Origin: Zwartia sp. | GTDB lineage: Bacteria; Pseudomonadota; Gammaproteobacteria; Burkholderiales; Burkholderiaceae_B | Direction of reading: 5' to 3' | DNA: 64,000 nt | Assembly (NCBI RefSeq): GCF_049655405.1 | Contig: NZ_JBASJR010000013.1 | Location: forward strand, 162,968 to 226,967 | Part shown: piece by piece, positions 1 through 64,000 of the stretch | Layout of the letters: every line of letters starts with the position of its first letter | Numbering within the stretch: the first letter of the stretch is position 1 | Translations under genes and position numbers: made by a program | The notes under the pieces: generated by a model | What the model was told of the DNA's origin: nothing | Database searches by the model: none | Seen by the model: only the letters and a program-made list of their open reading frames with translations

Positions 1-735
1 GCAGCGGAGCTCCGTATCAAAGCTAGACGACGTCTGGCGGGTGCTGTTGCCTTGATACTTGCCGCAGTGGTTGTTCTTCCGATGTTGCTTGATTCTGAGC
101 CTGCCCCTGTCGCAAGCAACATACCGATTCGCATCCCAGATCGGCAAACACCTTTTCAGCCTAACCTGTCTAGTCCTGAGTCCACCCCATCTTCGGGGGA
201 TGCCGCTGGACAAGCTGCTTCTTCAAACACTGGGACCAACCCAACGGAAAACATTCCCTTGGCGTCAGGGCAAGTTAAACCAGAAACAACCGAAAAGCCT
301 CCTCAGGCGAATGTTGCGGATGCTGGAAAAGCGACTCCAGCCGCCAAACCTACGACACCCGCGGCACCAACGGCCACCACACCACCCACCGCACCTTCTA
401 GCGCACAACAGCGAAGAGACGACTCAGCGCGCGCACTTGCGCTTCTCGAAGGCCGTAGCCCCGTTGCGAGTGCTCCCACCCCAAAAGCACCTGTCAAGGG
501 TAATTTTGTCGTCCAGGCAATGTCACTGGACTCCTCAGCGGATGCTCAAAAACAACGTAATGTTTTGATTGCTGCAGGACTCAATAATGCATTTGTAGAT
601 GGCCCCGTCGATGTGAATGGTCGTCCTAAATATCGAGTGAGAGTCGGACCCTTTCAGTCCCGCGAAGCAGCCCAAGCGGCCCAGACACGTCTGCGCACCC
701 AAGGCTATGGCGGTGCATTCATCACTACACAGTGA
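1..735 (+). CDS. SPOR domain-containing cell-division protein (DedD-like), 5' end outside window
   Basis: Frame is open from base 1, so the TTG at 52 used by the ORF track is probably internal. Basic stretch plus membrane anchor (ILAAVVVLPMLL), long Pro/Ala/Thr-rich linker, C-terminal SPOR-like segment (KYRVRVGPFQSREAAQAAQTRL). Sits upstream of cvpA-purF as dedD does in E. coli. Confidence 0.7.
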   Translation, partial: AAELRIKARRRLAGAVALILAAVVVLPMLLDSEPAPVASNIPIRIPDRQTPFQPNLSSPESTPSSGDAAGQAASSNTGTNPTENIPLASGQVKPETTEKPPQANVADAGKATPAAKPTTPAAPTATTPPTAPSSAQQRRDDSARALALLEGRSPVASAPTPKAPVKGNFVVQAMSLDSSADAQKQRNVLIAAGLNNAFVDGPVDVNGRPKYRVRVGPFQSREAAQAAQTRLRTQGYGGAFITTQ

Positions 736-1220
736 CGGGCTTTGATTTTGTCCTCTTAGCGATACTTGCAATCTCAGCTGTGCTGGGATTGCTCAGAGGC
801 CTTCTTAAAGAGGTCTTGTCGTTGGTGGCGTATGCCTCGGCATTTTTAGCGGCAATTTGGTGGGGACCTACCGTCTCCGAGTGGTTCGCCCAGTGGATTT
901 CTCAGCCGTTTGTCAGTATGGCGCTTGCTTATTTAGGTGTATTTATTGCTGTTTTGCTGTCGATTGGATTCATCAATATGACATTGGCAGCGCTGTTAAG
1001 TAAAACTGGACTCACTCCAGCAGATCATGGACTGGGTGCCTTGTTTGGTCTTGTTCGAGGGGTGCTTTTTGTTTTGATACTCGTTATTTTGGCTGGATAT
1101 ACGCCATTACCCGAGGAGCCGTGGTGGAAAAATGCCATGTTTTCAAAGCAAGTCGTAGGTGTAGTGCAGCAAATCAAGCTCAGATTGCCTCCACCGGCGA
1201 ATGACTGGTTGCCTTATTAG
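732..1220 (+). CDS. cvpA: Colicin V production / membrane integrity protein CvpA
   Basis: 162 aa with four hydrophobic helices and a typical CvpA N-terminus (MTGFDFVLLAILAISAVLGLLRG). GTG start overlaps the upstream stop (GTGA). Lies immediately upstream of purF. Confidence 0.85.
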   Translation: MTGFDFVLLAILAISAVLGLLRGLLKEVLSLVAYASAFLAAIWWGPTVSEWFAQWISQPFVSMALAYLGVFIAVLLSIGFINMTLAALLSKTGLTPADHGLGALFGLVRGVLFVLILVILAGYTPLPEEPWWKNAMFSKQVVGVVQQIKLRLPPPANDWLPY

Positions 1221-1265
1221 TTTTCAATTTGTTTCATTTTGTTTTAACCGTAATCAGGAAATTTC

Positions 1266-2780
1266 ATGTGCGGAATTGTTGGTGTCGTCGGTCGCGGTCC
1301 TGTTAATCAGCTGATATACGATGCATTGCTGCTGTTGCAGCACAGAGGTCAGGATGCTGCCGGCATTGCGACTTCAAATGGTAACCAGTTCAACATGTAC
1401 AAAGCGCACGGACTGGTTAAAGATGTGTTCCGTACGAGAAATATGCGTTCACTGCCTGGCACCTCCGGAATCGGACAGGTTCGCTACCCAACAGCAGGCT
1501 CATCAGAAAGCGTAGAAGAAGCTCAACCTTTTTACGTGAATGCTCCTTTTGGCATTACGTTTGCTCACAACGGAAACTTGACTAACTGGCATGAGCTACG
1601 CGAGTCACTTTTTAAAGTTGACCAACGCCACATCAATACCAACTCTGACTCTGAAGTATTGCTCAACGTGCTCGCCCATGAACTTCAACGTGCGGCTAAT
1701 GGCGTGTCTCTGGATGAGCATGCGATTTTTCGTGCGATAAAAGCCGTTCATCAACGTGTAAAAGGTGCCTACGCCGTAGTGGCTCAGATTGCTGGGTATG
1801 GCCTTATCGCGTTTCGTGATCCGAATGGTATTCGTCCGCTTTGCTTAGGACAATCTGATGCACCACAAGGTGTTGAGTGGATGGTTGCCTCAGAGTCCGT
1901 TGCGCTTGAAGGTTCAGGCTTTCAGTTTGTGCGCGATATACAGCCAGGTGAGGGTATTTTTATTTCTCTTGATGGAAAACTAAGCAGCGAACAGTGCGCA
2001 CCTGGTGCGATTCATGCTCCCTGTATCTTTGAATACGTCTATTTTGCCCGACCTGACTCGGTACTAGACGGTGTATCCGTATATGGCTCGCGCTTAAAGA
2101 TGGGTGAGTATTTGGCAGACAAGCTTGCCAAGCAACTTCGTCTGGGCGATATCGACGTAGTGATGCCAATTCCTGACTCTTCCAGACCGGCCGCGATGCA
2201 GCTTGCAGATCGTCTTGGACTGAATTATCGCGAAGGCCTCATTAAAAATCGTTACGTAGGCCGTACGTTCATCATGCCTGGTCAGGCTGTTCGAAAAAAA
2301 TCTGTCCGTCAAAAGCTCAATACCATTGGCATGGAGTTCAAAGGCAAAAACGTTCTCCTGGTTGACGATTCGATTGTGCGTGGCACCACGAGTCGAGAAA
2401 TTGTCGAAATGGCCCGTGCAGCGGGTGCGAACAAGGTTTATATGGCCTCAGCTGCACCACCAGTTCGATACCAAAACGTCTATGGCATTGATATGCCAAC
2501 TCAAAAGGAATTGATTGCCACGGGTCGAAACGAAGAAGAAATTGCTAACATCATTGGTGCGGACGCTTTGGTTTACCAAGATATTCAAGCAATGCAGCGT
2601 TCTGTCTCTGACCTGAATCCGGCCCTGACACGCTTTGATAATTCCTGTTTTACCGGCGAGTACATCACTGGTGACATCACACCAGAATATCTCGAACGTG
2701 TCGGTCGCAACCGTGGTCAGGCTCAAGATGGCTCTAATGGACTGCTTTTTAATATGGGATTTGCTGCCGAGGATAACTAA
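1266..2780 (+). CDS. purF: Amidophosphoribosyltransferase
   Basis: MCGIVG N-terminus (Ntn amidotransferase Cys1), PRTase loop VLLVDDSIVRGTT, 504 aa. Confidence 0.97.
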   Translation: MCGIVGVVGRGPVNQLIYDALLLLQHRGQDAAGIATSNGNQFNMYKAHGLVKDVFRTRNMRSLPGTSGIGQVRYPTAGSSESVEEAQPFYVNAPFGITFAHNGNLTNWHELRESLFKVDQRHINTNSDSEVLLNVLAHELQRAANGVSLDEHAIFRAIKAVHQRVKGAYAVVAQIAGYGLIAFRDPNGIRPLCLGQSDAPQGVEWMVASESVALEGSGFQFVRDIQPGEGIFISLDGKLSSEQCAPGAIHAPCIFEYVYFARPDSVLDGVSVYGSRLKMGEYLADKLAKQLRLGDIDVVMPIPDSSRPAAMQLADRLGLNYREGLIKNRYVGRTFIMPGQAVRKKSVRQKLNTIGMEFKGKNVLLVDDSIVRGTTSREIVEMARAAGANKVYMASAAPPVRYQNVYGIDMPTQKELIATGRNEEEIANIIGADALVYQDIQAMQRSVSDLNPALTRFDNSCFTGEYITGDITPEYLERVGRNRGQAQDGSNGLLFNMGFAAEDN

Positions 2781-3256
2781 CGTCGCAATCTGAGCAAGGC
2801 GATGATGCCAAGCACGCCAATCATGCCAAACATCGCCATGCTCCACCAGGCGTACTCTATGCCTAAAAGCTTGATGCGCGCCTCCATACAACTTGCGTAA
2901 ATGCCAAACAACCACGGAGCGGCTGCATCAAGACCGCTTTTCGTCATCAGCTGGTCTGCAAAAGTTTGTGCACAGGAAAAAGTATTGGCTGCAACTTTTT
3001 CCTGATAGACCGCTGAGGTCACGCCAGCAATTGCGATCGCAATGATCCCAGTAGTTCCGATCGATAAGCCCTTACGATTTAGTTTCAAGAATGTCAGCAG
3101 TAACGCCGTCATGCCAATCATTAAATACAGAAGACGCTGAAACACGCACCATGCACAGGGCTGCATATCAAATTGATATTGCGAAACTAAAGCTATAGCA
3201 ACAGAACCTATACTGAGCAAACTGATCAGACGTAAAATTTTGATTTCATGCTGCAC
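2777..3256 (-). CDS. dsbB: Disulfide bond formation protein B
   Basis: Four TM helices and both DsbB cysteine pairs (PCAWCVFQR; SCAQ...SCME). The ORF-track start at 3367 would run about 120 nt into glnD, so GTG at 3256 is chosen. Start remains uncertain. Confidence 0.7.
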   Translation of the reverse strand: MQHEIKILRLISLLSIGSVAIALVSQYQFDMQPCAWCVFQRLLYLMIGMTALLLTFLKLNRKGLSIGTTGIIAIAIAGVTSAVYQEKVAANTFSCAQTFADQLMTKSGLDAAAPWLFGIYASCMEARIKLLGIEYAWWSMAMFGMIGVLGIIALLRLRR

Positions 3257-5855
3257 GCTGCTGCTCCTGAGACAATGTATCGAGTAAGGCACGTTCAAAT
3301 TGCCTTTGAGTACGCGGCTGCGATAAAGCATCCCCTTTGATGACAAATACGTCTTCAACGCGATCACCCAAGGTCATGACTTTAGCCGTCTGCAAGTGAA
3401 TATTAAAAGCCACAAATAGTTGCGCTAAATCACTTAACAATCCCGAACGGTCTGTCGCGGTGATATCCAGTACCCATGAAGCATTATCGTCACCAGGTTT
3501 AATTTCAACAGATGGAGGAAACGGGAAAGCCTTAGATAGTCTTGAGGCTCGTGTACTGATTTTGTGTTTTAGATCAGCCAGACTTAAAAGATCTAATTGA
3601 GTCGATAACTCATGCTCAATCAATGCAGCATCGGCACGCAAATCTCGCTGCTTATCTGTTGGCAGCACAATAAAACTATCTAACGCGTAGCCACGACGAG
3701 TGGTGTGAATCCGAGCATCCTGAATATTGAGCCCACGACAGCCGAAATAACCACAAAGGCGTGCAAATAGTTCCTTAACATGTTTCGTGTAAACCATCAC
3801 TTGCAAACCTTCACCGCCCTCGGTTGGACGAGCTTTAACTACGGTCGCCTCTGTTCCAAAACAGTGATAAAGATGACGTGTGTGCCAGGCAATTTCTTGC
3901 GCATCATGTCGCATGAAGTAGGCAATATCCAACTCAGCCCAAAAGGTCTCTCTCGCATCGTCACGTAAGCCTGCCAGACGCGTGAGACTAGCAGCCTCAT
4001 CCATGCGATGGCGTAAAACTGTATTTGAATCCCCTAGAGACCCACCCAATGCTGCTAGGGTCAAGTTAAACAAATCCTCAAGCAGCTTTCCTTTCCATGC
4101 ATTCCAAACTTTGGGGCTTGTGCCACGCACGTCAGCAACAGTCAATAGATAGAGCGCGGTGAGATTTCTGGGAGTTTGCACAATCGCTGCGAAGTCACGA
4201 ATCACTTGTGGGTCTGAGAGGTCCTTTTTTTGCGCAACTTGTGACATCAGCAAATGGTGCCTGACTAAAAACACCACCAGCTCTGTCTCATCCTTCGCAA
4301 GATCATGGGTTCGCGCAAACTTTTTGACGTCTTCAGCGCCAAGAGTTGAGTGATCACCGCCACGGCCTTTTGCGATGTCATGAAAGAGTGCCGCCACATA
4401 GAGCAGCCAGTGACGATCAAATCCTGCTATCAAGCGGGTGGCAAGAGGGTACTCTTGCGCGTGTTCGAGCATAGTGAAACGGCGAATATTTCGTAAGACT
4501 GCCAACGTATGTTGGTCAACGGTATACACATGAAATAAATCATGTTGCATTTGGCCTACTACTCGACGAAATGCAGGAATATAGCGAGGCAAAATATTCA
4601 ACATTGTCATCCGCCTCAGCGCATGCACGATCCCTTGGTTTTGTTTAAGGATCTGTATAAACAAATGTCTATTTTTAGGCTCCGCTCTAAAGGCAGCATC
4701 AATGAGATGTCTAGCATGCCAAATCGCACGCAAGGCACGGGCCGACAACTCAGTCAATTCGGGATTCTGCTGCATCACTAAAAAGATACGCAACAGTTCC
4801 GAGGGGTGTTTTTGAAACAGATCATCATCGACAATATCCAGTCGATGATGACTCACGAGATAGTGCTCATCTAGCCTTCGGGCATCCGTTTGAGATAAAG
4901 GAAAAAGATGCTCTCCGATCGCTTGAACCAACAATGTATTGAGTTGAGTCACCAGACGCGCAGCCCAGTAGTAGCGCTGCATCAAGATTTCACTTGAGCG
5001 GCGGGTCGCGTTCGCAGTGATTTGATACGCTTCTGCCAGCCCATGCTGTAAATCAAATAGCAGACGATCCTCTCTGCGATTGACCAGCAAATGCAACTCG
5101 ATACGAAGTCTTTTAAAAGCTTGTTCCGCACGATTTAAATCACGCGCTTCTGCATGTGTCAGCAATCCTGATTGAGCAATTTGACCCCAACTTTGTCCAA
5201 AACCCGCTGCTTTGGCCATCCATAAGATCACCTGCAGGTCGCGCAAACCCCCGGGGGACTCTTTGCAATTTGGCTCAAGGGAGTAGGGCGTATCCTGATA
5301 GCGAGAGTGCCGCTGCTGCATCTCGCTGCGCTTTGCCTGATAAAAACTTTTAGGATCCAGCTGCTCTTTCATGCGCTGCATGAAAACCTGGGTGAGTGAT
5401 CGACTACCCGCAATCCAACGAAGTTCTAGCAAAGAGGTTTCAACAGTAATGTCAGCACGTGCTTCCGCCAGACATTGCTCGACAGTGCGCACGCTACATC
5501 CTGGCTCAAGACCTACATCCCACATCGCTGCCACGAGCCCACTCAATGTCGCTTCTGCGATGGGACTTGGGTCAGCTGGCAACAAGATTAATAAATCTAC
5601 GTCCGAAAACGGATAAAGTTCTCCTCGACCGAAACCTCCTACAGCGGCTAGGGCGGCTCCTTTTGGTAAAGGATAAAGCTCTAACAGCTGACGTAACGCT
5701 TGATCAGCAATTCGCCTGAGAGAGGTGAGCAGGGAGTCAGCGCGCGGCTGGTGACGATACTTTTCAATGGCAGCTTGCCGCTCAAGCAGAATTTTTGTCC
5801 GGATAACGCTGATGCGCTCACTGAAAGTTTCATTGAGTCCGCTTTGTTGAGTCAT
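3246..5855 (-). CDS. glnD: Bifunctional [protein-PII] uridylyltransferase/uridylyl-removing enzyme
   Basis: 869 aa. Nucleotidyltransferase motif GGFGRGELYPFSDVDL, HD domain (FHDIAKGRGGDH), two C-terminal ACT-like segments. Confidence 0.95.
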   Translation of the reverse strand: MTQQSGLNETFSERISVIRTKILLERQAAIEKYRHQPRADSLLTSLRRIADQALRQLLELYPLPKGAALAAVGGFGRGELYPFSDVDLLILLPADPSPIAEATLSGLVAAMWDVGLEPGCSVRTVEQCLAEARADITVETSLLELRWIAGSRSLTQVFMQRMKEQLDPKSFYQAKRSEMQQRHSRYQDTPYSLEPNCKESPGGLRDLQVILWMAKAAGFGQSWGQIAQSGLLTHAEARDLNRAEQAFKRLRIELHLLVNRREDRLLFDLQHGLAEAYQITANATRRSSEILMQRYYWAARLVTQLNTLLVQAIGEHLFPLSQTDARRLDEHYLVSHHRLDIVDDDLFQKHPSELLRIFLVMQQNPELTELSARALRAIWHARHLIDAAFRAEPKNRHLFIQILKQNQGIVHALRRMTMLNILPRYIPAFRRVVGQMQHDLFHVYTVDQHTLAVLRNIRRFTMLEHAQEYPLATRLIAGFDRHWLLYVAALFHDIAKGRGGDHSTLGAEDVKKFARTHDLAKDETELVVFLVRHHLLMSQVAQKKDLSDPQVIRDFAAIVQTPRNLTALYLLTVADVRGTSPKVWNAWKGKLLEDLFNLTLAALGGSLGDSNTVLRHRMDEAASLTRLAGLRDDARETFWAELDIAYFMRHDAQEIAWHTRHLYHCFGTEATVVKARPTEGGEGLQVMVYTKHVKELFARLCGYFGCRGLNIQDARIHTTRRGYALDSFIVLPTDKQRDLRADAALIEHELSTQLDLLSLADLKHKISTRASRLSKAFPFPPSVEIKPGDDNASWVLDITATDRSGLLSDLAQLFVAFNIHLQTAKVMTLGDRVEDVFVIKGDALSQPRTQRQFERALLDTLSQEQQRAA

Positions 5856-5876
5856 CCGGATACCTTACTTAGGCTT

Positions 5877-5918
5877 AAAACAATATTAAAAACCGTTGTG
5901 CTAAAAACACTAGCGGTT
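5877..5918 (-). terminator. Putative intrinsic terminator after map
   Basis: On the minus strand, AACCGCTAGTG-TTTTTAG-CACAACGGTT (imperfect stem, 5891-5918) is followed by the T-rich TTTAATATTGTTTT. It starts 6 nt after the map stop. Confidence 0.4.
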
Positions 5919-5924
5919 AAATGA

Positions 5925-6725
5925 TTAAAGATGAATGAAGGCAGGCGGGGCGGGCATTCCAGGCGATTGCGTCAGAACCTCAAATCCAGAGTCAGTCACC
6001 ATAATTGTGTGTTCCCATTGAGCAGACAGACTGTGATCACGTGTCACAACCGTCCAGCCATCGGCTAACTGACGGATCTCTCTTTTACCTGCATTAATCA
6101 TAGGTTCGATCGTGAAAATGAGGCCCGGCTCAAGCTTTTGTCCAGAACCAGCCTTGCCATAATGCAAAATCTGAGGATCTTGGTGAAATTTTTGACCAAT
6201 TCCATGACCACAAAACTCGCGTACAACCGAAAACCCCTGTTGCTCAGCATATTTTTGAATGGCACTTCCAATATCACCCAACGTGTTGCCGGGCTTGACT
6301 TGAGCAATACCTAGCCACATGCACTCATATGTCACTTCAGTGAGGCGTTTCGCAAGAATAGAGGTCTCACCCACGGCATACATACGGCTAGTGTCGCCGA
6401 ACCAGCCGTCCTTGATGATGGTGACGTCGATATTTAAGACATCACCGTTTTTCAAAACTTTGTCACCTGGAATGCCATGGCAGACTTGATGGTTGACCGA
6501 CGTGCAAATCGCACCTGGAAAAGGCGGGTAGCCGGGCGGGGCATAGCCAACCGTTGCCGATTTGACCTTTAATTCCTCAGTCAAAAACTTTAAACATAGT
6601 TGATCGAGTTCGCCAGTCGTCACACCTGGTTTGACATAGGGAGTGATGAAATCAAGAACTTTTGCAGCGTCGCGACAAGCCGCCCGCATTTTGGCTTGAT
6701 CTTCAGGGTTTGTAACAAGACTCAT
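5925..6725 (-). CDS. map: Type I methionine aminopeptidase
   Basis: MetAP pita-bread motifs (NIDVTIIKDGWFGDTSR, FCGHGIG, FTIEPM, AQWEHT). ATG at 6725 chosen (266 aa); the 45 extra N-terminal codons of the ORF-track call look like read-through into the intergenic region. Confidence 0.95.
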   Translation of the reverse strand: MSLVTNPEDQAKMRAACRDAAKVLDFITPYVKPGVTTGELDQLCLKFLTEELKVKSATVGYAPPGYPPFPGAICTSVNHQVCHGIPGDKVLKNGDVLNIDVTIIKDGWFGDTSRMYAVGETSILAKRLTEVTYECMWLGIAQVKPGNTLGDIGSAIQKYAEQQGFSVVREFCGHGIGQKFHQDPQILHYGKAGSGQKLEPGLIFTIEPMINAGKREIRQLADGWTVVTRDHSLSAQWEHTIMVTDSGFEVLTQSPGMPAPPAFIHL

Positions 6726-6832
6726 GATGACTTGAGTAAATATAGTGAAAGATAGTAGAATTATAGGCTTACCAAGTTTTGAGACGGGTGATTCACCTGA
6801 AACAAACTGTATATTTAGCAGTAATTGGGACG

Positions 6833-6914
6833 TTGCCAACATTGTGTTGGCAAATTCCAAAATCGCGTGTCATGTCACCAGGGTGCCTGCATAAAGCGGG
6901 TGCATTCATGACAC
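6833..6914 (+). promoter_or_regulatory. Structured rpsB 5' leader candidate
   Basis: Hairpin TTGCCAAC-ATTGT-GTTGGCAA (6833-6853) and a long-range 8-bp stem GTGTCATG (6867-6874) / CATGACAC (6907-6914), ending about 28 nt before the rpsB ATG. Confidence 0.3.
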
Positions 6915-6942
6915 TAGACCTAACCCTCGGAGCTTTATTATT

Positions 6943-7689
6943 ATGTCTTTAATGCGTGAAATGCTAGAAGCGGGCGTCCACTTTGGCCACCAGACCCGTT
7001 ACTGGAACCCCAAGATGGCTCCTTACATTTTCGGCCATCGCAACAAAATTCACATCATCAACCTCGAAAAGACCGTTGCCAACTACCAAGATGCGACTAA
7101 GTTTTTGCGTCAGGTTGCTGCAAAAGGCGGAACAGTTCTGTTCGTCGGCACCAAGCGTGCTGCACGTGAACTGGTGGCGGCAGAGGCTGCTCGCGCTGGA
7201 ATGCCTTTCGTTGACAGCCGTTGGCTTGGCGGCATGCTGACCAACTTCAAAACAGTCAAAAGCTCCATCAAACGCCTGAAAGACATGGAAGTCATGATCG
7301 CCGAAGGCACGACAGAGCGTATGACCAAAAAAGAAGGCCTCATGTTCCAACGCGAACTCGACAAGCTCAACAAGTCGATCGGCGGTATCAAGGACATGAA
7401 TGGTTTGCCTGACGCTATTTTCATGATCGACGTTGGTTACCACAAGATTGCTGTTGCCGAAGCAAATGCCTTGGGCATCCCAGTTGTTGCTGTCGTGGAC
7501 ACCAACCATTCACCTGATGGTATTGATTTCATCATTCCTGGCAATGATGACTCAGCCAAAGCCATTGCTCTTTACGCTTCTGGCGTAGCCGATGCAGTGA
7601 TCGCAGGTCGTGGTGACAACATCAACGGTTTGGTCGAAGAACTGACTCAAGGTGAAGAGTTCGTTGAAGTTGATCAGGCAAAAGCCTAA
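6943..7689 (+). CDS. rpsB: 30S ribosomal protein S2
   Basis: [19 protein letters not shown] signature, 248 aa, followed by tsf. Confidence 0.98.
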
Positions 7690-7698
7690 TCACTGATC

Positions 7699-7758
7699 GC
7701 GCTCGCACAATGTGAGCGCATGACACTTACACCCTGACCGATCGGTCAGGGTGCTTTT
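7699..7758 (+). terminator. Tandem hairpins / attenuator between rpsB and tsf
   Basis: Stem GCGCTCGCA/TGTGAGCGC (7699-7719, one G-U). Then a perfect 20-nt palindrome CCCTGACCGATCGGTCAGGG (7732-7751) followed by TGCTTTT. Confidence 0.55.
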
Positions 7759-7776
7759 ACTGATACTGGAGCAAAC

Positions 7777-8655
7777 ATGGCTGACATTACCGCCGCAATG
7801 GTCAAAGAGTTGCGCGAAAAGACAGACGCACCCATGATGGAGTGCAAAAAAGCCTTGACAGAGGCTGCTGGTGACATGGCGCGTGCCGAAGAAATTTTGC
7901 GTGTTAAGTTGGGTAGCAAAGCAAGCAAAGCTGCTAGTCGCGTCACGGCAGAAGGACTGGTTGGTCTCTACATTTCACCTGATGCGAAAAAAGGTGCTGT
8001 GATTGAAATCAACTGCGAAACTGACTTCGTTGCAAAAAATGACGATTTCGTCGCTTTTGTTGCTAACCTTGCTAAATTGGTCGCGACAGAGGGCGTTGCT
8101 GATGTGGCTGCGCTTTCCGCTACGCCAATGGCTGACGGAACGGTTGATAGCGTTCGCACTGCATTAATCGGAAAAATCGGCGAAAACATCTCTATTCGAC
8201 GCTTCCAACGTTACGACACACCTAACAAGCTCGCGAGTTACGTTCACAGCGGCAAGATCGGCGTGCTGGTCGAGTTTTCTGGTGCAGATGAAGTTGGCAA
8301 AGACTTGGCCATGCATATTGCTGCAACGAAGCCACGCGCTGTTGACGAAACCGGAGTTTCTGACGCTGACAAAGAGACAGAGCGCTCAGTGGCTCGTCAA
8401 AAGGCCGCCGAATCTGGCAAGCCTGCCGAGATCGTTGAAAAAATGGTCGAAGGCGCTGTTCAAAAATACCTCAAAGAAGTTGCGCTACTGTCACAGCCTT
8501 TTGTTAAAAACGACAAGCAGACAGTCGCTCAGATGCTAAAAGAGAAATCATCCGCCATTACAGGCTTTTCCCTGTTTGTCGTGGGTGAAGGTATTGAAAA
8601 GAAAACCAGCGACTTTGCTGCCGAAGTAGCCGCCGCGGCTGCCGGTAACGCATAA
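7777..8655 (+). CDS. tsf: Translation elongation factor Ts
   Basis: [27 protein letters not shown]-like N-terminus, 292 aa, GGAG SD upstream. Confidence 0.98.
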
Positions 8656-8665
8656 TTTTGTACCT

Positions 8666-8700
8666 AAAGCCGGGCGGCGCAGCATTGGCCGCCCGGCTTT
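8666..8700 (+). terminator. Intrinsic terminator-like hairpin after tsf
   Basis: Perfect 13-bp GC-rich stem AAAGCCGGGCGGC (8666-8678) / GCCGCCCGGCTTT (8688-8700) with a 9-nt loop, 10 nt after the tsf stop. The T-tract is short. Confidence 0.6.
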
Positions 8701-8745
8701 CGCATACAATTTTGTCTGTGTTTAACACTCCGGATTGATCCCCAT

Positions 8746-9462
8746 ATGACCAGCAGAATGCACAAACGAGTTCTCCTCAAACTGTCTGGCGAAGCATTGA
8801 TGGGTGATGATGCATTTGGCATCAATCGTGCCACGATCATGCGCATGACCGACGAGGTCGCCGAAGTCGCGGCAATGGGCGTACAACTCGCCATTGTCAT
8901 TGGCGGCGGCAATATCTTTCGTGGTGTTGCGCCAGGTGCCCAAGGCATGGATCGTGCGACCGCCGACTACATGGGCATGATGGCCACCGTAATGAATGCT
9001 CTCGCACTTCAAGATGCGCTTAAGCATCGAGGCGTGGATGCTCGCGTTCAGTCGGCCCTGAATATCGAGCAGGTTGTCGAACCCTATATTCGCCCTAAAG
9101 CTTTGCGCTATCTCGAAGAAGGCAAAGTTGTTATTTTCGCTGCCGGTACAGGCAATCCATTTTTTACAACTGATACAGCTGCTGCTTTACGTGGTGCTGA
9201 AATTGGTGCAGAAGTTGTACTAAAAGCTACAAAAGTTGACGGCATTTACAGCGCTGACCCAAACAAGGATCCTGCTGCGACTCGTTACACACGGATTAGT
9301 TTTGACGAAGTCATTGTCAAACGTCTTGAGATTATGGATGCAACTGCGTTTGCACTTTGCCGCGACCAAAAATTACCTATTAAAGTGTTTTCTATCAATA
9401 AACCCGGTGCGTTAAGACGCGCTGTTAGTGGTGAGGACGAGGGCACCCTCGTTCACGTCTAA
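8746..9462 (+). CDS. pyrH: UMP kinase
   Basis: [11 protein letters not shown] and [11 protein letters not shown] amino-acid-kinase motifs, 238 aa. Confidence 0.97.
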
Positions 9463-9472
9463 AGGAAACAAC

Positions 9473-10033
9473 ATGAGTATCGCGGACATTCAACAATCTG
9501 CCGAAAGCCGTATGGGAAAATCCCTTGAGACGCTGAAGGCTAACCTTGCCAAAATTCGAACCGGTCGTGCACACACGGGGATTTTGGATCACGTTCAGGT
9601 GGAGTACTACGGCTCACCCGTTCCAATCAGTCAGGTTGCGAACGTGACGCTAATGGACGCGCGCACCCTAAGCGTATCAGTTTGGGAAAAAAACCTTGGT
9701 TCGGCGGTCGAAAAGGCTATTCGTGACTCTGACCTCGGTCTCAATCCTGTTGGAATGGGAGACAGTATTCGAGTCCCCATGCCTGCTTTAACAGAAGAGC
9801 GTCGTCGAGACCTCAACAAAGTGGTCAAGTCTGAAGGTGAAGACGCGAAGATCGCGATCAGAAATCTGCGTCGTGATGCCAATGAAGCCTTTAAGAAACT
9901 CGTCAAAGAAAAAGAGATTTCCGAGGATGACGAGCGCCGCGCTCAGGATGTTGTTCAAAAGTTGACTGATCGTTGCGTTGTTGAAATTGACAAGATGATT
10001 GTTCAAAAAGAAGCAGAGATCATGACGGTTTGA
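9473..10033 (+). CDS. frr: Ribosome recycling factor
   Basis: 186 aa from ATG 9473 (AAGGAAA SD upstream). Typical Frr sequence ([23 protein letters not shown]). The ORF-track start at 9428 overlaps pyrH. Confidence 0.97.
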
Positions 10034-10045
10034 TCCGTCATTTAT

Positions 10046-10810
10046 ATGGCAATCAGCTCAACAATTGACATCCCGGATATATCCGCGGTACCAAAGCACG
10101 TTGCCATTATTATGGATGGCAACGGCAGATGGGCTGCGAAGCGCTTTTTACCCCGAACTGCGGGACATGCACGGGGCGTTCAGTCCGTTCGCGCTGCAGT
10201 AGAGACTTGCGGCAAGTTAGGCGTGCGCTATCTCACCCTGTTTGCCTTTAGCTCAGAAAACTGGCGTCGCCCTGCTGACGAAGTCTCCTTGTTGATGCGC
10301 TTGTTTGTCCAGGCTCTCGAAAGAGAGGTAACACGATTGCTTGATCAAGGTGTGAGATTGAGAGTAGTGGGCGACCTTTCTGCTTTTGAACCCAAACTTC
10401 AAGAGCTGATTGCCCAAGCCCAAGCAAAAACCGCACACAACGATCATCTTCACCTGACCATTGCTGCCAATTACGGCGGTCGTTGGGATATTTTGCAAGC
10501 CATGAAAAAAATGATGGTTGCGCACCCCAAGTATGGCTCTGAACCCGGACTGATTGATGAGAGCGCTCTTTCAGAACACCTGTCGATGTCTTGGGCGCCT
10601 GAGCCTGATTTATTTATTCGTACAGGCGGAGAGCAGCGCATTTCAAACTTTTTGATTTGGCAACTTGCTTATACAGAACTATTTTTTACCGATTGCTACT
10701 GGCCAGATTTTAGTTCTGACGAGCTGAAAAAAGCGTTTGAGTGGTATCGTCACCGTGAAAGACGATTTGGGCGAACAAGCGCTCAACTTCAATCTCAGAA
10801 AACGAGCTAA
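10046..10810 (+). CDS. uppS: Undecaprenyl (di-trans,poly-cis) diphosphate synthase
   Basis: [13 protein letters not shown] and FSSENWRRP cis-prenyltransferase motifs. Confidence 0.95.
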
Positions 10811-10814
10811 ATAC

Positions 10815-11657
10815 ATGCTCAAACAGCGCATCCTTACAGCCATCGTATTATTGATGATCTTGGCTGGCGTGCTTTCATCTGACTCCGCCTGGCCTTTCTT
10901 CGTATTTCTGGCAGTGACCTGTGGCATTGCTGGCTGGGAATGGACACGTCTGACTTTGGGCCGCTCCTCAAGCTATCCGATTTGGCTTGGTGCAGGTCTT
11001 TTTGCTATCACGATGGCGCAAGCTTTTGCTTGGCTAAATCTCGATTTATCCAGCCAACTGGCCGTTCGAGTAAGCGCGGGACTCTGTGTCCTGTTTTGGT
11101 TTATTGCAGTGGGTGGCGCGATCTATCGTGCGCAAGTTCAAGCACCTACAGCACCCATCGCTTGGAGTGTTTTTGCGCTACTCACACTGTTTGCGACCTG
11201 GGGCGTGCTTGCGATCCTTTATCGCACCCACGGAGTGACATATGTGTTGTCTTTACTCATTGTCATATGGGTTGCCGATATCGCCGCATATTTTGTTGGA
11301 CGCGCGTTTGGTCGTCACAAACTTGCTCCGTCTATCAGCCCTGGTAAAACCCGCGAGGGTGCATTAGCAGGAATTGTCGGGGTCGTTATTTGGATACTTG
11401 TCTCTTTCCAATGGCAGGGAAGCTTTGCAGCCGATCTAATGGATCGATGGGGATTGATAAGCACCATCGCATTATCGGTATTGCTAGCAGTTTTTTCTAT
11501 TTGTGGTGACCTTTTCGAGTCCATGCTCAAACGAAGGGCCGGCGTCAAGGACTCCAGTCAACTCCTACCTGGCCATGGCGGATTTTACGATCGGATTGAT
11601 GCTGTGGTGGCAGTTGTGCCACTTGCTTATTTACTGACAGAGGGTTTGAAATTTTGA
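10815..11657 (+). CDS. cdsA: Phosphatidate cytidylyltransferase
   Basis: Polytopic membrane protein with the CdsA signature [30 protein letters not shown] 10815 lies 4 nt after the uppS stop. Confidence 0.9.
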
Positions 11658-12850
11658 AAACTCTCAACGTCACAATTTTGGGTTCGACAGGGTCGATTGG
11701 CATCAACACCATTGATGTCATTGCGCGGCACCCAGATCGCTTTTCTGTCTTTGCACTATCAGCACACACACGTATTTCACAACTTGCTGCGCAAGCGCAA
11801 GAAACAAGAGCGAAGGTTGTCGTCGTTCCTACTGATCACGCCGCGCAGATATTTAAGTCTTGCTGGCGTTCAGAGAGCGTCATGCCAGAAATTAGAGTGG
11901 GCAACCATGCACTTGCTCAAACAGCAGCTGATAGCAGGACAGATGTCGTCATGGCCGCGATCGTTGGTGCGGCTGGTTTGCCATCAGCTTTGGCAGCTGC
12001 GCAAGCAGGTAAGCGCGTTCTGCTTGCAAACAAAGAAGCACTTGTGGCTGCAGGTTCATTATTTATGGCGGCTGTTCGCGAGAACGGTGCAGAGCTTTTG
12101 CCCATCGACAGTGAACACAATGCTATTTTTCAATGCTTACCGCACGATGGTCGGGCAAGTGCACCGACAGTACCCGCAGCAGGTGTTCGTCGTTTGATTC
12201 TTACCGCTTCTGGTGGACCTTTTCGCACCAAACGCTGGGAAGAGCTGCATCTTGTCACACCAGAGCAGGCTTGCGCGCATCCAAACTGGAGCATGGGCAA
12301 AAAAATCTCTGTTGACTCAGCGACGATGTTAAATAAAGGACTCGAAGTCATCGAAGCGCACTGGTTATTTGCCATGCCTCCAGAACGCATCAACGTTGTG
12401 ATTCACCCTCAAAGTGTTGTTCACTCAATGGTTGAGTATGAGGATGGTTCGGTGCTTGCCCAACTTGGACAACCCGACATGCGAACGCCGATTGCTTATG
12501 GCCTAGGTTTTCCTGACCGCATAGAGTCAGGCGTTGGCTTACTGGATTTAGCGCTCGCGGGCAGGCTAGATTTTGAACAACCTGATCTCAATCAATTCCC
12601 ATGCCTGAAGTTGTCATTTGATGCGTTATCAAGCGGGCAGGGCGCATGTATTGCACTGAATGCCGCAAATGAAATTGCCGTTGAAGCTTTTTTGGATGCT
12701 AGATTAGCTTACACCTCGATTTCATCGGTGATTGAATCGACGCTGAGCTGGCATGCGGGTCATCCTACACGCTCTTTTCAATCACTCGATGATGTCATGG
12801 CTCTAGACGCCGAGGTGCGTCATCGAGCGGTTGCATTTTTAACGTCGTAG
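11654..12850 (+). CDS. dxr: 1-deoxy-D-xylulose 5-phosphate reductoisomerase
   Basis: [14 protein letters not shown] motif, [20 protein letters not shown] start overlaps the cdsA stop. Confidence 0.95.
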
Positions 12851-12907
12851 TCATTCGTCTCTCGTTTCGAATGATTGAGCAGTTAACGTATTTTTCTGGC
12901 TGTGAAT

Positions 12908-14293
12908 ATGCTCACAACTCTTATTTCTTTTTTTGTGACGCTTGGCGTACTCATTACTTTTCACGAGCTCGGCCATTATTGGGTGGCGCGTTGGTGTGGA
13001 GTTCGCGTCCTGCGCTTTTCTGTCGGTTTCGGACGTGTACTCATTAAACGGTTCGATCGGAACGGGACTGAGTGGGCGATCTCCGCAATTCCACTGGGCG
13101 GTTACGTCAAGATGCTTGATCAAGATGATTTGGCACCGTCATCTAAGATTTCTTCTTCAGAACACAGCGCGGCGACACATGCCAATCCACCCGGATCTCC
13201 TGACCCAAGGGGGAGCAGCTTTCAATCACAACCTGTTTTAAAGCGTTTTGCTATTGTTGCTGCAGGTCCTGTATTTAATTTGCTTCTTGCTGTGTTTTTA
13301 TACGCCTCAATTAATTTTGTTGGAAACAAAGAACCAGAAGCGGTTTTGGCTCCCCCTACAGCAAATTCACCCGCTGCCATGGCGGGGCTGAAGGGCGGTG
13401 ACAAAGTAGTGGCCATCAATCAGACTGCCATCGCCTCATGGCCTCAATTGCGCTGGAACTTGCTACAAAGGCTTGCAGACGGAGGCGAGGCAGAGATCAC
13501 AATCGAGCGAGGTGGTGCACAACTACATCGAACTCTCCAACTGCCAACCCTGGCCGATCCTTCGCAAGCGGATCCAATGCGTGACCTCGGTTTGGGTCTC
13601 GCTAGCGGCCCTCCTATTGTGCGCTCGGTTGTCGAAGGAAGCGTGGCACAGCGCGCGGGGCTGATTTCTCGGGATCTTATTATTTGTGTTGGCGAGACCA
13701 ACCGTCCAGATATTGGAAGCCTAGTCCAAATTATTCAGAACAATGCCGGCAAACCTCTTGAGCTTGAGGTAGATCGAAATGGGGAAAAACTCAAATTCAT
13801 AGTCACTCCTAGCCCACACACACTAGAAAATGGTCAAACAATCGGGCGCGCAGGCATCCAGCTCGGGGCTGACATACCGATGGTCGAAGTCAGCTATGGG
13901 CCAATCGATAGCCTCGTTCAAGGGGCTATCAAAACATTCGATACCGCATGGTTTTCACTTCGAATGATGGGACGAATGCTGACAGGCGATGTCTCTCTCA
14001 AAAATATTAGTGGGCCTGTCACGATTGCGGACTACGCTGGACAGTCTGTCAAAATTGGCTGGGAGGCCTATATTGCCTTTTTAGCCCTTGTCAGTGTGAG
14101 TCTTGGAATCTTGAATCTATTGCCGATTCCCATGTTGGATGGGGGGCATCTCATGTACTATCTCATCGAGATGGTTCGCGGAAAGCCTGTTACTGACCGT
14201 GTCATGGAGTGGGGGCAGCGCATTGGAGTGAGCCTGCTTGGAGGACTGATGGTTCTGGCTTTATTTAACGATCTAATTCGTATTTTTAACTAG
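12908..14293 (+). CDS. rseP: RIP site-2 zinc metalloprotease RseP
   Basis: HELGHYWVAR (HExxH) in TM1, PDZ-like middle region, C-terminal NLLPIPMLDGGH. ATG 12908 preferred to GTG 12902. Confidence 0.92.
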   Translation: MLTTLISFFVTLGVLITFHELGHYWVARWCGVRVLRFSVGFGRVLIKRFDRNGTEWAISAIPLGGYVKMLDQDDLAPSSKISSSEHSAATHANPPGSPDPRGSSFQSQPVLKRFAIVAAGPVFNLLLAVFLYASINFVGNKEPEAVLAPPTANSPAAMAGLKGGDKVVAINQTAIASWPQLRWNLLQRLADGGEAEITIERGGAQLHRTLQLPTLADPSQADPMRDLGLGLASGPPIVRSVVEGSVAQRAGLISRDLIICVGETNRPDIGSLVQIIQNNAGKPLELEVDRNGEKLKFIVTPSPHTLENGQTIGRAGIQLGADIPMVEVSYGPIDSLVQGAIKTFDTAWFSLRMMGRMLTGDVSLKNISGPVTIADYAGQSVKIGWEAYIAFLALVSVSLGILNLLPIPMLDGGHLMYYLIEMVRGKPVTDRVMEWGQRIGVSLLGGLMVLALFNDLIRIFN

Positions 14294-14373
14294 CCCATTT
14301 TGACTTAAAATTCGTTGTTCGCTGTTTTTGCGATTGTTTTACTCATTCAAATAAATACTAAGGATTACCCGGG

Positions 14374-16716
14374 ATGCTCGCTCGATTGCCCTATATGTTT
14401 GACAAAAGCCTGCGTTTACTTGCGCTTGCATTGTGTCAGGTGCTGTTGATTGCATCGCTGATGTCTCCACAGTCCGCACAGGCATTTGAGCCTTTTGTGG
14501 TGAGCGACATCAGAGTCGAGGGCATGCAACGCACAGAACCGGGTTCAATTTTTGCTCAGTTACCCTTCAAAGTCGGACAAAGGTTTACTGAAGATCTCGC
14601 GACAGAATCCGTACGAAAACTCTATGCAACCGGGTTGTATGCAGACGTTCGGATCCAGACTGCCAACCGAGTGGTGGTCGTTGCAGTTCAAGAGCGTCCA
14701 ACCATCGCCGCGATTACCTTTACAGGAATGAAAGAGTTTGAGCCCGAAGCCATCACGGGCAATCTCAAGCAAGTAGGTTTTGCTCAAGGACGCGTCTTTG
14801 ATCAGTCAATGCTTGAGCAAGCGCAATTTGAGCTTCGTCAGGCATATCTCAACAAAGGTAAATACGCTGTCGAAATTTCCCCAACTGTCACGCCCTTGCC
14901 ACGTAATAGAGTTGGTATCAACTTTGACCTCTTTGAGGGTGGTGTCTCGCGTATTCGTGAAATCAACATCGTTGGCAACTCAGCCTTTTCTCAAAGCCGC
15001 TTACGAGACCTGATGTCTTTGACGACTCCCGGCTGGCTCACTTGGTATACCGATGCAGACAAATATTCACGTGAAAAGTTAGAGCGTGACGTCGAAGCGA
15101 TCAAGTCTTTCTACCTTGATCGCGGATATCTCGAATTCAAGATTGAACCGCCTCAAGTTTCAATCTCAGGTGATCGGCAAGACATCTTTATTACGCTGAC
15201 CTTGACTGAAGGCAAGCCCTACACTGTTTCGGAAGTCAAACTCGCAGGCGAGTTGCTGGGCCTTGAGAGTGAAATCAAAGAGCTCGTGCAGTTAAAGTCA
15301 GGTCAAGTTTTTTCTGGTGCTAAAACCAATGCAACGGCTAAAGGGATTTCAGATTACTTAGGTGGTTTGGGTTATGCCTTTGCCAACGTGAACCCCAATC
15401 CTGTTCTGGATCGCGAAAACCAAACAGCTGAGGTGACCTTCTACGTAGACCCCAACCGTCGCGTATATGTTCGTCGCGTTCAAATTGTCGGTAACCACAG
15501 ATCCAAAGATGAAGTGATTCGACGCGAGGTCCGTCAACCCGAAGCTGCTTGGTATGACTCTGGCAAGATCAAACTTTCACGTGACCGGCTCGACCGAGTG
15601 GGTTACTTCAAAGACATCAAAGTCGGTACCGAACCCGTTCCTGGTTCTCCTGATCAAGTTGACATCAACCTGACTGTCGAAGAAAAGCCCACTGGCATGC
15701 TGAATTTGGGCGTAGGTTACGGGCAAGTCGATGGCGTCATTCTGTCAGCCGGTATTACTGAAGAAAACGTTTTTGGTAGCGGTACCAACTTGACGCTCAA
15801 CCTCAATACGAGCGCGTCGAACCGAAGCGCAGTGTTAGCTCATACAGATCCGTTTTTCACTAATGACGGCGTCAGCCGAACCTCGTCCATTTACTACCGT
15901 ACGGTGACACCTTATTCCAACAACCCCGGAAACTACAAGGTCACAACAGGTGGTCTTGGTTTGAACTTTGGTGTGCCAATTACTGAGTTTGACAGGATCT
16001 TTCTGGGTGTCAGCCTTGAGCGTAACTCAATTGGTTTGTTCGATAACTCTCCGCTGGCGTACCGCGAATATGTGAGGGATTACGGCGAAACCACAACAGC
16101 TGCGATTCTGAACACAGGCTGGGCCAAGGATACCCGAGACAGCGCACTCAGCCCGACAAAAGGTTCTTTCACACGCTTAAAGCTTGATGTGGGCACTGGC
16201 AGCCTCGATTACTACATGTTGGGTGCCCAGTATCAGGGCTACGTTCCTGTTGGTCGTGACTTTACGCTTGCCTTTAATGGAATGTTTGACTTTGGTAACA
16301 GCTACAAAACTGATTTGCCTTATCCAATCATTAAAAACATTTACGCCGGCGGTATTGGTACGGTAAGAGGTTACTCACAAAACTCGCTCGGCCCAACTGA
16401 CCCTATCACGGGAACTTACTTGGGTGGATCTAAGCGGGTAGTGGGCAACATACAGTTTTATCTTCCGTTCCCAGGTAGCCAACAAGACAGAACCTTGCGC
16501 TGGTTTGCCTTCGCAGATGGTGGACAGGTTTTTGGTACTGATGGTTTTGGCAACGATACAGCGATTGATTTTGGTCAAATGAGATACTCTGCAGGTATCG
16601 GTTTATCCTGGATTTCACCACTTGGCCCGCTCCAGTTGTCCTTTGCCCGTCCTCTAAACTCGAAACCTGGTGACAACACACAAATCTTCCAGTTTCAAAT
16701 CGGTACCGGATTCTAA
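14374..16716 (+). CDS. bamA: Outer membrane protein assembly factor BamA
   Basis: 780 aa with signal peptide and POTRA-type repeats (IRVEG..., IVGN...), C-terminal beta-barrel ending in Phe (QIGTGF). Confidence 0.95.
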   Translation: MLARLPYMFDKSLRLLALALCQVLLIASLMSPQSAQAFEPFVVSDIRVEGMQRTEPGSIFAQLPFKVGQRFTEDLATESVRKLYATGLYADVRIQTANRVVVVAVQERPTIAAITFTGMKEFEPEAITGNLKQVGFAQGRVFDQSMLEQAQFELRQAYLNKGKYAVEISPTVTPLPRNRVGINFDLFEGGVSRIREINIVGNSAFSQSRLRDLMSLTTPGWLTWYTDADKYSREKLERDVEAIKSFYLDRGYLEFKIEPPQVSISGDRQDIFITLTLTEGKPYTVSEVKLAGELLGLESEIKELVQLKSGQVFSGAKTNATAKGISDYLGGLGYAFANVNPNPVLDRENQTAEVTFYVDPNRRVYVRRVQIVGNHRSKDEVIRREVRQPEAAWYDSGKIKLSRDRLDRVGYFKDIKVGTEPVPGSPDQVDINLTVEEKPTGMLNLGVGYGQVDGVILSAGITEENVFGSGTNLTLNLNTSASNRSAVLAHTDPFFTNDGVSRTSSIYYRTVTPYSNNPGNYKVTTGGLGLNFGVPITEFDRIFLGVSLERNSIGLFDNSPLAYREYVRDYGETTTAAILNTGWAKDTRDSALSPTKGSFTRLKLDVGTGSLDYYMLGAQYQGYVPVGRDFTLAFNGMFDFGNSYKTDLPYPIIKNIYAGGIGTVRGYSQNSLGPTDPITGTYLGGSKRVVGNIQFYLPFPGSQQDRTLRWFAFADGGQVFGTDGFGNDTAIDFGQMRYSAGIGLSWISPLGPLQLSFARPLNSKPGDNTQIFQFQIGTGF

Positions 16717-16784
16717 GCAGTTTTCCTCGATCGTTTAGTGGCACAATACTAACTTGTACTTTTGTTTATCGTGAGAATTACATA

Positions 16785-17351
16785 ATGGTTTCATCCTCAG
16801 TTTCCCCAGTTCCAATGCGCACTCACTTTGCGACTTTTACCCGTCAAACGATGGTCTGGGTGATGACTCTGACCTGTTTGGCGTTGGCGTTGACGTTTAG
16901 TCATTCTGTGCGCGCTCAGGGCTCAAAAGTCGGTTTTGTGAATACTGAGCGTATTCTTAGGGACTCAGTGCCTGCTAAAGCAGCACAAACCAAAATCGAA
17001 GCTGAATTCAAAAAGCGCGAAGAAGAAATCCAACGTTTGGGAAACAGCTTACGTACTGCCGCCCAAAAGTTTGAAAAAGATGCCCCTGTGCTGTCTGAAT
17101 CAGATCGTAACAAGCGTCAACGCGAACTTGCTAGTCTCGATGCTGACTTGCAGCGTAAGCGCCGCGAGCTTCAAGAGGACTTTAACCGTCGTCGTAACGA
17201 AGAGTTTGCAACCATTATCGAGCGTGCAAATGCTGCGATTAAACGTATCGCCGAAAAAGACGATTACGACATGATTTTGCAAGATGCTGTCACTGTGAAT
17301 CCTCGCGCTGATATTACTGACAAGGTAATTCAGGCGTTAGGTACAAAATAA
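16785..17351 (+). CDS. skp: Periplasmic chaperone Skp (OmpH family)
   Basis: Signal peptide followed by charged coiled coil (KVGFVNTERIL...EAEFKKREEEIQRL). Conserved position between bamA and lpxD. Start uncertain (ATGs at 16785, 16815, 16851). Confidence 0.8.
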   Translation: MVSSSVSPVPMRTHFATFTRQTMVWVMTLTCLALALTFSHSVRAQGSKVGFVNTERILRDSVPAKAAQTKIEAEFKKREEEIQRLGNSLRTAAQKFEKDAPVLSESDRNKRQRELASLDADLQRKRRELQEDFNRRRNEEFATIIERANAAIKRIAEKDDYDMILQDAVTVNPRADITDKVIQALGTK

Positions 17352-17363
17352 CTAACCGCATCT

Positions 17364-18458
17364 ATGCCCGTTCTGTTAGACCCGGCACGGGCACCCATAC
17401 TCTCTGAACTATTGCGTGCCGTTCCTGGCGGCTTAGTTCAGAGTGTGGTGCCTGGCTCTGGGCATCACACTGATCCTCGCATTGCTGGGTTGGGATCTCT
17501 TGCGCATGCCTCTGAGCTTGAGATTTCTTTTATTGTTCATCCTAAATACCTCGATCATTTAGCCCGAACACGTGCCTGCACGGTGATTGTGCTTCCAGAA
17601 ATCGAAGAGAAACTCTCACAGGCTGTTCCTCCTCCATCATTTGCAAGAGTCATTTGCAAGCACCCCTATCTTTTGTATGCGCGCATTGCTCAATGGTTTG
17701 AGTGGGCGAGACGTCCAGCTTACGAACCCAGCATACACCCCTCTGCCATTGTTGATCCTACTGCGCAGATCGATCCCAGCGCATTGATTGGTCCTCATGC
17801 GGTCATTGGCGCGAGATGTACGGTTGGGGCGATGACCCAAATTGGAGCAGGGTGCTACCTTGGTGACGATGTTGAAATCGGTGCATCTTCCGTACTCTAT
17901 CCCCGTGTGTCAATTTATTACGGTGTCAAAGTAGGTGACCGTGCCATCATTCATAGTGGGGTGGTATTGGGCGCAGACGGCTTTGGCTTTGCACCTGACC
18001 CAACACTCTCCAAAGGCGCATGGGGGAAAATCCCTCAACTAGGCGTTGTTTTAATTGGTCATGATGTAGAAATTGGTGCGAATACGACGATTGATCGTGG
18101 TGCCCTCGACAACACCATTGTCGCTGATGGCGTCAAAATCGATAACCACGTCATGATTGGTCATAACTGCCAGATTGGTGCCCACACAGCCATTGCCGCA
18201 TGCGTGGGCGTCGCCGGCTCAACCATCATCGGTTCGCGTTGCACGATTGGTGGGATGGCCGGCATTTCTGGCCACTTAATCATTGGTGATGACGTACATA
18301 TTTCAGGTGGTACAGGAGTCATTGCCAGTATTGATACGCCTGGAAGATATACCGGGGTGTACCCGTTTGCCGAACATAAAGAGTGGCAACGCAATGCGGC
18401 AGTGATCACCCAACTCTCTACGTTGCGCAAGCGCGTGAGAGCACTCGAACGCGAATAA
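17364..18458 (+). CDS. lpxD: UDP-3-O-acylglucosamine N-acyltransferase
   Basis: Left-handed beta-helix hexapeptide repeats, 364 aa, canonical position before fabZ-lpxA-lpxB. Confidence 0.93.
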   Translation: MPVLLDPARAPILSELLRAVPGGLVQSVVPGSGHHTDPRIAGLGSLAHASELEISFIVHPKYLDHLARTRACTVIVLPEIEEKLSQAVPPPSFARVICKHPYLLYARIAQWFEWARRPAYEPSIHPSAIVDPTAQIDPSALIGPHAVIGARCTVGAMTQIGAGCYLGDDVEIGASSVLYPRVSIYYGVKVGDRAIIHSGVVLGADGFGFAPDPTLSKGAWGKIPQLGVVLIGHDVEIGANTTIDRGALDNTIVADGVKIDNHVMIGHNCQIGAHTAIAACVGVAGSTIIGSRCTIGGMAGISGHLIIGDDVHISGGTGVIASIDTPGRYTGVYPFAEHKEWQRNAAVITQLSTLRKRVRALERE

Positions 18459-18532
18459 CGTATCTGTGTCTATTGAACTTTGGCTATTATTGCTAAGTTT
18501 TTTAAAATTTTATGAAGCACCTAGGATAAGCG

Positions 18533-18985
18533 ATGCAACTTGATATCAAAAGTATTCTTGAACGGCTTCCGCACCGTTACCCAATGTTGCTGATTGACCG
18601 TGTGATTGACATGGTTCCAGGTAAATCTATTAAGGCCCTCAAAAATGTCTCGATCAATGAGCCTTTTTTTACCGGTCACTTTCCTCATCATCCTGTTATG
18701 CCAGGTGTATTGATTCTCGAAGCAATGGCTCAAGCCGCTGCTATTTTTTCGTTTGCGGACGAGACTGGCCTCAAGCCAAAAGACGAAGAAATACTTTATT
18801 ATTTTGTCGGTATTGATGGTGCTCGTTTCCGCAAACCTGTTTTGCCTGGCGACCAACTACATATCGAAGTCGTGGCCGAACGACTCGGTCGTACGATATG
18901 CAAATATCAAGGCCATGCTTTTGTCGATGGTCAAGAAGTCGCTGAAGCCAAACTGATGTGCGCCATCAGACCAATGGAAAAATAA
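18533..18985 (+). CDS. fabZ: 3-hydroxyacyl-ACP dehydratase FabZ
   Basis: [13 protein letters not shown] and [16 protein letters not shown] hot-dog motifs, 150 aa. Confidence 0.96.
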
Positions 18986-19780
18986 ATGACTGCGCTGATC
19001 CATCCGACCGCTCTCATCGATTCAAATGCCCAATTGCATCCTTCTGTATCTGTGGGTGCCTACTCAATCGTTGGGCCTCATGTCACTATTGGCGCGGATA
19101 CGATAGTGGGACCCCACTGTGTCATCGATGGGCACACCCTCATTGGCCAAGGCAATCATTTTTATCGCTTTTGCTCAGTTGGCGGTATGCCGCAGGACAA
19201 AAAATATGCAGGCGAACCCACTCGCTTGGAAATAGGCGACCGAAATATGGTTCGCGAGTACGTCACCATCAACACCGGCACCGTTCAAGATGTCGGCGTT
19301 ACTCGACTTGGCTCCGACAATTGGGTGATGGCTTACGTTCATGTCGCGCACGACTGCCAAGTCGGTAGTCACACCATTTTGGCTAATGGGGTGCAGATGG
19401 GAGGGCACGTCTACATTGGTGACTGGGCAATCGTGGGTGGACTGGCCGCTGTTCATCAGTTTGGCAAAATCGGCGCTCACAGCATGACTGGCGGGCAGAG
19501 TGCGTTGCACATGGATATTCCTCCCTATGTCATGGGTTCCGGTAATCCTTGTGTTCCCGTTGGGATCAACGTCGAAGGACTCAAACGGCGCGGTTTTAGT
19601 GCTGAGTCAATTAGCGCTTTACGCGACGCCTATAAGCTGATTTATCGACGTGGTCTTTCCCTCAGCGAGGCGTGCATTGAAATTCGTACGAGACAACAAA
19701 AAGAGCCTGAGGTGGCGGCAGCGTTGCAACCACTTCTAGATTTTGTTGAATCCAGTGCTCGGGGCATTATTCGCCCATGA
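18986..19780 (+). CDS. lpxA: Acyl-ACP--UDP-N-acetylglucosamine O-acyltransferase
   Basis: Hexapeptide repeats; IHPTALID start; C-terminal helical domain; begins directly after the fabZ stop. Confidence 0.95.
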
Positions 19781-20973
19781 CGTGGCGGCTTGGGCTGATT
19801 GCGGGCGAGCCTTCGGGCGATCTGATCGCAGCAAAGGCTTTAGCCGGCCTCAAACTGATTGACCCACAGGTTAGGCCCGAAGGTATCGGAGGGCCGCATT
19901 TAGCCGCAGCAGGTTTAGATATCTGGCATCCCATGCATGCGCTCAGCGTGTTTGGATATGTTGATGCCATCAAACGCTTCCCATCCCTCGTTCGTATTTA
20001 CAGTGATGTCAAAAATCGCTGGCTGCGTGAACCTCCCGCAGTTTTTCTTGGTGTCGACGCTCCCGATTTCAACTTACGCCTAGAGCATCGCCTGCGGCGT
20101 GAAGGTGTGCCAACCATCCACTTTGTCGGCCCCTCGATTTGGGCTTGGCGTTATGAGCGCATTCATTACATCCGCGAAGCGGTATCACACATGTTAGTGC
20201 TATTTCCCTTTGAACAAGCAATATACGAAAAGGAAGGGATACCTGTTACGTACGTAGGCCACCCGATGGCGGATGCTATCCCGATTGAACCTAATCAGTT
20301 TGCAGCGAGAGAGCGTTTAGGACTGAATCAACAAGCACGTATTGTGGCCATTTTGCCTGGTAGTAGAGCTTCTGAAATTAAGCTGCTTGCTCCACGCTTT
20401 TTACAAGCGGCGCAATTATTGCAAAAAACTGACCCTACACTTCAATTCGTGGTGCCGATGGTCAATGTTCATCGTGCTAAAGAATTTGAAGAGTATCTAA
20501 AACAATTTCCAGTTAAAAATATTCGAACTGTCATGGCGCAAGAGCAAGCCATCGGTATCGCTGATCCGATCGCGTGGTCTGTTTTAGAGGCCTGTGATGT
20601 TGCACTTGTTGCGAGTGGAACAGCAACACTTGAAACAGCACTATTCAAAAAACCGATGGTGATTTCCTATGCAGTGTCACCACTTGTCAGAAAAGTAATG
20701 GCTTGGAAATCCGGACAACAACGACCTTATCTTCCTTGGGTGGGTTTGCCGAATGTCTTGCTCAATGACTTTGCTGTACCAGAACTTATTCAAGAAGATG
20801 CGACACCTGATAATCTGGCCCGTGAGATATCGAGCCTGTTACGTGATGAGCAGAGGTGCGAACGCATTCGCATCCGCTTTACCGAATTGCACCATACACT
20901 TCGTTGCAATACGCCTGTGCGGGTGGCTCAAGCGATTGAGTCCGTGATCCAGCAACAGCGCTCAAGCACTTGA
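19777..20973 (+). CDS. lpxB: Lipid-A-disaccharide synthase
   Basis: [10 protein letters not shown]-terminal motif, 398 aa, 4-nt overlap with lpxA. Confidence 0.93.
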
Positions 20974-21611
20974 CGCCTACGATGCCAAAATTTTCTGCTC
21001 AAGTATCTCAAGTCAGTCTGTTTGACTTAAAAGTAGAGGGCGACGCATACGCAGCGGGTGTAGATGAGGCCGGCAGAGGGCCTCTTGCCGGCGATGTCTA
21101 TGCTGCTGCGGTCATCTTAGATGCCGGTTACAACATTGAAGGTCTTGCAGACTCTAAAACTCTATCTGAAAAAAAACGAGTGTTGTTGGCCGAACAAATT
21201 AAAGCTCACGCTTTAAGCTGGTCAATTGCCGTTGCAACGGTCGAGGAAATTGATCGACTCAATATTTTACAAGCGACACTACTCGCCATGAAACGAGCAG
21301 TTGAGGGGTTGTCCGTTCAGCCTGCACTTGCATGGGTAGACGGAAACCAATCTCCGCGTTTATCTTGTCGGGTACAAACAGTCATTAAAGGCGACTCACT
21401 TATCCCTGCAATCTCTGCCGCATCTATTCTTGCAAAAACGGCACGAGACGAAGACCTTCAGCGCTTACACTTACTTTATCCTCAATATGCCTTTGATCAA
21501 CACAAAGGTTATGGGACAGCTTTACACATGGCACGACTCAAGCAGTATGGCCCGAGTCCAGTGCACCGCCGCAGTTTTGCCCCGGTGCGCGCCTGTTTGG
21601 AATCAAAATGA
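20970..21611 (+). CDS. rnhB: Ribonuclease HII
   Basis: [14 protein letters not shown] catalytic motif and [10 protein letters not shown]. Overlaps the lpxB stop. Confidence 0.93.
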
Positions 21612-22387
21612 AACATATCGAGTCTCGCTCTAATCCGCTCTATAAACAACTGTATAAGTGGCAATCTAGTGCCGGCAGACGTGATGAGCCCGTATTGCTC
21701 GAAGGTGTCAATCTTTGCGAGTCTTGGCTCGGAATGGGTAAACAACCTAAATATGCTATTTTTGATTTGGAGCGAGTCGGTCAAGCGCACCTTACCGGCC
21801 TGATCGACAAGCTCAATCCAGAGGTTTGCCTGACCATGTCTGGCTCGTTGCTCGGTAACCTGTCGAATGTAGATACAGATCAGGGGGTTTTATTTGTTGC
21901 ACAACCCACTATTCATCCTATCCCTGAGAAAATTTCTGAATCGATTGTGATGCTTGATCGCCTCCAAGATCCAGGTAATGTTGGTGCCATCTTAAGAACC
22001 TGTGCAGCGGCAGGAATCAAGCGCGTCTTTGCGTCTGTTGGAACAGCGGGGCTGTGGTCACCAAAAGTTTTGCGAAGTGCGCAGGGTGCACACTTTGTCC
22101 TTAAATTGCATGAACAGTCAAATTTGATGTCACTGACAGAATCACTGGCGATTCCTTTGATCGTGACAACGCTTGAGGATGCCAGTGATCTTCACAAAAC
22201 TGTTTTGCCCAAACAAGCAGCATGGGTATTTGGCAATGAGGGGCAGGGCGTTGCCGAAGATCTGCTTTCACGCGCCGACATACGCGTCAAAATCATGCAT
22301 GACAAAGCAGTGGAGTCACTCAATGTGACTGTTGCCTCAGGTGTCTGTCTGTTTGAGCAACGACGTCAGCACAGCTCAGTCAAATAA
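21608..22387 (+). CDS. TrmH/SpoU-family RNA 2'-O-methyltransferase
   Basis: SpoU motifs [30 protein letters not shown] and [14 protein letters not shown] overlap with rnhB. Confidence 0.8.
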
Positions 22388-22397
22388 TGTCTGAGGC

Positions 22398-23234
22398 TTA
22401 GTAGGCCGAATGCCGATCGAGGCCCACTTCTTGAAGCACGGTTGTTGAAATCTCTTCGATCGACTTAGTTGTTGTCGATAACATCGGAATCGACTCACGT
22501 CGCATCAGCCGCTCGGCCTCAGCGACCTCGTGCCTGCACTGTGGCAATGAAGCATAAAGACTATCGGGGCGGCGCTCATGTCGAACTTCCATCAAACGCT
22601 CAGGCTGAATCGTCAAACCAAACAACTTGGCACGGTGTGGCATCAAAGTTGAGGGCAGTGCGCCTCGGTCAAAATCTTCTGGGATCAGCGGGAAGTTGGC
22701 GGCTTTAATGCCGTACTGCATCGCTAAATAAAGACTGGTAGGTGTTTTTCCGCATCGCGAAACTCCCACCAAAATTACATCTGCCTGCGCGAGTCCAGAG
22801 ACAAATTGTCCATCATCATGCGCTAGGCTGAAATTGATGGCTTCTATACGATTGCGATATTGGGTTGAGCTAACCGCCTTGTGAGACTTGCCGATCGAAT
22901 GGCTCGATTTCATGCCAAGGTTGTGCTCAAGCGGCTCGACAAAAGCACCAAACAAATCTAAAAACAACGCATTGGCAAGTTTGACACGCCCTAAAACGTC
23001 AGGGTTAACAAGTGTTGTAAAGACAATAGGGGGGGTTCCTTGATCCGCGGCGCACCGGTTAATCCGCTGGACAACGGTGTCCGCTTTTTCTACAGAGTCA
23101 ATAAACGGAACGCGTACTTGTCGAAAGGTCACTGACTCAAACTGAGACAAGACAGAATGACTAAAAGTTTCTGCAGTGATCCCTGTGCCATCAGAGATAA
23201 TAAAAACAGTGCGTTCGGTGGCGGGTGAGGTCAT
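22398..23234 (-). CDS. ppsR: PEP synthase regulatory protein (bifunctional kinase/pyrophosphorylase, DUF299)
   Basis: [13 protein letters not shown] and P-loop [16 protein letters not shown]. Divergent from ppsA as in enterobacteria. Confidence 0.9.
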
Positions 23235-23320
23235 GAATTTTGATCCGAAGTCGGGTGCCTGAGTAGTATAATGCAGTGCAACAATAGACTAGTATATAAG
23301 TCACCCCAGACAGCTCAGGC

Positions 23321-23398
23321 CAGTTTGGTTAGCGCATGCATCCTTCAGCACCATACTCTATTCACTAGAGTCGATGGGAGATGCAGTTCTAACCAAAC
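23321..23398. promoter_or_regulatory. Nested inverted repeats in the ppsR-ppsA divergent control region
   Basis: Perfect 11-bp inverted repeat AGTTTGGTTAG (23321-23331) / CTAACCAAACT (23388-23398) enclosing an inner hairpin ACTCTA-TTCAC-TAGAGT (about 23354-23370). A perfect TATAAT lies at 23267-23272 upstream. Confidence 0.3.
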
Positions 23399-23430
23399 TC
23401 GCTTTCTCACATTGTTATAGGGTGACTTTC

Positions 23431-25797
23431 ATGTCATATGTCGTGTCTTTTGAGCAGCTCCGCATGTCGGATGTTGACTCTGTTGGAGGAAAGAACGCCT
23501 CTTTAGGCGAAATGATTAGCCAGCTTGCAGATGCTGGTGTGCGCGTACCGGGCGGCTTTGCCACAACAGCCCAGGCCTTTCGAGACTTTTTGTCTGGAAC
23601 GGGGCTAGACACGCGCATCGCAAATCGTCTTTCAACACTGAATCCAGATGATGTCCGTGAGCTCGCGGTCGCGGGTGCTGAAATTCGTCAATGGATTGTT
23701 GATGCGCCACTACCTGAGCAGTTGCATCACGATATCAAATCTGCTTTTAGTGCGTTGGTTGCCGATGGAAAGGGTTCATTCGCTGTGCGCTCTTCCGCTA
23801 CAGCCGAAGACCTTCCTGATGCCTCATTTGCAGGTCAACAAGAAACGTATCTTAACGTCGTCGGTTTTGATGACGTGATTGATAAAATCCGCCACGTTTT
23901 TGCCTCCCTGTATAACGACCGCGCGATTTCTTATCGTGTTCATAAAGGTTTTGCACACGCGGATGTTGCCCTTTCTGCGGGTATTCAACGTATGGTGCGC
24001 TCTGACAAGGGTAGTGCTGGCGTCATGTTTACCCTTGACACTGAATCAGGCTTTGAAGATGTTGTGTTCATTACATCCTCTTATGGCTTAGGTGAGACCG
24101 TTGTTCAAGGTGCAGTCAATCCAGATGAGTTCTACGTTTTCAAACCAACACTGGCCTCGGGGCATTACCCCATCGTCAATCGACGCATTGGTTCAAAATT
24201 ACTCAAAATGGAATTTGACTCCGAGCGCACAGAGGGTCGAGCAGTTCGCACGGTAGATGTCCCTGTTTCTGAACGTAACCGTTTCTCCCTGACCGATGAT
24301 GAAGTCATTGAGCTCGCACGTTACGCAGTCATTATTGAAAAGCATTATCAGCGTCCGATGGATATCGAGTGGGGACGTGATGGTGTAGATGGAAAAATTT
24401 ATATTCTCCAAGCAAGACCTGAGACGGTTAAATCGCAACAAAGCAATAACGATGTCCAGCAACGCTATCGCCTCAAAGCGACGGGCAAGGTGATTGTGAC
24501 CGGACGTTCGATTGGTCAAAAAATTGGTTCTGGTCCAGTTCGCATTGTCAGCGACCTTTCTGAAATGGATAAAGTTCAACCCGGTGACGTGCTGGTTACT
24601 GATATGACAGACCCAAATTGGGAACCTGTCATGAAAAGAGCTTCCGCCATTGTGACCAATCGGGGCGGTCGCACCTGCCATGCAGCAATTATTGCGCGCG
24701 AACTGGGGATTCCAGCAGTAGTAGGGTGCGCAGATGCCACTGATCGACTCACAGAAGGACAACAAGTCACTGTGTCATGCGCAGAAGGCGATGAGGGCCG
24801 AATCTACGATGGTCTCATCGAAACTGAGATCGAAGAAGTTAGACGCGGCGAAATGCCTGACGTCGGTCTTAAGGTGATGATGAACGTCGGCAACCCACAG
24901 CTTGCCTTTGATTTTTCTCAAATCCCCAATGACGGCGTTGGACTGGCGCGTCTAGAGTTCATTATTAATAACAATATCGGCATACATCCTAAAGCTGTTT
25001 TGGATTATCCAAATGTAGATGCTGAACTCAAGATTGCAGTGGAGTCGGCTGCTCGCGGGCATGCGAGCCCACGTGCCTTTTTTGTGGAAAAACTCGCTGA
25101 CGGGATTGCTACGATTGGTGCTGCGTTTTATCCAAAGACTGTCATCGTCAGGCTATCAGACTTTAAATCAAACGAATATCGCAAGCTTGTCGGTGGCTCC
25201 CGTTATGAGCCCGAGGAAGAAAATCCAATGCTGGGTTTTCGCGGAGCATCGAGATATATCTCAGCGGACTTTGCTGAGTGTTTCAAAATGGAGTGTGAGG
25301 CCCTTAAGCGTGTACGCAATGACATGGGTTTAACCAACGTCGAAATCATGGTGCCGTTTGTCCGAACAGTCAAACAGGCTGAGCGCGTGATTCAGCTTCT
25401 GGCGTCACACGGCTTGGTACGCGGTGAGAATGGACTCCGTATCATCATGATGTGTGAAGTCCCGTCTAACGCAATTTTGGCGGAACAGTTCCTTGAGCAT
25501 TTTGACGGTTTCTCTATCGGCTCGAATGATATGACTCAGCTGACGCTTGGACTTGACCGAGACTCAGGCATGGAGTTGCTTGCGACTGATTTCGATGAGC
25601 GTGACGATGCGGTCAAATTCATGCTTAGACGTGCGATTCAAGCATGCTTAAAAGCAAACAAGTATGTGGGGATTTGTGGACAAGGACCCAGTGACTATGC
25701 TGATTTCGCGATTTGGCTCAAAGAAGAGGGCATCCTATCGATGTCCCTCAATCCAGACACAGTGGTTGAGACTTGGAAAAAACTAGCGAGCGTATGA
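23431..25797 (+). CDS. ppsA: Phosphoenolpyruvate synthase
   Basis: [13 protein letters not shown]-grasp start, phospho-His region [25 protein letters not shown]-terminal PEP-utilizer TIM barrel. ATG 23431 chosen (788 aa). Confidence 0.96.
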
Positions 25798-25804
25798 GGT
25801 ATGT

Positions 25805-25832
25805 TTGGCCCGTCAAAGACAAGGCGGGCCAA
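25805..25832. terminator. Possible bidirectional hairpin between convergent ppsA and smpB
   Basis: 8-bp stem TTGGCCCG / CGGGCCAA with a 12-nt loop in the 55-bp convergent gap. No clear U-tract. Confidence 0.35.
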
Positions 25833-25852
25833 TGGAGAAATGCGCGCATACG

Positions 25853-26311
25853 CTAGTCGCGTGTGCGCGTATCGTGTTTCATTAAGCGTTCTTTTTCACG
25901 CGCCCAGTCTTTTTCCTGCGCGGCATCCCGCTTATCGTGCAATTTCTTGCCTTTGCCCAGACCGAAATCAAGTTTGATGCGACCATTTTTAAAGTGCAAA
26001 TTGATCGGGACTAATGCATAGCCACGCTGTTCGACTTTTCCAATCAGTTTGCTAATTTCTTCGGCCTTAAGCAAAAGCTTGCGTGTCCTCATCGCATCAG
26101 GATGGATGTGCGTTGAGGCAGAGTGAAGGGGACTGACATGCATCCCGAGCAGCCACAATGCACCGTCCAACACCACCACATAGCTTTCTTTGAGTTGAGC
26201 ACGCCCAGCGCGAATGGCTTTCACTTCCCAGCCCTGAAGGACAAGTCCAGCTTCAAAACGCTCTTCGATGGTGTAGTCGTGGAAAGCCTTCCGGTTTTCG
26301 ATAATGCTCAT
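25853..26311 (-). CDS. smpB: SsrA-binding protein SmpB
   Basis: [28 protein letters not shown], basic C-terminal tail, 152 aa. Confidence 0.96.
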
Positions 26312-26497
26312 AAGATCCCAGCGTCAATGACGCAATTGCAACAAAATCAGTTTCAACAAGCAATTTATCTATCAAAACTGCTCAAAAACACTCAATGATA
26401 ACTAATAATCGTTAAAATTCTGGTTACTAAATATTTCTAAAAATAAACACTTCGCACTGGCATATTGCCTATACAACAAAGTCGATCATAGGCTGAC

Positions 26498-27961
26498 ATG
26501 GTTTTTTCCTCACTGGTTTTTCTTTACCTGTTTTTACCAGTCAGTCTCATTATCTACTATTTGATAGGCTCAAGGATTCGTAGCCCAAGCGAAACTGGGG
26601 CGACTTCGACTCGCGGACACGCAACAAAAGCTCAAAATCTTATTTTGATTGCTGCCAGCTTCTTTTTTTACGGCTGGGGTGAACCCGTTTGGGTCGCACT
26701 ACTTGTCTTGAGCTCTTGGGTTGGATGGTTGGTCGGCATCTGGGTCGAACAAGCAAAAACAACGACAGGTAAAAAAATTGCTGTGTTTTTTGCTGTTCTT
26801 TCAAATCTTTGTTTATTGGCCACCTTTAAATATAGCGACTTTATTGTCGAAAACATTAACTATGCCTTTGTCACTGGTCTGAATAACCCTGGCTTTGCTC
26901 TACCGATCGGCATTTCTTTCTATACCTTCCAGATTCTTTCTTATGTTGTGGATGTTTATCGTGGTGAGGTGAGGGCACAGCGTCGCTTCCTGGATTTTCT
27001 GTTGTATGTGAGCCTTTTTCATCAGCTCGTGGCGGGTCCAATTGTTCGTTACGTCCACATCGCGAACGAAATTAACAACAGAATCCATACCTGGAGTGAC
27101 TTTAGCCAAGGGCTGCATCGCGTATGCGTGGGCTTGTTTAAAAAGGTGTTTATCGCGAACGTTGCCGGTGAATGGGCGCAACGTACCTTAGGCAGTGACT
27201 TATCAACCCTGTCGACTGCGGATGCCTGGCTGGGTCTCGCTATGTTTACGATTCAAATTTATTTTGATTTTTCCGCTTACTCGGACATGGCGATTGGCTT
27301 GGGCATGATGTTCGGCTTTCATTACCGGGAAAACTTTAACTATCCCTACATCGCAAAATCAGTCACAGACTTTTGGCGTCGCTGGCATATTTCACTCGGG
27401 ACCTTTTTTAGAGACTATGTTTATATCCCGCTCGGTGGAAACAAAAGTTGGGCCTTACGTAATTTATTCATTGTCTGGGCGTTAACTGGTTTTTGGCATG
27501 GCGCAAGCTGGAACTTTATGCTCTGGGGACTCTATTTTGGAGTCTGGATTGCGCTAGAAAGACTGTTTATTGAACGCCTATTAAATGCACTACCTATTGC
27601 AATCAGTCATTTGTACTTGATGATGATTGTGACGCTTGGCTGGGCGCTCTTTTACTTTACGGACTTGTCGCGCTTAATGGCATTTTTTCAAATACTCTTT
27701 GGAACAAGCCAAACTCCGACAATCGGAATTTCTACGCTTGATGATCTGGCTTCACACGCTGTTTGGATACTGATTGCTATTTTATGGTGCATGCCCGTTG
27801 GTGATTGGCTACAAAAGCATTTTCGCTGGTGTCGCTTTAATCAATGGTCAGCATCTGCACAAACGCTGACGTTACTGATGACTGATAGTTTTCTACTGTT
27901 GAGCTCAACGGCCTTGTTGGTCGGGCAAAGTTACAACCCTTTTCTTTATTTCCGCTTTTAG
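26498..27961 (+). CDS. MBOAT-family membrane O-acyltransferase (AlgI/PatA/DltB-like)
   Basis: Polytopic, 487 aa, with the MBOAT catalytic-His block FWRRWHISLGTFFRDYVYIPLGGN. Confidence 0.88.
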   Translation: MVFSSLVFLYLFLPVSLIIYYLIGSRIRSPSETGATSTRGHATKAQNLILIAASFFFYGWGEPVWVALLVLSSWVGWLVGIWVEQAKTTTGKKIAVFFAVLSNLCLLATFKYSDFIVENINYAFVTGLNNPGFALPIGISFYTFQILSYVVDVYRGEVRAQRRFLDFLLYVSLFHQLVAGPIVRYVHIANEINNRIHTWSDFSQGLHRVCVGLFKKVFIANVAGEWAQRTLGSDLSTLSTADAWLGLAMFTIQIYFDFSAYSDMAIGLGMMFGFHYRENFNYPYIAKSVTDFWRRWHISLGTFFRDYVYIPLGGNKSWALRNLFIVWALTGFWHGASWNFMLWGLYFGVWIALERLFIERLLNALPIAISHLYLMMIVTLGWALFYFTDLSRLMAFFQILFGTSQTPTIGISTLDDLASHAVWILIAILWCMPVGDWLQKHFRWCRFNQWSASAQTLTLLMTDSFLLLSSTALLVGQSYNPFLYFRF

Positions 27962-27963
27962 TT

Positions 27964-29772
27964 ATGACAAATCGCAGCGATCACGCCACGACATCACGCT
28001 CGACTCATCACGCATTTCATGCGCTGATGGTGATTGGACTCATCAGCGTATTTGGCGTTTTGTTTGCGCTGACCTTGCGACTCAATCAATCTGTCTCCGA
28101 ACTTGAAAATCGTCGCCTCGCCAACTGGCCGACCTTATCATCACAAACGCTTTTAGACGGCTCTTATTCGAGAGATATTGAAAAATACGTCGCAGACCAT
28201 TTTCCAGGCAGACGCTGGTTGACTGAAGCAGCATTTGCTATTCGTACTTACCGTGGAGTTCAGCTTGGCGATCGCGTCATTCAGTTCAAAGGTGCTGAAA
28301 CAGGTTTTGAAGATGTTAGTAAGTGGGCAAGTGCCACTGAAGATCCGTCCCCCGATGTACCGACTCAAACGCATGACACGAATGATGTTGCTGAATCTGA
28401 GGCGCCAGATCAACCAGCGAACACTGAACTTATCGTTGTCAACACACCCATCTCGCATGAACAAACTATCATCCCCAACATCTCAAATGTGGGGTCTGAC
28501 AAAGAATTAACCGTTGATCCAGTCTCAGAAAATGAAAAAAAAGAAGAGACGGAAACGAAGATGACTCCCCCAATGAACCTTCCATTAGAGACCCCTACGG
28601 ATTCTATTAAACCCTCCATTGAAGCACCTGAGGTCATCGCTTCAGTTGCTCCGCCCACGTCAATCGACTCTGCACCACCAAAACTCATCATTCCTCAGCC
28701 CACCAAGCCTATTGTCGTCGCACCTAAGCCCCCAGAAGCAAAGCAGTCAAGTCCCGTGGAGGCTACGCAGGCTAAGCCCTTGAATGTAGTAGGTGGAGTT
28801 TTATTGCATGAGGGACAAGCGCTATTTATGTTTCAAGGAACAGACCGCGGTGCACAAGGCTATGCGAATGCTGTCAACACCTGGGTGGAGCTCGTTGCAA
28901 AAAAACGTCCTGGCATGACATCGACTGTAGTTGTGACTCCGACAAGCAGTCATTTTTATCTGCCACCTGCAGCGCGCGCTAAAACAACTTCAGAACCCAA
29001 AAATCTAGCGGCGATGCGCGCAGCGTTACTACCTGAAGTGCGTTTTGCAGATGTCGTAACGGAAATGGAAGGTCATCAAGACGAAGCGCTTTTTTTTAAA
29101 TCAGACCATCACTGGACGGGGCTTGGCGCTTATTATGCCTATCGAGCCTGGGCGCGTGCCAATGGAGTGACGCCATTAGAGTTATCCGCCTTTAGTAAAC
29201 GCTCAGTTCCAGGCGTTGCTGGATCCTTTTGGAGTTTGACACAAGCGCCGGAGTTAAGAAATGCCGACAAGGAATCTTATTACTACGTTCCTACAACTGT
29301 GACCTTCGATGGCACGCAATATGCCGGTCCCCAACAGAAAACACCGATGCCTCAGCCCTTTTTCGCTGAAAAGAGCAGGGGTTATATCGTTTTCTTAGGT
29401 GGCGACATCCCTTTACTGGTTTCGAATACAAGTGCTGGAACAGGTCGTACGGCCTTAGTCGTGAAAAACTCTTATGGCAATGCTTTCGCTCCATATCTGC
29501 TTCCGCATTTTGATCGTGTTGTCGTGCTGGATTATCGTTACGTTTCTCGGAACATTCAGGACATCGTAGATACGTTCGGGGTGACTGACCTTGTTTTTGT
29601 CAACGCCACCATTACGGCTAACTCAGGCGCGCACCAGGAAAGAATGCGCCAAGTTGCGCGAGGCAGTTCAACGGCTTGGCTCACGGAAGCTGAAAAACGT
29701 CGTCTCAAGCAGCAAGAGGATGCCGCGGGAAAAACGCAAGCGTCTGCTGCAGTCAGTGATAAAGCACAATAA
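27964..29772 (+). CDS. DHHW-family (AlgJ/AlgX-like SGNH-fold) periplasmic O-acyltransferase with long low-complexity spacer
   Basis: N-terminal TM anchor (ALMVIGLISVFGVLFALTL) and the literal DHHW motif (FFKSDHHWTGLGAYYAY, 29104-29115). Starts 2 nt after the MBOAT stop. About 160 aa of Pro/Thr/Glu/Ser-rich sequence sits between anchor-proximal region and catalytic domain. Confidence 0.7.
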   Translation: MTNRSDHATTSRSTHHAFHALMVIGLISVFGVLFALTLRLNQSVSELENRRLANWPTLSSQTLLDGSYSRDIEKYVADHFPGRRWLTEAAFAIRTYRGVQLGDRVIQFKGAETGFEDVSKWASATEDPSPDVPTQTHDTNDVAESEAPDQPANTELIVVNTPISHEQTIIPNISNVGSDKELTVDPVSENEKKEETETKMTPPMNLPLETPTDSIKPSIEAPEVIASVAPPTSIDSAPPKLIIPQPTKPIVVAPKPPEAKQSSPVEATQAKPLNVVGGVLLHEGQALFMFQGTDRGAQGYANAVNTWVELVAKKRPGMTSTVVVTPTSSHFYLPPAARAKTTSEPKNLAAMRAALLPEVRFADVVTEMEGHQDEALFFKSDHHWTGLGAYYAYRAWARANGVTPLELSAFSKRSVPGVAGSFWSLTQAPELRNADKESYYYVPTTVTFDGTQYAGPQQKTPMPQPFFAEKSRGYIVFLGGDIPLLVSNTSAGTGRTALVVKNSYGNAFAPYLLPHFDRVVVLDYRYVSRNIQDIVDTFGVTDLVFVNATITANSGAHQERMRQVARGSSTAWLTEAEKRRLKQQEDAAGKTQASAAVSDKAQ

Positions 29773-29821
29773 GTTTAGTCAGCTACTCTACACATCAGTT
29801 TCGATTTATCAGGAGAATGTT

Positions 29822-31282
29822 ATGTCCCCGTCAAAGTCTTCAGTCGCTGTTAGACACACTCAGCGCGGGAGAGCCGTTCTCGTCTGTCTGCTCTCAAGCC
29901 TAAGTTTTACAATGGCATCCTGTGCACAAACAGATCGCACCTCACCACATACCACTCAACAATCGTCAACGACTGAATCACAGGCCCAAACGCCCAAGCT
30001 GCCTTCGGGCCCCAGACCGACTAACGGACTGCTTTTGGTGCCCGGAGATCGAATTGTTTGGCTAGGGGACAGCATTACTGCAGCTCATACTTATGGCCGC
30101 TATGTTGAAGCATTTTTCCTATTAAGAAGACCAGACTTGAACCTGACGTTTATCAATGCTGGAATAGGGGGGCATTCAGCGCTCAATGGTTTGAACAGAC
30201 TTGACTCAGATGTGTTGTCACAACGGCCTTCCGTTGTTGTCGTGAACTTTGGCATGAATGATGCAGCGTATCCAGCAGGAAGTCCGCATGCCGCATTTAT
30301 TCAAAATATTGATGCCACGATTGAGCGCCTCAGACAAGGTGGCGTTCAGCGCATTATTTGGGTTGAACCTACGCCCACTCACACCGCAGGTATTCCTGCT
30401 CAAGCCAAACTCTGGGATCGCCAAAGACAACTTGAGCGTCTTGTTGCCGAAATGCGTGCACATCAGGTGAAATCAGATGTGATTAAGGTGCAATGGCAAG
30501 ACCCAATGAAACAAGCATTAAATGCAGCGGCTGCCAAGCCTGATTTCAAACTGATTCCAGACCGTATTCATCCGAGCGCAGCAGGTCATGCTGTGATGGC
30601 CGCAGAGTTCTTACGTCAGATCGGTGCAGATCTTGAGCCGAGTGTGATTCAAAGCACGGTTAGTCAATCCACGATGGAGACAGAGTTTCGTCAAGTGGGG
30701 GCTGACGCCAAAAAGATCCAAAAAATTCGCAGTACTGTCGATCGCAATACGGGTGCCACTGTCAATGTTGCCAGTGCATTGCCCCCCGTTCCAATGCTCT
30801 ATAACGCTGAACAAAGCAAACTCCTTGGTAACAAATCACTAGAAGCTCTTAGGAGCTTGACTTGGCGTATACAAGGACTCGAGCAGAACACCCGCTACGC
30901 TGTGCAGATCGATGGTTTCAATGTGGGCCGCTTCTCAGGCGCTGAACTCGCAAGAGGGGTTGATGTGATGCCGTCAGATGCCAATCGAAAAACACTTTCA
31001 GTTTTGGCAAAGCGCGAACTTGAAGCTTGTACACTTAAAGACCAATATGTCTTTTTAAATGACTTTGAATGTCTGTTTGATATGCTCTATCAAAAAGATC
31101 AGTTACGTATGCTGATGAGACCTGATAGGGTAAGAGATCTACCCAATTTCGGCACGGTCCGTCTGACAACCTACACAAACTTTACCGATAGTTGGATCGA
31201 CTCTGCAAGTCGTGCCATTACCGAGCGAGCATTGCAAATGCGCAGCACACCTCACACGCTATCGCTTGTTCCGGTGCGTTGA
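29822..31282 (+). CDS. SGNH/GDSL hydrolase-family lipoprotein with about 200-aa C-terminal extension
   Basis: Lipobox-like signal (LSSLSFTMASC). SGNH blocks I (IVWLGDSITAA), III (VVNFGMNDA) and V (DRIHPSAAGH). AGGAGA SD before ATG 29822; the ORF-track start 29591 overlaps the previous gene. Confidence 0.7.
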   Translation: MSPSKSSVAVRHTQRGRAVLVCLLSSLSFTMASCAQTDRTSPHTTQQSSTTESQAQTPKLPSGPRPTNGLLLVPGDRIVWLGDSITAAHTYGRYVEAFFLLRRPDLNLTFINAGIGGHSALNGLNRLDSDVLSQRPSVVVVNFGMNDAAYPAGSPHAAFIQNIDATIERLRQGGVQRIIWVEPTPTHTAGIPAQAKLWDRQRQLERLVAEMRAHQVKSDVIKVQWQDPMKQALNAAAAKPDFKLIPDRIHPSAAGHAVMAAEFLRQIGADLEPSVIQSTVSQSTMETEFRQVGADAKKIQKIRSTVDRNTGATVNVASALPPVPMLYNAEQSKLLGNKSLEALRSLTWRIQGLEQNTRYAVQIDGFNVGRFSGAELARGVDVMPSDANRKTLSVLAKRELEACTLKDQYVFLNDFECLFDMLYQKDQLRMLMRPDRVRDLPNFGTVRLTTYTNFTDSWIDSASRAITERALQMRSTPHTLSLVPVR

Positions 31283-31287
31283 ACTAA

Positions 31288-32430
31288 TCAATCGTCTTTC
31301 AAACTTGGTTTGGGAATCATGATCATTGCACCTGCTTGCAAGCTAGTTCCCATGCGTAAGTGATTCATTTGACGAGTCCGGTTGGCATCCACACCCCATT
31401 TTTTTGCTAGGACATCTAGTGTTTGAGACTGATCCACAATGATTGATCGCCACTGTGAAAGTGGCTGATCGTATTGACGGTATTGCTTTTCAAAACGTTC
31501 GATTTTTGTGACCGGCAAGAGCAGCATTTGATTTTGTCCGGCAGGAATCAGAGTCTTGTTAAAAGATGGGTTCAAGTCAATAAACTCATCGCTTGAGATA
31601 TCGGCTAGTTTTAAAACAACACCAATATCAATGGCGTGCTTGACTTCGATTTGTGCAAAATAAGGTGCATTGGGAATCTCTGGCAAGGCCACATTAAATT
31701 GAGAGGGATTTTCAATAATTTGACGCAGTGCCAGAAGCTTAGGGACAAATACAAGCGTTTCTGCAGGAATATTCAGACTGAGGTAGTGAATAGGAAGCTT
31801 TCTACGTTTGTTGTTATCGATCGCTTTAGAAACGTTGCCAGGGCCCCAGTTATAGGCGGCGAGGGCAATATGCCAGTCTCCATATTTTGCGTAAAGTTCT
31901 TGCATGAGATCCAATGCAGCTTCTGTGGAGCGCACGATGTCACGACGGTCATCTTTAAACGGCGTATTCGCCAAATTAAGGTGGCGAGCTGCCACAGGCA
32001 TTAAGCCCCACAAACCAGCTGGATTAAGCCCCTTTCCACGACGCACATTGAAACTGCTTTCCAAAAAAGGAAGCAAAGCCAATTCGGCAGGCATGTTGCG
32101 CTTTTTAACCTCTTCTAATACATAAAATAAGTATGGCCTCGCAAGCGTTAGCGATTGTTGAAGATGTGTCCCGCTCGCCGAATAGTGCTTGATTTGACGC
32201 GCGACAAGAGGCGTATCAAGCGGTGCCAAGGCAAAGCTGCCTTGCATGGCCACCCAGATACTGACAGGTTGCACCTGCGATGCGGTCAATTGTTGGGCAT
32301 CTAAATCATCCGCTGCGGACTGCCCAATGTAAGCACATCCAGAAAGGATGATAAAAAAACAAAAGACGGCGGAAAGAAAGGCCTTATTCGTATTTGCGCA
32401 CGCAATGCGCAAAGACATGAAACGATTCAT
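31288..32430 (-). CDS. Membrane-bound lytic murein transglycosylase, MltD-like (SLT domain + LysM)
   Basis: Lipoprotein-like signal (IILSGCAY), SLT catalytic block LPFLESSFN...GLWGLMP, C-terminal LysM-like segment (LDVLAKKWGVDANRTRQMNHL...GAMIMIP). Confidence 0.8.
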   Translation of the reverse strand: MNRFMSLRIACANTNKAFLSAVFCFFIILSGCAYIGQSAADDLDAQQLTASQVQPVSIWVAMQGSFALAPLDTPLVARQIKHYSASGTHLQQSLTLARPYLFYVLEEVKKRNMPAELALLPFLESSFNVRRGKGLNPAGLWGLMPVAARHLNLANTPFKDDRRDIVRSTEAALDLMQELYAKYGDWHIALAAYNWGPGNVSKAIDNNKRRKLPIHYLSLNIPAETLVFVPKLLALRQIIENPSQFNVALPEIPNAPYFAQIEVKHAIDIGVVLKLADISSDEFIDLNPSFNKTLIPAGQNQMLLLPVTKIERFEKQYRQYDQPLSQWRSIIVDQSQTLDVLAKKWGVDANRTRQMNHLRMGTSLQAGAMIMIPKPSLKDD

Positions 32431-32534
32431 GTGGTTCAGCCCTATGTGACTCAGCCTAATTCAAGCTGACAGACGCTCCCTAAGATTAACGTCTAACGGT
32501 AAAATCCCATCATTCTAGCCAATAGTGATTAACA

Positions 32535-32969
32535 ATGCATTCCGTAGAGCGTTCTGTTCTTGTACCGCACAGTGCCAGCCAAATGTTTGACCTTGTTGCG
32601 GATGTTGAGAAATACCCTCAATTTATGCCCTGGTGTGGCGGTGCTACAGTGTCTGCGCGCGACGCTCAGGGGATGCAAGCCTCAATCACCATTGCCTTGG
32701 CTGGCATCAAGCAAACCTTTACCACGCGTAATGTTCATCAGTATCCAAACTGTATAGAACTTCAGCTTGTCGATGGTCCATTCTCTGAATTAACAGGTAA
32801 GTGGCAGTTCATATCTTTATCAGAAGATGCCTGTAAGGTACTGTTTACATTGAACTATGCATTTTCAAATCGTGCGCTTGAAACATTAGTCGGGCCCATT
32901 TTTAATCGTATCGCGACGAGTTTTATTGACTCTTTTACTCAGCGAGCGCTGTCTTGCTATGGCGAATGA
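32535..32969 (+). CDS. ratA: SRPBCC-fold protein, RatA / ubiquinone-binding (COQ10-like) family
   Basis: 144 aa; VERSVLVPHSASQMFDLVADVEKYPQFMPWC. Followed by rnfH. Confidence 0.8.
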   Translation: MHSVERSVLVPHSASQMFDLVADVEKYPQFMPWCGGATVSARDAQGMQASITIALAGIKQTFTTRNVHQYPNCIELQLVDGPFSELTGKWQFISLSEDACKVLFTLNYAFSNRALETLVGPIFNRIATSFIDSFTQRALSCYGE

Positions 32970-33328
32970 ATGAAGTGACAAAGCCTACTCACTTAGACGG
33001 AATAATCCGCATCACTGTGGCTGCCTCGACAGCTGGACGGTTATGGCAACGTCAGCTTTCTTTACCAACAGGCAGCACAATTGCTCAATCCATTATTTCT
33101 GCTGGTTATTTGGTTGAATTTCCAGAAAGCACTTTAGAGTCGATATCTGTTGGGATTTTTGGAAAGCACTACCCCCATCATCAGCAACTTCAAGATAATG
33201 ATCGCGTCGAAATTTACGCCCCCTTGCGCGTTGATCCAAAAATTGCCAGAAGACGTCGTGCAGCACATCGCGAAAAAACCAGAAATATCAAAAAGAAAAT
33301 GCCAGTCAATGACCTGACTCAGTCATGA
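32966..33328 (+). CDS. rnfH: RnfH-family ubiquitin-fold protein
   Basis: ATGA overlap with ratA. C-terminal DRVEIYAPLRVDPKIARRRRA is typical of RnfH. Confidence 0.75.
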   Translation: MNEVTKPTHLDGIIRITVAASTAGRLWQRQLSLPTGSTIAQSIISAGYLVEFPESTLESISVGIFGKHYPHHQQLQDNDRVEIYAPLRVDPKIARRRRAAHREKTRNIKKKMPVNDLTQS

Positions 33329-33380
33329 GTCTTGGCCGCAGAAGAGGGAACAGCCCCCCGACTGACAACAGGAGATCAGG

Positions 33381-34535
33381 ATGGACATCGAACTTAACGA
33401 TGAGCAACAGGCCTTCGTTCAGCTTGCAAGAGAGTTTGCGCAAGGGGTCTTTGCACCACATGCAGCCCACTGGGACCAAGAAGAAATATTTCCACGCGAT
33501 GCACTCCTTGAGGCAGGCACACTCGGTTTATGTGGCCTATATGCTTGCGTAGAAATTGGCGGACTTGGTCTTTCACGTTTGGATGCCAGCCTGATATTTG
33601 AAGAAATGGCAGCGATTGATCCATCAACGACTGCTTTTCTGACAATTCACAACATGGCAACGTGGATGGTGGGACAGTGGGGAAGTCAAAGCTTGCGCGA
33701 ACACTGGGGACCCTTTCTCTCCACAGGCGAAAAGCTCGCCTCTTATTGCCTGACCGAACCAGAATCTGGCTCTGATGCAGCGTCCCTGCGGACATCTGCG
33801 GTGCTTCACAAGGACCGTTACGTTCTCAATGGCTCTAAAGCGTTTATCTCAGGCGCTGGTGAGACAGATCTTTTAATTGTCATGGCGCGAACAGGTGCCG
33901 CAGGAGCAAGTGGCATTTCCGCCTTTGCTGTTCCTGCTCATTCCACGGGTATCACCTATGGTCGTAAAGAACGCAAAATGGGATGGAACAGCCAAAGCAC
34001 GCGCGCAATTAGCTTTGAGAATGTGGAGGTCCCCATTGATCATTTACTGGGTCAAGAAGGTGAGGGCTTCAAAATCGCCATGCGCGGTTTGGACGGAGGA
34101 CGAATCAACATTGCGAGCTGTTCCGTTGGGGCAGCTCAAGGTGCCATCGAAACCGCACGGACTTATATGCAAGGTCGCAAGCAATTTAATCAAGCTTTAA
34201 CCAGCTTTCAAGCATTGCAATTCAAATTTGCTGACATGGTGACGCACACGGTGGCAGCCAGACAAATGGTGCGCCTTGCTGCATGCAAGCTTGATGCAGG
34301 CTCTGCTGACGCCTCAACCTATTGCGCAATGGCTAAACGCTTTGCGACCGATACCGGGTTTGCTGTTTGCCTGGACGCGCAGCAACTGCTTGGTGGATAT
34401 GGATACTTGAAAGACTACCCACTTGAGAGATTTGTACGTGACACACGTGTGCACCAGATTTTAGAGGGGACAAACGAGATCATGCGTGTCATTATTGCGC
34501 GCCAATTATTAGAAAAAAATGGAGACCTGAAATGA
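33381..34535 (+). CDS. Acyl-CoA dehydrogenase (isobutyryl-CoA dehydrogenase-like)
   Basis: ACAD motifs (YCLTEPESGSDAASL; QLLGGYGYLKDYPLERFVRDTRVHQILEGTNEIMR), AGGAGA SD. First gene of a coupled three-gene operon with a hydrolase and mmsB. Confidence 0.9.
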   Translation: MDIELNDEQQAFVQLAREFAQGVFAPHAAHWDQEEIFPRDALLEAGTLGLCGLYACVEIGGLGLSRLDASLIFEEMAAIDPSTTAFLTIHNMATWMVGQWGSQSLREHWGPFLSTGEKLASYCLTEPESGSDAASLRTSAVLHKDRYVLNGSKAFISGAGETDLLIVMARTGAAGASGISAFAVPAHSTGITYGRKERKMGWNSQSTRAISFENVEVPIDHLLGQEGEGFKIAMRGLDGGRINIASCSVGAAQGAIETARTYMQGRKQFNQALTSFQALQFKFADMVTHTVAARQMVRLAACKLDAGSADASTYCAMAKRFATDTGFAVCLDAQQLLGGYGYLKDYPLERFVRDTRVHQILEGTNEIMRVIIARQLLEKNGDLK

Positions 34536-35734
34536 ACGCAGCATTGGACAACGTGACAGATTTAGTGATTTTTGAGGAATTGACCTGTGTCGGCAAAAGC
34601 AAGATTGGAATTGCCCAACTCAACGCACCAAAAACACTCAACGGTCTCTCACTAGAAATGACTCGGCTGCTGAGTCAGCGGCTTGATCAGTGGGCTCAAG
34701 ATGCTTCTATCGCAATTGTGATTCTGAGGGGCTCAGGAGACAAAGCATTTTGCGCTGGTGGCGATTTGCACTCGCTTCATCACAGCATGACTGAAAATTC
34801 TTCTGGTCTTCCTGTCAACAATACATATGCCGCAACGTTTTTCGCTGAAGAATATGCGCTGGACTACCGCATTCACACTTTCCCTAAGCCGATTTTGGTT
34901 TGGGGAGACGGGATCGTGATGGGAGGGGGCATGGGTCTCATGATGGGAGCAAGCCATCGTGTGGTCACTGAGACGACACGCATGGCGATGCCTGAAATCT
35001 CGATTGGCCTGTTTCCTGACGTGGGTGGAACCTGGCTGCTCAATCGCATACCAGGTAATGCAGGCTTGTTTCTCGGCTTGACTGGTGCACAACTGGGTGC
35101 AAATGACGCACTGTTTGCTGGCATGGCGGATTATCACCTCCGAAGAGATGAATGGAAAAATCTTTTAGAAGCCTTGACCACACAATCTTGGAAAAACGTG
35201 TCCGAGACGGCGACGTCATCCTTGACCGAACATGCTCGCAAAGACTTGGCAAGCAATCACGATCAGCTGCACCTATTGCTCTCAGGCCTGAGCACCTTAC
35301 CTGATTCTGCCAACAAACCCCTGCAAGAGCATTTTGGCTTGATTCGTCAATTGTGTGGTGGCGTAGATCTTGAGCGAATCGTGAGCAGTATTTTAAAACT
35401 GGCCGATCACCAAGATCCGTGGCTACAGCGTGCCGCAAAAACGCTGGCACACGGATCACCTGGTTCTGCACGATTAACCTTTGCGCTACTTGCGCACAAC
35501 AAACTCCTGTCTTTGGCAGAGGTCTACCGTGTCGAATGGCTTGCTGGACTCATGGCAGCCGCTCATGGCGACTTCGCCGAAGGTATTCGAGCCTTGTTGA
35601 TTGACAAAGACAAACAGCCCAAGTGGAATCCACCCACGCTTGCTCAAGCCGACGAGCAATGGGTTAAAAAATTCTTTTCCCTTCCTTTTCCAGCAGAACA
35701 GCACCCTTTGTATCGTCTCGGAGATTCAGCATGA
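34532..35734 (+). CDS. Crotonase-fold 3-hydroxyisobutyryl-CoA hydrolase-like protein
   Basis: 400 aa. AFCAGGDL and MPEISIGLFPDVGG oxyanion-hole motifs with the long C-terminal extension typical of HIBCH. 4-nt overlaps on both sides. Confidence 0.8.
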   Translation: MNAALDNVTDLVIFEELTCVGKSKIGIAQLNAPKTLNGLSLEMTRLLSQRLDQWAQDASIAIVILRGSGDKAFCAGGDLHSLHHSMTENSSGLPVNNTYAATFFAEEYALDYRIHTFPKPILVWGDGIVMGGGMGLMMGASHRVVTETTRMAMPEISIGLFPDVGGTWLLNRIPGNAGLFLGLTGAQLGANDALFAGMADYHLRRDEWKNLLEALTTQSWKNVSETATSSLTEHARKDLASNHDQLHLLLSGLSTLPDSANKPLQEHFGLIRQLCGGVDLERIVSSILKLADHQDPWLQRAAKTLAHGSPGSARLTFALLAHNKLLSLAEVYRVEWLAGLMAAAHGDFAEGIRALLIDKDKQPKWNPPTLAQADEQWVKKFFSLPFPAEQHPLYRLGDSA

Positions 35735-36621
35735 GCAAGATTGCGTTTATCGGTTTAGGCAATATGGGCGCCCCCATGGCCGCCAACCTTTTGAAAGCAG
35801 GACACTCACTCAAGGTGTTTGACTTGGTGACGCAATCTGTTGCCACACTGGTCGAGAAGGGTGCTCAAGGGGCAGCCTCTGCGGCCCAAGCCGTCGAAGA
35901 TGCAGAAATCGTCATCACCATGTTGCCAGCGAGCAAGCATGTCGAAGCACTTTACCTTGGTGAAAAGGGCTTGCTCATGCAATGTCCTAAAAACGCTCTC
36001 ATCATTGATTGCAGCACCATTGCTGCCGACAGCGCCCGTCGCGTGGCCGAAGCCGCCGCACAAAGAGGACTGAGCATGATCGACGCACCTGTCTCGGGGG
36101 GGACGGGCGGAGCCATCGCTGGTACGTTGACCTTTATCGTGGGTGGCCACACGAGTGACCTCGAGCGGGCGAGAGCCATACTTGAAAAAATGGGCAAAAA
36201 TATTTTCCATGCTGGTGCAGCAGGTGCAGGCCAAGTCGCCAAGATTGCCAACAATATGCTGCTAGGTATTGCGATGGCGGGCACAGCAGAGGCGCTTGCG
36301 CTCGGTGTGGCCAACGGCCTGGACCCCAAGGTTCTCTCTGAGATTATTTCCAAAAGCTCAGGCTGCAACTGGTCGATTGAAAAATACAACCCTTGGCCTG
36401 GCGTCATGGAAAATGTCCCCGCCTCAAAAGGCTATGCAGGCGGCTTTGGGGTGGATCTCATGTTAAAGGACTTAGGTCTAGCATCCGAAGCCGCCATCAG
36501 CACGGGTTCGGTCATTGCCTTGGGTGAGCTTGCGCGCAATTTGTTTGCGCTGCATAGCGCACAGGGAAACGGTCAACTGGACTTTTCGAGCATCGTGGAC
36601 TTGATTAAGCGCGAGCCGTGA
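35731..36621 (+). CDS. mmsB: 3-hydroxyisobutyrate dehydrogenase
   Basis: IAFIGLGNMGAPMAANL Rossmann start, DAPVSGG, 296 aa. Confidence 0.88.
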   Translation: MSKIAFIGLGNMGAPMAANLLKAGHSLKVFDLVTQSVATLVEKGAQGAASAAQAVEDAEIVITMLPASKHVEALYLGEKGLLMQCPKNALIIDCSTIAADSARRVAEAAAQRGLSMIDAPVSGGTGGAIAGTLTFIVGGHTSDLERARAILEKMGKNIFHAGAAGAGQVAKIANNMLLGIAMAGTAEALALGVANGLDPKVLSEIISKSSGCNWSIEKYNPWPGVMENVPASKGYAGGFGVDLMLKDLGLASEAAISTGSVIALGELARNLFALHSAQGNGQLDFSSIVDLIKREP

Positions 36622-36669
36622 GTTGAGCACTTGCGTCTCTGCGCACAAATGCCCCCCCACGCACTAGAT

Positions 36670-37707
36670 CTATCGGGTAATGTAGGGGAGCGCGACTGTT
36701 TCAATGACGGGGCCCTTGTCATCAATGGCTCTAAGTTGCTGTCGATCATAGGCTTCGAAGCTTGACTCAAACAACACCCATTGAGCAGTCTTACCATCAG
36801 CCTTAGTGGTCGAGATATTAATCAAGCGACCACAAGGCTGATCAGACTGCGAGGCATCAAAAATATCCGAGCCTGGCAAAGGCGCTGGATCGGTCGCCGG
36901 GATGAGTTTCCCCAAGGCCATACGTTTTTTGACGGTTCCGCGATAGTGACTACGGGCCACGATCTCCTGACCTGGGTAGCAGCCCTTGGTAAAGCTCACA
37001 CCACCAATCAACTCAAGATTAAGTGTTTGAGGAATAAATAGATCCTGTGTGCTTGCCTCGATCCAGGGCAATCCGGCCTGAATGTCCTGACAGTCCCAAG
37101 AAGAGGCTTCTGCGACCGCCCAACCTAATCGAAGTTTTTCAACAGCAGCTTGATGTTCAGCTCCGGCAATCCACCACCAGCGGCTCAAGGCTTCGCCCTC
37201 TTGTGAAGGGGGCAGAGCGCTGGGGGCCACAATCCAGGTACCTGTTGCTGAGTGAAGTGTTTCCCATTGTGCTGTGGGCAAAGGATGGCCAATTTCCGAA
37301 GCCATAGCAGCAAGTTGACTTACGGGAGCAGACACACCCATGACGTGTAAGTCCTCGGCACGCAAGGTGACTTTCGCACGCAATACAAACATCGACAATC
37401 GTTTTAAAACTGCTGTCAGAATATCGGTACGTATGATGCCTCTAACGGTCGGTACTTCTTCTGTATTCGGTACCTGCCCAAGCACCATGGTCGCCAGCAG
37501 TCTGCCTTGGGCCGTGCAATATCCCGCCAAGCGAGATTGGCCGATTCCAGGCGCGACGATGTCATTGGTAAGCTGCCCCTGAAGAAATGTCAGTGCATCC
37601 AGACCCTTGGCCTCAAAGACACTCAGCGAACTCAACGGATATACCGTTGCAGTAGAAAGATGAGATGCCTTGTTTTGAACCGAAGAATGACCGAAAAAAG
37701 GATGCAT
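36670..37707 (-). CDS. ygfZ: Folate-binding Fe-S cluster repair / tRNA-modification protein YgfZ
   Basis: GcvT-like fold with YgfZ signature KGCYPGQEIVAR. ATG 37707 chosen because the ORF-track start 37809 would leave no promoter space before divergent mltG. Confidence 0.75.
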   Translation of the reverse strand: MHPFFGHSSVQNKASHLSTATVYPLSSLSVFEAKGLDALTFLQGQLTNDIVAPGIGQSRLAGYCTAQGRLLATMVLGQVPNTEEVPTVRGIIRTDILTAVLKRLSMFVLRAKVTLRAEDLHVMGVSAPVSQLAAMASEIGHPLPTAQWETLHSATGTWIVAPSALPPSQEGEALSRWWWIAGAEHQAAVEKLRLGWAVAEASSWDCQDIQAGLPWIEASTQDLFIPQTLNLELIGGVSFTKGCYPGQEIVARSHYRGTVKKRMALGKLIPATDPAPLPGSDIFDASQSDQPCGRLINISTTKADGKTAQWVLFESSFEAYDRQQLRAIDDKGPVIETVALPYITR

Positions 37708-37809
37708 GATGCCTCTGGCGAGATAACGAGTATTAAAAACGTACGATGTGCGGGAAATTCTGGGGATCCAGTCCGCAACTGCCTCTCGACATATTAAACT
37801 GTCGGACAT

Positions 37810-38820
37810 ATGAGCGCCGTCAATAAACTATTCATCTATGTGGTCTTGCCCATCCTTGTGGCGATAGCTTGCGCTATCGGTGCAGTCTACTATTGGGTCA
37901 ACCAACCCCTTATATTGCCTAGTCCGAAGGTTGATATTTTGGTTCCCAAGGGAGCAACACCCGCAAGTATCGCGGCACAGATTAATCAAGCACGTGTCGC
38001 TTTGAGTCCCGCAGCATTTGTCCTGATGGCTCGACTGACGGAACTCGACACAAAAATCAAAGCAGGTGGATATCAGCTTGTTCAAGGCGACTCGCCCCTG
38101 CGTATTTTGCGTCGTATGGCGCAAGGCGATGTCACTTCGCGTCAAATTACGCTTGTCGAAGGCTGGAACCTGCGTCAGATTCGTGCCGCGCTTGCACAGC
38201 ACCCAGACATTAAGCAAAGCCTCCAAACAAGCTCTGATGCAGAGTTACGTGCCCAAGTTGGCTTGGATGCCCCCTACGCAGAGGGTTTATTTTTTCCGGA
38301 TACATATATTTTCCCAATCGGCACCACTGATCTTGAGATTTTGCAGCGAGCAGCGCGTGCCCAGCAACAGATGCTCGATCGCGCTTGGGCCACCCGCCAA
38401 GACAACCTCCCTTTACGCTCTCCTTACCAAGCGCTAATTTTGGCTTCCATTGTTGAAAAAGAGACTGGAAAAGCATCTGACCGAGCGCGCATCGCAGGGG
38501 TTTTCATCAATCGATTACGACTCAACATGCCACTCCAGACTGATCCCACCGTCATTTACGGCATGGGAGAGGCCTACGACGGCAAAATCCGTAAAAAGGA
38601 TTTGCAAACAGACCACGCATGGAACACTTACACACGGGGGGGATTGCCTGTCAGCCCTATTGCTAGCGTGGGTCAAGCTTCGCTCAATGCTGCACTGAAC
38701 CCCGAAAAACATGAGTTTTTATATTTTGTTTCCAAAGGCGATGGCAGCAGTGCTTTTGCACGAACGCTTCCTGAGCACAATAAAAATGTCTCTCAGTACA
38801 TTTTGGGACGAAAGCCATGA
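37810..38820 (+). CDS. mltG: Endolytic murein transglycosylase MltG (YceG)
   Basis: N-terminal TM anchor; YceG block [40 protein letters not shown]. Confidence 0.92.
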
Positions 38821-39455
38821 TGACGGTCAAAAGAGGGCTTTTTCTCACGTTTGAAGGCGTTGATGGTGCAGGTAAAAGCACCCATGTCCAATGGACTGTC
38901 GATCAACTCAGAGCACGCGGCCTCACAGTCATCTCGACGAGAGAGCCCGGTGGAACCGAGATTGGAGAAAAACTTCGCGAGTTGCTTTTGCATCAGCCTA
39001 TGGGACTTGAATGCGAGACCTTACTCATGTTCGCTGCCCGTGCCCAACACCTAAAAGAAGTGATTCAGCCCGCACTTGAGGCGGGATCCTGGGTGGTGTG
39101 TGATCGCTTTACTGACGCCACATTTGCCTACCAAGGCGGCGGGCGTGAGCTAGGCGTTGAGCGTATCGCCACACTTGAGAAGTGGGTGCATCCAGATTGC
39201 CAGCCGGATCGCACGTGGTTGTTTGATGTGCCGCTCGAAGTGGCGCGCGAACGACTAGACCGCACTCGAGAGAAAGATCGTTTTGAACAGGAAGCCAGTG
39301 CTTTTTTTCTGCGTACTAGAGAGGTCTATCTTTCGCGTGCCGCCCAATACCCAGAGCGCTTTAGTGTCATAGATTCCACTGTTCCTATCGATGACATACG
39401 CCTCTTGCTCACTGAACAAATCAATCTACTTGTGGCTCGGAGCCTCACAGCCTGA
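38817..39455 (+). CDS. tmk: dTMP kinase
   Basis: [12 protein letters not shown]-loop, DRF motif, ATGA overlap with mltG. Confidence 0.93.
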
Positions 39456-40537
39456 TGCAACCTCACTTTTTACCTTGGCACACAGAAGTCGCGCGCGACT
39501 GGCTTGGCAACAAAGACCGGTTTGCGCACGCTTGGCTCATCCATGGGCTTGCCGGGATTGGTAAACGGGAATTCGCCTTTGCCGCGGCCGCCTCACTTCT
39601 GTGCGAAGCCCCGCTACAAGGTCTTGCCTGCGGGCAATGTCCCGCTTGCGGCTGGATAGCACGAGGCAATCATCCGGACTTAAAACGTATTCGTCCAGAG
39701 GCGGTTGCAGCCGAAGAGGGTGCGGAGCTTGGGGCCGAGGAAGACGGGTCGGCTTCGGACGAGGCAATAGTAGAAGCAGGAGGTTCAAGTAAGAGAGCCC
39801 CCTCGAAAGATATTCGTGTCGAACAAATTCGCTCGCTTGAGCCTTGGTTCAACAATGCCACGCACAGGGGGGGCTGGCGGGTGGCCTTGATTTATCCGGC
39901 TGAAGCGCTCACGACGATCTCTGGCAACACCTTACTCAAGGTTCTTGAAGAGCCGCCCCCGTCGACAATATTTTTATTAGTCGCGGATGCGCCAGATCGA
40001 CTGCTGCCCACACTACTATCGCGATGCCGCCGTTTGCCTCTTTCCACGCCAAGCTTGGACATTGCCCAACAGTGGCTAGAAGGCAAAGGGGTTAAAAAGG
40101 CGAACGAATGGTTGGCCGCAGCGGGAGGCGCACCGCTTCTCGCTCAGCATCAGTCTGAATCAGAACAGAGCCCATGCCCAGACTGGATCATTGAACTTCT
40201 CGCATCCCTTGAGCAGGGACGGATCCCTGATTTAAGCAACTTGGCAGACAAACTTGCAAAGTCCAGCCCTAAAGTATGGTTGGATGCGTGCCAACGACTG
40301 GCGATTGACCTGAATTTGAGTGCCCACGGACTGGCTTGCCGCTATTACCCCGGGCAACACAAACAGCTCTCTGCGATTGGCAAACATGGTGGCACGTTAC
40401 AGTTTGCTCAACTCGCTACATGGCTCAATGAGCAAAAGCGCGTAGCAGGTCACCCCCTCAATGCCAAGCTGTTTGCCCAAGCCGTCATGCAACGGCTATC
40501 ACAAGCCTGCCAAATAAAACTATCCGGATATAAATAA
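39455..40537 (+). CDS. holB: DNA polymerase III subunit delta'
   Basis: AAA+-like GLAGIGKREFA, zinc-module CGQCPACGWIARGNHPDL, SRCRR sensor. Contains an acidic Gly/Ala/Glu insert after the Zn module. Confidence 0.85.
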   Translation: MQPHFLPWHTEVARDWLGNKDRFAHAWLIHGLAGIGKREFAFAAAASLLCEAPLQGLACGQCPACGWIARGNHPDLKRIRPEAVAAEEGAELGAEEDGSASDEAIVEAGGSSKRAPSKDIRVEQIRSLEPWFNNATHRGGWRVALIYPAEALTTISGNTLLKVLEEPPPSTIFLLVADAPDRLLPTLLSRCRRLPLSTPSLDIAQQWLEGKGVKKANEWLAAAGGAPLLAQHQSESEQSPCPDWIIELLASLEQGRIPDLSNLADKLAKSSPKVWLDACQRLAIDLNLSAHGLACRYYPGQHKQLSAIGKHGGTLQFAQLATWLNEQKRVAGHPLNAKLFAQAVMQRLSQACQIKLSGYK

Positions 40538-41314
40538 ATGTTTGTCGATTCACATTGCCACGTCAACTTTCCTGATCTTGCGGTGCAAATGCCCGATATT
40601 CTCGAGCGAATGAAAACCAACGGCGTTGGGCGTGCACTCTGCGTAAGCGTCAATTTGCCAGACTGGCCTGGACTCATTGCGCTGGTCGAGCAGCACGATG
40701 CTCTTTACGCCTCTGTTGGAGTTCACCCAGACTACGAAGACACGATCGAGCCGACCGTTGAGGACCTGATCGAACGTAGCCAGCACCCAAAGGTCATTGC
40801 CATCGGTGAAACCGGACTGGACTATTTTCGCCTCACCGGTGATCTCACTTGGCAGCGGGAGCGCTTTAGGCGTCATATCCGCGCTGCTCGCGCCACGAAG
40901 CTTCCACTGATTATTCACACACGCGCCTCTTCACAAGATACCCTCGACATCATGCGAGAAGAGGGTGCGCAAGAGGCTCGTGGCGTCATGCATTGCTTTA
41001 CAGAATCCTGGGAAGTCGCTCAAGCTTCAATGGAGTTGGGTTTTTACATTTCTTTCTCTGGCATTGTGACGTTTAAGAAAGCGACAGAGCTTCAAGAAGT
41101 CGCTCGCCGCATGCCTTTGGATCGCATTTTAATTGAAACAGACTCACCTTATCTCGCACCCGTACCTCACCGAGGAAAACTAAATGACCCGTCAAAGGTC
41201 ATACACGTTGCTGAAATGATTGCAAACTTGCGAGGCGTGACAGTTAATGAGATCGAAGAAGCCTCTACAAGAAATTTCTTCAATTTATTCAATAAGTTAA
41301 ACGATAAACATTAA
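40538..41314 (+). CDS. TatD-family metal-dependent hydrolase (YcfH-like)
   Basis: FVDSHCHVNF start, GETGLDY, IETDSPYL. Begins directly after the holB stop. Confidence 0.92.
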   Translation: MFVDSHCHVNFPDLAVQMPDILERMKTNGVGRALCVSVNLPDWPGLIALVEQHDALYASVGVHPDYEDTIEPTVEDLIERSQHPKVIAIGETGLDYFRLTGDLTWQRERFRRHIRAARATKLPLIIHTRASSQDTLDIMREEGAQEARGVMHCFTESWEVAQASMELGFYISFSGIVTFKKATELQEVARRMPLDRILIETDSPYLAPVPHRGKLNDPSKVIHVAEMIANLRGVTVNEIEEASTRNFFNLFNKLNDKH

Positions 41315-41326
41315 TCATTAGTTTAA

Positions 41327-41399
41327 AGTAAATTATTCAATAAGAATTTGATATTACTTACTTAATTTACTGAAATTAAACGATATTTAATAATTTACT
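41327..41399. promoter_or_regulatory. AT-rich spacer with 11-bp inverted repeat and 9-bp direct repeat upstream of the ankyrin gene
   Basis: AGTAAATTATT (41327-41337) is the exact reverse complement of AATAATTTACT (41389-41399). TAATTTACT also occurs at 41363-41371. The whole 96-bp spacer is strongly AT-rich compared with its flanks. Confidence 0.3.
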
Positions 41400-41410
41400 A
41401 TCCGGATAAA

Positions 41411-42097
41411 ATGATTAACCAAAAAATCCCATTCTTTTTAAAAAATGTCCTTGCAGCGTTTCTGCTCATCAGTGCGTTGGGGACTGTTTTTTTAACGACT
41501 GCCCAGGCAGCCGATGCTAAGGACTTCTGGTTCTATATCATTAACGACCGTGACGATCAATTAAAAGAGCTTCTACGCAGAGGGATGGATCCAAATCAAA
41601 AGAGTCCGAATCAACAGACACCTCTGACCATGGCGGCCCGAGAGAACTCTTGGAAAGCATTTGATGCGCTGCTAAACAGCCCTAAAGTCGACGTTAACCT
41701 GCCAAATTCCTACAAAGAAACACCCTTGATGTATGCAGCACTCTTGGGGGATCTCCCTCGCACTCAACGCTTGCTGTCAAAAGGTGCAAAGGTCAATCAG
41801 CCTGGTTGGTCAGCCCTTCATTACGCTGCGATCAAAGGACACGCCAAGATTGTCACCTTGCTGCTCTCAAAAGGAGCCCTGGTCAACGAACCCTCCCCAG
41901 ATGGAGATACGCCCCTGATTCTGGCTGTCAAATCAGGGGACGTGCCAACAGTTCAGGCATTGATCGGCGCAGGTGCAGATCCGATGCTATCCAACTTTAA
42001 AGCTCAAAATGCCATTGAAACTGCGCGCGCCGAAGGGCGCAGCTCACTTGCGACGGCGCTAGAAAAAGTGGTGGCTGGACGTAAAACTCAACCTTAA
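41411..42097 (+). CDS. Exported ankyrin-repeat protein
   Basis: Signal peptide (AAFLLISALGTVFLTTAQA) followed by at least four ankyrin repeats (TPLTMAAREN..., TPLMYAALLGD..., SALHYAAIKGHAKIVTLLLSKGALVN, DTPLILAVKSGDVPTVQALIGAGADP). Confidence 0.8.
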   Translation: MINQKIPFFLKNVLAAFLLISALGTVFLTTAQAADAKDFWFYIINDRDDQLKELLRRGMDPNQKSPNQQTPLTMAARENSWKAFDALLNSPKVDVNLPNSYKETPLMYAALLGDLPRTQRLLSKGAKVNQPGWSALHYAAIKGHAKIVTLLLSKGALVNEPSPDGDTPLILAVKSGDVPTVQALIGAGADPMLSNFKAQNAIETARAEGRSSLATALEKVVAGRKTQP

Positions 42098-42855
42098 GGC
42101 TGAATTTTTGCTAATAGGCTACTGTTGAGAATCCCTTTTAACTCGGAGTAGGGCACCACTATTGTTGGCATCCCGAGTGCGTAAGGTCCTAACACGTAGT
42201 GACCAAAGGTCACTGCGATACCGTCTTGCATCAGTGCTGCATTGTCTGAAAACTGAAATGGCCACATTTTGCTGTATTCAGCTTTGTCTGTTTGAGCAAA
42301 CTCATTAGTCTCGAGCCATCTCACGTACTGTTTTTTTAGCGCCACCTCAAAGGCCTTCATACGGCCCCGCAACACCATATCATTGAGCGTCAAGATTCTG
42401 TCTGTTTTGGGGACCCAATTGACGTACTGCATGGTGGACATTCCATGCGCACCGCCTGAGTACAAGTAGCTCTGAAGTTCAATGACGATGACAGAGGGTG
42501 TGGCGCGCCTCACCTCGGCACCCAGTACGATTTCATATCGGTCTTCGGCTGTTTTCCAGAACTGCTTAGCCAAATCAGCAAAGTTGGTATTGCCACTGGT
42601 GTTGGCCTGACTGGGATCCACCTGCGCCAGCCCAAGCAAAGAACGATCTAAAAATGCATTAAAGCGTTCATGCCCCTCAAAACTCAGTTTTTTATACGTA
42701 ATCGAGGGACACAGCTCACCTTGGCAATCTGGCTTTTTGGCCACCAAACTCACCACCCGATAACGAGGAACCTCAGAGGCTACGCAAGACGCACCCCAGA
42801 TCATCATTAAGACCAGCGCACAGGCCCGTCCTTGTCTCAGTAGGCGCGACATCAT
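42094..42855 (-). CDS. Exported DUF3298/DUF4163-like protein (RsiV ectodomain-like fold)
   Basis: Signal peptide (ALVLMMIWGASCVAS). The YLYSGGAHGMST motif is characteristic of DUF3298 as I remember it. ATGA overlap with the gpx stop. Confidence 0.6.
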   Translation of the reverse strand: MMSRLLRQGRACALVLMMIWGASCVASEVPRYRVVSLVAKKPDCQGELCPSITYKKLSFEGHERFNAFLDRSLLGLAQVDPSQANTSGNTNFADLAKQFWKTAEDRYEIVLGAEVRRATPSVIVIELQSYLYSGGAHGMSTMQYVNWVPKTDRILTLNDMVLRGRMKAFEVALKKQYVRWLETNEFAQTDKAEYSKMWPFQFSDNAALMQDGIAVTFGHYVLGPYALGMPTIVVPYSELKGILNSSLLAKIQP

Positions 42856-43343
42856 GTGCCTTTTTGCAATAAAGTCGCTTCAATATCTGCTCTCAGCGCA
42901 TCCGGTGCGCTATTGGGAGCAAAACGTTTTAACACTGTGCCATCGCGCCCGACCAAAAATTTTGTAAAGTTCCATTTGATGGCCTCGGTTCCAAGTAATC
43001 CTGGGCGGCTATTTTTTAGCCACTGATAAAGAGGGTCAGCCTGGGCGCCATTGACATCAACTTTGGCAAACATCGGAAAGGTCACACCATAACTGAGCTC
43101 ACAAAAACTTTTGATTGACTCTTCATTACCAGGTTCTTGATGACCAAACTGATTGCAAGGAAACCCCATAACAACCAAACCTTGTTCAGAAAATTCTTGA
43201 TGTAATGCTTGTAACCCTTTGTATTGATTTGTAAAACCACACTTCGAGGCGACGTTCACGACCAATAAGACTTTTCCTTGATACGTGGATAACGGCAATG
43301 ATTCACCTGCAATCGTTTTTACACTGAGCTCAGGAAGAGACAT
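42852..43343 (-). CDS. Glutathione peroxidase (Cys-type)
   Basis: VVNVASKCGFT, FPCNQFGHQEPG and WNFTKFLV motifs. 163 aa from ATG 43343; the longer ORF-track call overlaps phr. Confidence 0.93.
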   Translation of the reverse strand: MSLPELSVKTIAGESLPLSTYQGKVLLVVNVASKCGFTNQYKGLQALHQEFSEQGLVVMGFPCNQFGHQEPGNEESIKSFCELSYGVTFPMFAKVDVNGAQADPLYQWLKNSRPGLLGTEAIKWNFTKFLVGRDGTVLKRFAPNSAPDALRADIEATLLQKGT

Positions 43344-43353
43344 GTTTTTTTCC

Positions 43354-44772
43354 TTATCGAAGTGAAGAAAATGCCTCAATCGCTCGCATACGACTGCTGC
43401 GTAAATCGACGATTTGTTGAGGATAGTTGAGGGCTTGGCGCGTAACGGGAGACGGGTCATGGATCTCACGGTTTGACACTGAGGCAAGCTCGGGACACCA
43501 ATGACGGATAAAAGCCCCCTCTGGATCAAACTTCTCAGACTGACTGACGGGATTAAAGACGCGAAAGTAGGGGGCCGAATCAGCGCCTGTTGAGGCACTC
43601 CATTGCCACCCACCGTTATTAGCCGCCAACTCACCGTCAATCAAATGCTGCATAAAAAACCGCTCACCTAGTCTCCAATCAATCAGCAAGTTTTTGGTCA
43701 AGTACATGGCAACCACCATTCGCAGGCGATTGTGCATCCAACCAGTCTGAACAAGCTGACGCATGGCGGCATCCACGATCGGCACACCCGTTTTGGCTTG
43801 GCACCAGGCCTCGAAATCTGTAGGGGCATCACGCCATTGCACGGCATTTGTCTCGGGCCTCATGGGTTGATGCATTGAAAGAGAGGGGTAACCATGCAAT
43901 AAATGCTGATAAAACTCTCTCCACAGCAACTCGTTCATCCAAGTCGTAATGCCCTCAAGGCCCGTACCAAGTTCTCCATGATTTAAGCGGAGGGCTTGTT
44001 GCCAGCACTGCGCGGCTGACACGAGTCCTGCAGCAAGATAGGGGGACAACGTACTGGTTCCCGCAATCGCAGGAAAATCCCTATCTCGCTTGTAATGCGT
44101 CATGCGCTCATTCGAAAACTTTTCCAGGCGCTCAAGTGCAACATGTTCACTCGCAGGCCAGCCAGCCCGAATCGCAGCAGAAGATTGAGACCAGCCTGGC
44201 AAACTGTCCGGCACCTCATCACTTGCCAGCGTTGAATTTTTTAATTGAGACGCTGGAGCAGGCAAGGGGTGATACGGCGCTGTTCGAAGCTTTTCACGAC
44301 AGGCTTTGGAAAAGGGCGTAAAGACACGGTAATAATTGTCCGATCCGGTCCTGACAGTGCCCGGCACTAGCAAAGTACCGCCGTGATGTCCTTGCATTGA
44401 AACGGCATGCTCAGCCAACAGTGCATATGACGCACGATCACGGCGCCGCTCATTGACGCCAAATTCTCGATTGCAATGCACCTCCGTTACCCCGTGCTTT
44501 TGACAAAATGACAGCAAAGCTTGTGGGACATCGGCCCAACGCGGAACATTGAGTATTTTGAGCGGAACGTTGAGTTGTTTGAGTGAGGCAGAGAGTTCAC
44601 GCAAGGCACGCAACCAAAAATCGACCTTGTGCGGGGAGTCTGCATGTTCAGCCCATTGCTCTGGCGAGATGATAAAGAGCCCGATTGCCTCTCCTCCAGC
44701 CATTGCTGCCGTGAGGGCAGGTTGATCTCTCAATCGTAAATCCGTACGAAACCAACATAGTGTTGTCATCAA
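43354..44772 (-). CDS. phrB: Deoxyribodipyrimidine photolyase
   Basis: LCWFRTDLRLRDQPAL N-terminus and FAD-binding block TGVPIVDAAMRQLVQTGWMHNRLRMVVAMYL...GGWQW. Confidence 0.93.
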   Translation of the reverse strand: MMTTLCWFRTDLRLRDQPALTAAMAGGEAIGLFIISPEQWAEHADSPHKVDFWLRALRELSASLKQLNVPLKILNVPRWADVPQALLSFCQKHGVTEVHCNREFGVNERRRDRASYALLAEHAVSMQGHHGGTLLVPGTVRTGSDNYYRVFTPFSKACREKLRTAPYHPLPAPASQLKNSTLASDEVPDSLPGWSQSSAAIRAGWPASEHVALERLEKFSNERMTHYKRDRDFPAIAGTSTLSPYLAAGLVSAAQCWQQALRLNHGELGTGLEGITTWMNELLWREFYQHLLHGYPSLSMHQPMRPETNAVQWRDAPTDFEAWCQAKTGVPIVDAAMRQLVQTGWMHNRLRMVVAMYLTKNLLIDWRLGERFFMQHLIDGELAANNGGWQWSASTGADSAPYFRVFNPVSQSEKFDPEGAFIRHWCPELASVSNREIHDPSPVTRQALNYPQQIVDLRSSRMRAIEAFSSLR

Positions 44773-44775
44773 AAA

Positions 44776-45312
44776 TTACCGTTCATGCCAGCGTTTAACT
44801 GCTGCAAGCGTACTGCTCACATGCTGATCAGGGTTTAAGCTGCTGTGTACAAAATAGATTTTAGAGTCCGGTGTGACCACATAGGAAATCCGACTCGCCA
44901 TGCTAGAGGTAAAAAACATTGTGGCGTCATACGCACGCATGATCGAATGATTGGCGTCCGACGCCACCGCGAATTTGCCTCCACACGGCCCCAGAGAAAA
45001 ACGCTCAAGCGTTGCGATATCATCGCCGGAGACACCTACCACCGTCGCGCCGTACTTAGAAAACTCTCCAGCAGCCTCCGCAAATAAATTGGCCTCGATT
45101 GAACAGCCACTGGTGAAGGCCTTGGGGTAAAAGTAAACGACCACCGGCCCCTTTTTAAGTGATTCAACCAGTGAGAACTGGTACGGCTTTCCTGCCAGTG
45201 CCGCATCCGCGGTGAACGCAGGTGCGTCTTGGCCTGCTTTAAGTTGAGCGTGTGCGGTTCCCAACATTAAATAAAGTACCAACCCGCTGATAAAGTGAAA
45301 ATACTTAAACAT
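44776..45312 (-). CDS. Exported peroxiredoxin (AhpC/TSA, Bcp-like)
   Basis: Signal peptide (ISGLVLYLMLGTAHA), then PAFTADA...VVVYFYPKAFTSGCSIE with peroxidatic Cys. ATG 45312 chosen. Stop lies 3 nt before the phr start. Confidence 0.8.
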   Translation of the reverse strand: MFKYFHFISGLVLYLMLGTAHAQLKAGQDAPAFTADAALAGKPYQFSLVESLKKGPVVVYFYPKAFTSGCSIEANLFAEAAGEFSKYGATVVGVSGDDIATLERFSLGPCGGKFAVASDANHSIMRAYDATMFFTSSMASRISYVVTPDSKIYFVHSSLNPDQHVSSTLAAVKRWHER

Positions 45313-45403
45313 AGGCGGAAGCGATCCAAAGAAGTATAAAAAAAAAGCGTACAGTAGAGGTAAGATCAGTGGGCTTAATATACAACTCGCAGCGAGGGAT
45401 CTC

Positions 45404-45760
45404 ATGGCTAAACCATACGAAAAATCCTTGATTATGACGTTATCTGGCTTGATGTTATTGGCTGGCATGGTTGCGGGTCGGGACAGCTATGCACAACGCG
45501 TGATTCCACTGCCTCCACCTCCGCCGATTATTTGGCCCGATGAGCGTTCGGCCGACCCAGCGCGCTGGACTCAAGAAGACGTCACACCAGAGCAAAAGTT
45601 TGATACGGCACGTAAAGAAGCCGTGGCTGCCCAACAAATCGCGTTAGACCACTGCAAGTCACTGCCAATCTCAGACCAAGCCTTATGTCTGGCTCAGACC
45701 AAGTTAGAGTTTGAGAAAGAGATGGCGGATATCAAAATGAAATTCGGGATCACCCGGTAG
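45404..45760 (+). CDS. Hypothetical small exported protein (polyproline, two Cys)
   Basis: Hydrophobic N-terminus (LSGLMLLAGMVAG), PLPPPPP run, helical C-terminal part with two Cys (DHCKSL...ALCLAQ). No family recognised. Start uncertain (45404 or 45434). Confidence 0.4.
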   Translation: MAKPYEKSLIMTLSGLMLLAGMVAGRDSYAQRVIPLPPPPPIIWPDERSADPARWTQEDVTPEQKFDTARKEAVAAQQIALDHCKSLPISDQALCLAQTKLEFEKEMADIKMKFGITR

Positions 45761-45804
45761 TTCGCTGCAGGGCTTTTGCAGCCACCCGTGCCATCCTGCA
45801 AACT

Positions 45805-46209
45805 TTAATTCATGCGACCCCGTGCACCACCCACGCTAAAGCGACCCGCACCCAGAAACGCAATCGCAAGAGCACCAAACAAATACAGTCCTTGGAGCTC
45901 TAACAACCATCCACCCGATTTTGTGAGGTGAAAAAGCTGATGACTGTGTGCTAAATAAACAGCAATCAGCATATTCAGCACAATCACCACAGCGCTCGCG
46001 CGTGTTAGTAGACCCAAGATGAGGAGGGCGGGAGCAATAATCTCACCGATGAACACCCCATAGGCCATCCACACTGGCCAGCCATTGGCTTGGACCAAGG
46101 CAGAAATGCCTGCGATCCCGTGCATTAACTTAAACAAGCCATGCATCAACAACAAAATTCCTACAGACAAGCGCAAGACCAGTTTGCCAATGTCATCATA
46201 GTGGTTCAT
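45805..46209 (-). CDS. DoxX-family inner membrane protein
   Basis: 134 aa, four TM helices, N-terminal D.GKLVLRLSVGILLLMHGLFK typical of DoxX. Confidence 0.75.
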   Translation of the reverse strand: MNHYDDIGKLVLRLSVGILLLMHGLFKLMHGIAGISALVQANGWPVWMAYGVFIGEIIAPALLILGLLTRASAVVIVLNMLIAVYLAHSHQLFHLTKSGGWLLELQGLYLFGALAIAFLGAGRFSVGGARGRMN

Positions 46210-46350
46210 TTAAACTCCTAATATTGTTGCTGCAGTCAAGCGCATCTTAACTGGCGATTCGGTATTATCGCTAATGTATAAGCTTTTCGATGATCGTATC
46301 GCAAGAGACAATTTTAAAAAATATTGACTGACATTAGACCCGGAGAAAGA

Positions 46351-47151
46351 ATGAGCGAAGCCGTCACATACGAACAAGTTGGTGGTGTTGTCACACTCAC
46401 CCTCAATGAGCCCGATACCCGCAATGCCTTGTCACCTGCCATCATCGATGCGATTGTCGGCTATGTCGCACGCATCAATGCGGATCTGACGGTTGGCTGT
46501 GTCATCCTCACGGGTGCAGGCGAGGGCTTCTCTTCCGGTGGAAACGTCAAACGCATGCAGGATCGCAATACCGCAGCGGTCCAGAAAGCGCCTGTTGATA
46601 TTCGTGCCTATTACACCACTGGCATCCAACGCATTCCACTGGCACTTCATACACTGGATGCTCCGATTATTGCTGCGGTCAATGGTGCAGCAATCGGCGC
46701 TGGATGCGACTTGGCCTCAATGTGCGATATCCGCATCGCGGGCCGCAGCGCAAAATTTGGCGAGAGTTTTGCGAGAATGGGCTTGGTCTCCGGAGATGGT
46801 GGCGCTTGGTTTTTACCCAAAGCAGTTGGATTATCCAAGGCCTATGAAATGACTTTCACGGGCGATTTTGTCGACGCAGAGGAGGCCGCTCGAATCGGTT
46901 TGGTCTCTAAAGTCGTGGACGATGCAGCGTTGCTGGACGAGGCACGCGCAATGGCCCAACGGATTGCCGCACATCCTGTCCACTCGATTCGGATGAGCAA
47001 ACGTCTGATTCGCGACTCGAACCAAGTCAGCTTACCGATTGCGCTGGACATGGCTGCAGCTTCGCAGGCGCTGGTGCAAACGACACATGATCATAAAGAA
47101 GCGGTCCAGGCTTTTGCTGAGAAACGAAAACCTAAGTTTGAAGGTCGCTAG
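46351..47151 (+). CDS. Enoyl-CoA hydratase/isomerase (crotonase) family protein
   Basis: VILTGAGEGFSSGGN and AAVNGAAIGAGCDLASMCDIRIA oxyanion-hole motifs. GGAGAAAGA SD before ATG 46351. Confidence 0.88.
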   Translation: MSEAVTYEQVGGVVTLTLNEPDTRNALSPAIIDAIVGYVARINADLTVGCVILTGAGEGFSSGGNVKRMQDRNTAAVQKAPVDIRAYYTTGIQRIPLALHTLDAPIIAAVNGAAIGAGCDLASMCDIRIAGRSAKFGESFARMGLVSGDGGAWFLPKAVGLSKAYEMTFTGDFVDAEEAARIGLVSKVVDDAALLDEARAMAQRIAAHPVHSIRMSKRLIRDSNQVSLPIALDMAAASQALVQTTHDHKEAVQAFAEKRKPKFEGR

Positions 47152-47231
47152 ACTGAACCAGAAAATGAGAGCGAAGCAGGGGACTTAAACTCTGTATGAT
47201 AGGCCTAGATCATGGATCGCGAGGTGGTTAA

Positions 47232-48590
47232 ATGAAACTCACATTTCTTGGTGCGGCCAGTACTGTCACAGGCTCAAAAACATTATTGAGCACGGACAAG
47301 CAACAGGTTTTAATCGATTGCGGTTTGTTTCAAGGGTATAAAAACCTGCGCGCGCTCAACTGGACAGCGTTTCCCTTTGACGCTCAAAACATTGATGCGG
47401 TGGTGCTGACGCACGCCCATTTAGATCATTCAGGTGCCTTGCCTTTGCTCGTGAACCAGGGCTTTCGAGGCGCAATATACGCCACACCGTCGACCATCGA
47501 CATGTGTCAGATTTTGCTTCTAGACAGCGCAAAGCTACAACAAGAAGAAGCAGATTTCGCCAATCGTCACCACACCACACAACATCCAGTGGCGCTCCCT
47601 CTTTATACCGTTGCAGACGTCAGACAAACACTCCGTCTGTTTAAACCACTCGAGTTTGATCGGGCACTTGAGGTATGCAAAGGGATTTCTGTACGCCTCC
47701 GTCCTGCAGGCCATATTTTGGGCGCGAGTTCAGCAGAAATCACCGCCGAGGGCAAAACAGTATTATTTTCAGGTGACTTAGGTCGCCCAAACGATCCCAT
47801 CATGCATCCGCCTGCACCTATCGAGCGTGCCGACTATGTTGTCATGGAGTCTACCTACGGTAATCGAACCCACGGGTCCGATGATGCGCAGGCGCAGCTA
47901 GGAGAAGTCATCAGGAGGACGGCTGAGCGTGGAGGTATTGTGGTGATCCCATCTTTTGCTGTTGGACGTGCGCAGGAAATCCTGTTGGCCATCTACAAGC
48001 TCAAAATCGACAAGTTGATCCCGAACTTGCCGATTTACCTAGATAGCCCAATGGCGATCAATACCACCGCACTCTATCAAAAGCACTGCAAAGAGCATCG
48101 CTTAGTCGGGCGTGAATGTGCTGGCATGGCCACAGTGGCCAAGATGGTTAAAACCCAAGAACAGTCTCGCGCACTTAGTGCAGTACGTTATCCCTCAGTC
48201 ATTGTTTCTGCCAGTGGTATGGCGACTGGCGGACGGGTATTGCATCACCTCAAAACCTTTGCCTCTGACCATCGCAACACAATCGTATTTGCGGGATTCC
48301 AAGCGGGCGGTACGCGAGGTGCAAGAATCGTTGCAGGTGAAAAGTCTGTCCGTATTTTTGGTGAAGATGTGCCGATTCATGCAGAAGTCGTTTCCTTAGA
48401 CGGCATGTCAGCCCATGCGGACGCTCACGAATTGATGACTTGGCTAAAAACGATCAAACGCGCGCCTAAGACTGTCTTTTTAAATCACGGAGAACCTGAG
48501 GCGGCAGACGCACTTCGTTTAGAGATCAAACACAGCTTGGGTTGGTCTGCAATGGTGCCGTTATTAGGTCAACAAGTTGAGTTGAAGTAA
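47232..48590 (+). CDS. MBL-fold beta-CASP family nuclease/hydrolase
   Basis: HAHLDHSG metallo-beta-lactamase motif, ESTYG, and C-terminal SAHAD (beta-CASP motif C region). 452 aa. Confidence 0.85.
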   Translation: MKLTFLGAASTVTGSKTLLSTDKQQVLIDCGLFQGYKNLRALNWTAFPFDAQNIDAVVLTHAHLDHSGALPLLVNQGFRGAIYATPSTIDMCQILLLDSAKLQQEEADFANRHHTTQHPVALPLYTVADVRQTLRLFKPLEFDRALEVCKGISVRLRPAGHILGASSAEITAEGKTVLFSGDLGRPNDPIMHPPAPIERADYVVMESTYGNRTHGSDDAQAQLGEVIRRTAERGGIVVIPSFAVGRAQEILLAIYKLKIDKLIPNLPIYLDSPMAINTTALYQKHCKEHRLVGRECAGMATVAKMVKTQEQSRALSAVRYPSVIVSASGMATGGRVLHHLKTFASDHRNTIVFAGFQAGGTRGARIVAGEKSVRIFGEDVPIHAEVVSLDGMSAHADAHELMTWLKTIKRAPKTVFLNHGEPEAADALRLEIKHSLGWSAMVPLLGQQVELK

Positions 48591-48663
48591 AGGGTTTTGG
48601 ATCATTTGATCCATGCGTAATTGCCGCATAATGTATATTATGTAAAGTAAAGGATTCGAGTTC

Positions 48664-49647
48664 ATGAAGGTATGTATTTATGGTGCGGGTGCTGTGGGTG
48701 GACATCTCGCTGCCCGGCTATCGGCCGCAGGACAACACGAAATCTCAGTCATTGCACGTGGCCCGCAGTTAGAGGCCATCAAACAACGCGGCCTGACAGT
48801 CTCACGCGGCGATGAAGTCCATTCAGGTCGCCCTGATCATGCAACCGATGATCCACGCTCGCTCGCTGCGCAAGATATTGTGATCGTGACCCTTAAGGCC
48901 CAAGCCTTGCCGGATGCAGCAGCATCGATCGAATCTTTGCTCGCACCTGATGGCGTGGCAGTCTTTGCAACCAATGGCATTCCTTGGTGGTGGCATAAAG
49001 GGATCGACGTCCCACAAACTCCCCTTTTCCCGCTTGATCCAAACGGTGAACTTTGGAATCGACTTAAAGATAGAAGTTTGGGTTGCGTGATTTATTCGCC
49101 CAATGAAGTGATCGAGCCGGGCGTGATTCGCAGCGCACTCAAAGATCGCTGGATGCTTGGTGAACCTGATGGATCGGAGTCCGAACGCCTCAAACGTGTT
49201 GAAGATATTTTTCAATCAGCCGGGATTCGAGGGGTGGCCACGACCGATCTCCGTTACGAGATTTGGTACAAATTGTTAATCAATTGCGGTTTGAATCCAG
49301 TGGCTGCTCTAACTCGCCTGCCCACTCCACTGATGAATAAAAATCCTCACATCATCGCGCTCAGAAAAGCCGTGATGCTAGAGGTCACAGATATCGCCTT
49401 AGCTTGTGGCACCGATCTGCGCGGAAAAATCGATCTCGATGAACTCTGCACGCCCACTAAGCGCTCAGGCTCAAATCGTGCTTCGATGCTGCAGGACGTC
49501 CTGGCGGGACGATCACTCGAACATGAGGCAATATTGGGTATTGCGGTGGTCTTAGCTAAAGAACAAGGCGTTTCAGCGCCGCGTTGTGAACTGATGCTCG
49601 GGTTAATGCGTGGGCTTTCCGAGTCAATGCAGCAACCCGCAACTTAA
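48664..49647 (+). CDS. 2-dehydropantoate 2-reductase family oxidoreductase (PanE/ApbA)
   Basis: KVCIYGAGAVGGHLAARL Rossmann start; NRASMLQD in the ketopantoate reductase C-domain. Confidence 0.8.
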   Translation: MKVCIYGAGAVGGHLAARLSAAGQHEISVIARGPQLEAIKQRGLTVSRGDEVHSGRPDHATDDPRSLAAQDIVIVTLKAQALPDAAASIESLLAPDGVAVFATNGIPWWWHKGIDVPQTPLFPLDPNGELWNRLKDRSLGCVIYSPNEVIEPGVIRSALKDRWMLGEPDGSESERLKRVEDIFQSAGIRGVATTDLRYEIWYKLLINCGLNPVAALTRLPTPLMNKNPHIIALRKAVMLEVTDIALACGTDLRGKIDLDELCTPTKRSGSNRASMLQDVLAGRSLEHEAILGIAVVLAKEQGVSAPRCELMLGLMRGLSESMQQPAT

Positions 49648-49650
49648 ACA

Positions 49651-50739
49651 TTATTTTTTCAACTCATGCGAACGGTCACGCCAGATCTGAAGCGATACAA
49701 AAGCCAACGCAAGAATAACAGGCCCTAAAAATAAACCCATGGCACCAAAGACCAGTACACCACCAATCAGTGCGATGAGTAATGGTACGGTGTGGAGTCT
49801 TAGATATTTACCAACAACGATCGGATAGAGAAAATTATCCGCCAAGCCGACAATCGTCACCCCCCAGGCGAGCAACAGAACCCCCTCGCCCAACTCGCCA
49901 TTCAGCATCAAAAGCAAAGCCGCCGGTCCCCATACAATAGGAGGACCAAGCAGTGGAATAATTGACATTAGGCCCATCACAACAGCCCAAAACCAAGCTG
50001 CGGGAATATCAAGCCACCAGAACATTGCACCACCCAACACGCCCTGAACAATCCCGACAAGAACCTTTCCATAAACAGTCGCGTAAATTGTGTCACTCAC
50101 GACACCAAAAACGCGACCTGTTTCGGTTGGCGTCATTGGCAATAAGCCGCGAATGCTTACAAGCAAAGTATCTCTGTCTCTCAAGAAATAAAAAAGAAAC
50201 AAAAAGGTCATCAAGAACTCAACAATCCGGGCAACAGAGGCCTTGACTGCAAACGTACTGAGCGTCGTTAAGGCCGAGCCGGCTCGCTGTAAAACATCAC
50301 CAATATCCAATCTTTGACGCAACCAATCCCACGTTGTCGCAATCCACACGTGATTTGCAAATGCTTGATCCCAAGCACCAGATTCAATTTGCGCGCGAAT
50401 TAACTTGTACCCATTGAAGGCCTCCTCAATTGCGCCAGGAATCACCACCGCAGAGGGAATAATGACCACCAATGCTATCACCGTACAAGACAAAGTCGCT
50501 GCTAAAGTAGAATAAGGAACCCAATGGCAGATCTTGCGATGAAGGGGCCAGCCCAAAATGGCAAATGCTGCGGCCCAAGCTAATGAGGCGATAAAAGGCT
50601 TTGCAATAAAATAGCAAAGCAGCAGCGCTAAAATCGTCAGCGAAAGTAACGCTAGATTTGTCAGTCCAAGTTGCGAGCCAAACTCCGCTTTAGATGAGGT
50701 CTCAGTCAGGCGATCTCGGGTGGAGTCGGATTTCTTCAT
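49651..50739 (-). CDS. AI-2E family transporter (PerM/UPF0118)
   Basis: 362 aa with about 8 TM helices; layout and conserved IPLLGP / GLFLGPVILA segments typical of the family. ATGA overlap with the upstream aldolase. Confidence 0.85.
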   Translation of the reverse strand: MKKSDSTRDRLTETSSKAEFGSQLGLTNLALLSLTILALLLCYFIAKPFIASLAWAAAFAILGWPLHRKICHWVPYSTLAATLSCTVIALVVIIPSAVVIPGAIEEAFNGYKLIRAQIESGAWDQAFANHVWIATTWDWLRQRLDIGDVLQRAGSALTTLSTFAVKASVARIVEFLMTFLFLFYFLRDRDTLLVSIRGLLPMTPTETGRVFGVVSDTIYATVYGKVLVGIVQGVLGGAMFWWLDIPAAWFWAVVMGLMSIIPLLGPPIVWGPAALLLMLNGELGEGVLLLAWGVTIVGLADNFLYPIVVGKYLRLHTVPLLIALIGGVLVFGAMGLFLGPVILALAFVSLQIWRDRSHELKK

Positions 50740-51506
50740 CGATGTTTAAAAGCTTCACGCAACTCTCGCACACCCATTGCTAGCACGCGCGCATCAACAC
50801 CCACAGCGACAAACGTACAACCGAGGTTGAGATAGTGCTGTGCCAAGACGCGATCCGGCGTCAAAATGCCAGCTGCTTTGCCGTGCTTAAGGATTGTTGC
50901 AATCCCTTTTTCAATCGTCGCGACAACCTCAGGATGACCAGGATTGCCGAGATGTCCCAGTGCAGCTGAAATGTCAGACGGTCCGAGAAACACCCCATCA
51001 ACGCCCTCCACTGCACAAATCTCGTCCAGATTGCTCAGGCCAGTTTTTGTCTCAGCCTGAACGAGTAAACAAATCTCATCGTTGGCGACCTTGACGTAAT
51101 CCTTGCGTGAGTCCCAACGCGACACACGCGCAGAGCCATACCCCACGCCACGGATGCCATGAGGCGGATAGCGCACCGCTTGAACAAGCTCGCGCGCTTG
51201 CTCAGCGGTATCGACCATCGGGATCAGTAGGTTTTGAACACCCAAATCCAACAACTGTTTAATCAAATGTGTCTGACCAATCGGCGGACGCGCAACAACC
51301 TGAGTGTTATAAGCCGCACAAGCTTGCAACTGACTGAGAATTGTCAGCGGGTCTGTTGGAGTGTGCTCACCATCGAGCAACATCCAGTCAAACTCCGCCG
51401 TCGCGCAAATCTCGGTCGCAAAAGCGTCGGGAAGCGACACCCATAAGCCGATGTTTGCCTCCCCTGCTTTCAGAGATTGTTTAAACCGATTGGTGTAATC
51501 AGGCAT
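50736..51506 (-). CDS. HpcH/HpaI-family 2-keto-3-deoxy-acid aldolase
   Basis: FDWMLLDGEHTP, VVARPP, IPMVDTAEQA and GVDGVFLGPSDIS motifs of class II HpcH/HpaI aldolases. Confidence 0.88.
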   Translation of the reverse strand: MPDYTNRFKQSLKAGEANIGLWVSLPDAFATEICATAEFDWMLLDGEHTPTDPLTILSQLQACAAYNTQVVARPPIGQTHLIKQLLDLGVQNLLIPMVDTAEQARELVQAVRYPPHGIRGVGYGSARVSRWDSRKDYVKVANDEICLLVQAETKTGLSNLDEICAVEGVDGVFLGPSDISAALGHLGNPGHPEVVATIEKGIATILKHGKAAGILTPDRVLAQHYLNLGCTFVAVGVDARVLAMGVRELREAFKHR

Positions 51507-51535
51507 CTGATCCTCTCACTTAGTCAAACGCTCGA

Positions 51536-52636
51536 TTACTTGGACAGCACTTTGCTGATGGCTTCACCAATTTGAGTCGTGTTGGCTTTTCCACCCAGGT
51601 CTGGTGTGTGAGGGCCTTGGCTCAACACTTGCTCAATCGCCGTCACAATCGCATCATGCGCATCCAGATAAGGCTTTTGTTCCGCCGCTGGCATGCCACG
51701 ACCGAGGTAATCTAACATTAAGGCACCTGACCAGATCATCGCGATCGGGTTGGCGATATTTTTGCCGTAAATGTCAGGGGCAGAACCGTGGACAGGCTCA
51801 AACAATGAAGGGAACTTGCGATCTGGGTTCAGGTTAGCCGAAGGCGCCAAACCGATCGTGCCGGTACAAGCAGGACCCAAGTCAGAAAGAATATCGCCAA
51901 ACAAGTTAGAAGCTACCACCACATCAAAACGATCTGGTTGCAAGACAAAGCGTGCGGACAAAATGTCGATATGCTGTTTATCGGTGGTCACTGTTGGATA
52001 ATCTTTACCGACCTCTGCAGCGCGCTCATCCCAATAGGGCATACTGATCGCGATGCCGTTTGACTTGGTCGCAATCGTCAAATGTTTACGCGCACGACGT
52101 GAGGCCATTTCAAAAGCAAAACGCAACACACGATCGCAACCGATGCGGGTAAAGATTGACTCTTGAAGAACGATTTCGCGGTCAGTGCCTTCGAACATCT
52201 TTCCGCCCACAGCGGAATATTCGCCTTCGGTGTTTTCGCGGACGACAAAAAAGTCGATGTCGCCTGCCTTGCGATTGGCCAAGGGACAAGGTACGCCGTC
52301 AAACAAGCGGACTGGGCGCAAGTTGATGTACTGGTCGAATTCGCGACGGAACTTGAGCAGGGAACCGTACAAAGAAGTATGGTCCGGCACAATTGAAGGC
52401 ATCCCGACTGCACCGAAATAAATCGCATCACAATCTTGGAGGTGGCTCTTCCAATCTGCAGGCATCATTTCGCCAGTTTTGGCGTAGTAATCACAAGACG
52501 CCCAGTCAAAATGACGGTATTCAAGATTGAGGCCAAACTTCTCTGAGGCAGTCTTCAATACCCGCAAACCCTCGGGCATCACTTCTTTACCAATACCATC
52601 ACCAGGCAGTACTGCAATACGAAATGGGCGACTCAT
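51536..52636 (-). CDS. Tartrate dehydrogenase/decarboxylase-like (isopropylmalate/isocitrate dehydrogenase family)
   Basis: FRIAVLPGDGIGKEV start, NLFGDILSD and EPVHGSAPDI motifs. The 366-aa size and sequence look like the TtuC/D-malate dehydrogenase subgroup. Confidence 0.85.
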   Translation of the reverse strand: MSRPFRIAVLPGDGIGKEVMPEGLRVLKTASEKFGLNLEYRHFDWASCDYYAKTGEMMPADWKSHLQDCDAIYFGAVGMPSIVPDHTSLYGSLLKFRREFDQYINLRPVRLFDGVPCPLANRKAGDIDFFVVRENTEGEYSAVGGKMFEGTDREIVLQESIFTRIGCDRVLRFAFEMASRRARKHLTIATKSNGIAISMPYWDERAAEVGKDYPTVTTDKQHIDILSARFVLQPDRFDVVVASNLFGDILSDLGPACTGTIGLAPSANLNPDRKFPSLFEPVHGSAPDIYGKNIANPIAMIWSGALMLDYLGRGMPAAEQKPYLDAHDAIVTAIEQVLSQGPHTPDLGGKANTTQIGEAISKVLSK

Positions 52637-52672
52637 GCGCTAATCCCCTTGATTAAAGTTATCTGAATCTTA

Positions 52673-54232
52673 CTATTTTTTACAGGTCGAAGGACCCAAG
52701 GCGTCCTGAGCTGCCCGATTGATGCCAGCATTGAGCTCGGCAATGTTAGAAACGCGATACATCTTGCCGCCCGTCGCCTCTGCCACACACGCGGCGGCAC
52801 CCGAGCCACCGATATCGACCACGTTAATTTTAAGATGCGGTTTTTGCCTGGCGAGATTTCGGGCGACCGCACAAGGATCTCCGCCGCACGACTCGCCACC
52901 GTCAGAGACCAATAAAATCGTACTTTCTTTATTTACCCCATCCACTAACCTGCCCGCTTCCAAAATGCCATCGGCAAGCGGTGTACCTTGGTGGGGACGT
53001 AAGCTTCTCAACTGATTGATCATCTGTCCTCGCTGCGAGGGTGCGAATCGGCCCATATTACGGGCGGCAGGACAGGCGTCGACCACGACCAGCCCTGTCC
53101 CCACGTCAGAGGGCAAGCGCTGTAAAACATCCACTGTCGCTTGTTGAGCGGTCACCATACGAGTCGGCTGACGGGTCAAATACTCAAGTTTTTGTCGGTC
53201 TTGGCCGCTCATAAACTGCATCGCCAGAGGCCCACGATTTAAATTTGCAAACACCCATTGCTCGTCCTGACGCGAAGCATTGATATTGACCATCATTGAT
53301 CCAGAAGAATCAAACACCACCACCATTTCAGGTGCGAGAGCAGCAGGACGATCTTCTGGGCAAAGATTTTTAGCCGTTGTAATGGTGGCAGGAGGCTTGA
53401 CTACCGGCTTAGGCTTTGGAGGTGGTGGTGGCACAGGTTTAGGTGGCTTGACAGGCTCTGGCACAGGAATAGGTTCAGGTTCCGGTTCAGGTGTTGGCTC
53501 AGGCTCGGAGACAGGCTCAGGATCCACCACGGGCAAGTCAGCTGGCTTGGGCACATGAATGGGCTCTGGTGGCTCAGGTACCACAACAGGCTGAGGTGGT
53601 TCGGGCTCAGGCGTCACCACAGCAACAGGCTCAGTCACAGGCACTTGAATAGGCAGTTCAACTTTATTAAAGGGTGAACGCGGACACCAAAACCACCATA
53701 GTAAAAATACAAACAATAATAAAAGCAATGCACCCAGAAGCCACTTCCAAAGCTGACTGGACGCAATCGGTGATGCGATGAGTGGAACAACCGGTGCCGC
53801 TAAAATTTTTCGGGGAGATTCGGCCGCAATCGCTCGATTCCAATACAGCAAAACTGGCTGCCCACCGACTGAGTAAATCGCATCAATTGGAGGATCTGCA
53901 CTCGCATCGCGCAACAGACTTAATAGAGATGGATCATGAGTAGGCTGAGCAGCATATGATTCTGCGAACTGTCCAATCGCTCGCAAGCGCTCGAATAACG
54001 CGATGCGCAAATGCAAAGCAGCGGCTTCAGGCAACTCCGCGTATGGAATGGGCTGGCCCGCAAAAGATGTGTGCCACTGCACCGTACCATCTGTTGACAC
54101 GCGAGGCGCGGCATACAGTGCCACCACACTTGGTGGCACAGAAGCACCTAATACCCGTATAAAAGAATCATGCAGCGTCTCCAAGCCTTGAACGGACGTG
54201 AAAGCAAAGCGACGCTGCACAATTCGATTCAT
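52673..54232 (-). CDS. Bitopic membrane protein: cytoplasmic N-domain, TM, TonB-like EP/KP proline rod, periplasmic vWA domain
   Basis: TM LWKWLLGALLLLLFVFLLWWFWC. About 88-aa Pro-rich rod (PEPEPPQP...EPEPTPEPEPEPIPVPEPVKPPKPVPPPPPKPKPVVKPP). vWA with intact MIDAS (VVVFDSSGSM; ILLVSDGGE). ATG 54232 lies 4 nt after the upstream stop with GGAG SD. Confidence 0.75.
   Translation of the reverse strand: MNRIVQRRFAFTSVQGLETLHDSFIRVLGASVPPSVVALYAAPRVSTDGTVQWHTSFAGQPIPYAELPEAAALHLRIALFERLRAIGQFAESYAAQPTHDPSLLSLLRDASADPPIDAIYSVGGQPVLLYWNRAIAAESPRKILAAPVVPLIASPIASSQLWKWLLGALLLLLFVFLLWWFWCPRSPFNKVELPIQVPVTEPVAVVTPEPEPPQPVVVPEPPEPIHVPKPADLPVVDPEPVSEPEPTPEPEPEPIPVPEPVKPPKPVPPPPPKPKPVVKPPATITTAKNLCPEDRPAALAPEMVVVFDSSGSMMVNINASRQDEQWVFANLNRGPLAMQFMSGQDRQKLEYLTRQPTRMVTAQQATVDVLQRLPSDVGTGLVVVDACPAARNMGRFAPSQRGQMINQLRSLRPHQGTPLADGILEAGRLVDGVNKESTILLVSDGGESCGGDPCAVARNLARQKPHLKINVVDIGGSGAAACVAEATGGKMYRVSNIAELNAGINRAAQDALGPSTCKK
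53390..53653 (-). repeat. Degenerate short tandem repeats encoding the EP/KP proline rod
   Basis: Plus-strand text shows reiterated GGYTCAGG/GGTGG units (ggttcaggttccggttcaggtgttggctcaggctcgg...). These translate on the minus strand to (E/K/V)-P repeats, including PPPPP. Confidence 0.6.
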
Positions 54233-54236
54233 TGAC

Positions 54237-54752
54237 CTACTCCAGAATGGCAGATTGCTTGCGCAGTTTTTCCACCTCAACCTCAACCGCTTGAATGCGC
54301 GTCTGTAACTCTTGAGCGTTGGTCGTACCAGAAGTTACAGGCGTTTTTTGTAGTGCATCCAAACGTGCACGCGCAACCTTGATCTGCTCAGTCAAGGCTT
54401 GGTTGGAAGGATTGCTTGCCTGGACGGATCGAAGATAAGCACCGACGCTGCGCGTGATGTTTGTCACGTCAGCACGACGCTTGACCACATCAGCTGCGAC
54501 TAAAGAATTTTTCTTTTCCATGTCAGCGACTGCCTGACGCAACAAGACATTATTTTGTCTTTCAGCTGCAAGCTGTGCTTCCTTGTCCTGCGCACGTGCA
54601 TCGTATGAACCAGAAAAATCGCAGTTCATTTTGGTCAATAAACCTGCGTCTCGCATCGCTTTAGGATCGCACCCAGCCTTGTCCATCGTACAGGCCGCCA
54701 ACAAGGTCGTGAGCCCAAGAACAGTGATTACTTTAGAAACTTGTTTCATCAT
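54237..54752 (-). CDS. Coiled-coil lipoprotein
   Basis: Lipobox LLAAC after a typical signal peptide. The rest is heptad-like and charged (AQLAAERQNNVLLRQAVADMEKKN...RIQAVEVEVEKLRKQ). No family recognised. Confidence 0.6.
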   Translation of the reverse strand: MMKQVSKVITVLGLTTLLAACTMDKAGCDPKAMRDAGLLTKMNCDFSGSYDARAQDKEAQLAAERQNNVLLRQAVADMEKKNSLVAADVVKRRADVTNITRSVGAYLRSVQASNPSNQALTEQIKVARARLDALQKTPVTSGTTNAQELQTRIQAVEVEVEKLRKQSAILE

Positions 54753-54759
54753 TTCACCA

Positions 54760-55467
54760 TTAACCAGTTACTTTAATCGAAGAGGCCAAACCATAAGCCA
54801 CATCAAGTTGACCTTTCATCGCATCGCGTGTCCGGCTGAGCTGATCAAGCTGACCTTGCAATTGACGCACATCTGCACCGACTGCCCGCTCCTTTTCAAT
54901 GATGTCCTGATACTCATCCACACGGGTATTGATGTTGGCTAACTCCTTTTCAAGGAATGCCTTGTTTGCATTGATACGGTCAAGCTCAGCCTTGGCCTTT
55001 TTTTGGTCAACCTGCTTGGCAGCAACTTGTGCATTCAGCGTCTTTAAGGTTCGCTGATTTTCTTGCAATACAACATTGATATTTTTCATACGGGTCTGCA
55101 ATTTTTGATTGTCAGCCTGCACATCCTGAATGAACGAATTAATCCGCTGCTCGTTATTGGCATATTTTGCACGACGTTGATCAAGCAAATAATTGGCGCC
55201 AGCACCGACACCACAACCTGCAACAGCAGCAATCGCCATACAGGCAGCCTTATTACCAGAGTTGCTCAGCGCACAAGCCAGTACACCCGTCAAAGCACCC
55301 GCCGCACAAGCTTGTGCACCTGACTTACTAAAAAACTTCGCTTCTTCGCCCTCTGTCAGGCGCGGATCAACATCACCTCCACCCATGTTTTGGCAACCTG
55401 CCAAGAACAAACAACTGACTAATGCAATAAATGCTGAGCGTAATTTAAGGCTTGATTGTGAAAACAC
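54760..55467 (-). CDS. Lipoprotein with glycine/alanine-zipper segment and long coiled coil
   Basis: Lipobox FLAGC. Gly/Ala/Cys-rich zipper (GAQACAAGALTGVLACALS...AIAAVAGCGVGAGANY), then about 130 aa of coiled coil. GTG start preceded by GGAG SD, 11 nt after the upstream stop. Confidence 0.6.
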   Translation of the reverse strand: MFSQSSLKLRSAFIALVSCLFLAGCQNMGGGDVDPRLTEGEEAKFFSKSGAQACAAGALTGVLACALSNSGNKAACMAIAAVAGCGVGAGANYLLDQRRAKYANNEQRINSFIQDVQADNQKLQTRMKNINVVLQENQRTLKTLNAQVAAKQVDQKKAKAELDRINANKAFLEKELANINTRVDEYQDIIEKERAVGADVRQLQGQLDQLSRTRDAMKGQLDVAYGLASSIKVTG

Positions 55468-55478
55468 GTGACGACTCC

Positions 55479-57086
55479 TTAGTTAACTGAGACTTTTTTA
55501 CATGCGGATAGCCACTCAGACTGAGTGATCTTCCTATCTTTCAGATACTGACCTAAATGTGACCAATACGTATCGACATATGCATCGAGGTTGCTGCTTT
55601 TTCTTGCCAATAACTGCTGACGCTTAATGGCAACCTCTGGCGACACCATCGGAGCGGTATAGATGGCACCTGCCTCGACAATACTGTCCGAATAGAGACC
55701 CAAGGCAAGCTCCTGTGCTACTTTGCGAGTATCCACATTTCGCTTGATCAGCGAACAACGTGCTTGGTCTTCTTTTGCGAGAGTCTCAACCTTGGAACAC
55801 CCTTCGTCATAATTCTTTTTAAGCCCGTCATAAAAACGACCTTCTCGATTCAACAAAACGCACATAAAAGCGCCCTGTTGGAGCGCAGAACGAATTGCAA
55901 TCCCTCGTTGCTCATCACGTGTTTGGTTGCTACTTCGCAACTCAGTGCGCAATGCTTCAAGTTCCTTTTTTAGCTTGTCGTCTTTTAAACCTGACATCAG
56001 ATTGCTAAGACGCTCGACTGTGCTCGTCGCGGCTGGGCCTTGCGCATTCGCACTTGCATTGGGTGCATTCTCACGCGTACCGAGCTCAGCCCACCCCTGC
56101 TCAATTTCCTTACTACGATTTGCCGATGTTAAGGAGGGTGCCACCACGACAAGCCTAAATCCTGAGGTCTTCTGTTTGTTGGGTGCAGCCTCTCGGTAAT
56201 AGGTTTGCTCTTGGCGCCAAGACGTACGAATGTCACTCTCAGGCGTCATATAGTTGGCACCTCGAACGATAAAGCCACCCGCTTGCCCGTGAAATCGATC
56301 AAGTTTGTTTAGACGAAACGACTCAAACATCATTTCATCTGCATTGCCCAACATATCATGCAAACCTAGAGGATTAGGTTGTAGCAAACCAGCCAGTTGA
56401 AGTTTGCCGTTTGCAGATTGTGATCCTGCAAACCAAACATATTTATTCATCCCGTCGGGCATCGGAAACGTTGCTTCACGAAACTCGGTGCTCGATACGC
56501 TGTTGCCACCACGTGCTGCAAACTCCCACTCCACTTCAGTCGGCAAGCGCACAAACCCGGCAACATTGTCCTCAACAGGCAAACTCTTGAGTGCATTCGC
56601 ACGCAACCAGATGTTGAGTGTGTCACCAAATTGCATCGCTTCAAACCAACTCAGCTCAACTTTAGGCAGCATCAGCTTGACTGAAGGTCTTGGGCAAGTC
56701 TCCTGCATCACCGATTGGTATTGAAGCTGGGTGACCTCATACTTTGCCATCAAATAGTAGCGACCAGGATTGGGCTTGTCAGTTGTAAAGCTACCGGCAA
56801 TGTGAGCAGGATGCGCTTGTTCGAGATAACGCAATGCTGCACCCTCAGAACCGAGCGTCACGCCAAAATCTTCGAGCGGCTTACTGAGAGGAACATGCAC
56901 ACGACGAAAAACCATGGAGCCCTCGCAAGGCATGGGCAAGACCACATCGTCCTCCGTTGGCTTTGGATTAAAAAAACGTGCTTCCCAAGGGGCAGAAACA
57001 GCCAACGCGCTACACAGCGACAAGCCAAGAACACAGGACAAATTAAATAGGCTTCTAAAGATCACGCAAACTCTCCGCTGGTTCAA
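55479..57086 (-). CDS. Exported FGE-sulfatase (SUMF1)-fold protein lacking the catalytic Cys pair, with about 215-aa C-terminal extension (TagR-like)
   Basis: Signal peptide. FGE-fold blocks YLMAKYEVTQLQY, RLPTEVEWEFAARGG, NPLGLHDMLGNADEMM, FIVRGANY, SGFRLVV. No Cys in the region where FGE active-site cysteines lie. Start is TTG 57086 or GTG 57065; both overlap the permease gene. Confidence 0.8.
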   Translation of the reverse strand: MNQRRVCVIFRSLFNLSCVLGLSLCSALAVSAPWEARFFNPKPTEDDVVLPMPCEGSMVFRRVHVPLSKPLEDFGVTLGSEGAALRYLEQAHPAHIAGSFTTDKPNPGRYYLMAKYEVTQLQYQSVMQETCPRPSVKLMLPKVELSWFEAMQFGDTLNIWLRANALKSLPVEDNVAGFVRLPTEVEWEFAARGGNSVSSTEFREATFPMPDGMNKYVWFAGSQSANGKLQLAGLLQPNPLGLHDMLGNADEMMFESFRLNKLDRFHGQAGGFIVRGANYMTPESDIRTSWRQEQTYYREAAPNKQKTSGFRLVVVAPSLTSANRSKEIEQGWAELGTRENAPNASANAQGPAATSTVERLSNLMSGLKDDKLKKELEALRTELRSSNQTRDEQRGIAIRSALQQGAFMCVLLNREGRFYDGLKKNYDEGCSKVETLAKEDQARCSLIKRNVDTRKVAQELALGLYSDSIVEAGAIYTAPMVSPEVAIKRQQLLARKSSNLDAYVDTYWSHLGQYLKDRKITQSEWLSACKKVSVN

Positions 57087-58296
57087 TTTTTGTCACCACA
57101 ACACCTCCTACACCCGCCACGACTAGGGCCAACATTAGAGCGCCTGCAAGCGCCATCACAAAATGTATGGGCTCAAGTCGGCAGACGAAACGATCCGCTT
57201 TCATATATTCGCCCAGCATTTGATTAAACAATTGACTCCCCAACAAATACATCAAGCAGCCCACGGTAAACCCCGTCACCGTCAACACAGCGGACTGCAT
57301 CACCACATACCCTTGCATGGCCAGTCGTCCATAACCCATCAATCTCAATAGCGCAAGATCCTTACGCTTACGGTCAATATTGGCCATGAATGCACCGATC
57401 AGCGATGCGGCACAGCCCAGCACTGCAATCCAGGCAATGACGCCAAAAACAATTCCCAGCACCTTATCAATGGACTGTACGGATTTAATTTCAGCCAGTC
57501 GACTAGACGTCTCGATGCCCTCCTTCAACAGACGGTTTGCCAAAGCCTCAACATTCTCTATTTTGTCGGCATATATTCTCGCTCGAGCAAAATGGGTGCG
57601 AGGCTGAAGGGCCGAACCTGTTTCTACACCAGAGCCGGGAACGTAGAAGCCATCACGAAAGTCTTCCACTTCAATGAGAAGAGGCAATGTCAAAAAAACA
57701 GCGGGGCGAGAAAAAGACTCGGGGGGCAAAATAGCTAAAACACGCACCTCAATCTGCGCACGCTCTGTGCGACTTTCGTGCAAACGGGTCACTCTAAGTT
57801 GAATCCTCTCTCCTGGCTTAACCGCGAGCCGAGAGGCGGCCGAAGACGACAGTACGACATCGTTCCTACCTTGAGGAATTGAGATCCCATCCAGGACAGG
57901 ATCGTTGATAGCTGTTGGAATCAACTCGACATTTTCTGCAAAACGTCGACTATCCACAAAGAGATCTGCAATCGTATTGAGAGACCGCGTCAAAGGCATC
58001 ACAAAACCCACGCCCTCTAAGTTGCGCATTTTTTCAAACCAAGTGGGCTCAAGCTTTGCACTTGCGAGCATGCGAATTTCAAGATTACGAGGATCAGAAA
58101 GCAACTCCGCACGCATCTGACTCACAATTCCAAACTTCAACCCAAATAACAACAATAAAGGCGCCACAACAGCCACAATCGAGGCCATAATACAAATCGA
58201 AACTTTGCGATCGTGCAGCAGGTCACTTAAACCAAGCGACAACAGCACCTTGAGTGGAGGTGCGGAAAAAGTTGAAGACTGTTTAGAGGCGCTCAT
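57055..58296 (-). CDS. ABC transporter permease, FtsX/MacB-type (4 TM with large periplasmic domain; TagS-like)
   Basis: TM1, about 230-aa periplasmic domain, then three TMs with RKRKDLALLRLMG and C-terminal EPAESLRDL, typical of the MacB/LolCE/FtsX family. 14-nt overlap with the ATPase gene. Confidence 0.88.
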   Translation of the reverse strand: MSASKQSSTFSAPPLKVLLSLGLSDLLHDRKVSICIMASIVAVVAPLLLLFGLKFGIVSQMRAELLSDPRNLEIRMLASAKLEPTWFEKMRNLEGVGFVMPLTRSLNTIADLFVDSRRFAENVELIPTAINDPVLDGISIPQGRNDVVLSSSAASRLAVKPGERIQLRVTRLHESRTERAQIEVRVLAILPPESFSRPAVFLTLPLLIEVEDFRDGFYVPGSGVETGSALQPRTHFARARIYADKIENVEALANRLLKEGIETSSRLAEIKSVQSIDKVLGIVFGVIAWIAVLGCAASLIGAFMANIDRKRKDLALLRLMGYGRLAMQGYVVMQSAVLTVTGFTVGCLMYLLGSQLFNQMLGEYMKADRFVCRLEPIHFVMALAGALMLALVVAGVGGVVVTKIEPAESLRDL

Positions 58297-58999
58297 TAAA
58301 AACAGTCCTTCGTTGTGCGCTCACAGTTCCTACAATCTGCCTGATCCCTACATCCTCCACTAAAGACCACTCGTGCGTCACGATCAATGCACCAATACTA
58401 AATTCACGGGCAATCTCGACGATTAATGTGAACAACTCCTTGGCTAATATTGGATCAAGCGCGGCAGTCGGTTCATCCGCCAACAACAAGCCGGGACGAT
58501 GCGCAATGGAGCGAACAAAAGAAACGCGCTGACGCTCTCCAATTGACAGTTGCGCAGGCATGCGCCCGAGTAACGGCTCTAAACGCAATCGCTCAATGAC
58601 TTGTTCGAGAAAGGAATCCCTACCCTGCAGTCCAACCAGTTTCCTTGGTAATTCAATGTTTTGCTTGACGTTTAAAAACGGGAGTAAGCCACCACTTTGT
58701 GGCACAAAACCCAGGTAATGCTGACGTAATCTGGCCCAACGCGTCTCACGTTCTGAAGCACTCAGGTGCAAATCCCCCGTCAAGTCCACAGCACCCAAAC
58801 GATGATGCGTAACTGACTTTGGCTCCAGTATTAAACCAAGGGCCTCTAGCAAGGTGCTTTTCCCACACCCGCTGGGTCCAACAATGGCCGCAACATCTCC
58901 AGCATTGAGTCGACATGCAGATAGGGCCACTGCATAGGACTCACCTTCACGTCCACGCGAGACTTCCATATCGCTCACATCGAGAATAGGCTCAGTCAC
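58283..58999 (-). CDS. ABC transporter ATP-binding protein (MacB/LolD-like; TagT-like)
   Basis: Walker A GPSGCGKST, Q-loop, signature LSIGERQR, Walker B LLLADEPTAALD, H-loop THE. GTG start 1 nt after the upstream stop. Confidence 0.93.
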   Translation of the reverse strand: MTEPILDVSDMEVSRGREGESYAVALSACRLNAGDVAAIVGPSGCGKSTLLEALGLILEPKSVTHHRLGAVDLTGDLHLSASERETRWARLRQHYLGFVPQSGGLLPFLNVKQNIELPRKLVGLQGRDSFLEQVIERLRLEPLLGRMPAQLSIGERQRVSFVRSIAHRPGLLLADEPTAALDPILAKELFTLIVEIAREFSIGALIVTHEWSLVEDVGIRQIVGTVSAQRRTVFNERL

Positions 59000-59000
59000 G

Positions 59001-60995
59001 CTAAGGTAAAGACTCTAAAGGCACTGGATAAACAGCTTCACTTGGATCGCTTCCTTTAGCAAGAGAAACCCAAGAACCTGTATCAGCATTAAAACTCTGA
59101 TACTGCCTCAGCTTTGTGTTGAGGCGCATCATGAATTGGGTCTGCGCCGCAACAGACATCGCTTTCCAGCCCTCTTCATCCAAACCCATCACATCGCTTT
59201 TGTAAGGCAAACCCTCGAGGTATTCACCCAACAAACCCATCTGACCAAGTTTTTGAGCATTACCCTGACGCAAATCATTAGGATCGCGTCCCATGGTCGC
59301 CGCGACAGAGCGCAACCGGTCAAACATGTCGGTAGGCGACACCAGCGAAGCATTCGCCGCCTCAACAATTTGCGTCACGACTGAACTCAGGTCGCTCAGC
59401 TGAGATTTTGTCAACAGCACACGTACTTCAGTCGTTGGAATATTTTGTTTGACCAGATCACGGTCACTAATCCATGCTTTAAAAAATGGTGGCGCTTTAG
59501 TGTTGGTTGCACCACCAAGATAAGCAAGCTGCATGGCACGACCGAGCAACGCCGAATCACGTGCAATCGCAGCAGCTGTCGATCCAGCTGGAGCAGGAGG
59601 CGTTGCAGGCGTAGATTGGGTCGCTGTCAATGCACTGCCCGCCACCACCTCCCCCATGGAGGCTTGCTTGATTTGTGTCACGAGTGACTGCCCGAGACTT
59701 TCAATCGTTTCACCAAAAACGTTCACACGTCCTGCGTCAACCGAGTAGTAAAGGGGACGATTGGCAATCGAATTAAAGGCAAGCGTATCGTATTGACGTT
59801 GAGCAGACTGGTGATTCTTGGCTCCCTCTGGTGTTTTGAGGTGCATGACATAAAGCGCCACGCCTTTCTCTTTCGCCAACTCACGCACAGCTTGTGCATC
59901 TAACCCTGTTGCTGAAAGCGGATCGTTGGCGTCCAGCGCACCGGCATCCGTCACAAGAACAATGTAGCGTGCACCAAACTCATTCCAATTGATCTTTTCT
60001 AAGGCTTCTTTGACGCCTGCATAAGGATCTTCATCAAACTTCGGTGTTGAGATTTTCGTTGCTTTTAAATCTTTAATTTTTTCAAAGAAATCTGCACCAT
60101 TTTTGACTTGTGTGGGATCCGCATAAATGCGTGTGTTGTATTCAATCGCCGGTACGGCTGAGAGTGCGGAACGAAATGCCACCAAACCAAATTTGACCTT
60201 ATCGTCAATTTTTTCCTTTTCCATACGCGCATAGATATTTTTCATGACTGCGCGCATCCGCTCAATATAGGGATCCATCGACAAGGTCGAGTCCATCACG
60301 AACACAACGCCTGCACTGAAAGCCTTGATTGAGCTTTGAACAGCTTGCGGACTTACAGCAGGATTGGCATTGGGATCCTGACGACTCACCGAAGCCACTT
60401 GAAGCAAGCGAACATTAAAACCCGCATCACTCATGACCTCTTCAGCTTGCAAAATTGGCAGCAAGTAAAAGTTTTTTCGGAAGTCTACGTATAGCTCAGG
60501 CTCACGTGCAAGGACTTGCGGATTACGTCCGACCTTAGCCATGCTATCCAAGATAGGGGCATAGGTTAAGGCAGGATCGGCAGCGTCGATAATTTTTTCG
60601 ATACTCTCACGATCTTTAAAAAAGAGTGCAAGTGTGCGATTGGCTGGATTGGTAAAGGCCAAAGACATCTGCATTTTCCATTCAACAGAACAAGCAGCAT
60701 CTAACCAACCGATTTTCTTACCAACCGTGTCAACGCCAACTTCAAGCCATGTTTTACCTGCGCTTTCCGTGCGCTGATAAACGTAGTAACGACTGAAGGC
60801 TTCTTGTGCAGCCCCGCTCTGATCACCGGGCTTGGCATAGAGTTTGCAGGTCGGTGTGGTCAGCACACGCTGATAAAGCGTTTTTTTTCCTTCCTGCAAG
60901 AGTGGCTTATTGTTTGCCGCTTGACCGTAGCTCAGCGGCGTCAACAATACACTCGACACACAGAAGAAAAATGACAAAATATTTTTGATCTGCAT
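59001..60995 (-). CDS. Secreted vWA-domain protein (664 aa) with unassigned N- and C-terminal domains
   Basis: Signal peptide (FCVSSVLLTPLSYGQA). Beta-rich N-domain. vWA with MIDAS DSTLS (VVFVMDSTLSM, 60279-60293) and YIVLVTDAG. About 240-aa C-terminal region. Confidence 0.75.
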   Translation of the reverse strand: MQIKNILSFFFCVSSVLLTPLSYGQAANNKPLLQEGKKTLYQRVLTTPTCKLYAKPGDQSGAAQEAFSRYYVYQRTESAGKTWLEVGVDTVGKKIGWLDAACSVEWKMQMSLAFTNPANRTLALFFKDRESIEKIIDAADPALTYAPILDSMAKVGRNPQVLAREPELYVDFRKNFYLLPILQAEEVMSDAGFNVRLLQVASVSRQDPNANPAVSPQAVQSSIKAFSAGVVFVMDSTLSMDPYIERMRAVMKNIYARMEKEKIDDKVKFGLVAFRSALSAVPAIEYNTRIYADPTQVKNGADFFEKIKDLKATKISTPKFDEDPYAGVKEALEKINWNEFGARYIVLVTDAGALDANDPLSATGLDAQAVRELAKEKGVALYVMHLKTPEGAKNHQSAQRQYDTLAFNSIANRPLYYSVDAGRVNVFGETIESLGQSLVTQIKQASMGEVVAGSALTATQSTPATPPAPAGSTAAAIARDSALLGRAMQLAYLGGATNTKAPPFFKAWISDRDLVKQNIPTTEVRVLLTKSQLSDLSSVVTQIVEAANASLVSPTDMFDRLRSVAATMGRDPNDLRQGNAQKLGQMGLLGEYLEGLPYKSDVMGLDEEGWKAMSVAAQTQFMMRLNTKLRQYQSFNADTGSWVSLAKGSDPSEAVYPVPLESLP

Positions 60996-60996
60996 C

Positions 60997-62001
60997 TTAT
61001 TTCCTTAGGGCTTCAAGACGCGTTTTCGCATCAGTATTTTCGGGCTCTTTGGACAGCACCAACTCATACCAGTAGATGGCCGTGTCTTTATCCGCAGCAC
61101 TCAAACAGCCAGCCACGAAAGTCGCAGGATCGAACTCGCGGGCATACGCAAGCGCCACCTTGGCATCGCCAGACTGTCCTTTAAATGCGTAGAGACGCTG
61201 AACAACATCACAACGTTTAGCTTCTTTGGCTGTCGCAATAACAGTTAAAACTTGATTCGAGTCAGGATTGGTTTTTAGGCAAGCCTGGATAAACAGCAAA
61301 TCATCCTTTGTGGCAGTCAATGCTTCCGTACTGCAGGGAGCAGGCTCTGCAGGTGCCACTGGAGGACTCGTGAGTGCAGGATTCACTGTGCTTGATGTGA
61401 TAACAGGCTGAGCAGTTGAGCCAAAATATTTCCAGGCAAAATAGCCTGCGACCACTAATATCAATAAAGCAATCAGCGCGACCCACAAGCCAATTTTTGA
61501 TTGTTTCTGACTAGGCTGAATAATTGGTTCTGGCGCAGGCTCAGCGACCTCTGGCAATGGCGACACAAGACTATCCGCGGCCGCCACCCTCTGCGCATCC
61601 GCAACATGGTTAACAGGATCCGCACTCTGACCCGCAGCGCGAGAAGACAACACGCCATCGCGCAAACGCAGAACGCCTATTGCTTCCTCGGAGCCTATGC
61701 GCACCTGCAGCTGATAGGTCATCTGAGGATTTTCAACAAGCGGGTCAACCAAGCGCGCATCAAGTGCCAACACCACTGAAGTATCAATAAGCTCTTCGGA
61801 CAAACTCACCTGATGCCACGTCTGCGTGGCAGTCCATTGTCCGTGCTCACCTAAATATCGGTGATCTTGATTGCGCTGCACACACACCTCAGCACCTGCA
61901 CCAAACTCTAGACTCTCACGATCCCAGCTTGTCAGAACCAATACTCCCACACCCGGGCGACCACTGGCAGCTGGTTTTAATTCAGGTCTAATCTTTTTCA
62001 T
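60997..62001 (-). CDS. Bitopic membrane protein: cytoplasmic beta-rich N-domain, TM, periplasmic 4-Cys helical (Sel1/TPR-like) domain
   Basis: TM IGLWVALIALLILVVAGYFAWKYF near residues 170-193. C-terminal helical repeats (VALAYAREFDP...AIYWYELVLSKEPENTDAKTRLEAL) with four Cys. ATG shares one base with the upstream stop (TAATG). Confidence 0.55.
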   Translation of the reverse strand: MKKIRPELKPAASGRPGVGVLVLTSWDRESLEFGAGAEVCVQRNQDHRYLGEHGQWTATQTWHQVSLSEELIDTSVVLALDARLVDPLVENPQMTYQLQVRIGSEEAIGVLRLRDGVLSSRAAGQSADPVNHVADAQRVAAADSLVSPLPEVAEPAPEPIIQPSQKQSKIGLWVALIALLILVVAGYFAWKYFGSTAQPVITSSTVNPALTSPPVAPAEPAPCSTEALTATKDDLLFIQACLKTNPDSNQVLTVIATAKEAKRCDVVQRLYAFKGQSGDAKVALAYAREFDPATFVAGCLSAADKDTAIYWYELVLSKEPENTDAKTRLEALRK

Positions 62002-64000
62002 TATTCAGGATTCACTTTTGCTGCATTTAATTTAGCGATGATGGCACCTAGCTCAGCATTTTGTTCGGGCTTGATTTCACGACCTCCATCATGGCCTGCG
62101 TTGTCTAAAACCAATTGTGCAAAGCCTACGAGCCAATCACCCATGTAAATACGCGTATGGTCAATCGCCTCGTTTCCTATGGCTGGCAGTTTTCCTCTTG
62201 GAATCAAAACAGGATGCTCAAAGAGCTTATGTCCTGAATGAATGCGACTGTCTGGGCGCTCAGCAAGAGGCACATTGATGTAGCCTAACCACGCCACAAA
62301 GTCACCCAACAGAGTTTTTGCAGCCATCACTTGCCGATCGACCAGGCGTTCCCGTTTTGTGCCGACCTGATCTGCTCCGCTTAACGCTCCCAACAGCTGT
62401 TTTTGCACATCCAGGCGCGTGGCAGCCGTGATCATTTCGTCGCACAGCATCTCAGTGGCCTCTTTTGACAAGCCAAAATAACTCAGCATCGTCGTTTCGC
62501 TTGGCATGTTTCGTAAGTGCTCAATCCACTCTCGCAAAACAGTCTGAGCAAAGCGCGCATCACTACTTAACGAAGATTTTGTTTGCATGCTCGAGGCAGT
62601 GACAGATTTTTTCTGGTCACCAAAAATATCGAGTGCATCGTCTAATCCAAAAATATCATCGCCTAGATTAAGAGCACCAGGCACGTCGATGTTTTCTGTT
62701 GACTCGGTGGGCTGAGAGGAATTTTCGGCGCCCATATACAAGCCTTGCAACACGGAATCTGGCAGTCGTAATTTTTCTTGCAACTCAGCAAGAAGCGGAA
62801 TACGCGGTTTTAAAGCCGTCACGACCTGCTGGGCAATTTTTCGCTTTGCCTCGATCTCACCCATGCCATCCTGGTGAAACCAACGACCCAGGCGATTACT
62901 CATCAAGTCATGCAGCACCGCATCCATTTGCTCAGCGATACGCTCCAACTTGACCTGACGCACAGATACTTTAGCCAGGTATTCGCTCAAACGCTCTACA
63001 CCACCATCATTGAGTGCCATCATTGCCTGCCATGCTGCTGCAGGCTCGGACACATGACTTTGAATCAACTCAGCATGACTAAAAATACGTTCCATTAAGG
63101 CCAATTGGCTCGCAGAGGAGGCATTCGCCGCCTTTTCCTGTCCGTTTTCCATTTCTAAAAACGCGACGGGCATACGTGGCTTACGGACTAAGAACGTATT
63201 ATTAAAAGCGCTACCATTGGCCCAATCTTGCATCCAGTCAAAACTGCCGAAACGCTCTAGCATCGTCATTTTGACGAGATTATTCCAAACGGTGTGCAAC
63301 ATATCCTCGTCTTTCGTGAGCGAGTCAGCAATCTTGATGTCAAACATCGTGACGGCCCAAATCAATCCAGGCAAACGCTTTGCGCGCTCTGAGGACGTCG
63401 CACCTTGAGTTTTGCGGATCCACTCAGTCAGGACGGGTCCAACCTCTGTGACATCCGACTGTTTGTGTGAGGCCGTGCACACGACCAACACATTCATTTC
63501 CTGCGTGTCGGTATAGCGTTCAAACAGATAAGCAACTTTGCCGCGCAATAACAATTGCGCCACAGGATTACCTGACTTTTCCTTGCCCTGCGCAGACGAG
63601 ATATCAACCAGATTATCCAACCCCAAACGTCCGCGATAACCCGGAAAATCAAGCAGATCGACTTCTTCAAAAATCTTTTGATGCGGGACATTAATCAGAG
63701 GAAAGATCAACTCAGCTGTCAGCGCAGCCAACTGTGCCATCGTTAAGCGCTGTGCGACACCGATTTTTCCCTCACATAACGGCAACACATCAATCGGCAA
63801 ATCTTCTGTGCGACCCAAACGTTCCAACATATCAACGTTCATGATGCTATCGGCTTGCGAAAGCGAGCCACCCGGACCTGTTGGGCGAACCACTGCCTCA
63901 ATAGGGGCGTAGACGCGCGTCGGATAGCCCAGCGCTGCCAAGGTCTGGGACAGCATCAAAAATGTTTGAGTTAAAGCTGGCGATTGACGCCACAAACAAG
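62001..64000 (-). CDS. SrfC-like putative NTPase ('putative virulence factor' family), 5' end outside window
   Basis: Frame is open to the window edge, so the TTG at 63995 is not a real start. VDLLDFPGYRGR (DxxG/Walker-B-like, 63639-63659) and NPVAQLLLRGKVAYLFERYT match what I remember of Salmonella SrfC. The P-loop is expected upstream, outside the window. Confidence 0.6.
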   Translation of the reverse strand, partial: CLWRQSPALTQTFLMLSQTLAALGYPTRVYAPIEAVVRPTGPGGSLSQADSIMNVDMLERLGRTEDLPIDVLPLCEGKIGVAQRLTMAQLAALTAELIFPLINVPHQKIFEEVDLLDFPGYRGRLGLDNLVDISSAQGKEKSGNPVAQLLLRGKVAYLFERYTDTQEMNVLVVCTASHKQSDVTEVGPVLTEWIRKTQGATSSERAKRLPGLIWAVTMFDIKIADSLTKDEDMLHTVWNNLVKMTMLERFGSFDWMQDWANGSAFNNTFLVRKPRMPVAFLEMENGQEKAANASSASQLALMERIFSHAELIQSHVSEPAAAWQAMMALNDGGVERLSEYLAKVSVRQVKLERIAEQMDAVLHDLMSNRLGRWFHQDGMGEIEAKRKIAQQVVTALKPRIPLLAELQEKLRLPDSVLQGLYMGAENSSQPTESTENIDVPGALNLGDDIFGLDDALDIFGDQKKSVTASSMQTKSSLSSDARFAQTVLREWIEHLRNMPSETTMLSYFGLSKEATEMLCDEMITAATRLDVQKQLLGALSGADQVGTKRERLVDRQVMAAKTLLGDFVAWLGYINVPLAERPDSRIHSGHKLFEHPVLIPRGKLPAIGNEAIDHTRIYMGDWLVGFAQLVLDNAGHDGGREIKPEQNAELGAIIAKLNAAKVNPE

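Follow-up and report, generated by a model that had tools for sequence, protein, structure and literature searches.

The srfABC genes were first known as Salmonella SsrB-regulated factors. In 2013, a ten-gene neighborhood combining srfABC with tagQRST and ppkA was described in host-associated Deltaproteobacteria, mostly in genomes lacking a T6SS (PMC3608642). An extended srfABC neighborhood was mentioned in 2019 for X. stockiae (PMC6950479), and a 2026 preprint reported an ABC/vWA/FGE cassette beside srfABC in H. parainfluenzae, together with an AF3 model which seats SrfB, and then SrfC, on SrfA-N (10.64898/2026.09.18.752743). Function was tested in none of these three reports. TagQRST are known activators of T6SS in Pseudomonas. 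The original prediction for the locus analyzed here knew of no functional description of such a combined locus; a combination of this kind is not new to the literature, as the three reports had already noted it.

We analyzed a window of 64,000 nt from a Zwartia species (Alcaligenaceae), in which nine co-directional minus-strand ORFs (g1–g9) fill positions 52673–64000; all window coordinates given below for g1–g9 refer to the minus strand. These nine genes are the downstream part of an eleven-gene extended srf operon with the order srfA-srfB-srfC-g2-g3-g4-g5-g6-g7-g8-g9, the SrfC gene (g1) being truncated by the window end. The original prediction had described a nine-gene unit, and thus missed srfA and srfB at its start; its suggestion to look for their homologs past position 64000 was rewarded, as both were found just beyond the window end, upstream of srfC, when the sequence was extended. 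All junctions it quoted for the packed genes were exact when re-read from the sequence: TAATG at 62003–61999 (g1/g2, 1-nt overlap), TAA-g-ATG at 60999–60993 (g2/g3), and TAG-c-GTG at 59003–58997 (g3/g4). Genes g4 and g5 overlap by 14 nt (58283–58296), and g5 and g6 by 11 nt (GTG start at 57065, with GGAG before it) or 32 nt (TTG start at 57086). The last three spacers (g6/g7, g7/g8, and g8/g9) are 11, 7, and 4 nt long and are preceded by AGGAG, GGTGA, and GGAG, respectively. Spacing is just as tight elsewhere: across as many as 85 related loci, the median gap lies between −17 and +27 nt at every junction except the last one, and chance is excluded as the cause of this packing. Downstream of the operon, an Iso_dh gene, which is kept as a neighbor only in close relatives, begins 36 nt past the stop codon of g9; no terminator-like site was found between the two.

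Relatives of g3 were detected in 528 of 185,579 species genomes. Among the best 80 loci of these relatives, which span Burkholderiales, Pseudomonas, Azotobacter, and Pasteurellaceae, all eleven genes were present in 66 and had the same order in 64; eleven of the loci outside these are interrupted by contig ends. The gene order, which had been put forward as a check on the locus, is therefore strongly conserved. Genes flanking the operon are kept only in close relatives, and comparative analysis suggests that the eleven genes form one selected unit. Carriers of the operon also include bacteria that live free in fresh water and soil, such as Zwartia, Azotobacter, and Pseudomonas putida, and reduced forms of the locus were found on at least 115 Klebsiella plasmids. 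On the Klebsiella and Cereibacter plasmids, whose annotation is incomplete, these reduced loci apparently lack g7 and g9; thus, the lipoprotein/vWA branch may be non-essential to the core. Pfam searches covering most of the stretch from ~10 to 52 kb of the window, as well as 10 kb upstream, recognized no genes for a T6SS, a Hanks kinase, PP2C, or FHA, consistent with the predicted lack of T6SS genes.

Within the window, g1 (62001..64000) was matched by the Virul_Fac profile (PF10139, E = 3.2e-211, profile positions 220–878), so the SrfC-like NTPase of the original prediction is well founded. This part corresponds to the C-terminal ~665 aa (residues ~240–904) of the 904-aa SrfC and includes a conserved VDLLDFPGYRGR motif (DxxG-type). 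The complete srfC gene is located at L001:7287-10001, and its Walker A motif (GLSQAGKS, residues 71–78) lies outside the window. Both SrfB and SrfC match their own Pfam families (E = 0), and SrfA reaches 360 bits with the SrfA_fam model (cut-off 150). Based on their sequences, SrfC is predicted to be a large cytoplasmic P-loop, GTPase-like protein, SrfB a large cytoplasmic protein with Hsp70/actin-like motifs, and SrfA a bitopic inner-membrane protein which comprises SrfA-N, a transmembrane (TM) helix, and a lipocalin-like domain. No signal peptide was found in SrfB or SrfC, and SrfA has a membrane helix only.

The g2 gene (60997..62001), which was found in 80 of 80 related loci, encodes a bitopic protein of 334 aa, as indicated by TM prediction and an alignment of 33 sequences. 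A variable Pro/Glu linker connects an N-terminal domain of ~125 aa, predicted to be cytoplasmic, to a TM helix (residues 170–188), and the periplasmic part is a TPR/Sel1-like domain in which four Cys (223, 241, 264, and 299) are invariant. Profile searches matched g2 to no Pfam or NCBIfam family, and its N-terminal domain is, judging from sequence, novel.

Two vWA proteins had been predicted, and both were recovered, one by fold and the other by Pfam. The first, g3 (59001..60995, 664 aa), is a secreted protein in which a signal peptide, a beta-rich N-terminal domain in which two Cys are conserved, a vWA domain (~228–446; MIDAS motif DSTxS), and an alpha/beta C-terminal domain follow each other. 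Although the Pfam match is weak (VWA_2, E = 5e-4), the assignment is firm because the fold (AF2 model, mean pLDDT 69.7) matches integrin I-domains in Foldseek with E-values of 4e-9 to 1e-7 and a probability of 1.0. More than 2090 homologs of g3 were detected, some of which are labeled PpkA by JGI.

The second vWA protein, g9 (52673..54232, 519 aa), is a paralog of SrfA (NCBIfam SrfA_fam, E = 5e-7). It contains SrfA-N (residues 1–~150), a TM helix (165–183), a Pro/Glu-rich periplasmic linker (~185–290), and then a vWA domain (Pfam, E = 1e-5) whose MIDAS (DSSGS) is intact and in which six Cys are conserved. BLASTP aligned g9 with the SrfA of its own locus (E = 2e-5), and hhalign aligned the two families with a probability of 99.6% (E = 5e-24). 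Thus, the locus encodes two bitopic SrfA-N proteins, SrfA and g9, of which g9 bears a vWA ectodomain; this second SrfA-N protein is unrecognized in the literature on extended srfABC. [quoted passage not shown] By analogy, the layout of g9 (SrfA-N, TM helix, and periplasmic vWA) is the same as that of PpkA. A degenerate kinase-like fold has been reported for SrfA-N in the literature; in our AF2 model of the g9 domain (pLDDT 91.9), about 30 of the top 50 weak fold matches were kinase-like (TM 0.35–0.43), with a best Foldseek E of 0.3, which gives this putative fold no statistical support. Neither a conserved catalytic Lys nor Asp was found in SrfA-N of g9. The earlier view of an NTPase in place of a kinase is incomplete: no Hanks kinase was recognized among the eleven genes, but the view overlooked the two SrfA-N proteins with their reported kinase-like fold.

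The remaining genes form a Tag-like module. An ABC ATPase of the TagT/LolD/MacB class is encoded by g4 (58283..58999, 238 aa; ABC_tran, E = 2.5e-22), whose top NCBIfam match is LolD (116 bits versus a cut-off of 308). Its neighbor g5 (57055..58296, 413 aa) is an FtsX/MacB-type permease (FtsX, E = 1.6e-12; MacB_PCD, E = 3.9e-4). It has four TM helices, the first two of which are separated by a large periplasmic domain, and scores 23 bits against the lolCE model (cut-off 362). That g4 and g5 score best against the LolD/LolCE models fits lipoprotein handling as well as signaling. The exported g6 protein (55479..57065, 528 aa, or 535 aa with the TTG start at 57086; FGE-sulfatase, E = 1.4e-29) has an FGE-fold domain (~100–310) and, after it, a helical C-terminal domain in which Cys residues are conserved. 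The protein had been predicted to be a Cys-less FGE-fold protein; the fold was supported, whereas six Cys are conserved (47, 124, 402, 423, 437, and 522). The family consensus RGGNYLTxQADLRTALR lacks Cys, and the catalytic Cys pair is apparently absent, judged against what we take to be the FGE active-site motif. Among the relatives of g6 in the PDB are PorK/GldK and the variable protein of T. denticola (E = 1e-6 to 1e-5).

Lipoprotein g7 (54760..55467, 235 aa) combines a lipobox (LAGC, conserved as L-x-G-C) with a Gly/Ala/Cys zipper segment and a coiled-coil region. The protein is distantly related to TagQ (VI_TagQ, E = 2.8e-8), scoring 33 bits, far under the family cut-off of 300 bits; VI_TagQ was matched by 26 of 32 g7 orthologs (best E = 1.2e-13). 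A second coiled-coil lipoprotein, g8 (54237..54752, 171 aa), has a lipobox and three conserved Cys and is probably a shortened g7 paralog (hhalign probability 96.8%, part of which may reflect coiled-coil composition). Profile searches thus agree with the ABC ATPase, FtsX/MacB permease, and TagQ-like lipoprotein of the original prediction, and the likeness it saw to TagQ/R/S/T and a PpkA-type vWA is supported by the VI_TagQ matches, the JGI label, and the three reports cited above.

Building on the gene set, families, topology features, paralogy, and synteny, we favor the tentative interpretation, to which we give not quite an even chance, that the locus is by analogy a T6SS-independent trans-envelope signaling machine in which the NTPases SrfB and SrfC are coupled to a Tag-like sensor in the periplasm. 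The sensing or mechanotransduction role suggested in the original prediction is likewise plausible. We infer the direction of signaling, the partners, and the output as follows. Three bitopic proteins (SrfA, g9, and g2) would reside in the inner membrane and SrfB and SrfC in the cytoplasm, while g7 and g8, g6 (TagR-like), g4/g5 (TagT/TagS-like), and soluble g3 would make up a periplasmic and outer-membrane set matching TagQRST. The system would be an analog of the Pseudomonas threonine-phosphorylation pathway with another output. Disturbance of the outer membrane or periplasm might be sensed by g7/g8 and g6, assisted by ATP-driven movements of g4/g5, and through MIDAS-mediated contacts the signal might reach g9 and g3 at their vWA ectodomains. 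Such contacts could cluster or re-orient the bitopic proteins, so that the catalytically dead SrfA-N domains would serve as docking platforms recruiting SrfB and SrfC. An NTP-dependent output at the inner membrane would result, with membrane remodeling, repair, or vesiculation as candidates.

An unlikely alternative in our view is that SrfABC is a tripartite toxin whose processing and release, for instance via outer-membrane vesicles, are the task of the downstream genes (10.64898/2026.09.18.752743). The only functional data for SrfABC describe it as a cytotoxin: X. stockiae SrfABC expressed in E. coli was cytotoxic to insect and mammalian cells and insecticidal when injected. The best matches of g4 and g5 (LolD and LolCE), the clinical Klebsiella plasmids, and the host-associated Pasteurellaceae carrying the locus are also in keeping with a toxin. 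However, no signal peptide was found in SrfB or SrfC, SrfA is reported to lack a Sec/Tat signal (10.64898/2026.09.18.752743), g6 apparently lacks the FGE catalytic Cys pair, and g4 and g5 fall far under the Lol equivalog cut-offs. Moreover, no membrane-fusion or TolC-like partner is present according to Pfam, and free-living freshwater and soil bacteria have the same operon.

NTPases paired with vWA proteins are known from conflict systems. Such a combination in this locus, its mobility, and its patchy distribution across Proteobacteria and plasmids might point to a "ternary"-style anti-phage defense system which senses phage at the envelope. We regard this as improbable: none of ten proteins had a specific PADLOC match (only weak coiled-coil matches for g7 and g8), profile searches recognized no nuclease, protease, pore, or other effector domain, and the Zwartia locus lies among housekeeping genes without deviation in GC content. 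It is even more doubtful that the Tag-like genes act in trans as an ordinary post-translational regulator of T6SS with srfABC as a mere neighbor, as might be supposed from their TagQRST-PpkA-like component set and the activation of T6SS by TagQRST in Pseudomonas. Against this, neither a Hanks kinase nor PP2C or FHA was recognized in the eleven genes and annotated upstream neighbors, the N-terminal domain of g2 has no assigned fold, SrfA-N of g9 lacks catalytic residues, and no T6SS gene was seen in the 10 kb upstream or where the window has Pfam annotation. In 64 of 80 loci, moreover, translational packing joins the Tag-like genes to srfABC, which they also accompany on plasmids, and T6SS is absent from most locus-bearing Deltaproteobacteria (PMC3608642).

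Comparison with known systems places the locus as follows. The nearest relatives of g6 with solved structures include two non-catalytic FGE-fold scaffolds, PorK/GldK from the T9SS ring and the variable protein of T. denticola, and g6 itself appears to lack the catalytic Cys pair; it differs from them in that it is no lipoprotein, is unlinked to T9SS genes, and has a helical C-terminal domain of ~200 aa with conserved Cys. With the type VII ABC mechanotransducers (MacB, LolCDE, and FtsEX), g4/g5 share the ABC and FtsX components and a large periplasmic MacB_PCD domain, but they score below all equivalog cut-offs (LolD, LolCE, MacB, and FtsE), and the locus lacks an adaptor, TolC partner, lipoprotein chaperone, or amidase activator. 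The H1-T6SS pathway of P. aeruginosa (TagQ-TagR-TagS-TagT, PpkA, PppA, and Fha1) shares a TagQ-related outer-membrane lipoprotein, a periplasmic FGE-fold protein, an FtsX-type permease with an ABC ATPase, and a bitopic receptor with a periplasmic vWA, a likeness that rests on profile models, labels, and literature assignments. In contrast to PpkA, the vWA receptor carries on its cytoplasmic side SrfA-N, in which kinase motifs are absent; PP2C phosphatase, a recognized FHA protein, and T6SS core genes are missing, SrfB and SrfC are linked with the module, and soluble vWA protein g3, bitopic TPR-like g2, and a second lipoprotein are additional. Salmonella srfABC stands alone, without the accessory genes carried here. 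Finally, the extended srfABC neighborhood shares with this locus members of the SrfA, SrfB, and SrfC families as well as genes for the bitopic, vWA, ABC ATPase, FtsX, FGE-fold, and lipoprotein components, and it is found here in a new host, a freshwater member of Alcaligenaceae.

All nine ORFs that fill positions 52673-64000 are encoded on the minus strand, and re-reading of this strand showed that every junction quoted in the original prediction was exact. The stop and start codons meet as TAATG at 62003-61999, TAA-g-ATG at 60999-60993 and TAG-c-GTG at 59003-58997, and a 14-nt overlap is located at 58283-58296. The gene for the FGE-fold exported protein (g6) overlaps its predecessor on the minus strand by 11 nt if it starts from GTG 57065, which is preceded by GGAG, or by 32 nt if it starts from TTG 57086; the last three minus-strand spacers are 11, 7 and 4 nt long and are preceded by AGGAG, GGTGA and GGAG, respectively. 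The first gene (g1) was strongly matched by the Pfam Virul_Fac family (PF10139, SrfC), with an E-value of 3e-211; the fragment in the window scored 704 bits and the complete protein 1021 bits (cut-off 28.1). The fragment covers profile positions 220-878 only, indicating that g1 is truncated at the end of the window.

A 57.7-kb contig of GCA_049652265.1 contains an identical locus, in which proteins of 494 aa and 993 aa are encoded first, followed by a 904-aa SrfC. The 494-aa protein is SrfA (NF040486; 360 bits, cut-off 150) and the 993-aa protein is SrfB (PF07520, 1361 bits); their genes lie directly upstream of srfC in the same orientation, with gaps of 14 and 5 nt. Thus, the nine window genes predicted to form one operon were recovered, whereas the total had been set too low, since the SrfA and SrfB genes raise it to eleven. 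The locus is securely identified as an extended srf operon (srfA-srfB-srfC followed by g2 to g9), which belongs to a known but functionally uncharacterised kind. Farther upstream on the same contig are divergent genes for a polysaccharide deacetylase, DUF6072, a phosphopantetheinyl transferase and a beta-eliminating lyase.

The GC content of the locus is the same as that of the rest of the window, and a promoter/terminator consensus scan of 49-64 kb gave counts not above those of shuffled sequence, with zero sites in intergenic gaps. According to precomputed Pfam content, the region of approximately 10-52 kb is occupied by housekeeping genes (e.g., BamA, LpxD/A/B, RseP and Dxr). Two other features were observed in the window: three neighbouring plus-strand genes amid housekeeping genes at approximately 26498-31282 (MBOAT, DHHW/ALGX and GDSL lipase), which together resemble a set for polysaccharide O-acetylation of the AlgI/AlgJ/AlgX type, and a plus-strand gene at 41411-42097 for a 228-aa ankyrin-repeat protein, which adjoins TatD and DUF3298 genes. 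On the minus strand, an Iso_dh family gene (51536-52636; tartrate or isopropylmalate dehydrogenase-like) starts 36 nt past the stop codon of g9, with no terminator-like site between them, and is followed on the same strand by HpcH/HpaI aldolase and AI-2E transporter genes. In the Zwartia clade these three genes may share a transcript with the srf operon; outside this clade they are not kept beside it.

To assess conservation, relatives of the secreted vWA protein (g3) were sought and detected in 528 of 185,579 species genomes. Among the best 80 loci, a sample biased to close relatives of the query, all eleven genes are present in 66 and the order from srfA to g9 is kept in 64, in agreement with the predicted conservation of gene order. 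Such synteny across 64 loci rules out a chance cluster. The hosts of the best 80 loci include Burkholderiaceae, Alcaligenaceae, Pseudomonas, Azotobacter, Pasteurellaceae, Proteus and Oceanisphaera; the exceptions include eleven loci cut by contig ends and one Ventosimonas locus without g4 to g9. Tight junctions recur across related loci, and flanking genes are common to close relatives only. A different arrangement was observed in Proteus sp. and P. hauseri (L066 and L075), where g9 is located upstream of srfA rather than at the operon end, which places two genes with the N-terminal domain of SrfA (SrfA-N) next to each other.

Two motifs are conserved in SrfC: the Walker A motif GFFGLSQAGKS, encoded outside the window, and VDLLDFPGYRGR, which lies inside it and may be read as a DxxG-type motif. 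SrfB has the motifs LDxGNSRxCGILIE and ILTxPPxMPxxER, which we infer, from the residues themselves and not from a profile result, to be putative Hsp70/actin-type phosphate-binding motifs. A sequence search of the PDB returned no solved structure related to SrfB or SrfC, and no signal peptide was found in either protein. The bitopic protein encoded by g2 consists of an N-terminal domain of approximately 125 aa, one transmembrane helix and, on the periplasmic side, a TPR-like domain in which four Cys are invariant. It belongs to no Pfam or NCBIfam family; when 33 orthologues were scanned with Pfam, the only matches were weak ones to TPR in the C-terminal part.

The following genes resemble a Tag-type module. 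Pfam analysis identified g4 as an ABC ATPase (ABC_tran) and g5 as an FtsX permease whose periplasmic domain is of the MacB type (MacB_PCD). These proteins scored below the cut-offs of the Lol equivalog models (116 bits against 307.75 for g4 with LolD; 23 bits against 362 for g5 with lolCE). Pfam vWA matches for g3 and g9 are weak; the vWA fold of g3 was confirmed on its predicted structure (mean pLDDT 69.7), which matched integrin I-domains with E-values of 4e-9 to 1e-7 and a probability of 1.0. The best NCBIfam match of the coiled-coil lipoprotein g7 is the T6SS lipoprotein model VI_TagQ (NF041250; E-value 2.8e-8; 33 bits, cut-off 300), which was also matched by 26 of 32 g7 orthologues (best E-value 1.2e-13). 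A score so far below the cut-off, together with the orthologue matches, indicates that g7 is a distant TagQ relative and no equivalog. The second lipoprotein, g8, was assigned to no family in Pfam or NCBIfam; lipoboxes are conserved in both proteins, which may be paralogues (hhalign 96.8%).

The g6 protein has a signal peptide and an FGE-sulfatase match with an E-value of 1.4e-29. It had been described as Cys-less, which is incorrect because six Cys are conserved. We placed the active site by alignment with what we take to be the human FGE motif, RGGSYMCHRSYCYRYR. The region of the catalytic Cys pair reads RGANYMTPESDIRTSWR in g6, with no Cys column in 74 orthologues, and PorK/GldK, a structural ring protein, is among the closest relatives of solved structure. 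The FGE fold thus appears to be non-catalytic, as judged from the alignment.

Comparative analysis identified the terminal protein, g9, as a second SrfA. Its first 150 residues have a weak match to the NCBIfam SrfA_fam model, and BLASTP against SrfA of the same locus gave 28% identity over 105 aa (E-value 2e-5). Comparison of the two families by hhalign gave a probability of 99.6% (E-value 5e-24) over 160 columns, including the transmembrane helix. SrfA and g9 share a common plan composed of an N-domain, a W-rich transmembrane helix, a Pro-rich linker and a periplasmic domain with Cys; the latter is a vWA domain with an intact DxSxS motif in g9 and is lipocalin-like in SrfA (preprint 10.64898/2026.09.18.752743). 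When the N-domain of g9 alone was used as query only three fragments were found, and the homologue set was built with the full protein. The SrfA-N domain of g9 is represented by 194 clusters in 1.84 billion representatives, nearly always in N-terminal position, and a vWA domain is present in 60 of 84 sampled members of these clusters.

The predicted fold of this domain of approximately 150 aa (pLDDT 91.9) had no significant match in the PDB (best E-value 0.3), and among the top 50, all of them weak, about 30 matches are to protein-kinase-like folds, including choline kinase, RIO, APH, TTK and CDK. These weak matches agree with, but do not prove, the degenerate kinase-like fold that the 2026 preprint claimed for SrfA-N. 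Conserved Lys or Asp residues are absent from the SrfA-N domain of g9, implying that it cannot function as a kinase.

Reduced loci were detected on plasmids. In Klebsiella, at least 115 plasmids have a locus from srfA to the FGE gene (g6) plus one small gene, and the gene before srfA, annotated as "tellurite resistance domain protein", encodes a SrfA-N-like N-domain. For its representative on the K. pneumoniae plasmid NZ_CP089990.1 (L089:613-1725), E-values of 2.4e-4 with SrfA_fam and 3e-9 with g9 by BLASTP were obtained, indicating that the second SrfA-N protein recurs with another C-terminal domain. A plasmid of the alphaproteobacterium Cereibacter azotoformans (NZ_CP090023.1, L090:9197-21482) contains srfB-srfC-g2-g3-g4-g5-g6, with serine protease and peptidoglycan-binding protein genes upstream; neither a TagQ-like lipoprotein nor g9 is annotated on this plasmid, whose annotation is incomplete. 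This locus suggests that srfA to g6 form a core and g7 to g9 are accessory. A tblastn search of plasmids with g6, seeking genuine TagR or TagQRST-PpkA genes, returned only more srf loci (Klebsiella, Enterobacter sp. 638 and Cereibacter) and unrelated FGE proteins.

Since 2000, SrfABC has, to our knowledge, remained an orphan "virulence factor", with no biochemical function established. A ten-gene neighbourhood containing srfABC, tagQ, tagR, tagS, tagT, ppkA and two other genes was reported in host-associated Deltaproteobacteria, just one of whose genomes has a T6SS (PMC3608642, 2013). Genes for post-translational control of T6SS adjoin srfABC in X. stockiae, and co-expressed SrfABC is cytotoxic (PMC6950479, 2019). 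The preprint mentioned above described the Lol-like ABC, vWA and FGE cassette, modelled SrfB and SrfC on a SrfA-N platform and proposed vesicle-mediated toxin export; TagQRST/PpkA and a second SrfA-N protein are not mentioned in it. Our literature search found TagQRST studied in Pseudomonas only and no function tests of srf accessory genes. The terminal gene, as a SrfA paralogue with a PpkA-like layout, is the sole element that we did not find in the literature.

The locus may be read as a set that spans the envelope and consists of a sensor resembling TagQRST, two vWA ectodomains and three bitopic proteins; a SrfA-N platform, predicted to dock SrfB and SrfC, is common to two of the bitopic proteins. 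We favour a T6SS-independent trans-envelope signalling machine, in which the envelope would be sensed by the TagQ/TagR-like pair and the TagST-like ABC mechanotransducer, the signal would be received by the vWA ectodomains, and SrfB and SrfC would be recruited by the SrfA-N platforms on SrfA and g9. The observations of the original prediction, an SrfC-like NTPase with a TagR/S/T-like module and no recognised kinase or T6SS genes nearby, hold, and its interpretation is partly supported. Toxin export by the srf locus keeps some weight, as it rests on the only experiments available. Signalling is favoured over export because SrfB and SrfC have no detected signal peptide, the FGE fold is apparently non-catalytic, the Lol scores do not reach their cut-offs, the locus has no adaptor or TolC partner, and the operon is conserved in free-living bacteria. 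The Tag-like genes might instead regulate a T6SS in trans, which is unlikely because they are closely linked to srfABC and no gene for a kinase, phosphatase or FHA protein accompanies them. A possible role in defence found no support from PADLOC models, which gave no specific match among ten proteins: g7 and g8 had weak coiled-coil matches, and the remaining eight had none.

Within the signalling reading, it is conceivable, if rather doubtful, that the operon is an autonomous envelope-damage or contact sensor-responder, whose Tag-like module would switch pseudokinase-type SrfA-N platforms that assemble SrfB (as an Hsp70/actin-like ATPase) and SrfC (as a dynamin-like GTPase) at the inner membrane for remodelling, repair or vesicle shedding; Pseudomonas TagQRST-PpkA would then have branched off from this sensor in evolution, a live Hanks kinase wired to T6SS having taken the place of the dead SrfA-N. 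The locus itself is no discovery. The srf system is widespread (528 species genomes and many clinical Klebsiella plasmids) and now easier to test. If signalling is correct, the locus would show how the TagQRST sensor operates outside T6SS, which is useful because TagQRST has been studied in Pseudomonas only.

An ordinary Tag-Ppk T6SS locus was rejected on comparison with the T6SS threonine phosphorylation pathway, since neither kinase, phosphatase and FHA genes nor T6SS genes were recognised in the locus and its Pfam-annotated surroundings. None of the eleven proteins matched Pkinase, and neither PP2C (PppA) nor FHA (Fha1) was matched by locus proteins or annotated upstream neighbours. T6SS core genes (tssB/C, hcp, vgrG, tssM and others) are absent from the Pfam content read for most of the window region of approximately 10-52 kb and for the 10 kb upstream, where only housekeeping genes occur by Pfam content, bearing out the expectation that no T6SS or kinase genes lie immediately upstream. 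Like TagR (PA0071), g6 is a periplasmic FGE-fold (COG1262) protein, a match at domain level only, and like TagS and TagT, g5 and g4 are an FtsX-type permease and an ABC ATPase, a match at family level only. Unlike PpkA, the vWA receptor g9 has no active Hanks-type Ser/Thr kinase domain on its cytoplasmic side; by analogy, its succession of kinase-like domain, transmembrane helix and vWA domain would be the PpkA layout with the catalytic machinery lost.

Follow-up and report, generated by a model that had tools for sequence, protein, structure and literature searches.

What is a vWA domain doing at the far end of a TonB-like proline spacer in the bacterial envelope, and does the protein that carries it act alone or as part of a larger system? 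The gene that raises this question, hereafter the target, lies in the 64,000-nt stretch of DNA analysed here (the window), and its product had carried the generic annotation 'VWA domain-containing protein', which our analysis corrects. The product is laid out as an SrfA-N domain, a TM helix, a Pro-rich spacer and a vWA domain, with the following features.

52673..54232, minus strand: target gene, 519 aa (ORF and start, public homologues, AF2 model)
53831..54232, minus strand: SrfA-N-like cytoplasmic domain, residues 1-134 (NF040486, BLASTP, hhalign, AF2)
53687..53761, minus strand: single TM helix, residues 158-182 (hydropathy maximum; AF2 helix, pLDDT 84-90)
53378..53677, minus strand: periplasmic Pro-rich spacer, residues 186-285 (37% Pro)
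53453..53506, minus strand: acidic EP block EPEPTPEPEPEPIPVPEP, residues 243-260
53390..53452, minus strand: basic KP block VKPPKPVPPPPPKPKPVVKPP, residues 261-281
52676..53365, minus strand: periplasmic vWA domain, residues 290-519 (Pfam VWA_2, AF2, Foldseek)
53297..53311, minus strand: MIDAS motif DSSGS, D308-S312 (position exact; D, S and S invariant)

An earlier note on this DNA had described a vWA head presented on a rod from the inner membrane. The ORF, the position of DSSGS and the AF2 model show that this anatomy is real, and the topology, with the N-terminus inside and the vWA domain in the periplasm, was as first read. The ATG at 54232 has GGAG in front of it and comes 5 nt past the stop of the upstream gene; it was favoured over a TTG at 54286 because all homologues begin with MNRI.../MKRI.... 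Public proteins 99% identical to the target exist, as do more than 200 homologues. One 258-nt metatranscriptome contig covers the gene, a signal too weak to claim expression.

The vWA head was recognised by Pfam VWA_2 (26.5 bits), and residues 290-519 adopted a vWA fold in the AF2 model (pLDDT about 85-97). Foldseek with this head retrieved 221 vWA structures at E<=1e-3, the best being BatB and Rpn10/p44-type, and comparison of the vWA part with PDB sequences gave nothing meaningful. The MIDAS is complete (DxSxS...T...D), with D308, S310, S312, T417 and D444 invariant in 53 family members. These results bear out the complete vWA domain that had been read from the letters, with its DSSGS at 53297-53311. 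The four Cys counted in that reading were corrected to six invariant periplasmic Cys in the family alignment (C291, C387, C449, C454, C482 and C517), and the Cys residues of the target are confined to the C-terminal side of the TM helix.

The N-domain had been said to belong to no recognisable family, which was wrong. When the whole protein was modelled with AF2, residues 1-130 came out folded with pLDDT >93 (an AF2 pLDDT of 92.5 was obtained for the N-domain), and positions 41-138 of the NCBIfam model SrfA_fam (NF040486) matched target residues 36-131 with E 5e-7. Set against the operon's own SrfA, the N-domain showed 28% identity by BLASTP (E 2e-5) and an hhalign probability of 97.9% (E 4.5e-13). 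The N-domain of p334, a neighbouring bitopic protein that served as a negative control and as the candidate for a third SrfA-N copy, showed no match to SrfA-N and was dropped as unrelated. The target reached 29.5 bits on NF040486 vs a cut-off of 150, its match being partial rather than full-length, so that it falls outside the SrfA family as drawn by this curated model; the bona fide SrfA of the operon (locus L001) scored 360 bits. Like SrfA-type proteins, the target has a single TM helix, is oriented N-in/C-out and is encoded with srfB and srfC. Judged by sequence, it appears to be an SrfA paralogue in which a vWA domain takes the place of the lipocalin-like periplasmic head, and the family is widespread.

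A 2026 preprint describes SrfA-N as a degenerate kinase-like scaffold and presents an AF3 model in which it serves as a platform, first for SrfB and next for SrfC (10.64898/2026.09.18.752743). In our searches, a kinase-like nature of SrfA-N was not statistically supported. Domain searches and Foldseek had both been proposed in the earlier note for the N-domain; the former led to the SrfA-N homology, and the latter gave non-significant matches (best E 0.32, TM 0.36-0.43), nearly all of them kinase-like. A profile of the domain run against PDB sequences gave no meaningful signal, and none for kinases, and neither the target nor any of 41 relatives had a Pkinase match in the Pfam scan. Near-invariant residues of the domain were P43, G59, L67, L107, G124, P126 and W131; it contains no Cys and no conserved catalytic-type K/D (no invariant Lys or Asp).

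The target is the last gene of an 11-gene operon in the order srfA-srfB-srfC-p334-vWA664-ABC-FtsX-FGE-lipoprotein-lipoprotein-target, in which stops and starts overlap. The full operon, SrfA, SrfB and SrfC included, was seen in locus L001; srfB and srfA lie just outside the window, which contains the following partner genes.

54237..54752, minus strand: 171-aa lipoprotein, lipobox LAAC, coiled coil
54760..55467, minus strand: 235-aa lipoprotein, lipobox LAGC, glycine zipper and coiled coil, TagQ-like
55479..57065, minus strand: 528-aa secreted FGE-sulfatase-fold protein, TagR class, COG1262-type (Pfam 1.4e-29)
57055..58296, minus strand: FtsX/MacB-type permease, TagS/LolC class (Pfam/NCBIfam)
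58283..58999, minus strand: ABC ATPase, LolD-like, TagT class (Pfam/NCBIfam)
59001..60995, minus strand: 664-aa signal-peptide protein (vWA664) with a second vWA domain, MIDAS DSTLS
60997..62001, minus strand: 334-aa bitopic protein p334
62001..64000, minus strand: SrfC (PF10139), cut by the window end (Pfam 9.5e-211)

An FGE-fold protein, an FtsX permease, a LolD-like ATPase and an OM lipoprotein are thus encoded together, as in a TagQRST-like module; the TagR, TagS and TagT classes correspond to COG1262, COG4591 and COG1136 (PMC13584744). The 235-aa lipoprotein matched NCBIfam VI_TagQ with E 2.8e-8 and 33 bits, far below the cut-off of 300, and its Klebsiella orthologue with E 5.6e-15 and 55 bits, also below the equivalog cut-off. 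In many loci, the 171-aa lipoprotein is kept as the immediate upstream neighbour of the target, and vWA664 is conserved in srf loci. For the FGE protein, the nearest solved sequences were non-enzymatic FGE folds such as PorK, and sequence searches of the PDB with SrfB and SrfC gave nothing meaningful. No T6SS, pppA, fha or secretion-system genes were found in the window, in which the other large ORFs are housekeeping genes, and PADLOC returned no defence-system match for the target, SrfA, SrfB, SrfC, vWA664, p334 or the FGE protein.

The earlier note knew of no fusion of a TonB-type rod with a vWA domain, yet the SrfA-N/TM/vWA architecture was present in 84 of the 150 top representative clusters. 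Linkage of the target to srfABC and/or the ABC-FtsX-FGE cassette was seen in about 33 of 37 informative loci, which span Alpha-, Beta- and Gammaproteobacteria and show four or more gene orders. A family member lies directly upstream of srfA in Enterobacter 638 pENTE01 and Xenorhabdus; in Klebsiella plasmids, the same slot is taken by an SrfA-N protein whose head differs; and in four loci, a family member has no srf genes within 10 kb. Because some srf loci lack it (Cereibacter in our data; Salmonella according to the preprint, 10.64898/2026.09.18.752743), the target gene is accessory and not core. The srf/Tag-like neighbourhood is not new either: it was noted in 2013, when srfABC was published next to tagQRST/ppkA-like genes (PMC3608642), and again in 2026. 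Of the findings that the earlier note had named as speaking against its own reading, a common architecture and a known N-domain are therefore in hand; the further point, that the architecture be functionally characterised already, did not apply. Two candidate T6SS TagR/PpkA loci were rejected: the Pseudosulfitobacter vWA matches (plasmid tblastn) had an unrelated context, and the Cereibacter FGE match belonged to another srf cassette. The nearest non-family vWA ORFs from a genome scan had no kinase motifs.

The likeness of the spacer to the EP-then-KP segment of TonB held up in direct comparison with E. coli K-12 TonB. Segregation of acidic and basic residues gave a permutation p = 0.022 in the target spacer and p = 0.012 in TonB by the same test, and the polarity was identical, with the acidic side membrane-proximal. 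The KP block is followed by a conserved junction, AKNLC(291)PxDRP. The spacer as a DNA-level array was ruled out, since Tandem Repeats Finder showed only a 6-nt x 3.7 repeat beneath the EP block, and the spacer by itself matched neither TonB nor any other Pfam model at E<=10. Across the family, spacer length ranged from 6 to 483 aa, and spacers were often helical with Cys repeats and not proline-rich. The 'fixed-length rod' is therefore specific to this lineage; the TonB-like spacer is a lineage-specific filler, not a defining feature of the family, and the idea that the vWA head is held at a fixed distance is not supported.

These data bear on the first reading of the locus, in which an autonomous novel receptor uses a rigid TonB-type EP/KP rod to set the distance of the vWA domain and an orphan domain to relay. 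In its favour, the EP-then-KP block is closely like that of E. coli TonB, polarity included; in 46 of 64 representatives, the half of the spacer nearer the membrane is more acidic than the distal half; and the spacer of about 100 aa has no predicted secondary structure (AF2 pLDDT 54-65), as an extended PPII conformation would allow. However, the N-domain is SrfA-N and not an orphan, the conserved operon argues against autonomy, the SrfA-N/TM/vWA architecture is common, and neither the length nor the chemistry of the spacer is conserved, so that this reading is largely refuted and we consider it improbable. A TonB-like energy transducer, which would pass proton-motive force from an ExbBD-type motor to the vWA head, is scarcely credible: only the proline spacer and the N-in single-TM topology speak for it, whereas the TM helix has no His and no SHLS-type motif as in the TonB signature (HGAVV), the protein has no TonB_C domain and no TonB Pfam match, the operon has no exbB/exbD-type genes, and TonB is nearly devoid of a cytoplasmic domain where the target has a folded one of 130 aa.

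Two other readings start from the operon. The target, SrfA, p334, vWA664, the FGE protein and the lipoproteins could form a static trans-envelope scaffold that relays no signal, like the FGE-fold PorK rings of T9SS, with the Lol-like ABC module only placing the lipoproteins and SrfB/SrfC anchored at the membrane. The structural, PorK/GldK-type nature of the nearest solved relatives of the FGE protein, the presence of three bitopic proteins and two OM-type lipoproteins in one operon, and the frequent role of vWA domains as assembly glue (BatB, Rpn10 and p44 matches) all fit a scaffold, but a spacer of 6 to 483 aa is hard to square with one fixed architecture and the TagQRST-PpkA parallel points to regulation; we regard a purely static role as possible, though on balance unlikely. 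That the target is part of an exported 'SrfABC toxin' or adhesin, leaving the cell for instance in outer-inner membrane vesicles so that its vWA domain binds host or prey, is very unlikely. Xenorhabdus stockiae SrfABC has been reported as cytotoxic and insecticidal (PMC6950479), vesicle export of SrfA is proposed in the preprint (10.64898/2026.09.18.752743), and vWA domains are frequent in adhesins (LapA and pilin matches). Against export, the vesicle model was argued by exclusion only, the bacterium here is a free-living member of the Burkholderiaceae from freshwater or groundwater, the target is stably anchored, bitopic and without a signal peptide, and the window has no secretion-system genes.

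We therefore favour, as the probable reading, that the target is a dedicated component of an extended srfABC system, a bitopic adaptor from a periplasmic sensing module to cytoplasmic SrfB/SrfC. We infer as follows what it binds, which way information flows and whether it signals. The target sits in the inner membrane with its SrfA-N domain facing the cytoplasm, and its flexible or extended Pro-rich spacer would carry the disulfide-stabilised vWA head across the periplasm. There, the MIDAS may bind a periplasmic or outer-membrane partner that the operon itself encodes, perhaps the TagR-like FGE-fold protein, perhaps vWA664, or else the TagQ-like lipoproteins, which the TagTS/Lol-like ABC module presumably handles. 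On the cytoplasmic side the partner is more likely SrfB/SrfC, which the non-catalytic SrfA-N domain would dock or cluster. The target would thereby fill the place of PpkA in an envelope-sensing module of the TagQRST-PpkA type, with scaffolding instead of phosphorylation. A closer kinship, in which SrfA-N is the remnant of a degenerate PpkA-type kinase and the srf accessory cassette is a sister of the TagQRST-PpkA pathway, seems doubtful to us. On that reading, SrfABC would be not a secreted toxin but an NTPase machine of the cytoplasm, activated where the envelope is damaged or cells make contact, via the paralogous bitopic adaptors SrfA (lipocalin head) and the target (vWA head). The heads would then act as sensor modules that can be exchanged for one another: vWA, integrin-beta-like vWA, a non-vWA head annotated 'tellurite resistance domain' and trypsin-like.

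The srfABC genes occur widely across Proteobacteria, among them Klebsiella, Enterobacter, Xenorhabdus, Pasteurellaceae and Pseudomonas, and for 25 years they have gone under the label 'virulence factor' with no mechanism attached. Two bitopic proteins that are both anchored by SrfA-N but differ in their periplasmic heads are encoded in srf loci, and the accessory genes of these loci mirror those of envelope-damage sensing; together, these points yield a concrete, testable model, in which ligand binding at the periplasmic MIDAS site is proposed to be coupled to cytoplasmic SrfB/SrfC.

Among known systems, it is BatA/BatB of the Bacteroides aerotolerance operon that the vWA head matches best in structure (3ibs and 4jdu, E about 7e-9). 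These are likewise membrane-tethered bacterial vWA domains, but sequence identity is only 16-17%, the N-terminal domain differs, and the target has neither a MoxR ATPase nor a Bat operon context. TonB (E. coli b1252) shares the N-in single TM and the (EP)n-then-(KP)n order with its acidic-to-basic polarity, and a local alignment spans both blocks. The target lacks the TonB C-terminal domain, the His-containing TM signature and an ExbBD partner, and has a spacer about three times as long; the likeness, one of composition, is not kept throughout the target's family.

SrfA (NF040486; srfABC of Salmonella, Xenorhabdus and Haemophilus) is encoded in the same operon, has an N-domain homologous to that of the target and follows the same plan of a cytoplasmic SrfA-N, a single TM, a long low-complexity (Pro-rich) periplasmic linker and a Cys-rich head. 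The two differ in the head, which in the operon's true SrfA is the lipocalin-like SrfA-C (FLxGxW/TGKP/CxDGS) and in the target a vWA domain with MIDAS.

PpkA (TagE, PA0074), of the threonine phosphorylation pathway of the P. aeruginosa H1-T6SS, is a TM protein whose periplasmic vWA domain is engaged by TagR (PMC3224232). Unlike PpkA, the target has no Ser/Thr kinase domain, its 130-aa N-domain having no invariant Lys/Asp; its window lacks the pppA, fha and T6SS genes of the PpkA locus, and its output is presumably SrfB/SrfC. Both are bitopic inner-membrane proteins with a periplasmic vWA domain, and they share neighbours by class, namely FGE-fold (TagR), FtsX (TagS), LolD-like (TagT) and TagQ-like proteins (PMC3224232, PMC13584744), a likeness of domain plan and gene classes. 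By this analogy, the earlier description of a PpkA-like receptor lacking the kinase appears to suit the context, with its Tag-class neighbours and no Pkinase match: the target resembles a protein in the PpkA position in which SrfA-N replaces the kinase, among accessory genes that resemble TagT, TagS, TagR and TagQ.

The gene encodes a 519-aa protein. Its ATG at 54232 is preceded by GGAG and the stop codon of the upstream gene lies 5 nt before it; the N-terminus, MNRI/MKRI, is common to all homologues. An AlphaFold2 model, computed with 53 family members as input (mean pLDDT 85.7), divided the product as follows.

Window 52673..54232, minus strand: the whole reading frame, 519 aa
Residues 1-130: N-domain, compact, pLDDT >93
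Residues 158-182: transmembrane (TM) helix
Residues 186-285: spacer, without secondary structure, pLDDT 54-65
Residues 290-519: vWA fold

In Foldseek searches, the vWA head matched 221 PDB vWA chains at E<=1e-3, the best being BatB (7e-9). The MIDAS motif DSSGS was indeed found at 53297-53311, where the earlier note had placed it, and D308, S310, S312, T417 and D444 were invariant in the family alignment, as were six cysteines (C291, C387, C449, C454, C482 and C517). Because the N-domain contains no Cys, the six invariant Cys all lie elsewhere and RRR/KKRR directly precedes the TM helix in the homologues, an N-in/C-out topology is well supported. The product is thus a bitopic protein whose periplasmic vWA head, MIDAS-competent and rich in disulfides, sits at the end of a long tether of low complexity.

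The N-domain, previously taken for an orphan without recognisable family, proved to be SrfA-N. The NCBIfam model SrfA_fam (NF040486) matched residues 36-131 (E 5e-7), BLASTP aligned the domain with the N-domain of the operon's own SrfA (28% identity, E 2e-5), and a profile of 45 family N-domains matched that of SrfA over 112 columns in hhalign (probability 97.9%, E 4.5e-13). The two proteins also have a common plan of N-domain, TM helix, linker and Cys-rich head. In the operon's SrfA (494 aa, 360 bits on NF040486), the TM helix is W/L-rich, Pro, Thr and Gly abound in the linker of ~180 aa, and the head carries FLDGSW/TGKP/CSDGG, the motifs assigned to SrfA-C in a September 2026 preprint (10.64898/2026.09.18.752743). 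Since the protein in the PpkA position has an SrfA-N domain, it is a paralogue of SrfA; we found no statement to this effect in the searchable literature. Profile comparison detected no match between SrfA-N and the N-domain of p334, a 334-aa protein (60997-62001, minus strand) that is the third bitopic protein of the operon. Pro-rich stretches flank the TM helix of p334, its C-terminal domain is helical and contains Cys, and its N-domain has no detectable family.

The same preprint describes SrfA-N as a non-catalytic protein-kinase-like scaffold, modelled as a platform for SrfB and then SrfC (10.64898/2026.09.18.752743). When our N-domain model (pLDDT 92.5, pTM 0.84) was compared with the PDB by Foldseek, ~40 of the 50 top matches were RIO, CDK, TTK or APH kinases, all of them non-significant (best E 0.32, TM 0.36-0.43). 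Profile search against the PDB gave no kinase-like signal, and no catalytic-type residue was conserved across the family. For these reasons, we regard the kinase-like reading as suggestive only.

The full operon order was taken from L001 (GCA_049652265.1), a contig that holds the window's sequence and extends past it: srfA-srfB-srfC-p334-vWA664-ABC ATPase-FtsX permease-FGE-fold protein-lipoprotein 235-lipoprotein 171 and, last, the SrfA-N-vWA gene, where vWA664 is a 664-aa signal-peptide protein with a second vWA. The genes that come next are metabolic and unrelated. The remainder of the window is of housekeeping type (purF, glnD, rseP, bamA, ppsA, photolyase and a polysaccharide O-acetylation trio), and no T6SS genes were seen within it. 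The trio, an AlgI/AlgJ/AlgX-style set, comprises adjacent genes for an MBOAT acyltransferase, a DHHW/AlgX-like protein and a GDSL hydrolase (26498-31282, plus strand). The host is a Burkholderiaceae bacterium of freshwater or groundwater. A freshwater metatranscriptome (run X25) contained a 258-nt contig ~98% identical to the TM/spacer part (53510-53767) and two further contigs on vWA664 (60169-60644), a weak hint of transcription of both genes or possibly of DNA carry-over.

A word-indexed search recovered 229 clusters at 90% identity, nearly all of 480-600 aa and with the same plan, and an exhaustive N-domain profile search recovered 1877 representative clusters (50% identity) at E<=1e-3, including 811 at E<=1e-10. 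The earlier note knew of no described TonB-rod-vWA fusion, but the architecture is common: among the best 150 of the 1877 clusters, 84 carried a vWA head of this kind, 11 an SrfA-C head and 26 another or divergent head, the remaining 29 being fragments. Pfam scans of 41 atypical or long members found vWA variants, two of which were of the integrin-beta type, and a single trypsin-like domain; none of the 41 had a kinase domain. Species-representative hosts included Burkholderiaceae and Alcaligenaceae MAGs, Piscinibacter, Pseudorhodoferax, Azomonas, Azorhizophilus, Pseudomonas, Xenorhabdus, Acerihabitans, Ketobacter, Methylomonas, Chromatiaceae, Rhodospirillales and other Alphaproteobacteria.

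In tblastn searches with the operon proteins, srf genes and/or the ABC-FtsX-FGE cassette adjoined the family gene in ~33 of 37 informative loci, compared with 0 of 31 control loci of non-family vWA genes. At least four arrangements were observed (the gene closes the operon, immediately precedes srfA, diverges from srfA or converges with the cassette), showing that the linkage to srfABC and the Tag-like cassette is tight and resistant to rearrangement. On Enterobacter sp. 638 pENTE01, for example, a homologue annotated 'VWA domain-containing protein' immediately precedes the gene for 'SrfA family protein'. In four loci (L021, L035, L036 and L051), no srf or cassette gene lies within 10 kb of the family member. 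One of these, L036, shares its MAG with the srf-linked L026, and some genomes therefore have a second, unlinked copy.

The srf accessory cassette was also present in at least 115 Klebsiella plasmid records, where the equivalent slot holds a 370-aa protein.

Klebsiella pneumoniae plasmid pKPN-065 (NZ_CP015026.1), L092:2613-3725: 'tellurite resistance domain protein', directly upstream of srfA

Its N-domain matched the family profile (hhalign probability 98.7%, E 2.9e-16) and is followed by a TM helix and a non-vWA periplasmic head with no Pfam match. Because this slot combines SrfA-N with another head, what is conserved is a second SrfA-N anchor with an exchangeable head.

The spacer had been likened to the EP-then-KP rod of TonB. 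The proline segment of E. coli K-12 TonB reads EPVVEPEPEPEPIPEPPKEAPVVIEKPKPKPKPKPKPVKKV and residues 243-281 here read EPEPTPEPEPEPIPVPEPVKPPKPVPPPPPKPKPVVKPP; both spacers change from acidic to basic with distance from the membrane, and permutation supported charge segregation in each (p = 0.022 here, p = 0.012 in TonB). Order and polarity agree; the resemblance is compositional. Pfam found no match on the spacer, and the underlying DNA has only a 6-nt x 3.7 repeat. Because the protein lacks a TonB_C domain and an ExbBD partner and its TM helix has no His, a TonB-like energy transducer was rejected. With the PPII rise of ~0.31 nm per residue, 88 residues in this conformation could reach roughly 27 nm, sufficient for crossing the periplasm. 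The proposal that the head is held at a fixed distance does not describe the family, in which the TM-to-vWA segment ranges from 6 to 483 aa (median ~115, 174 proteins) with variable chemistry. The membrane-proximal half was more acidic than the distal half in 46 of 64 representatives and 129 of 174 proteins overall. Spacers of the window's subfamily measure 105-140 aa, with a conserved PPKPxPxxKPP block beside the invariant AKNLC291PxDRP junction, and in many lineages helical Cys-containing repeats replace the proline-rich sequence; the TonB-like 'rod' is therefore lineage-specific. In the family representatives P0182, P0200, P0167 and P0203, the spacer consists of 150-480 aa of tandem helical repeats, ~50 aa each and not proline-rich, with conserved Cys pairs in every repeat (e.g. 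...GDCDKLKLFDRSL...LDACRPPPDPFADL...).

The reader's TonB/vWA observation is real, the architecture is common, and the gene neighbourhood has been described before: tagQRST/ppkA-like genes next to srfABC were published in 2013 (PMC3608642), and srfABC has been reported to be flanked by Lol-like ABC, vWA and SUMF1 genes (10.64898/2026.09.18.752743). How the assembly works can be considered by comparison with TagQRST-PpkA, in which the periplasmic vWA domain of the transmembrane kinase PpkA is engaged by TagR (PMC3224232), and TagR, TagS and TagT correspond, according to a 2026 review, to COG1262, COG4591 and COG1136 (PMC13584744). The operon neighbours are a secreted FGE-sulfatase-fold protein, an FtsX/MacB-type permease, a LolD-like ATPase and two OM-type lipoproteins, one of which matched the NCBIfam TagQ model at E 2.8e-8 (E 5.6e-15 for its Klebsiella orthologue), both under the equivalog cut-off. 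The closest solved relatives of the FGE-fold protein (55479-57065, minus strand) in sequence searches were the non-enzymatic FGE folds PorK/GldK and T. denticola Vp1, which fits a binding rather than a catalytic role. This protein also has a helical, Cys-rich C-terminal extension of ~200 aa. On Cereibacter sphaeroides plasmid p.A (L091, CP031752.1), the order is srfB-srfC-p334-vWA-ABC-permease-FGE, without the lipoproteins or the SrfA-N-vWA gene. A T6SS review lists TagR, TagS and TagT for 'Rhodobacter' (PMC13584744), and this entry might be a srf-linked cassette like that of L091 rather than a T6SS one.

We propose that the vWA head would use its MIDAS site to bind a periplasmic or OM partner encoded by the operon and that SrfA-N would dock or cluster SrfB/SrfC, in parallel to or jointly with SrfA. 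The ABC module could place the lipoproteins or, as proposed for TagTS, act as a mechanotransmitter, and the envelope assembly may be a signalling device or a static scaffold. The family, still functionally uncharacterised, provides a useful entry point to the SrfABC enigma. Since the neighbours fall into the TagQ/R/S/T classes, the earlier description as a PpkA-like receptor lacking the kinase is a sensible and good functional analogy.
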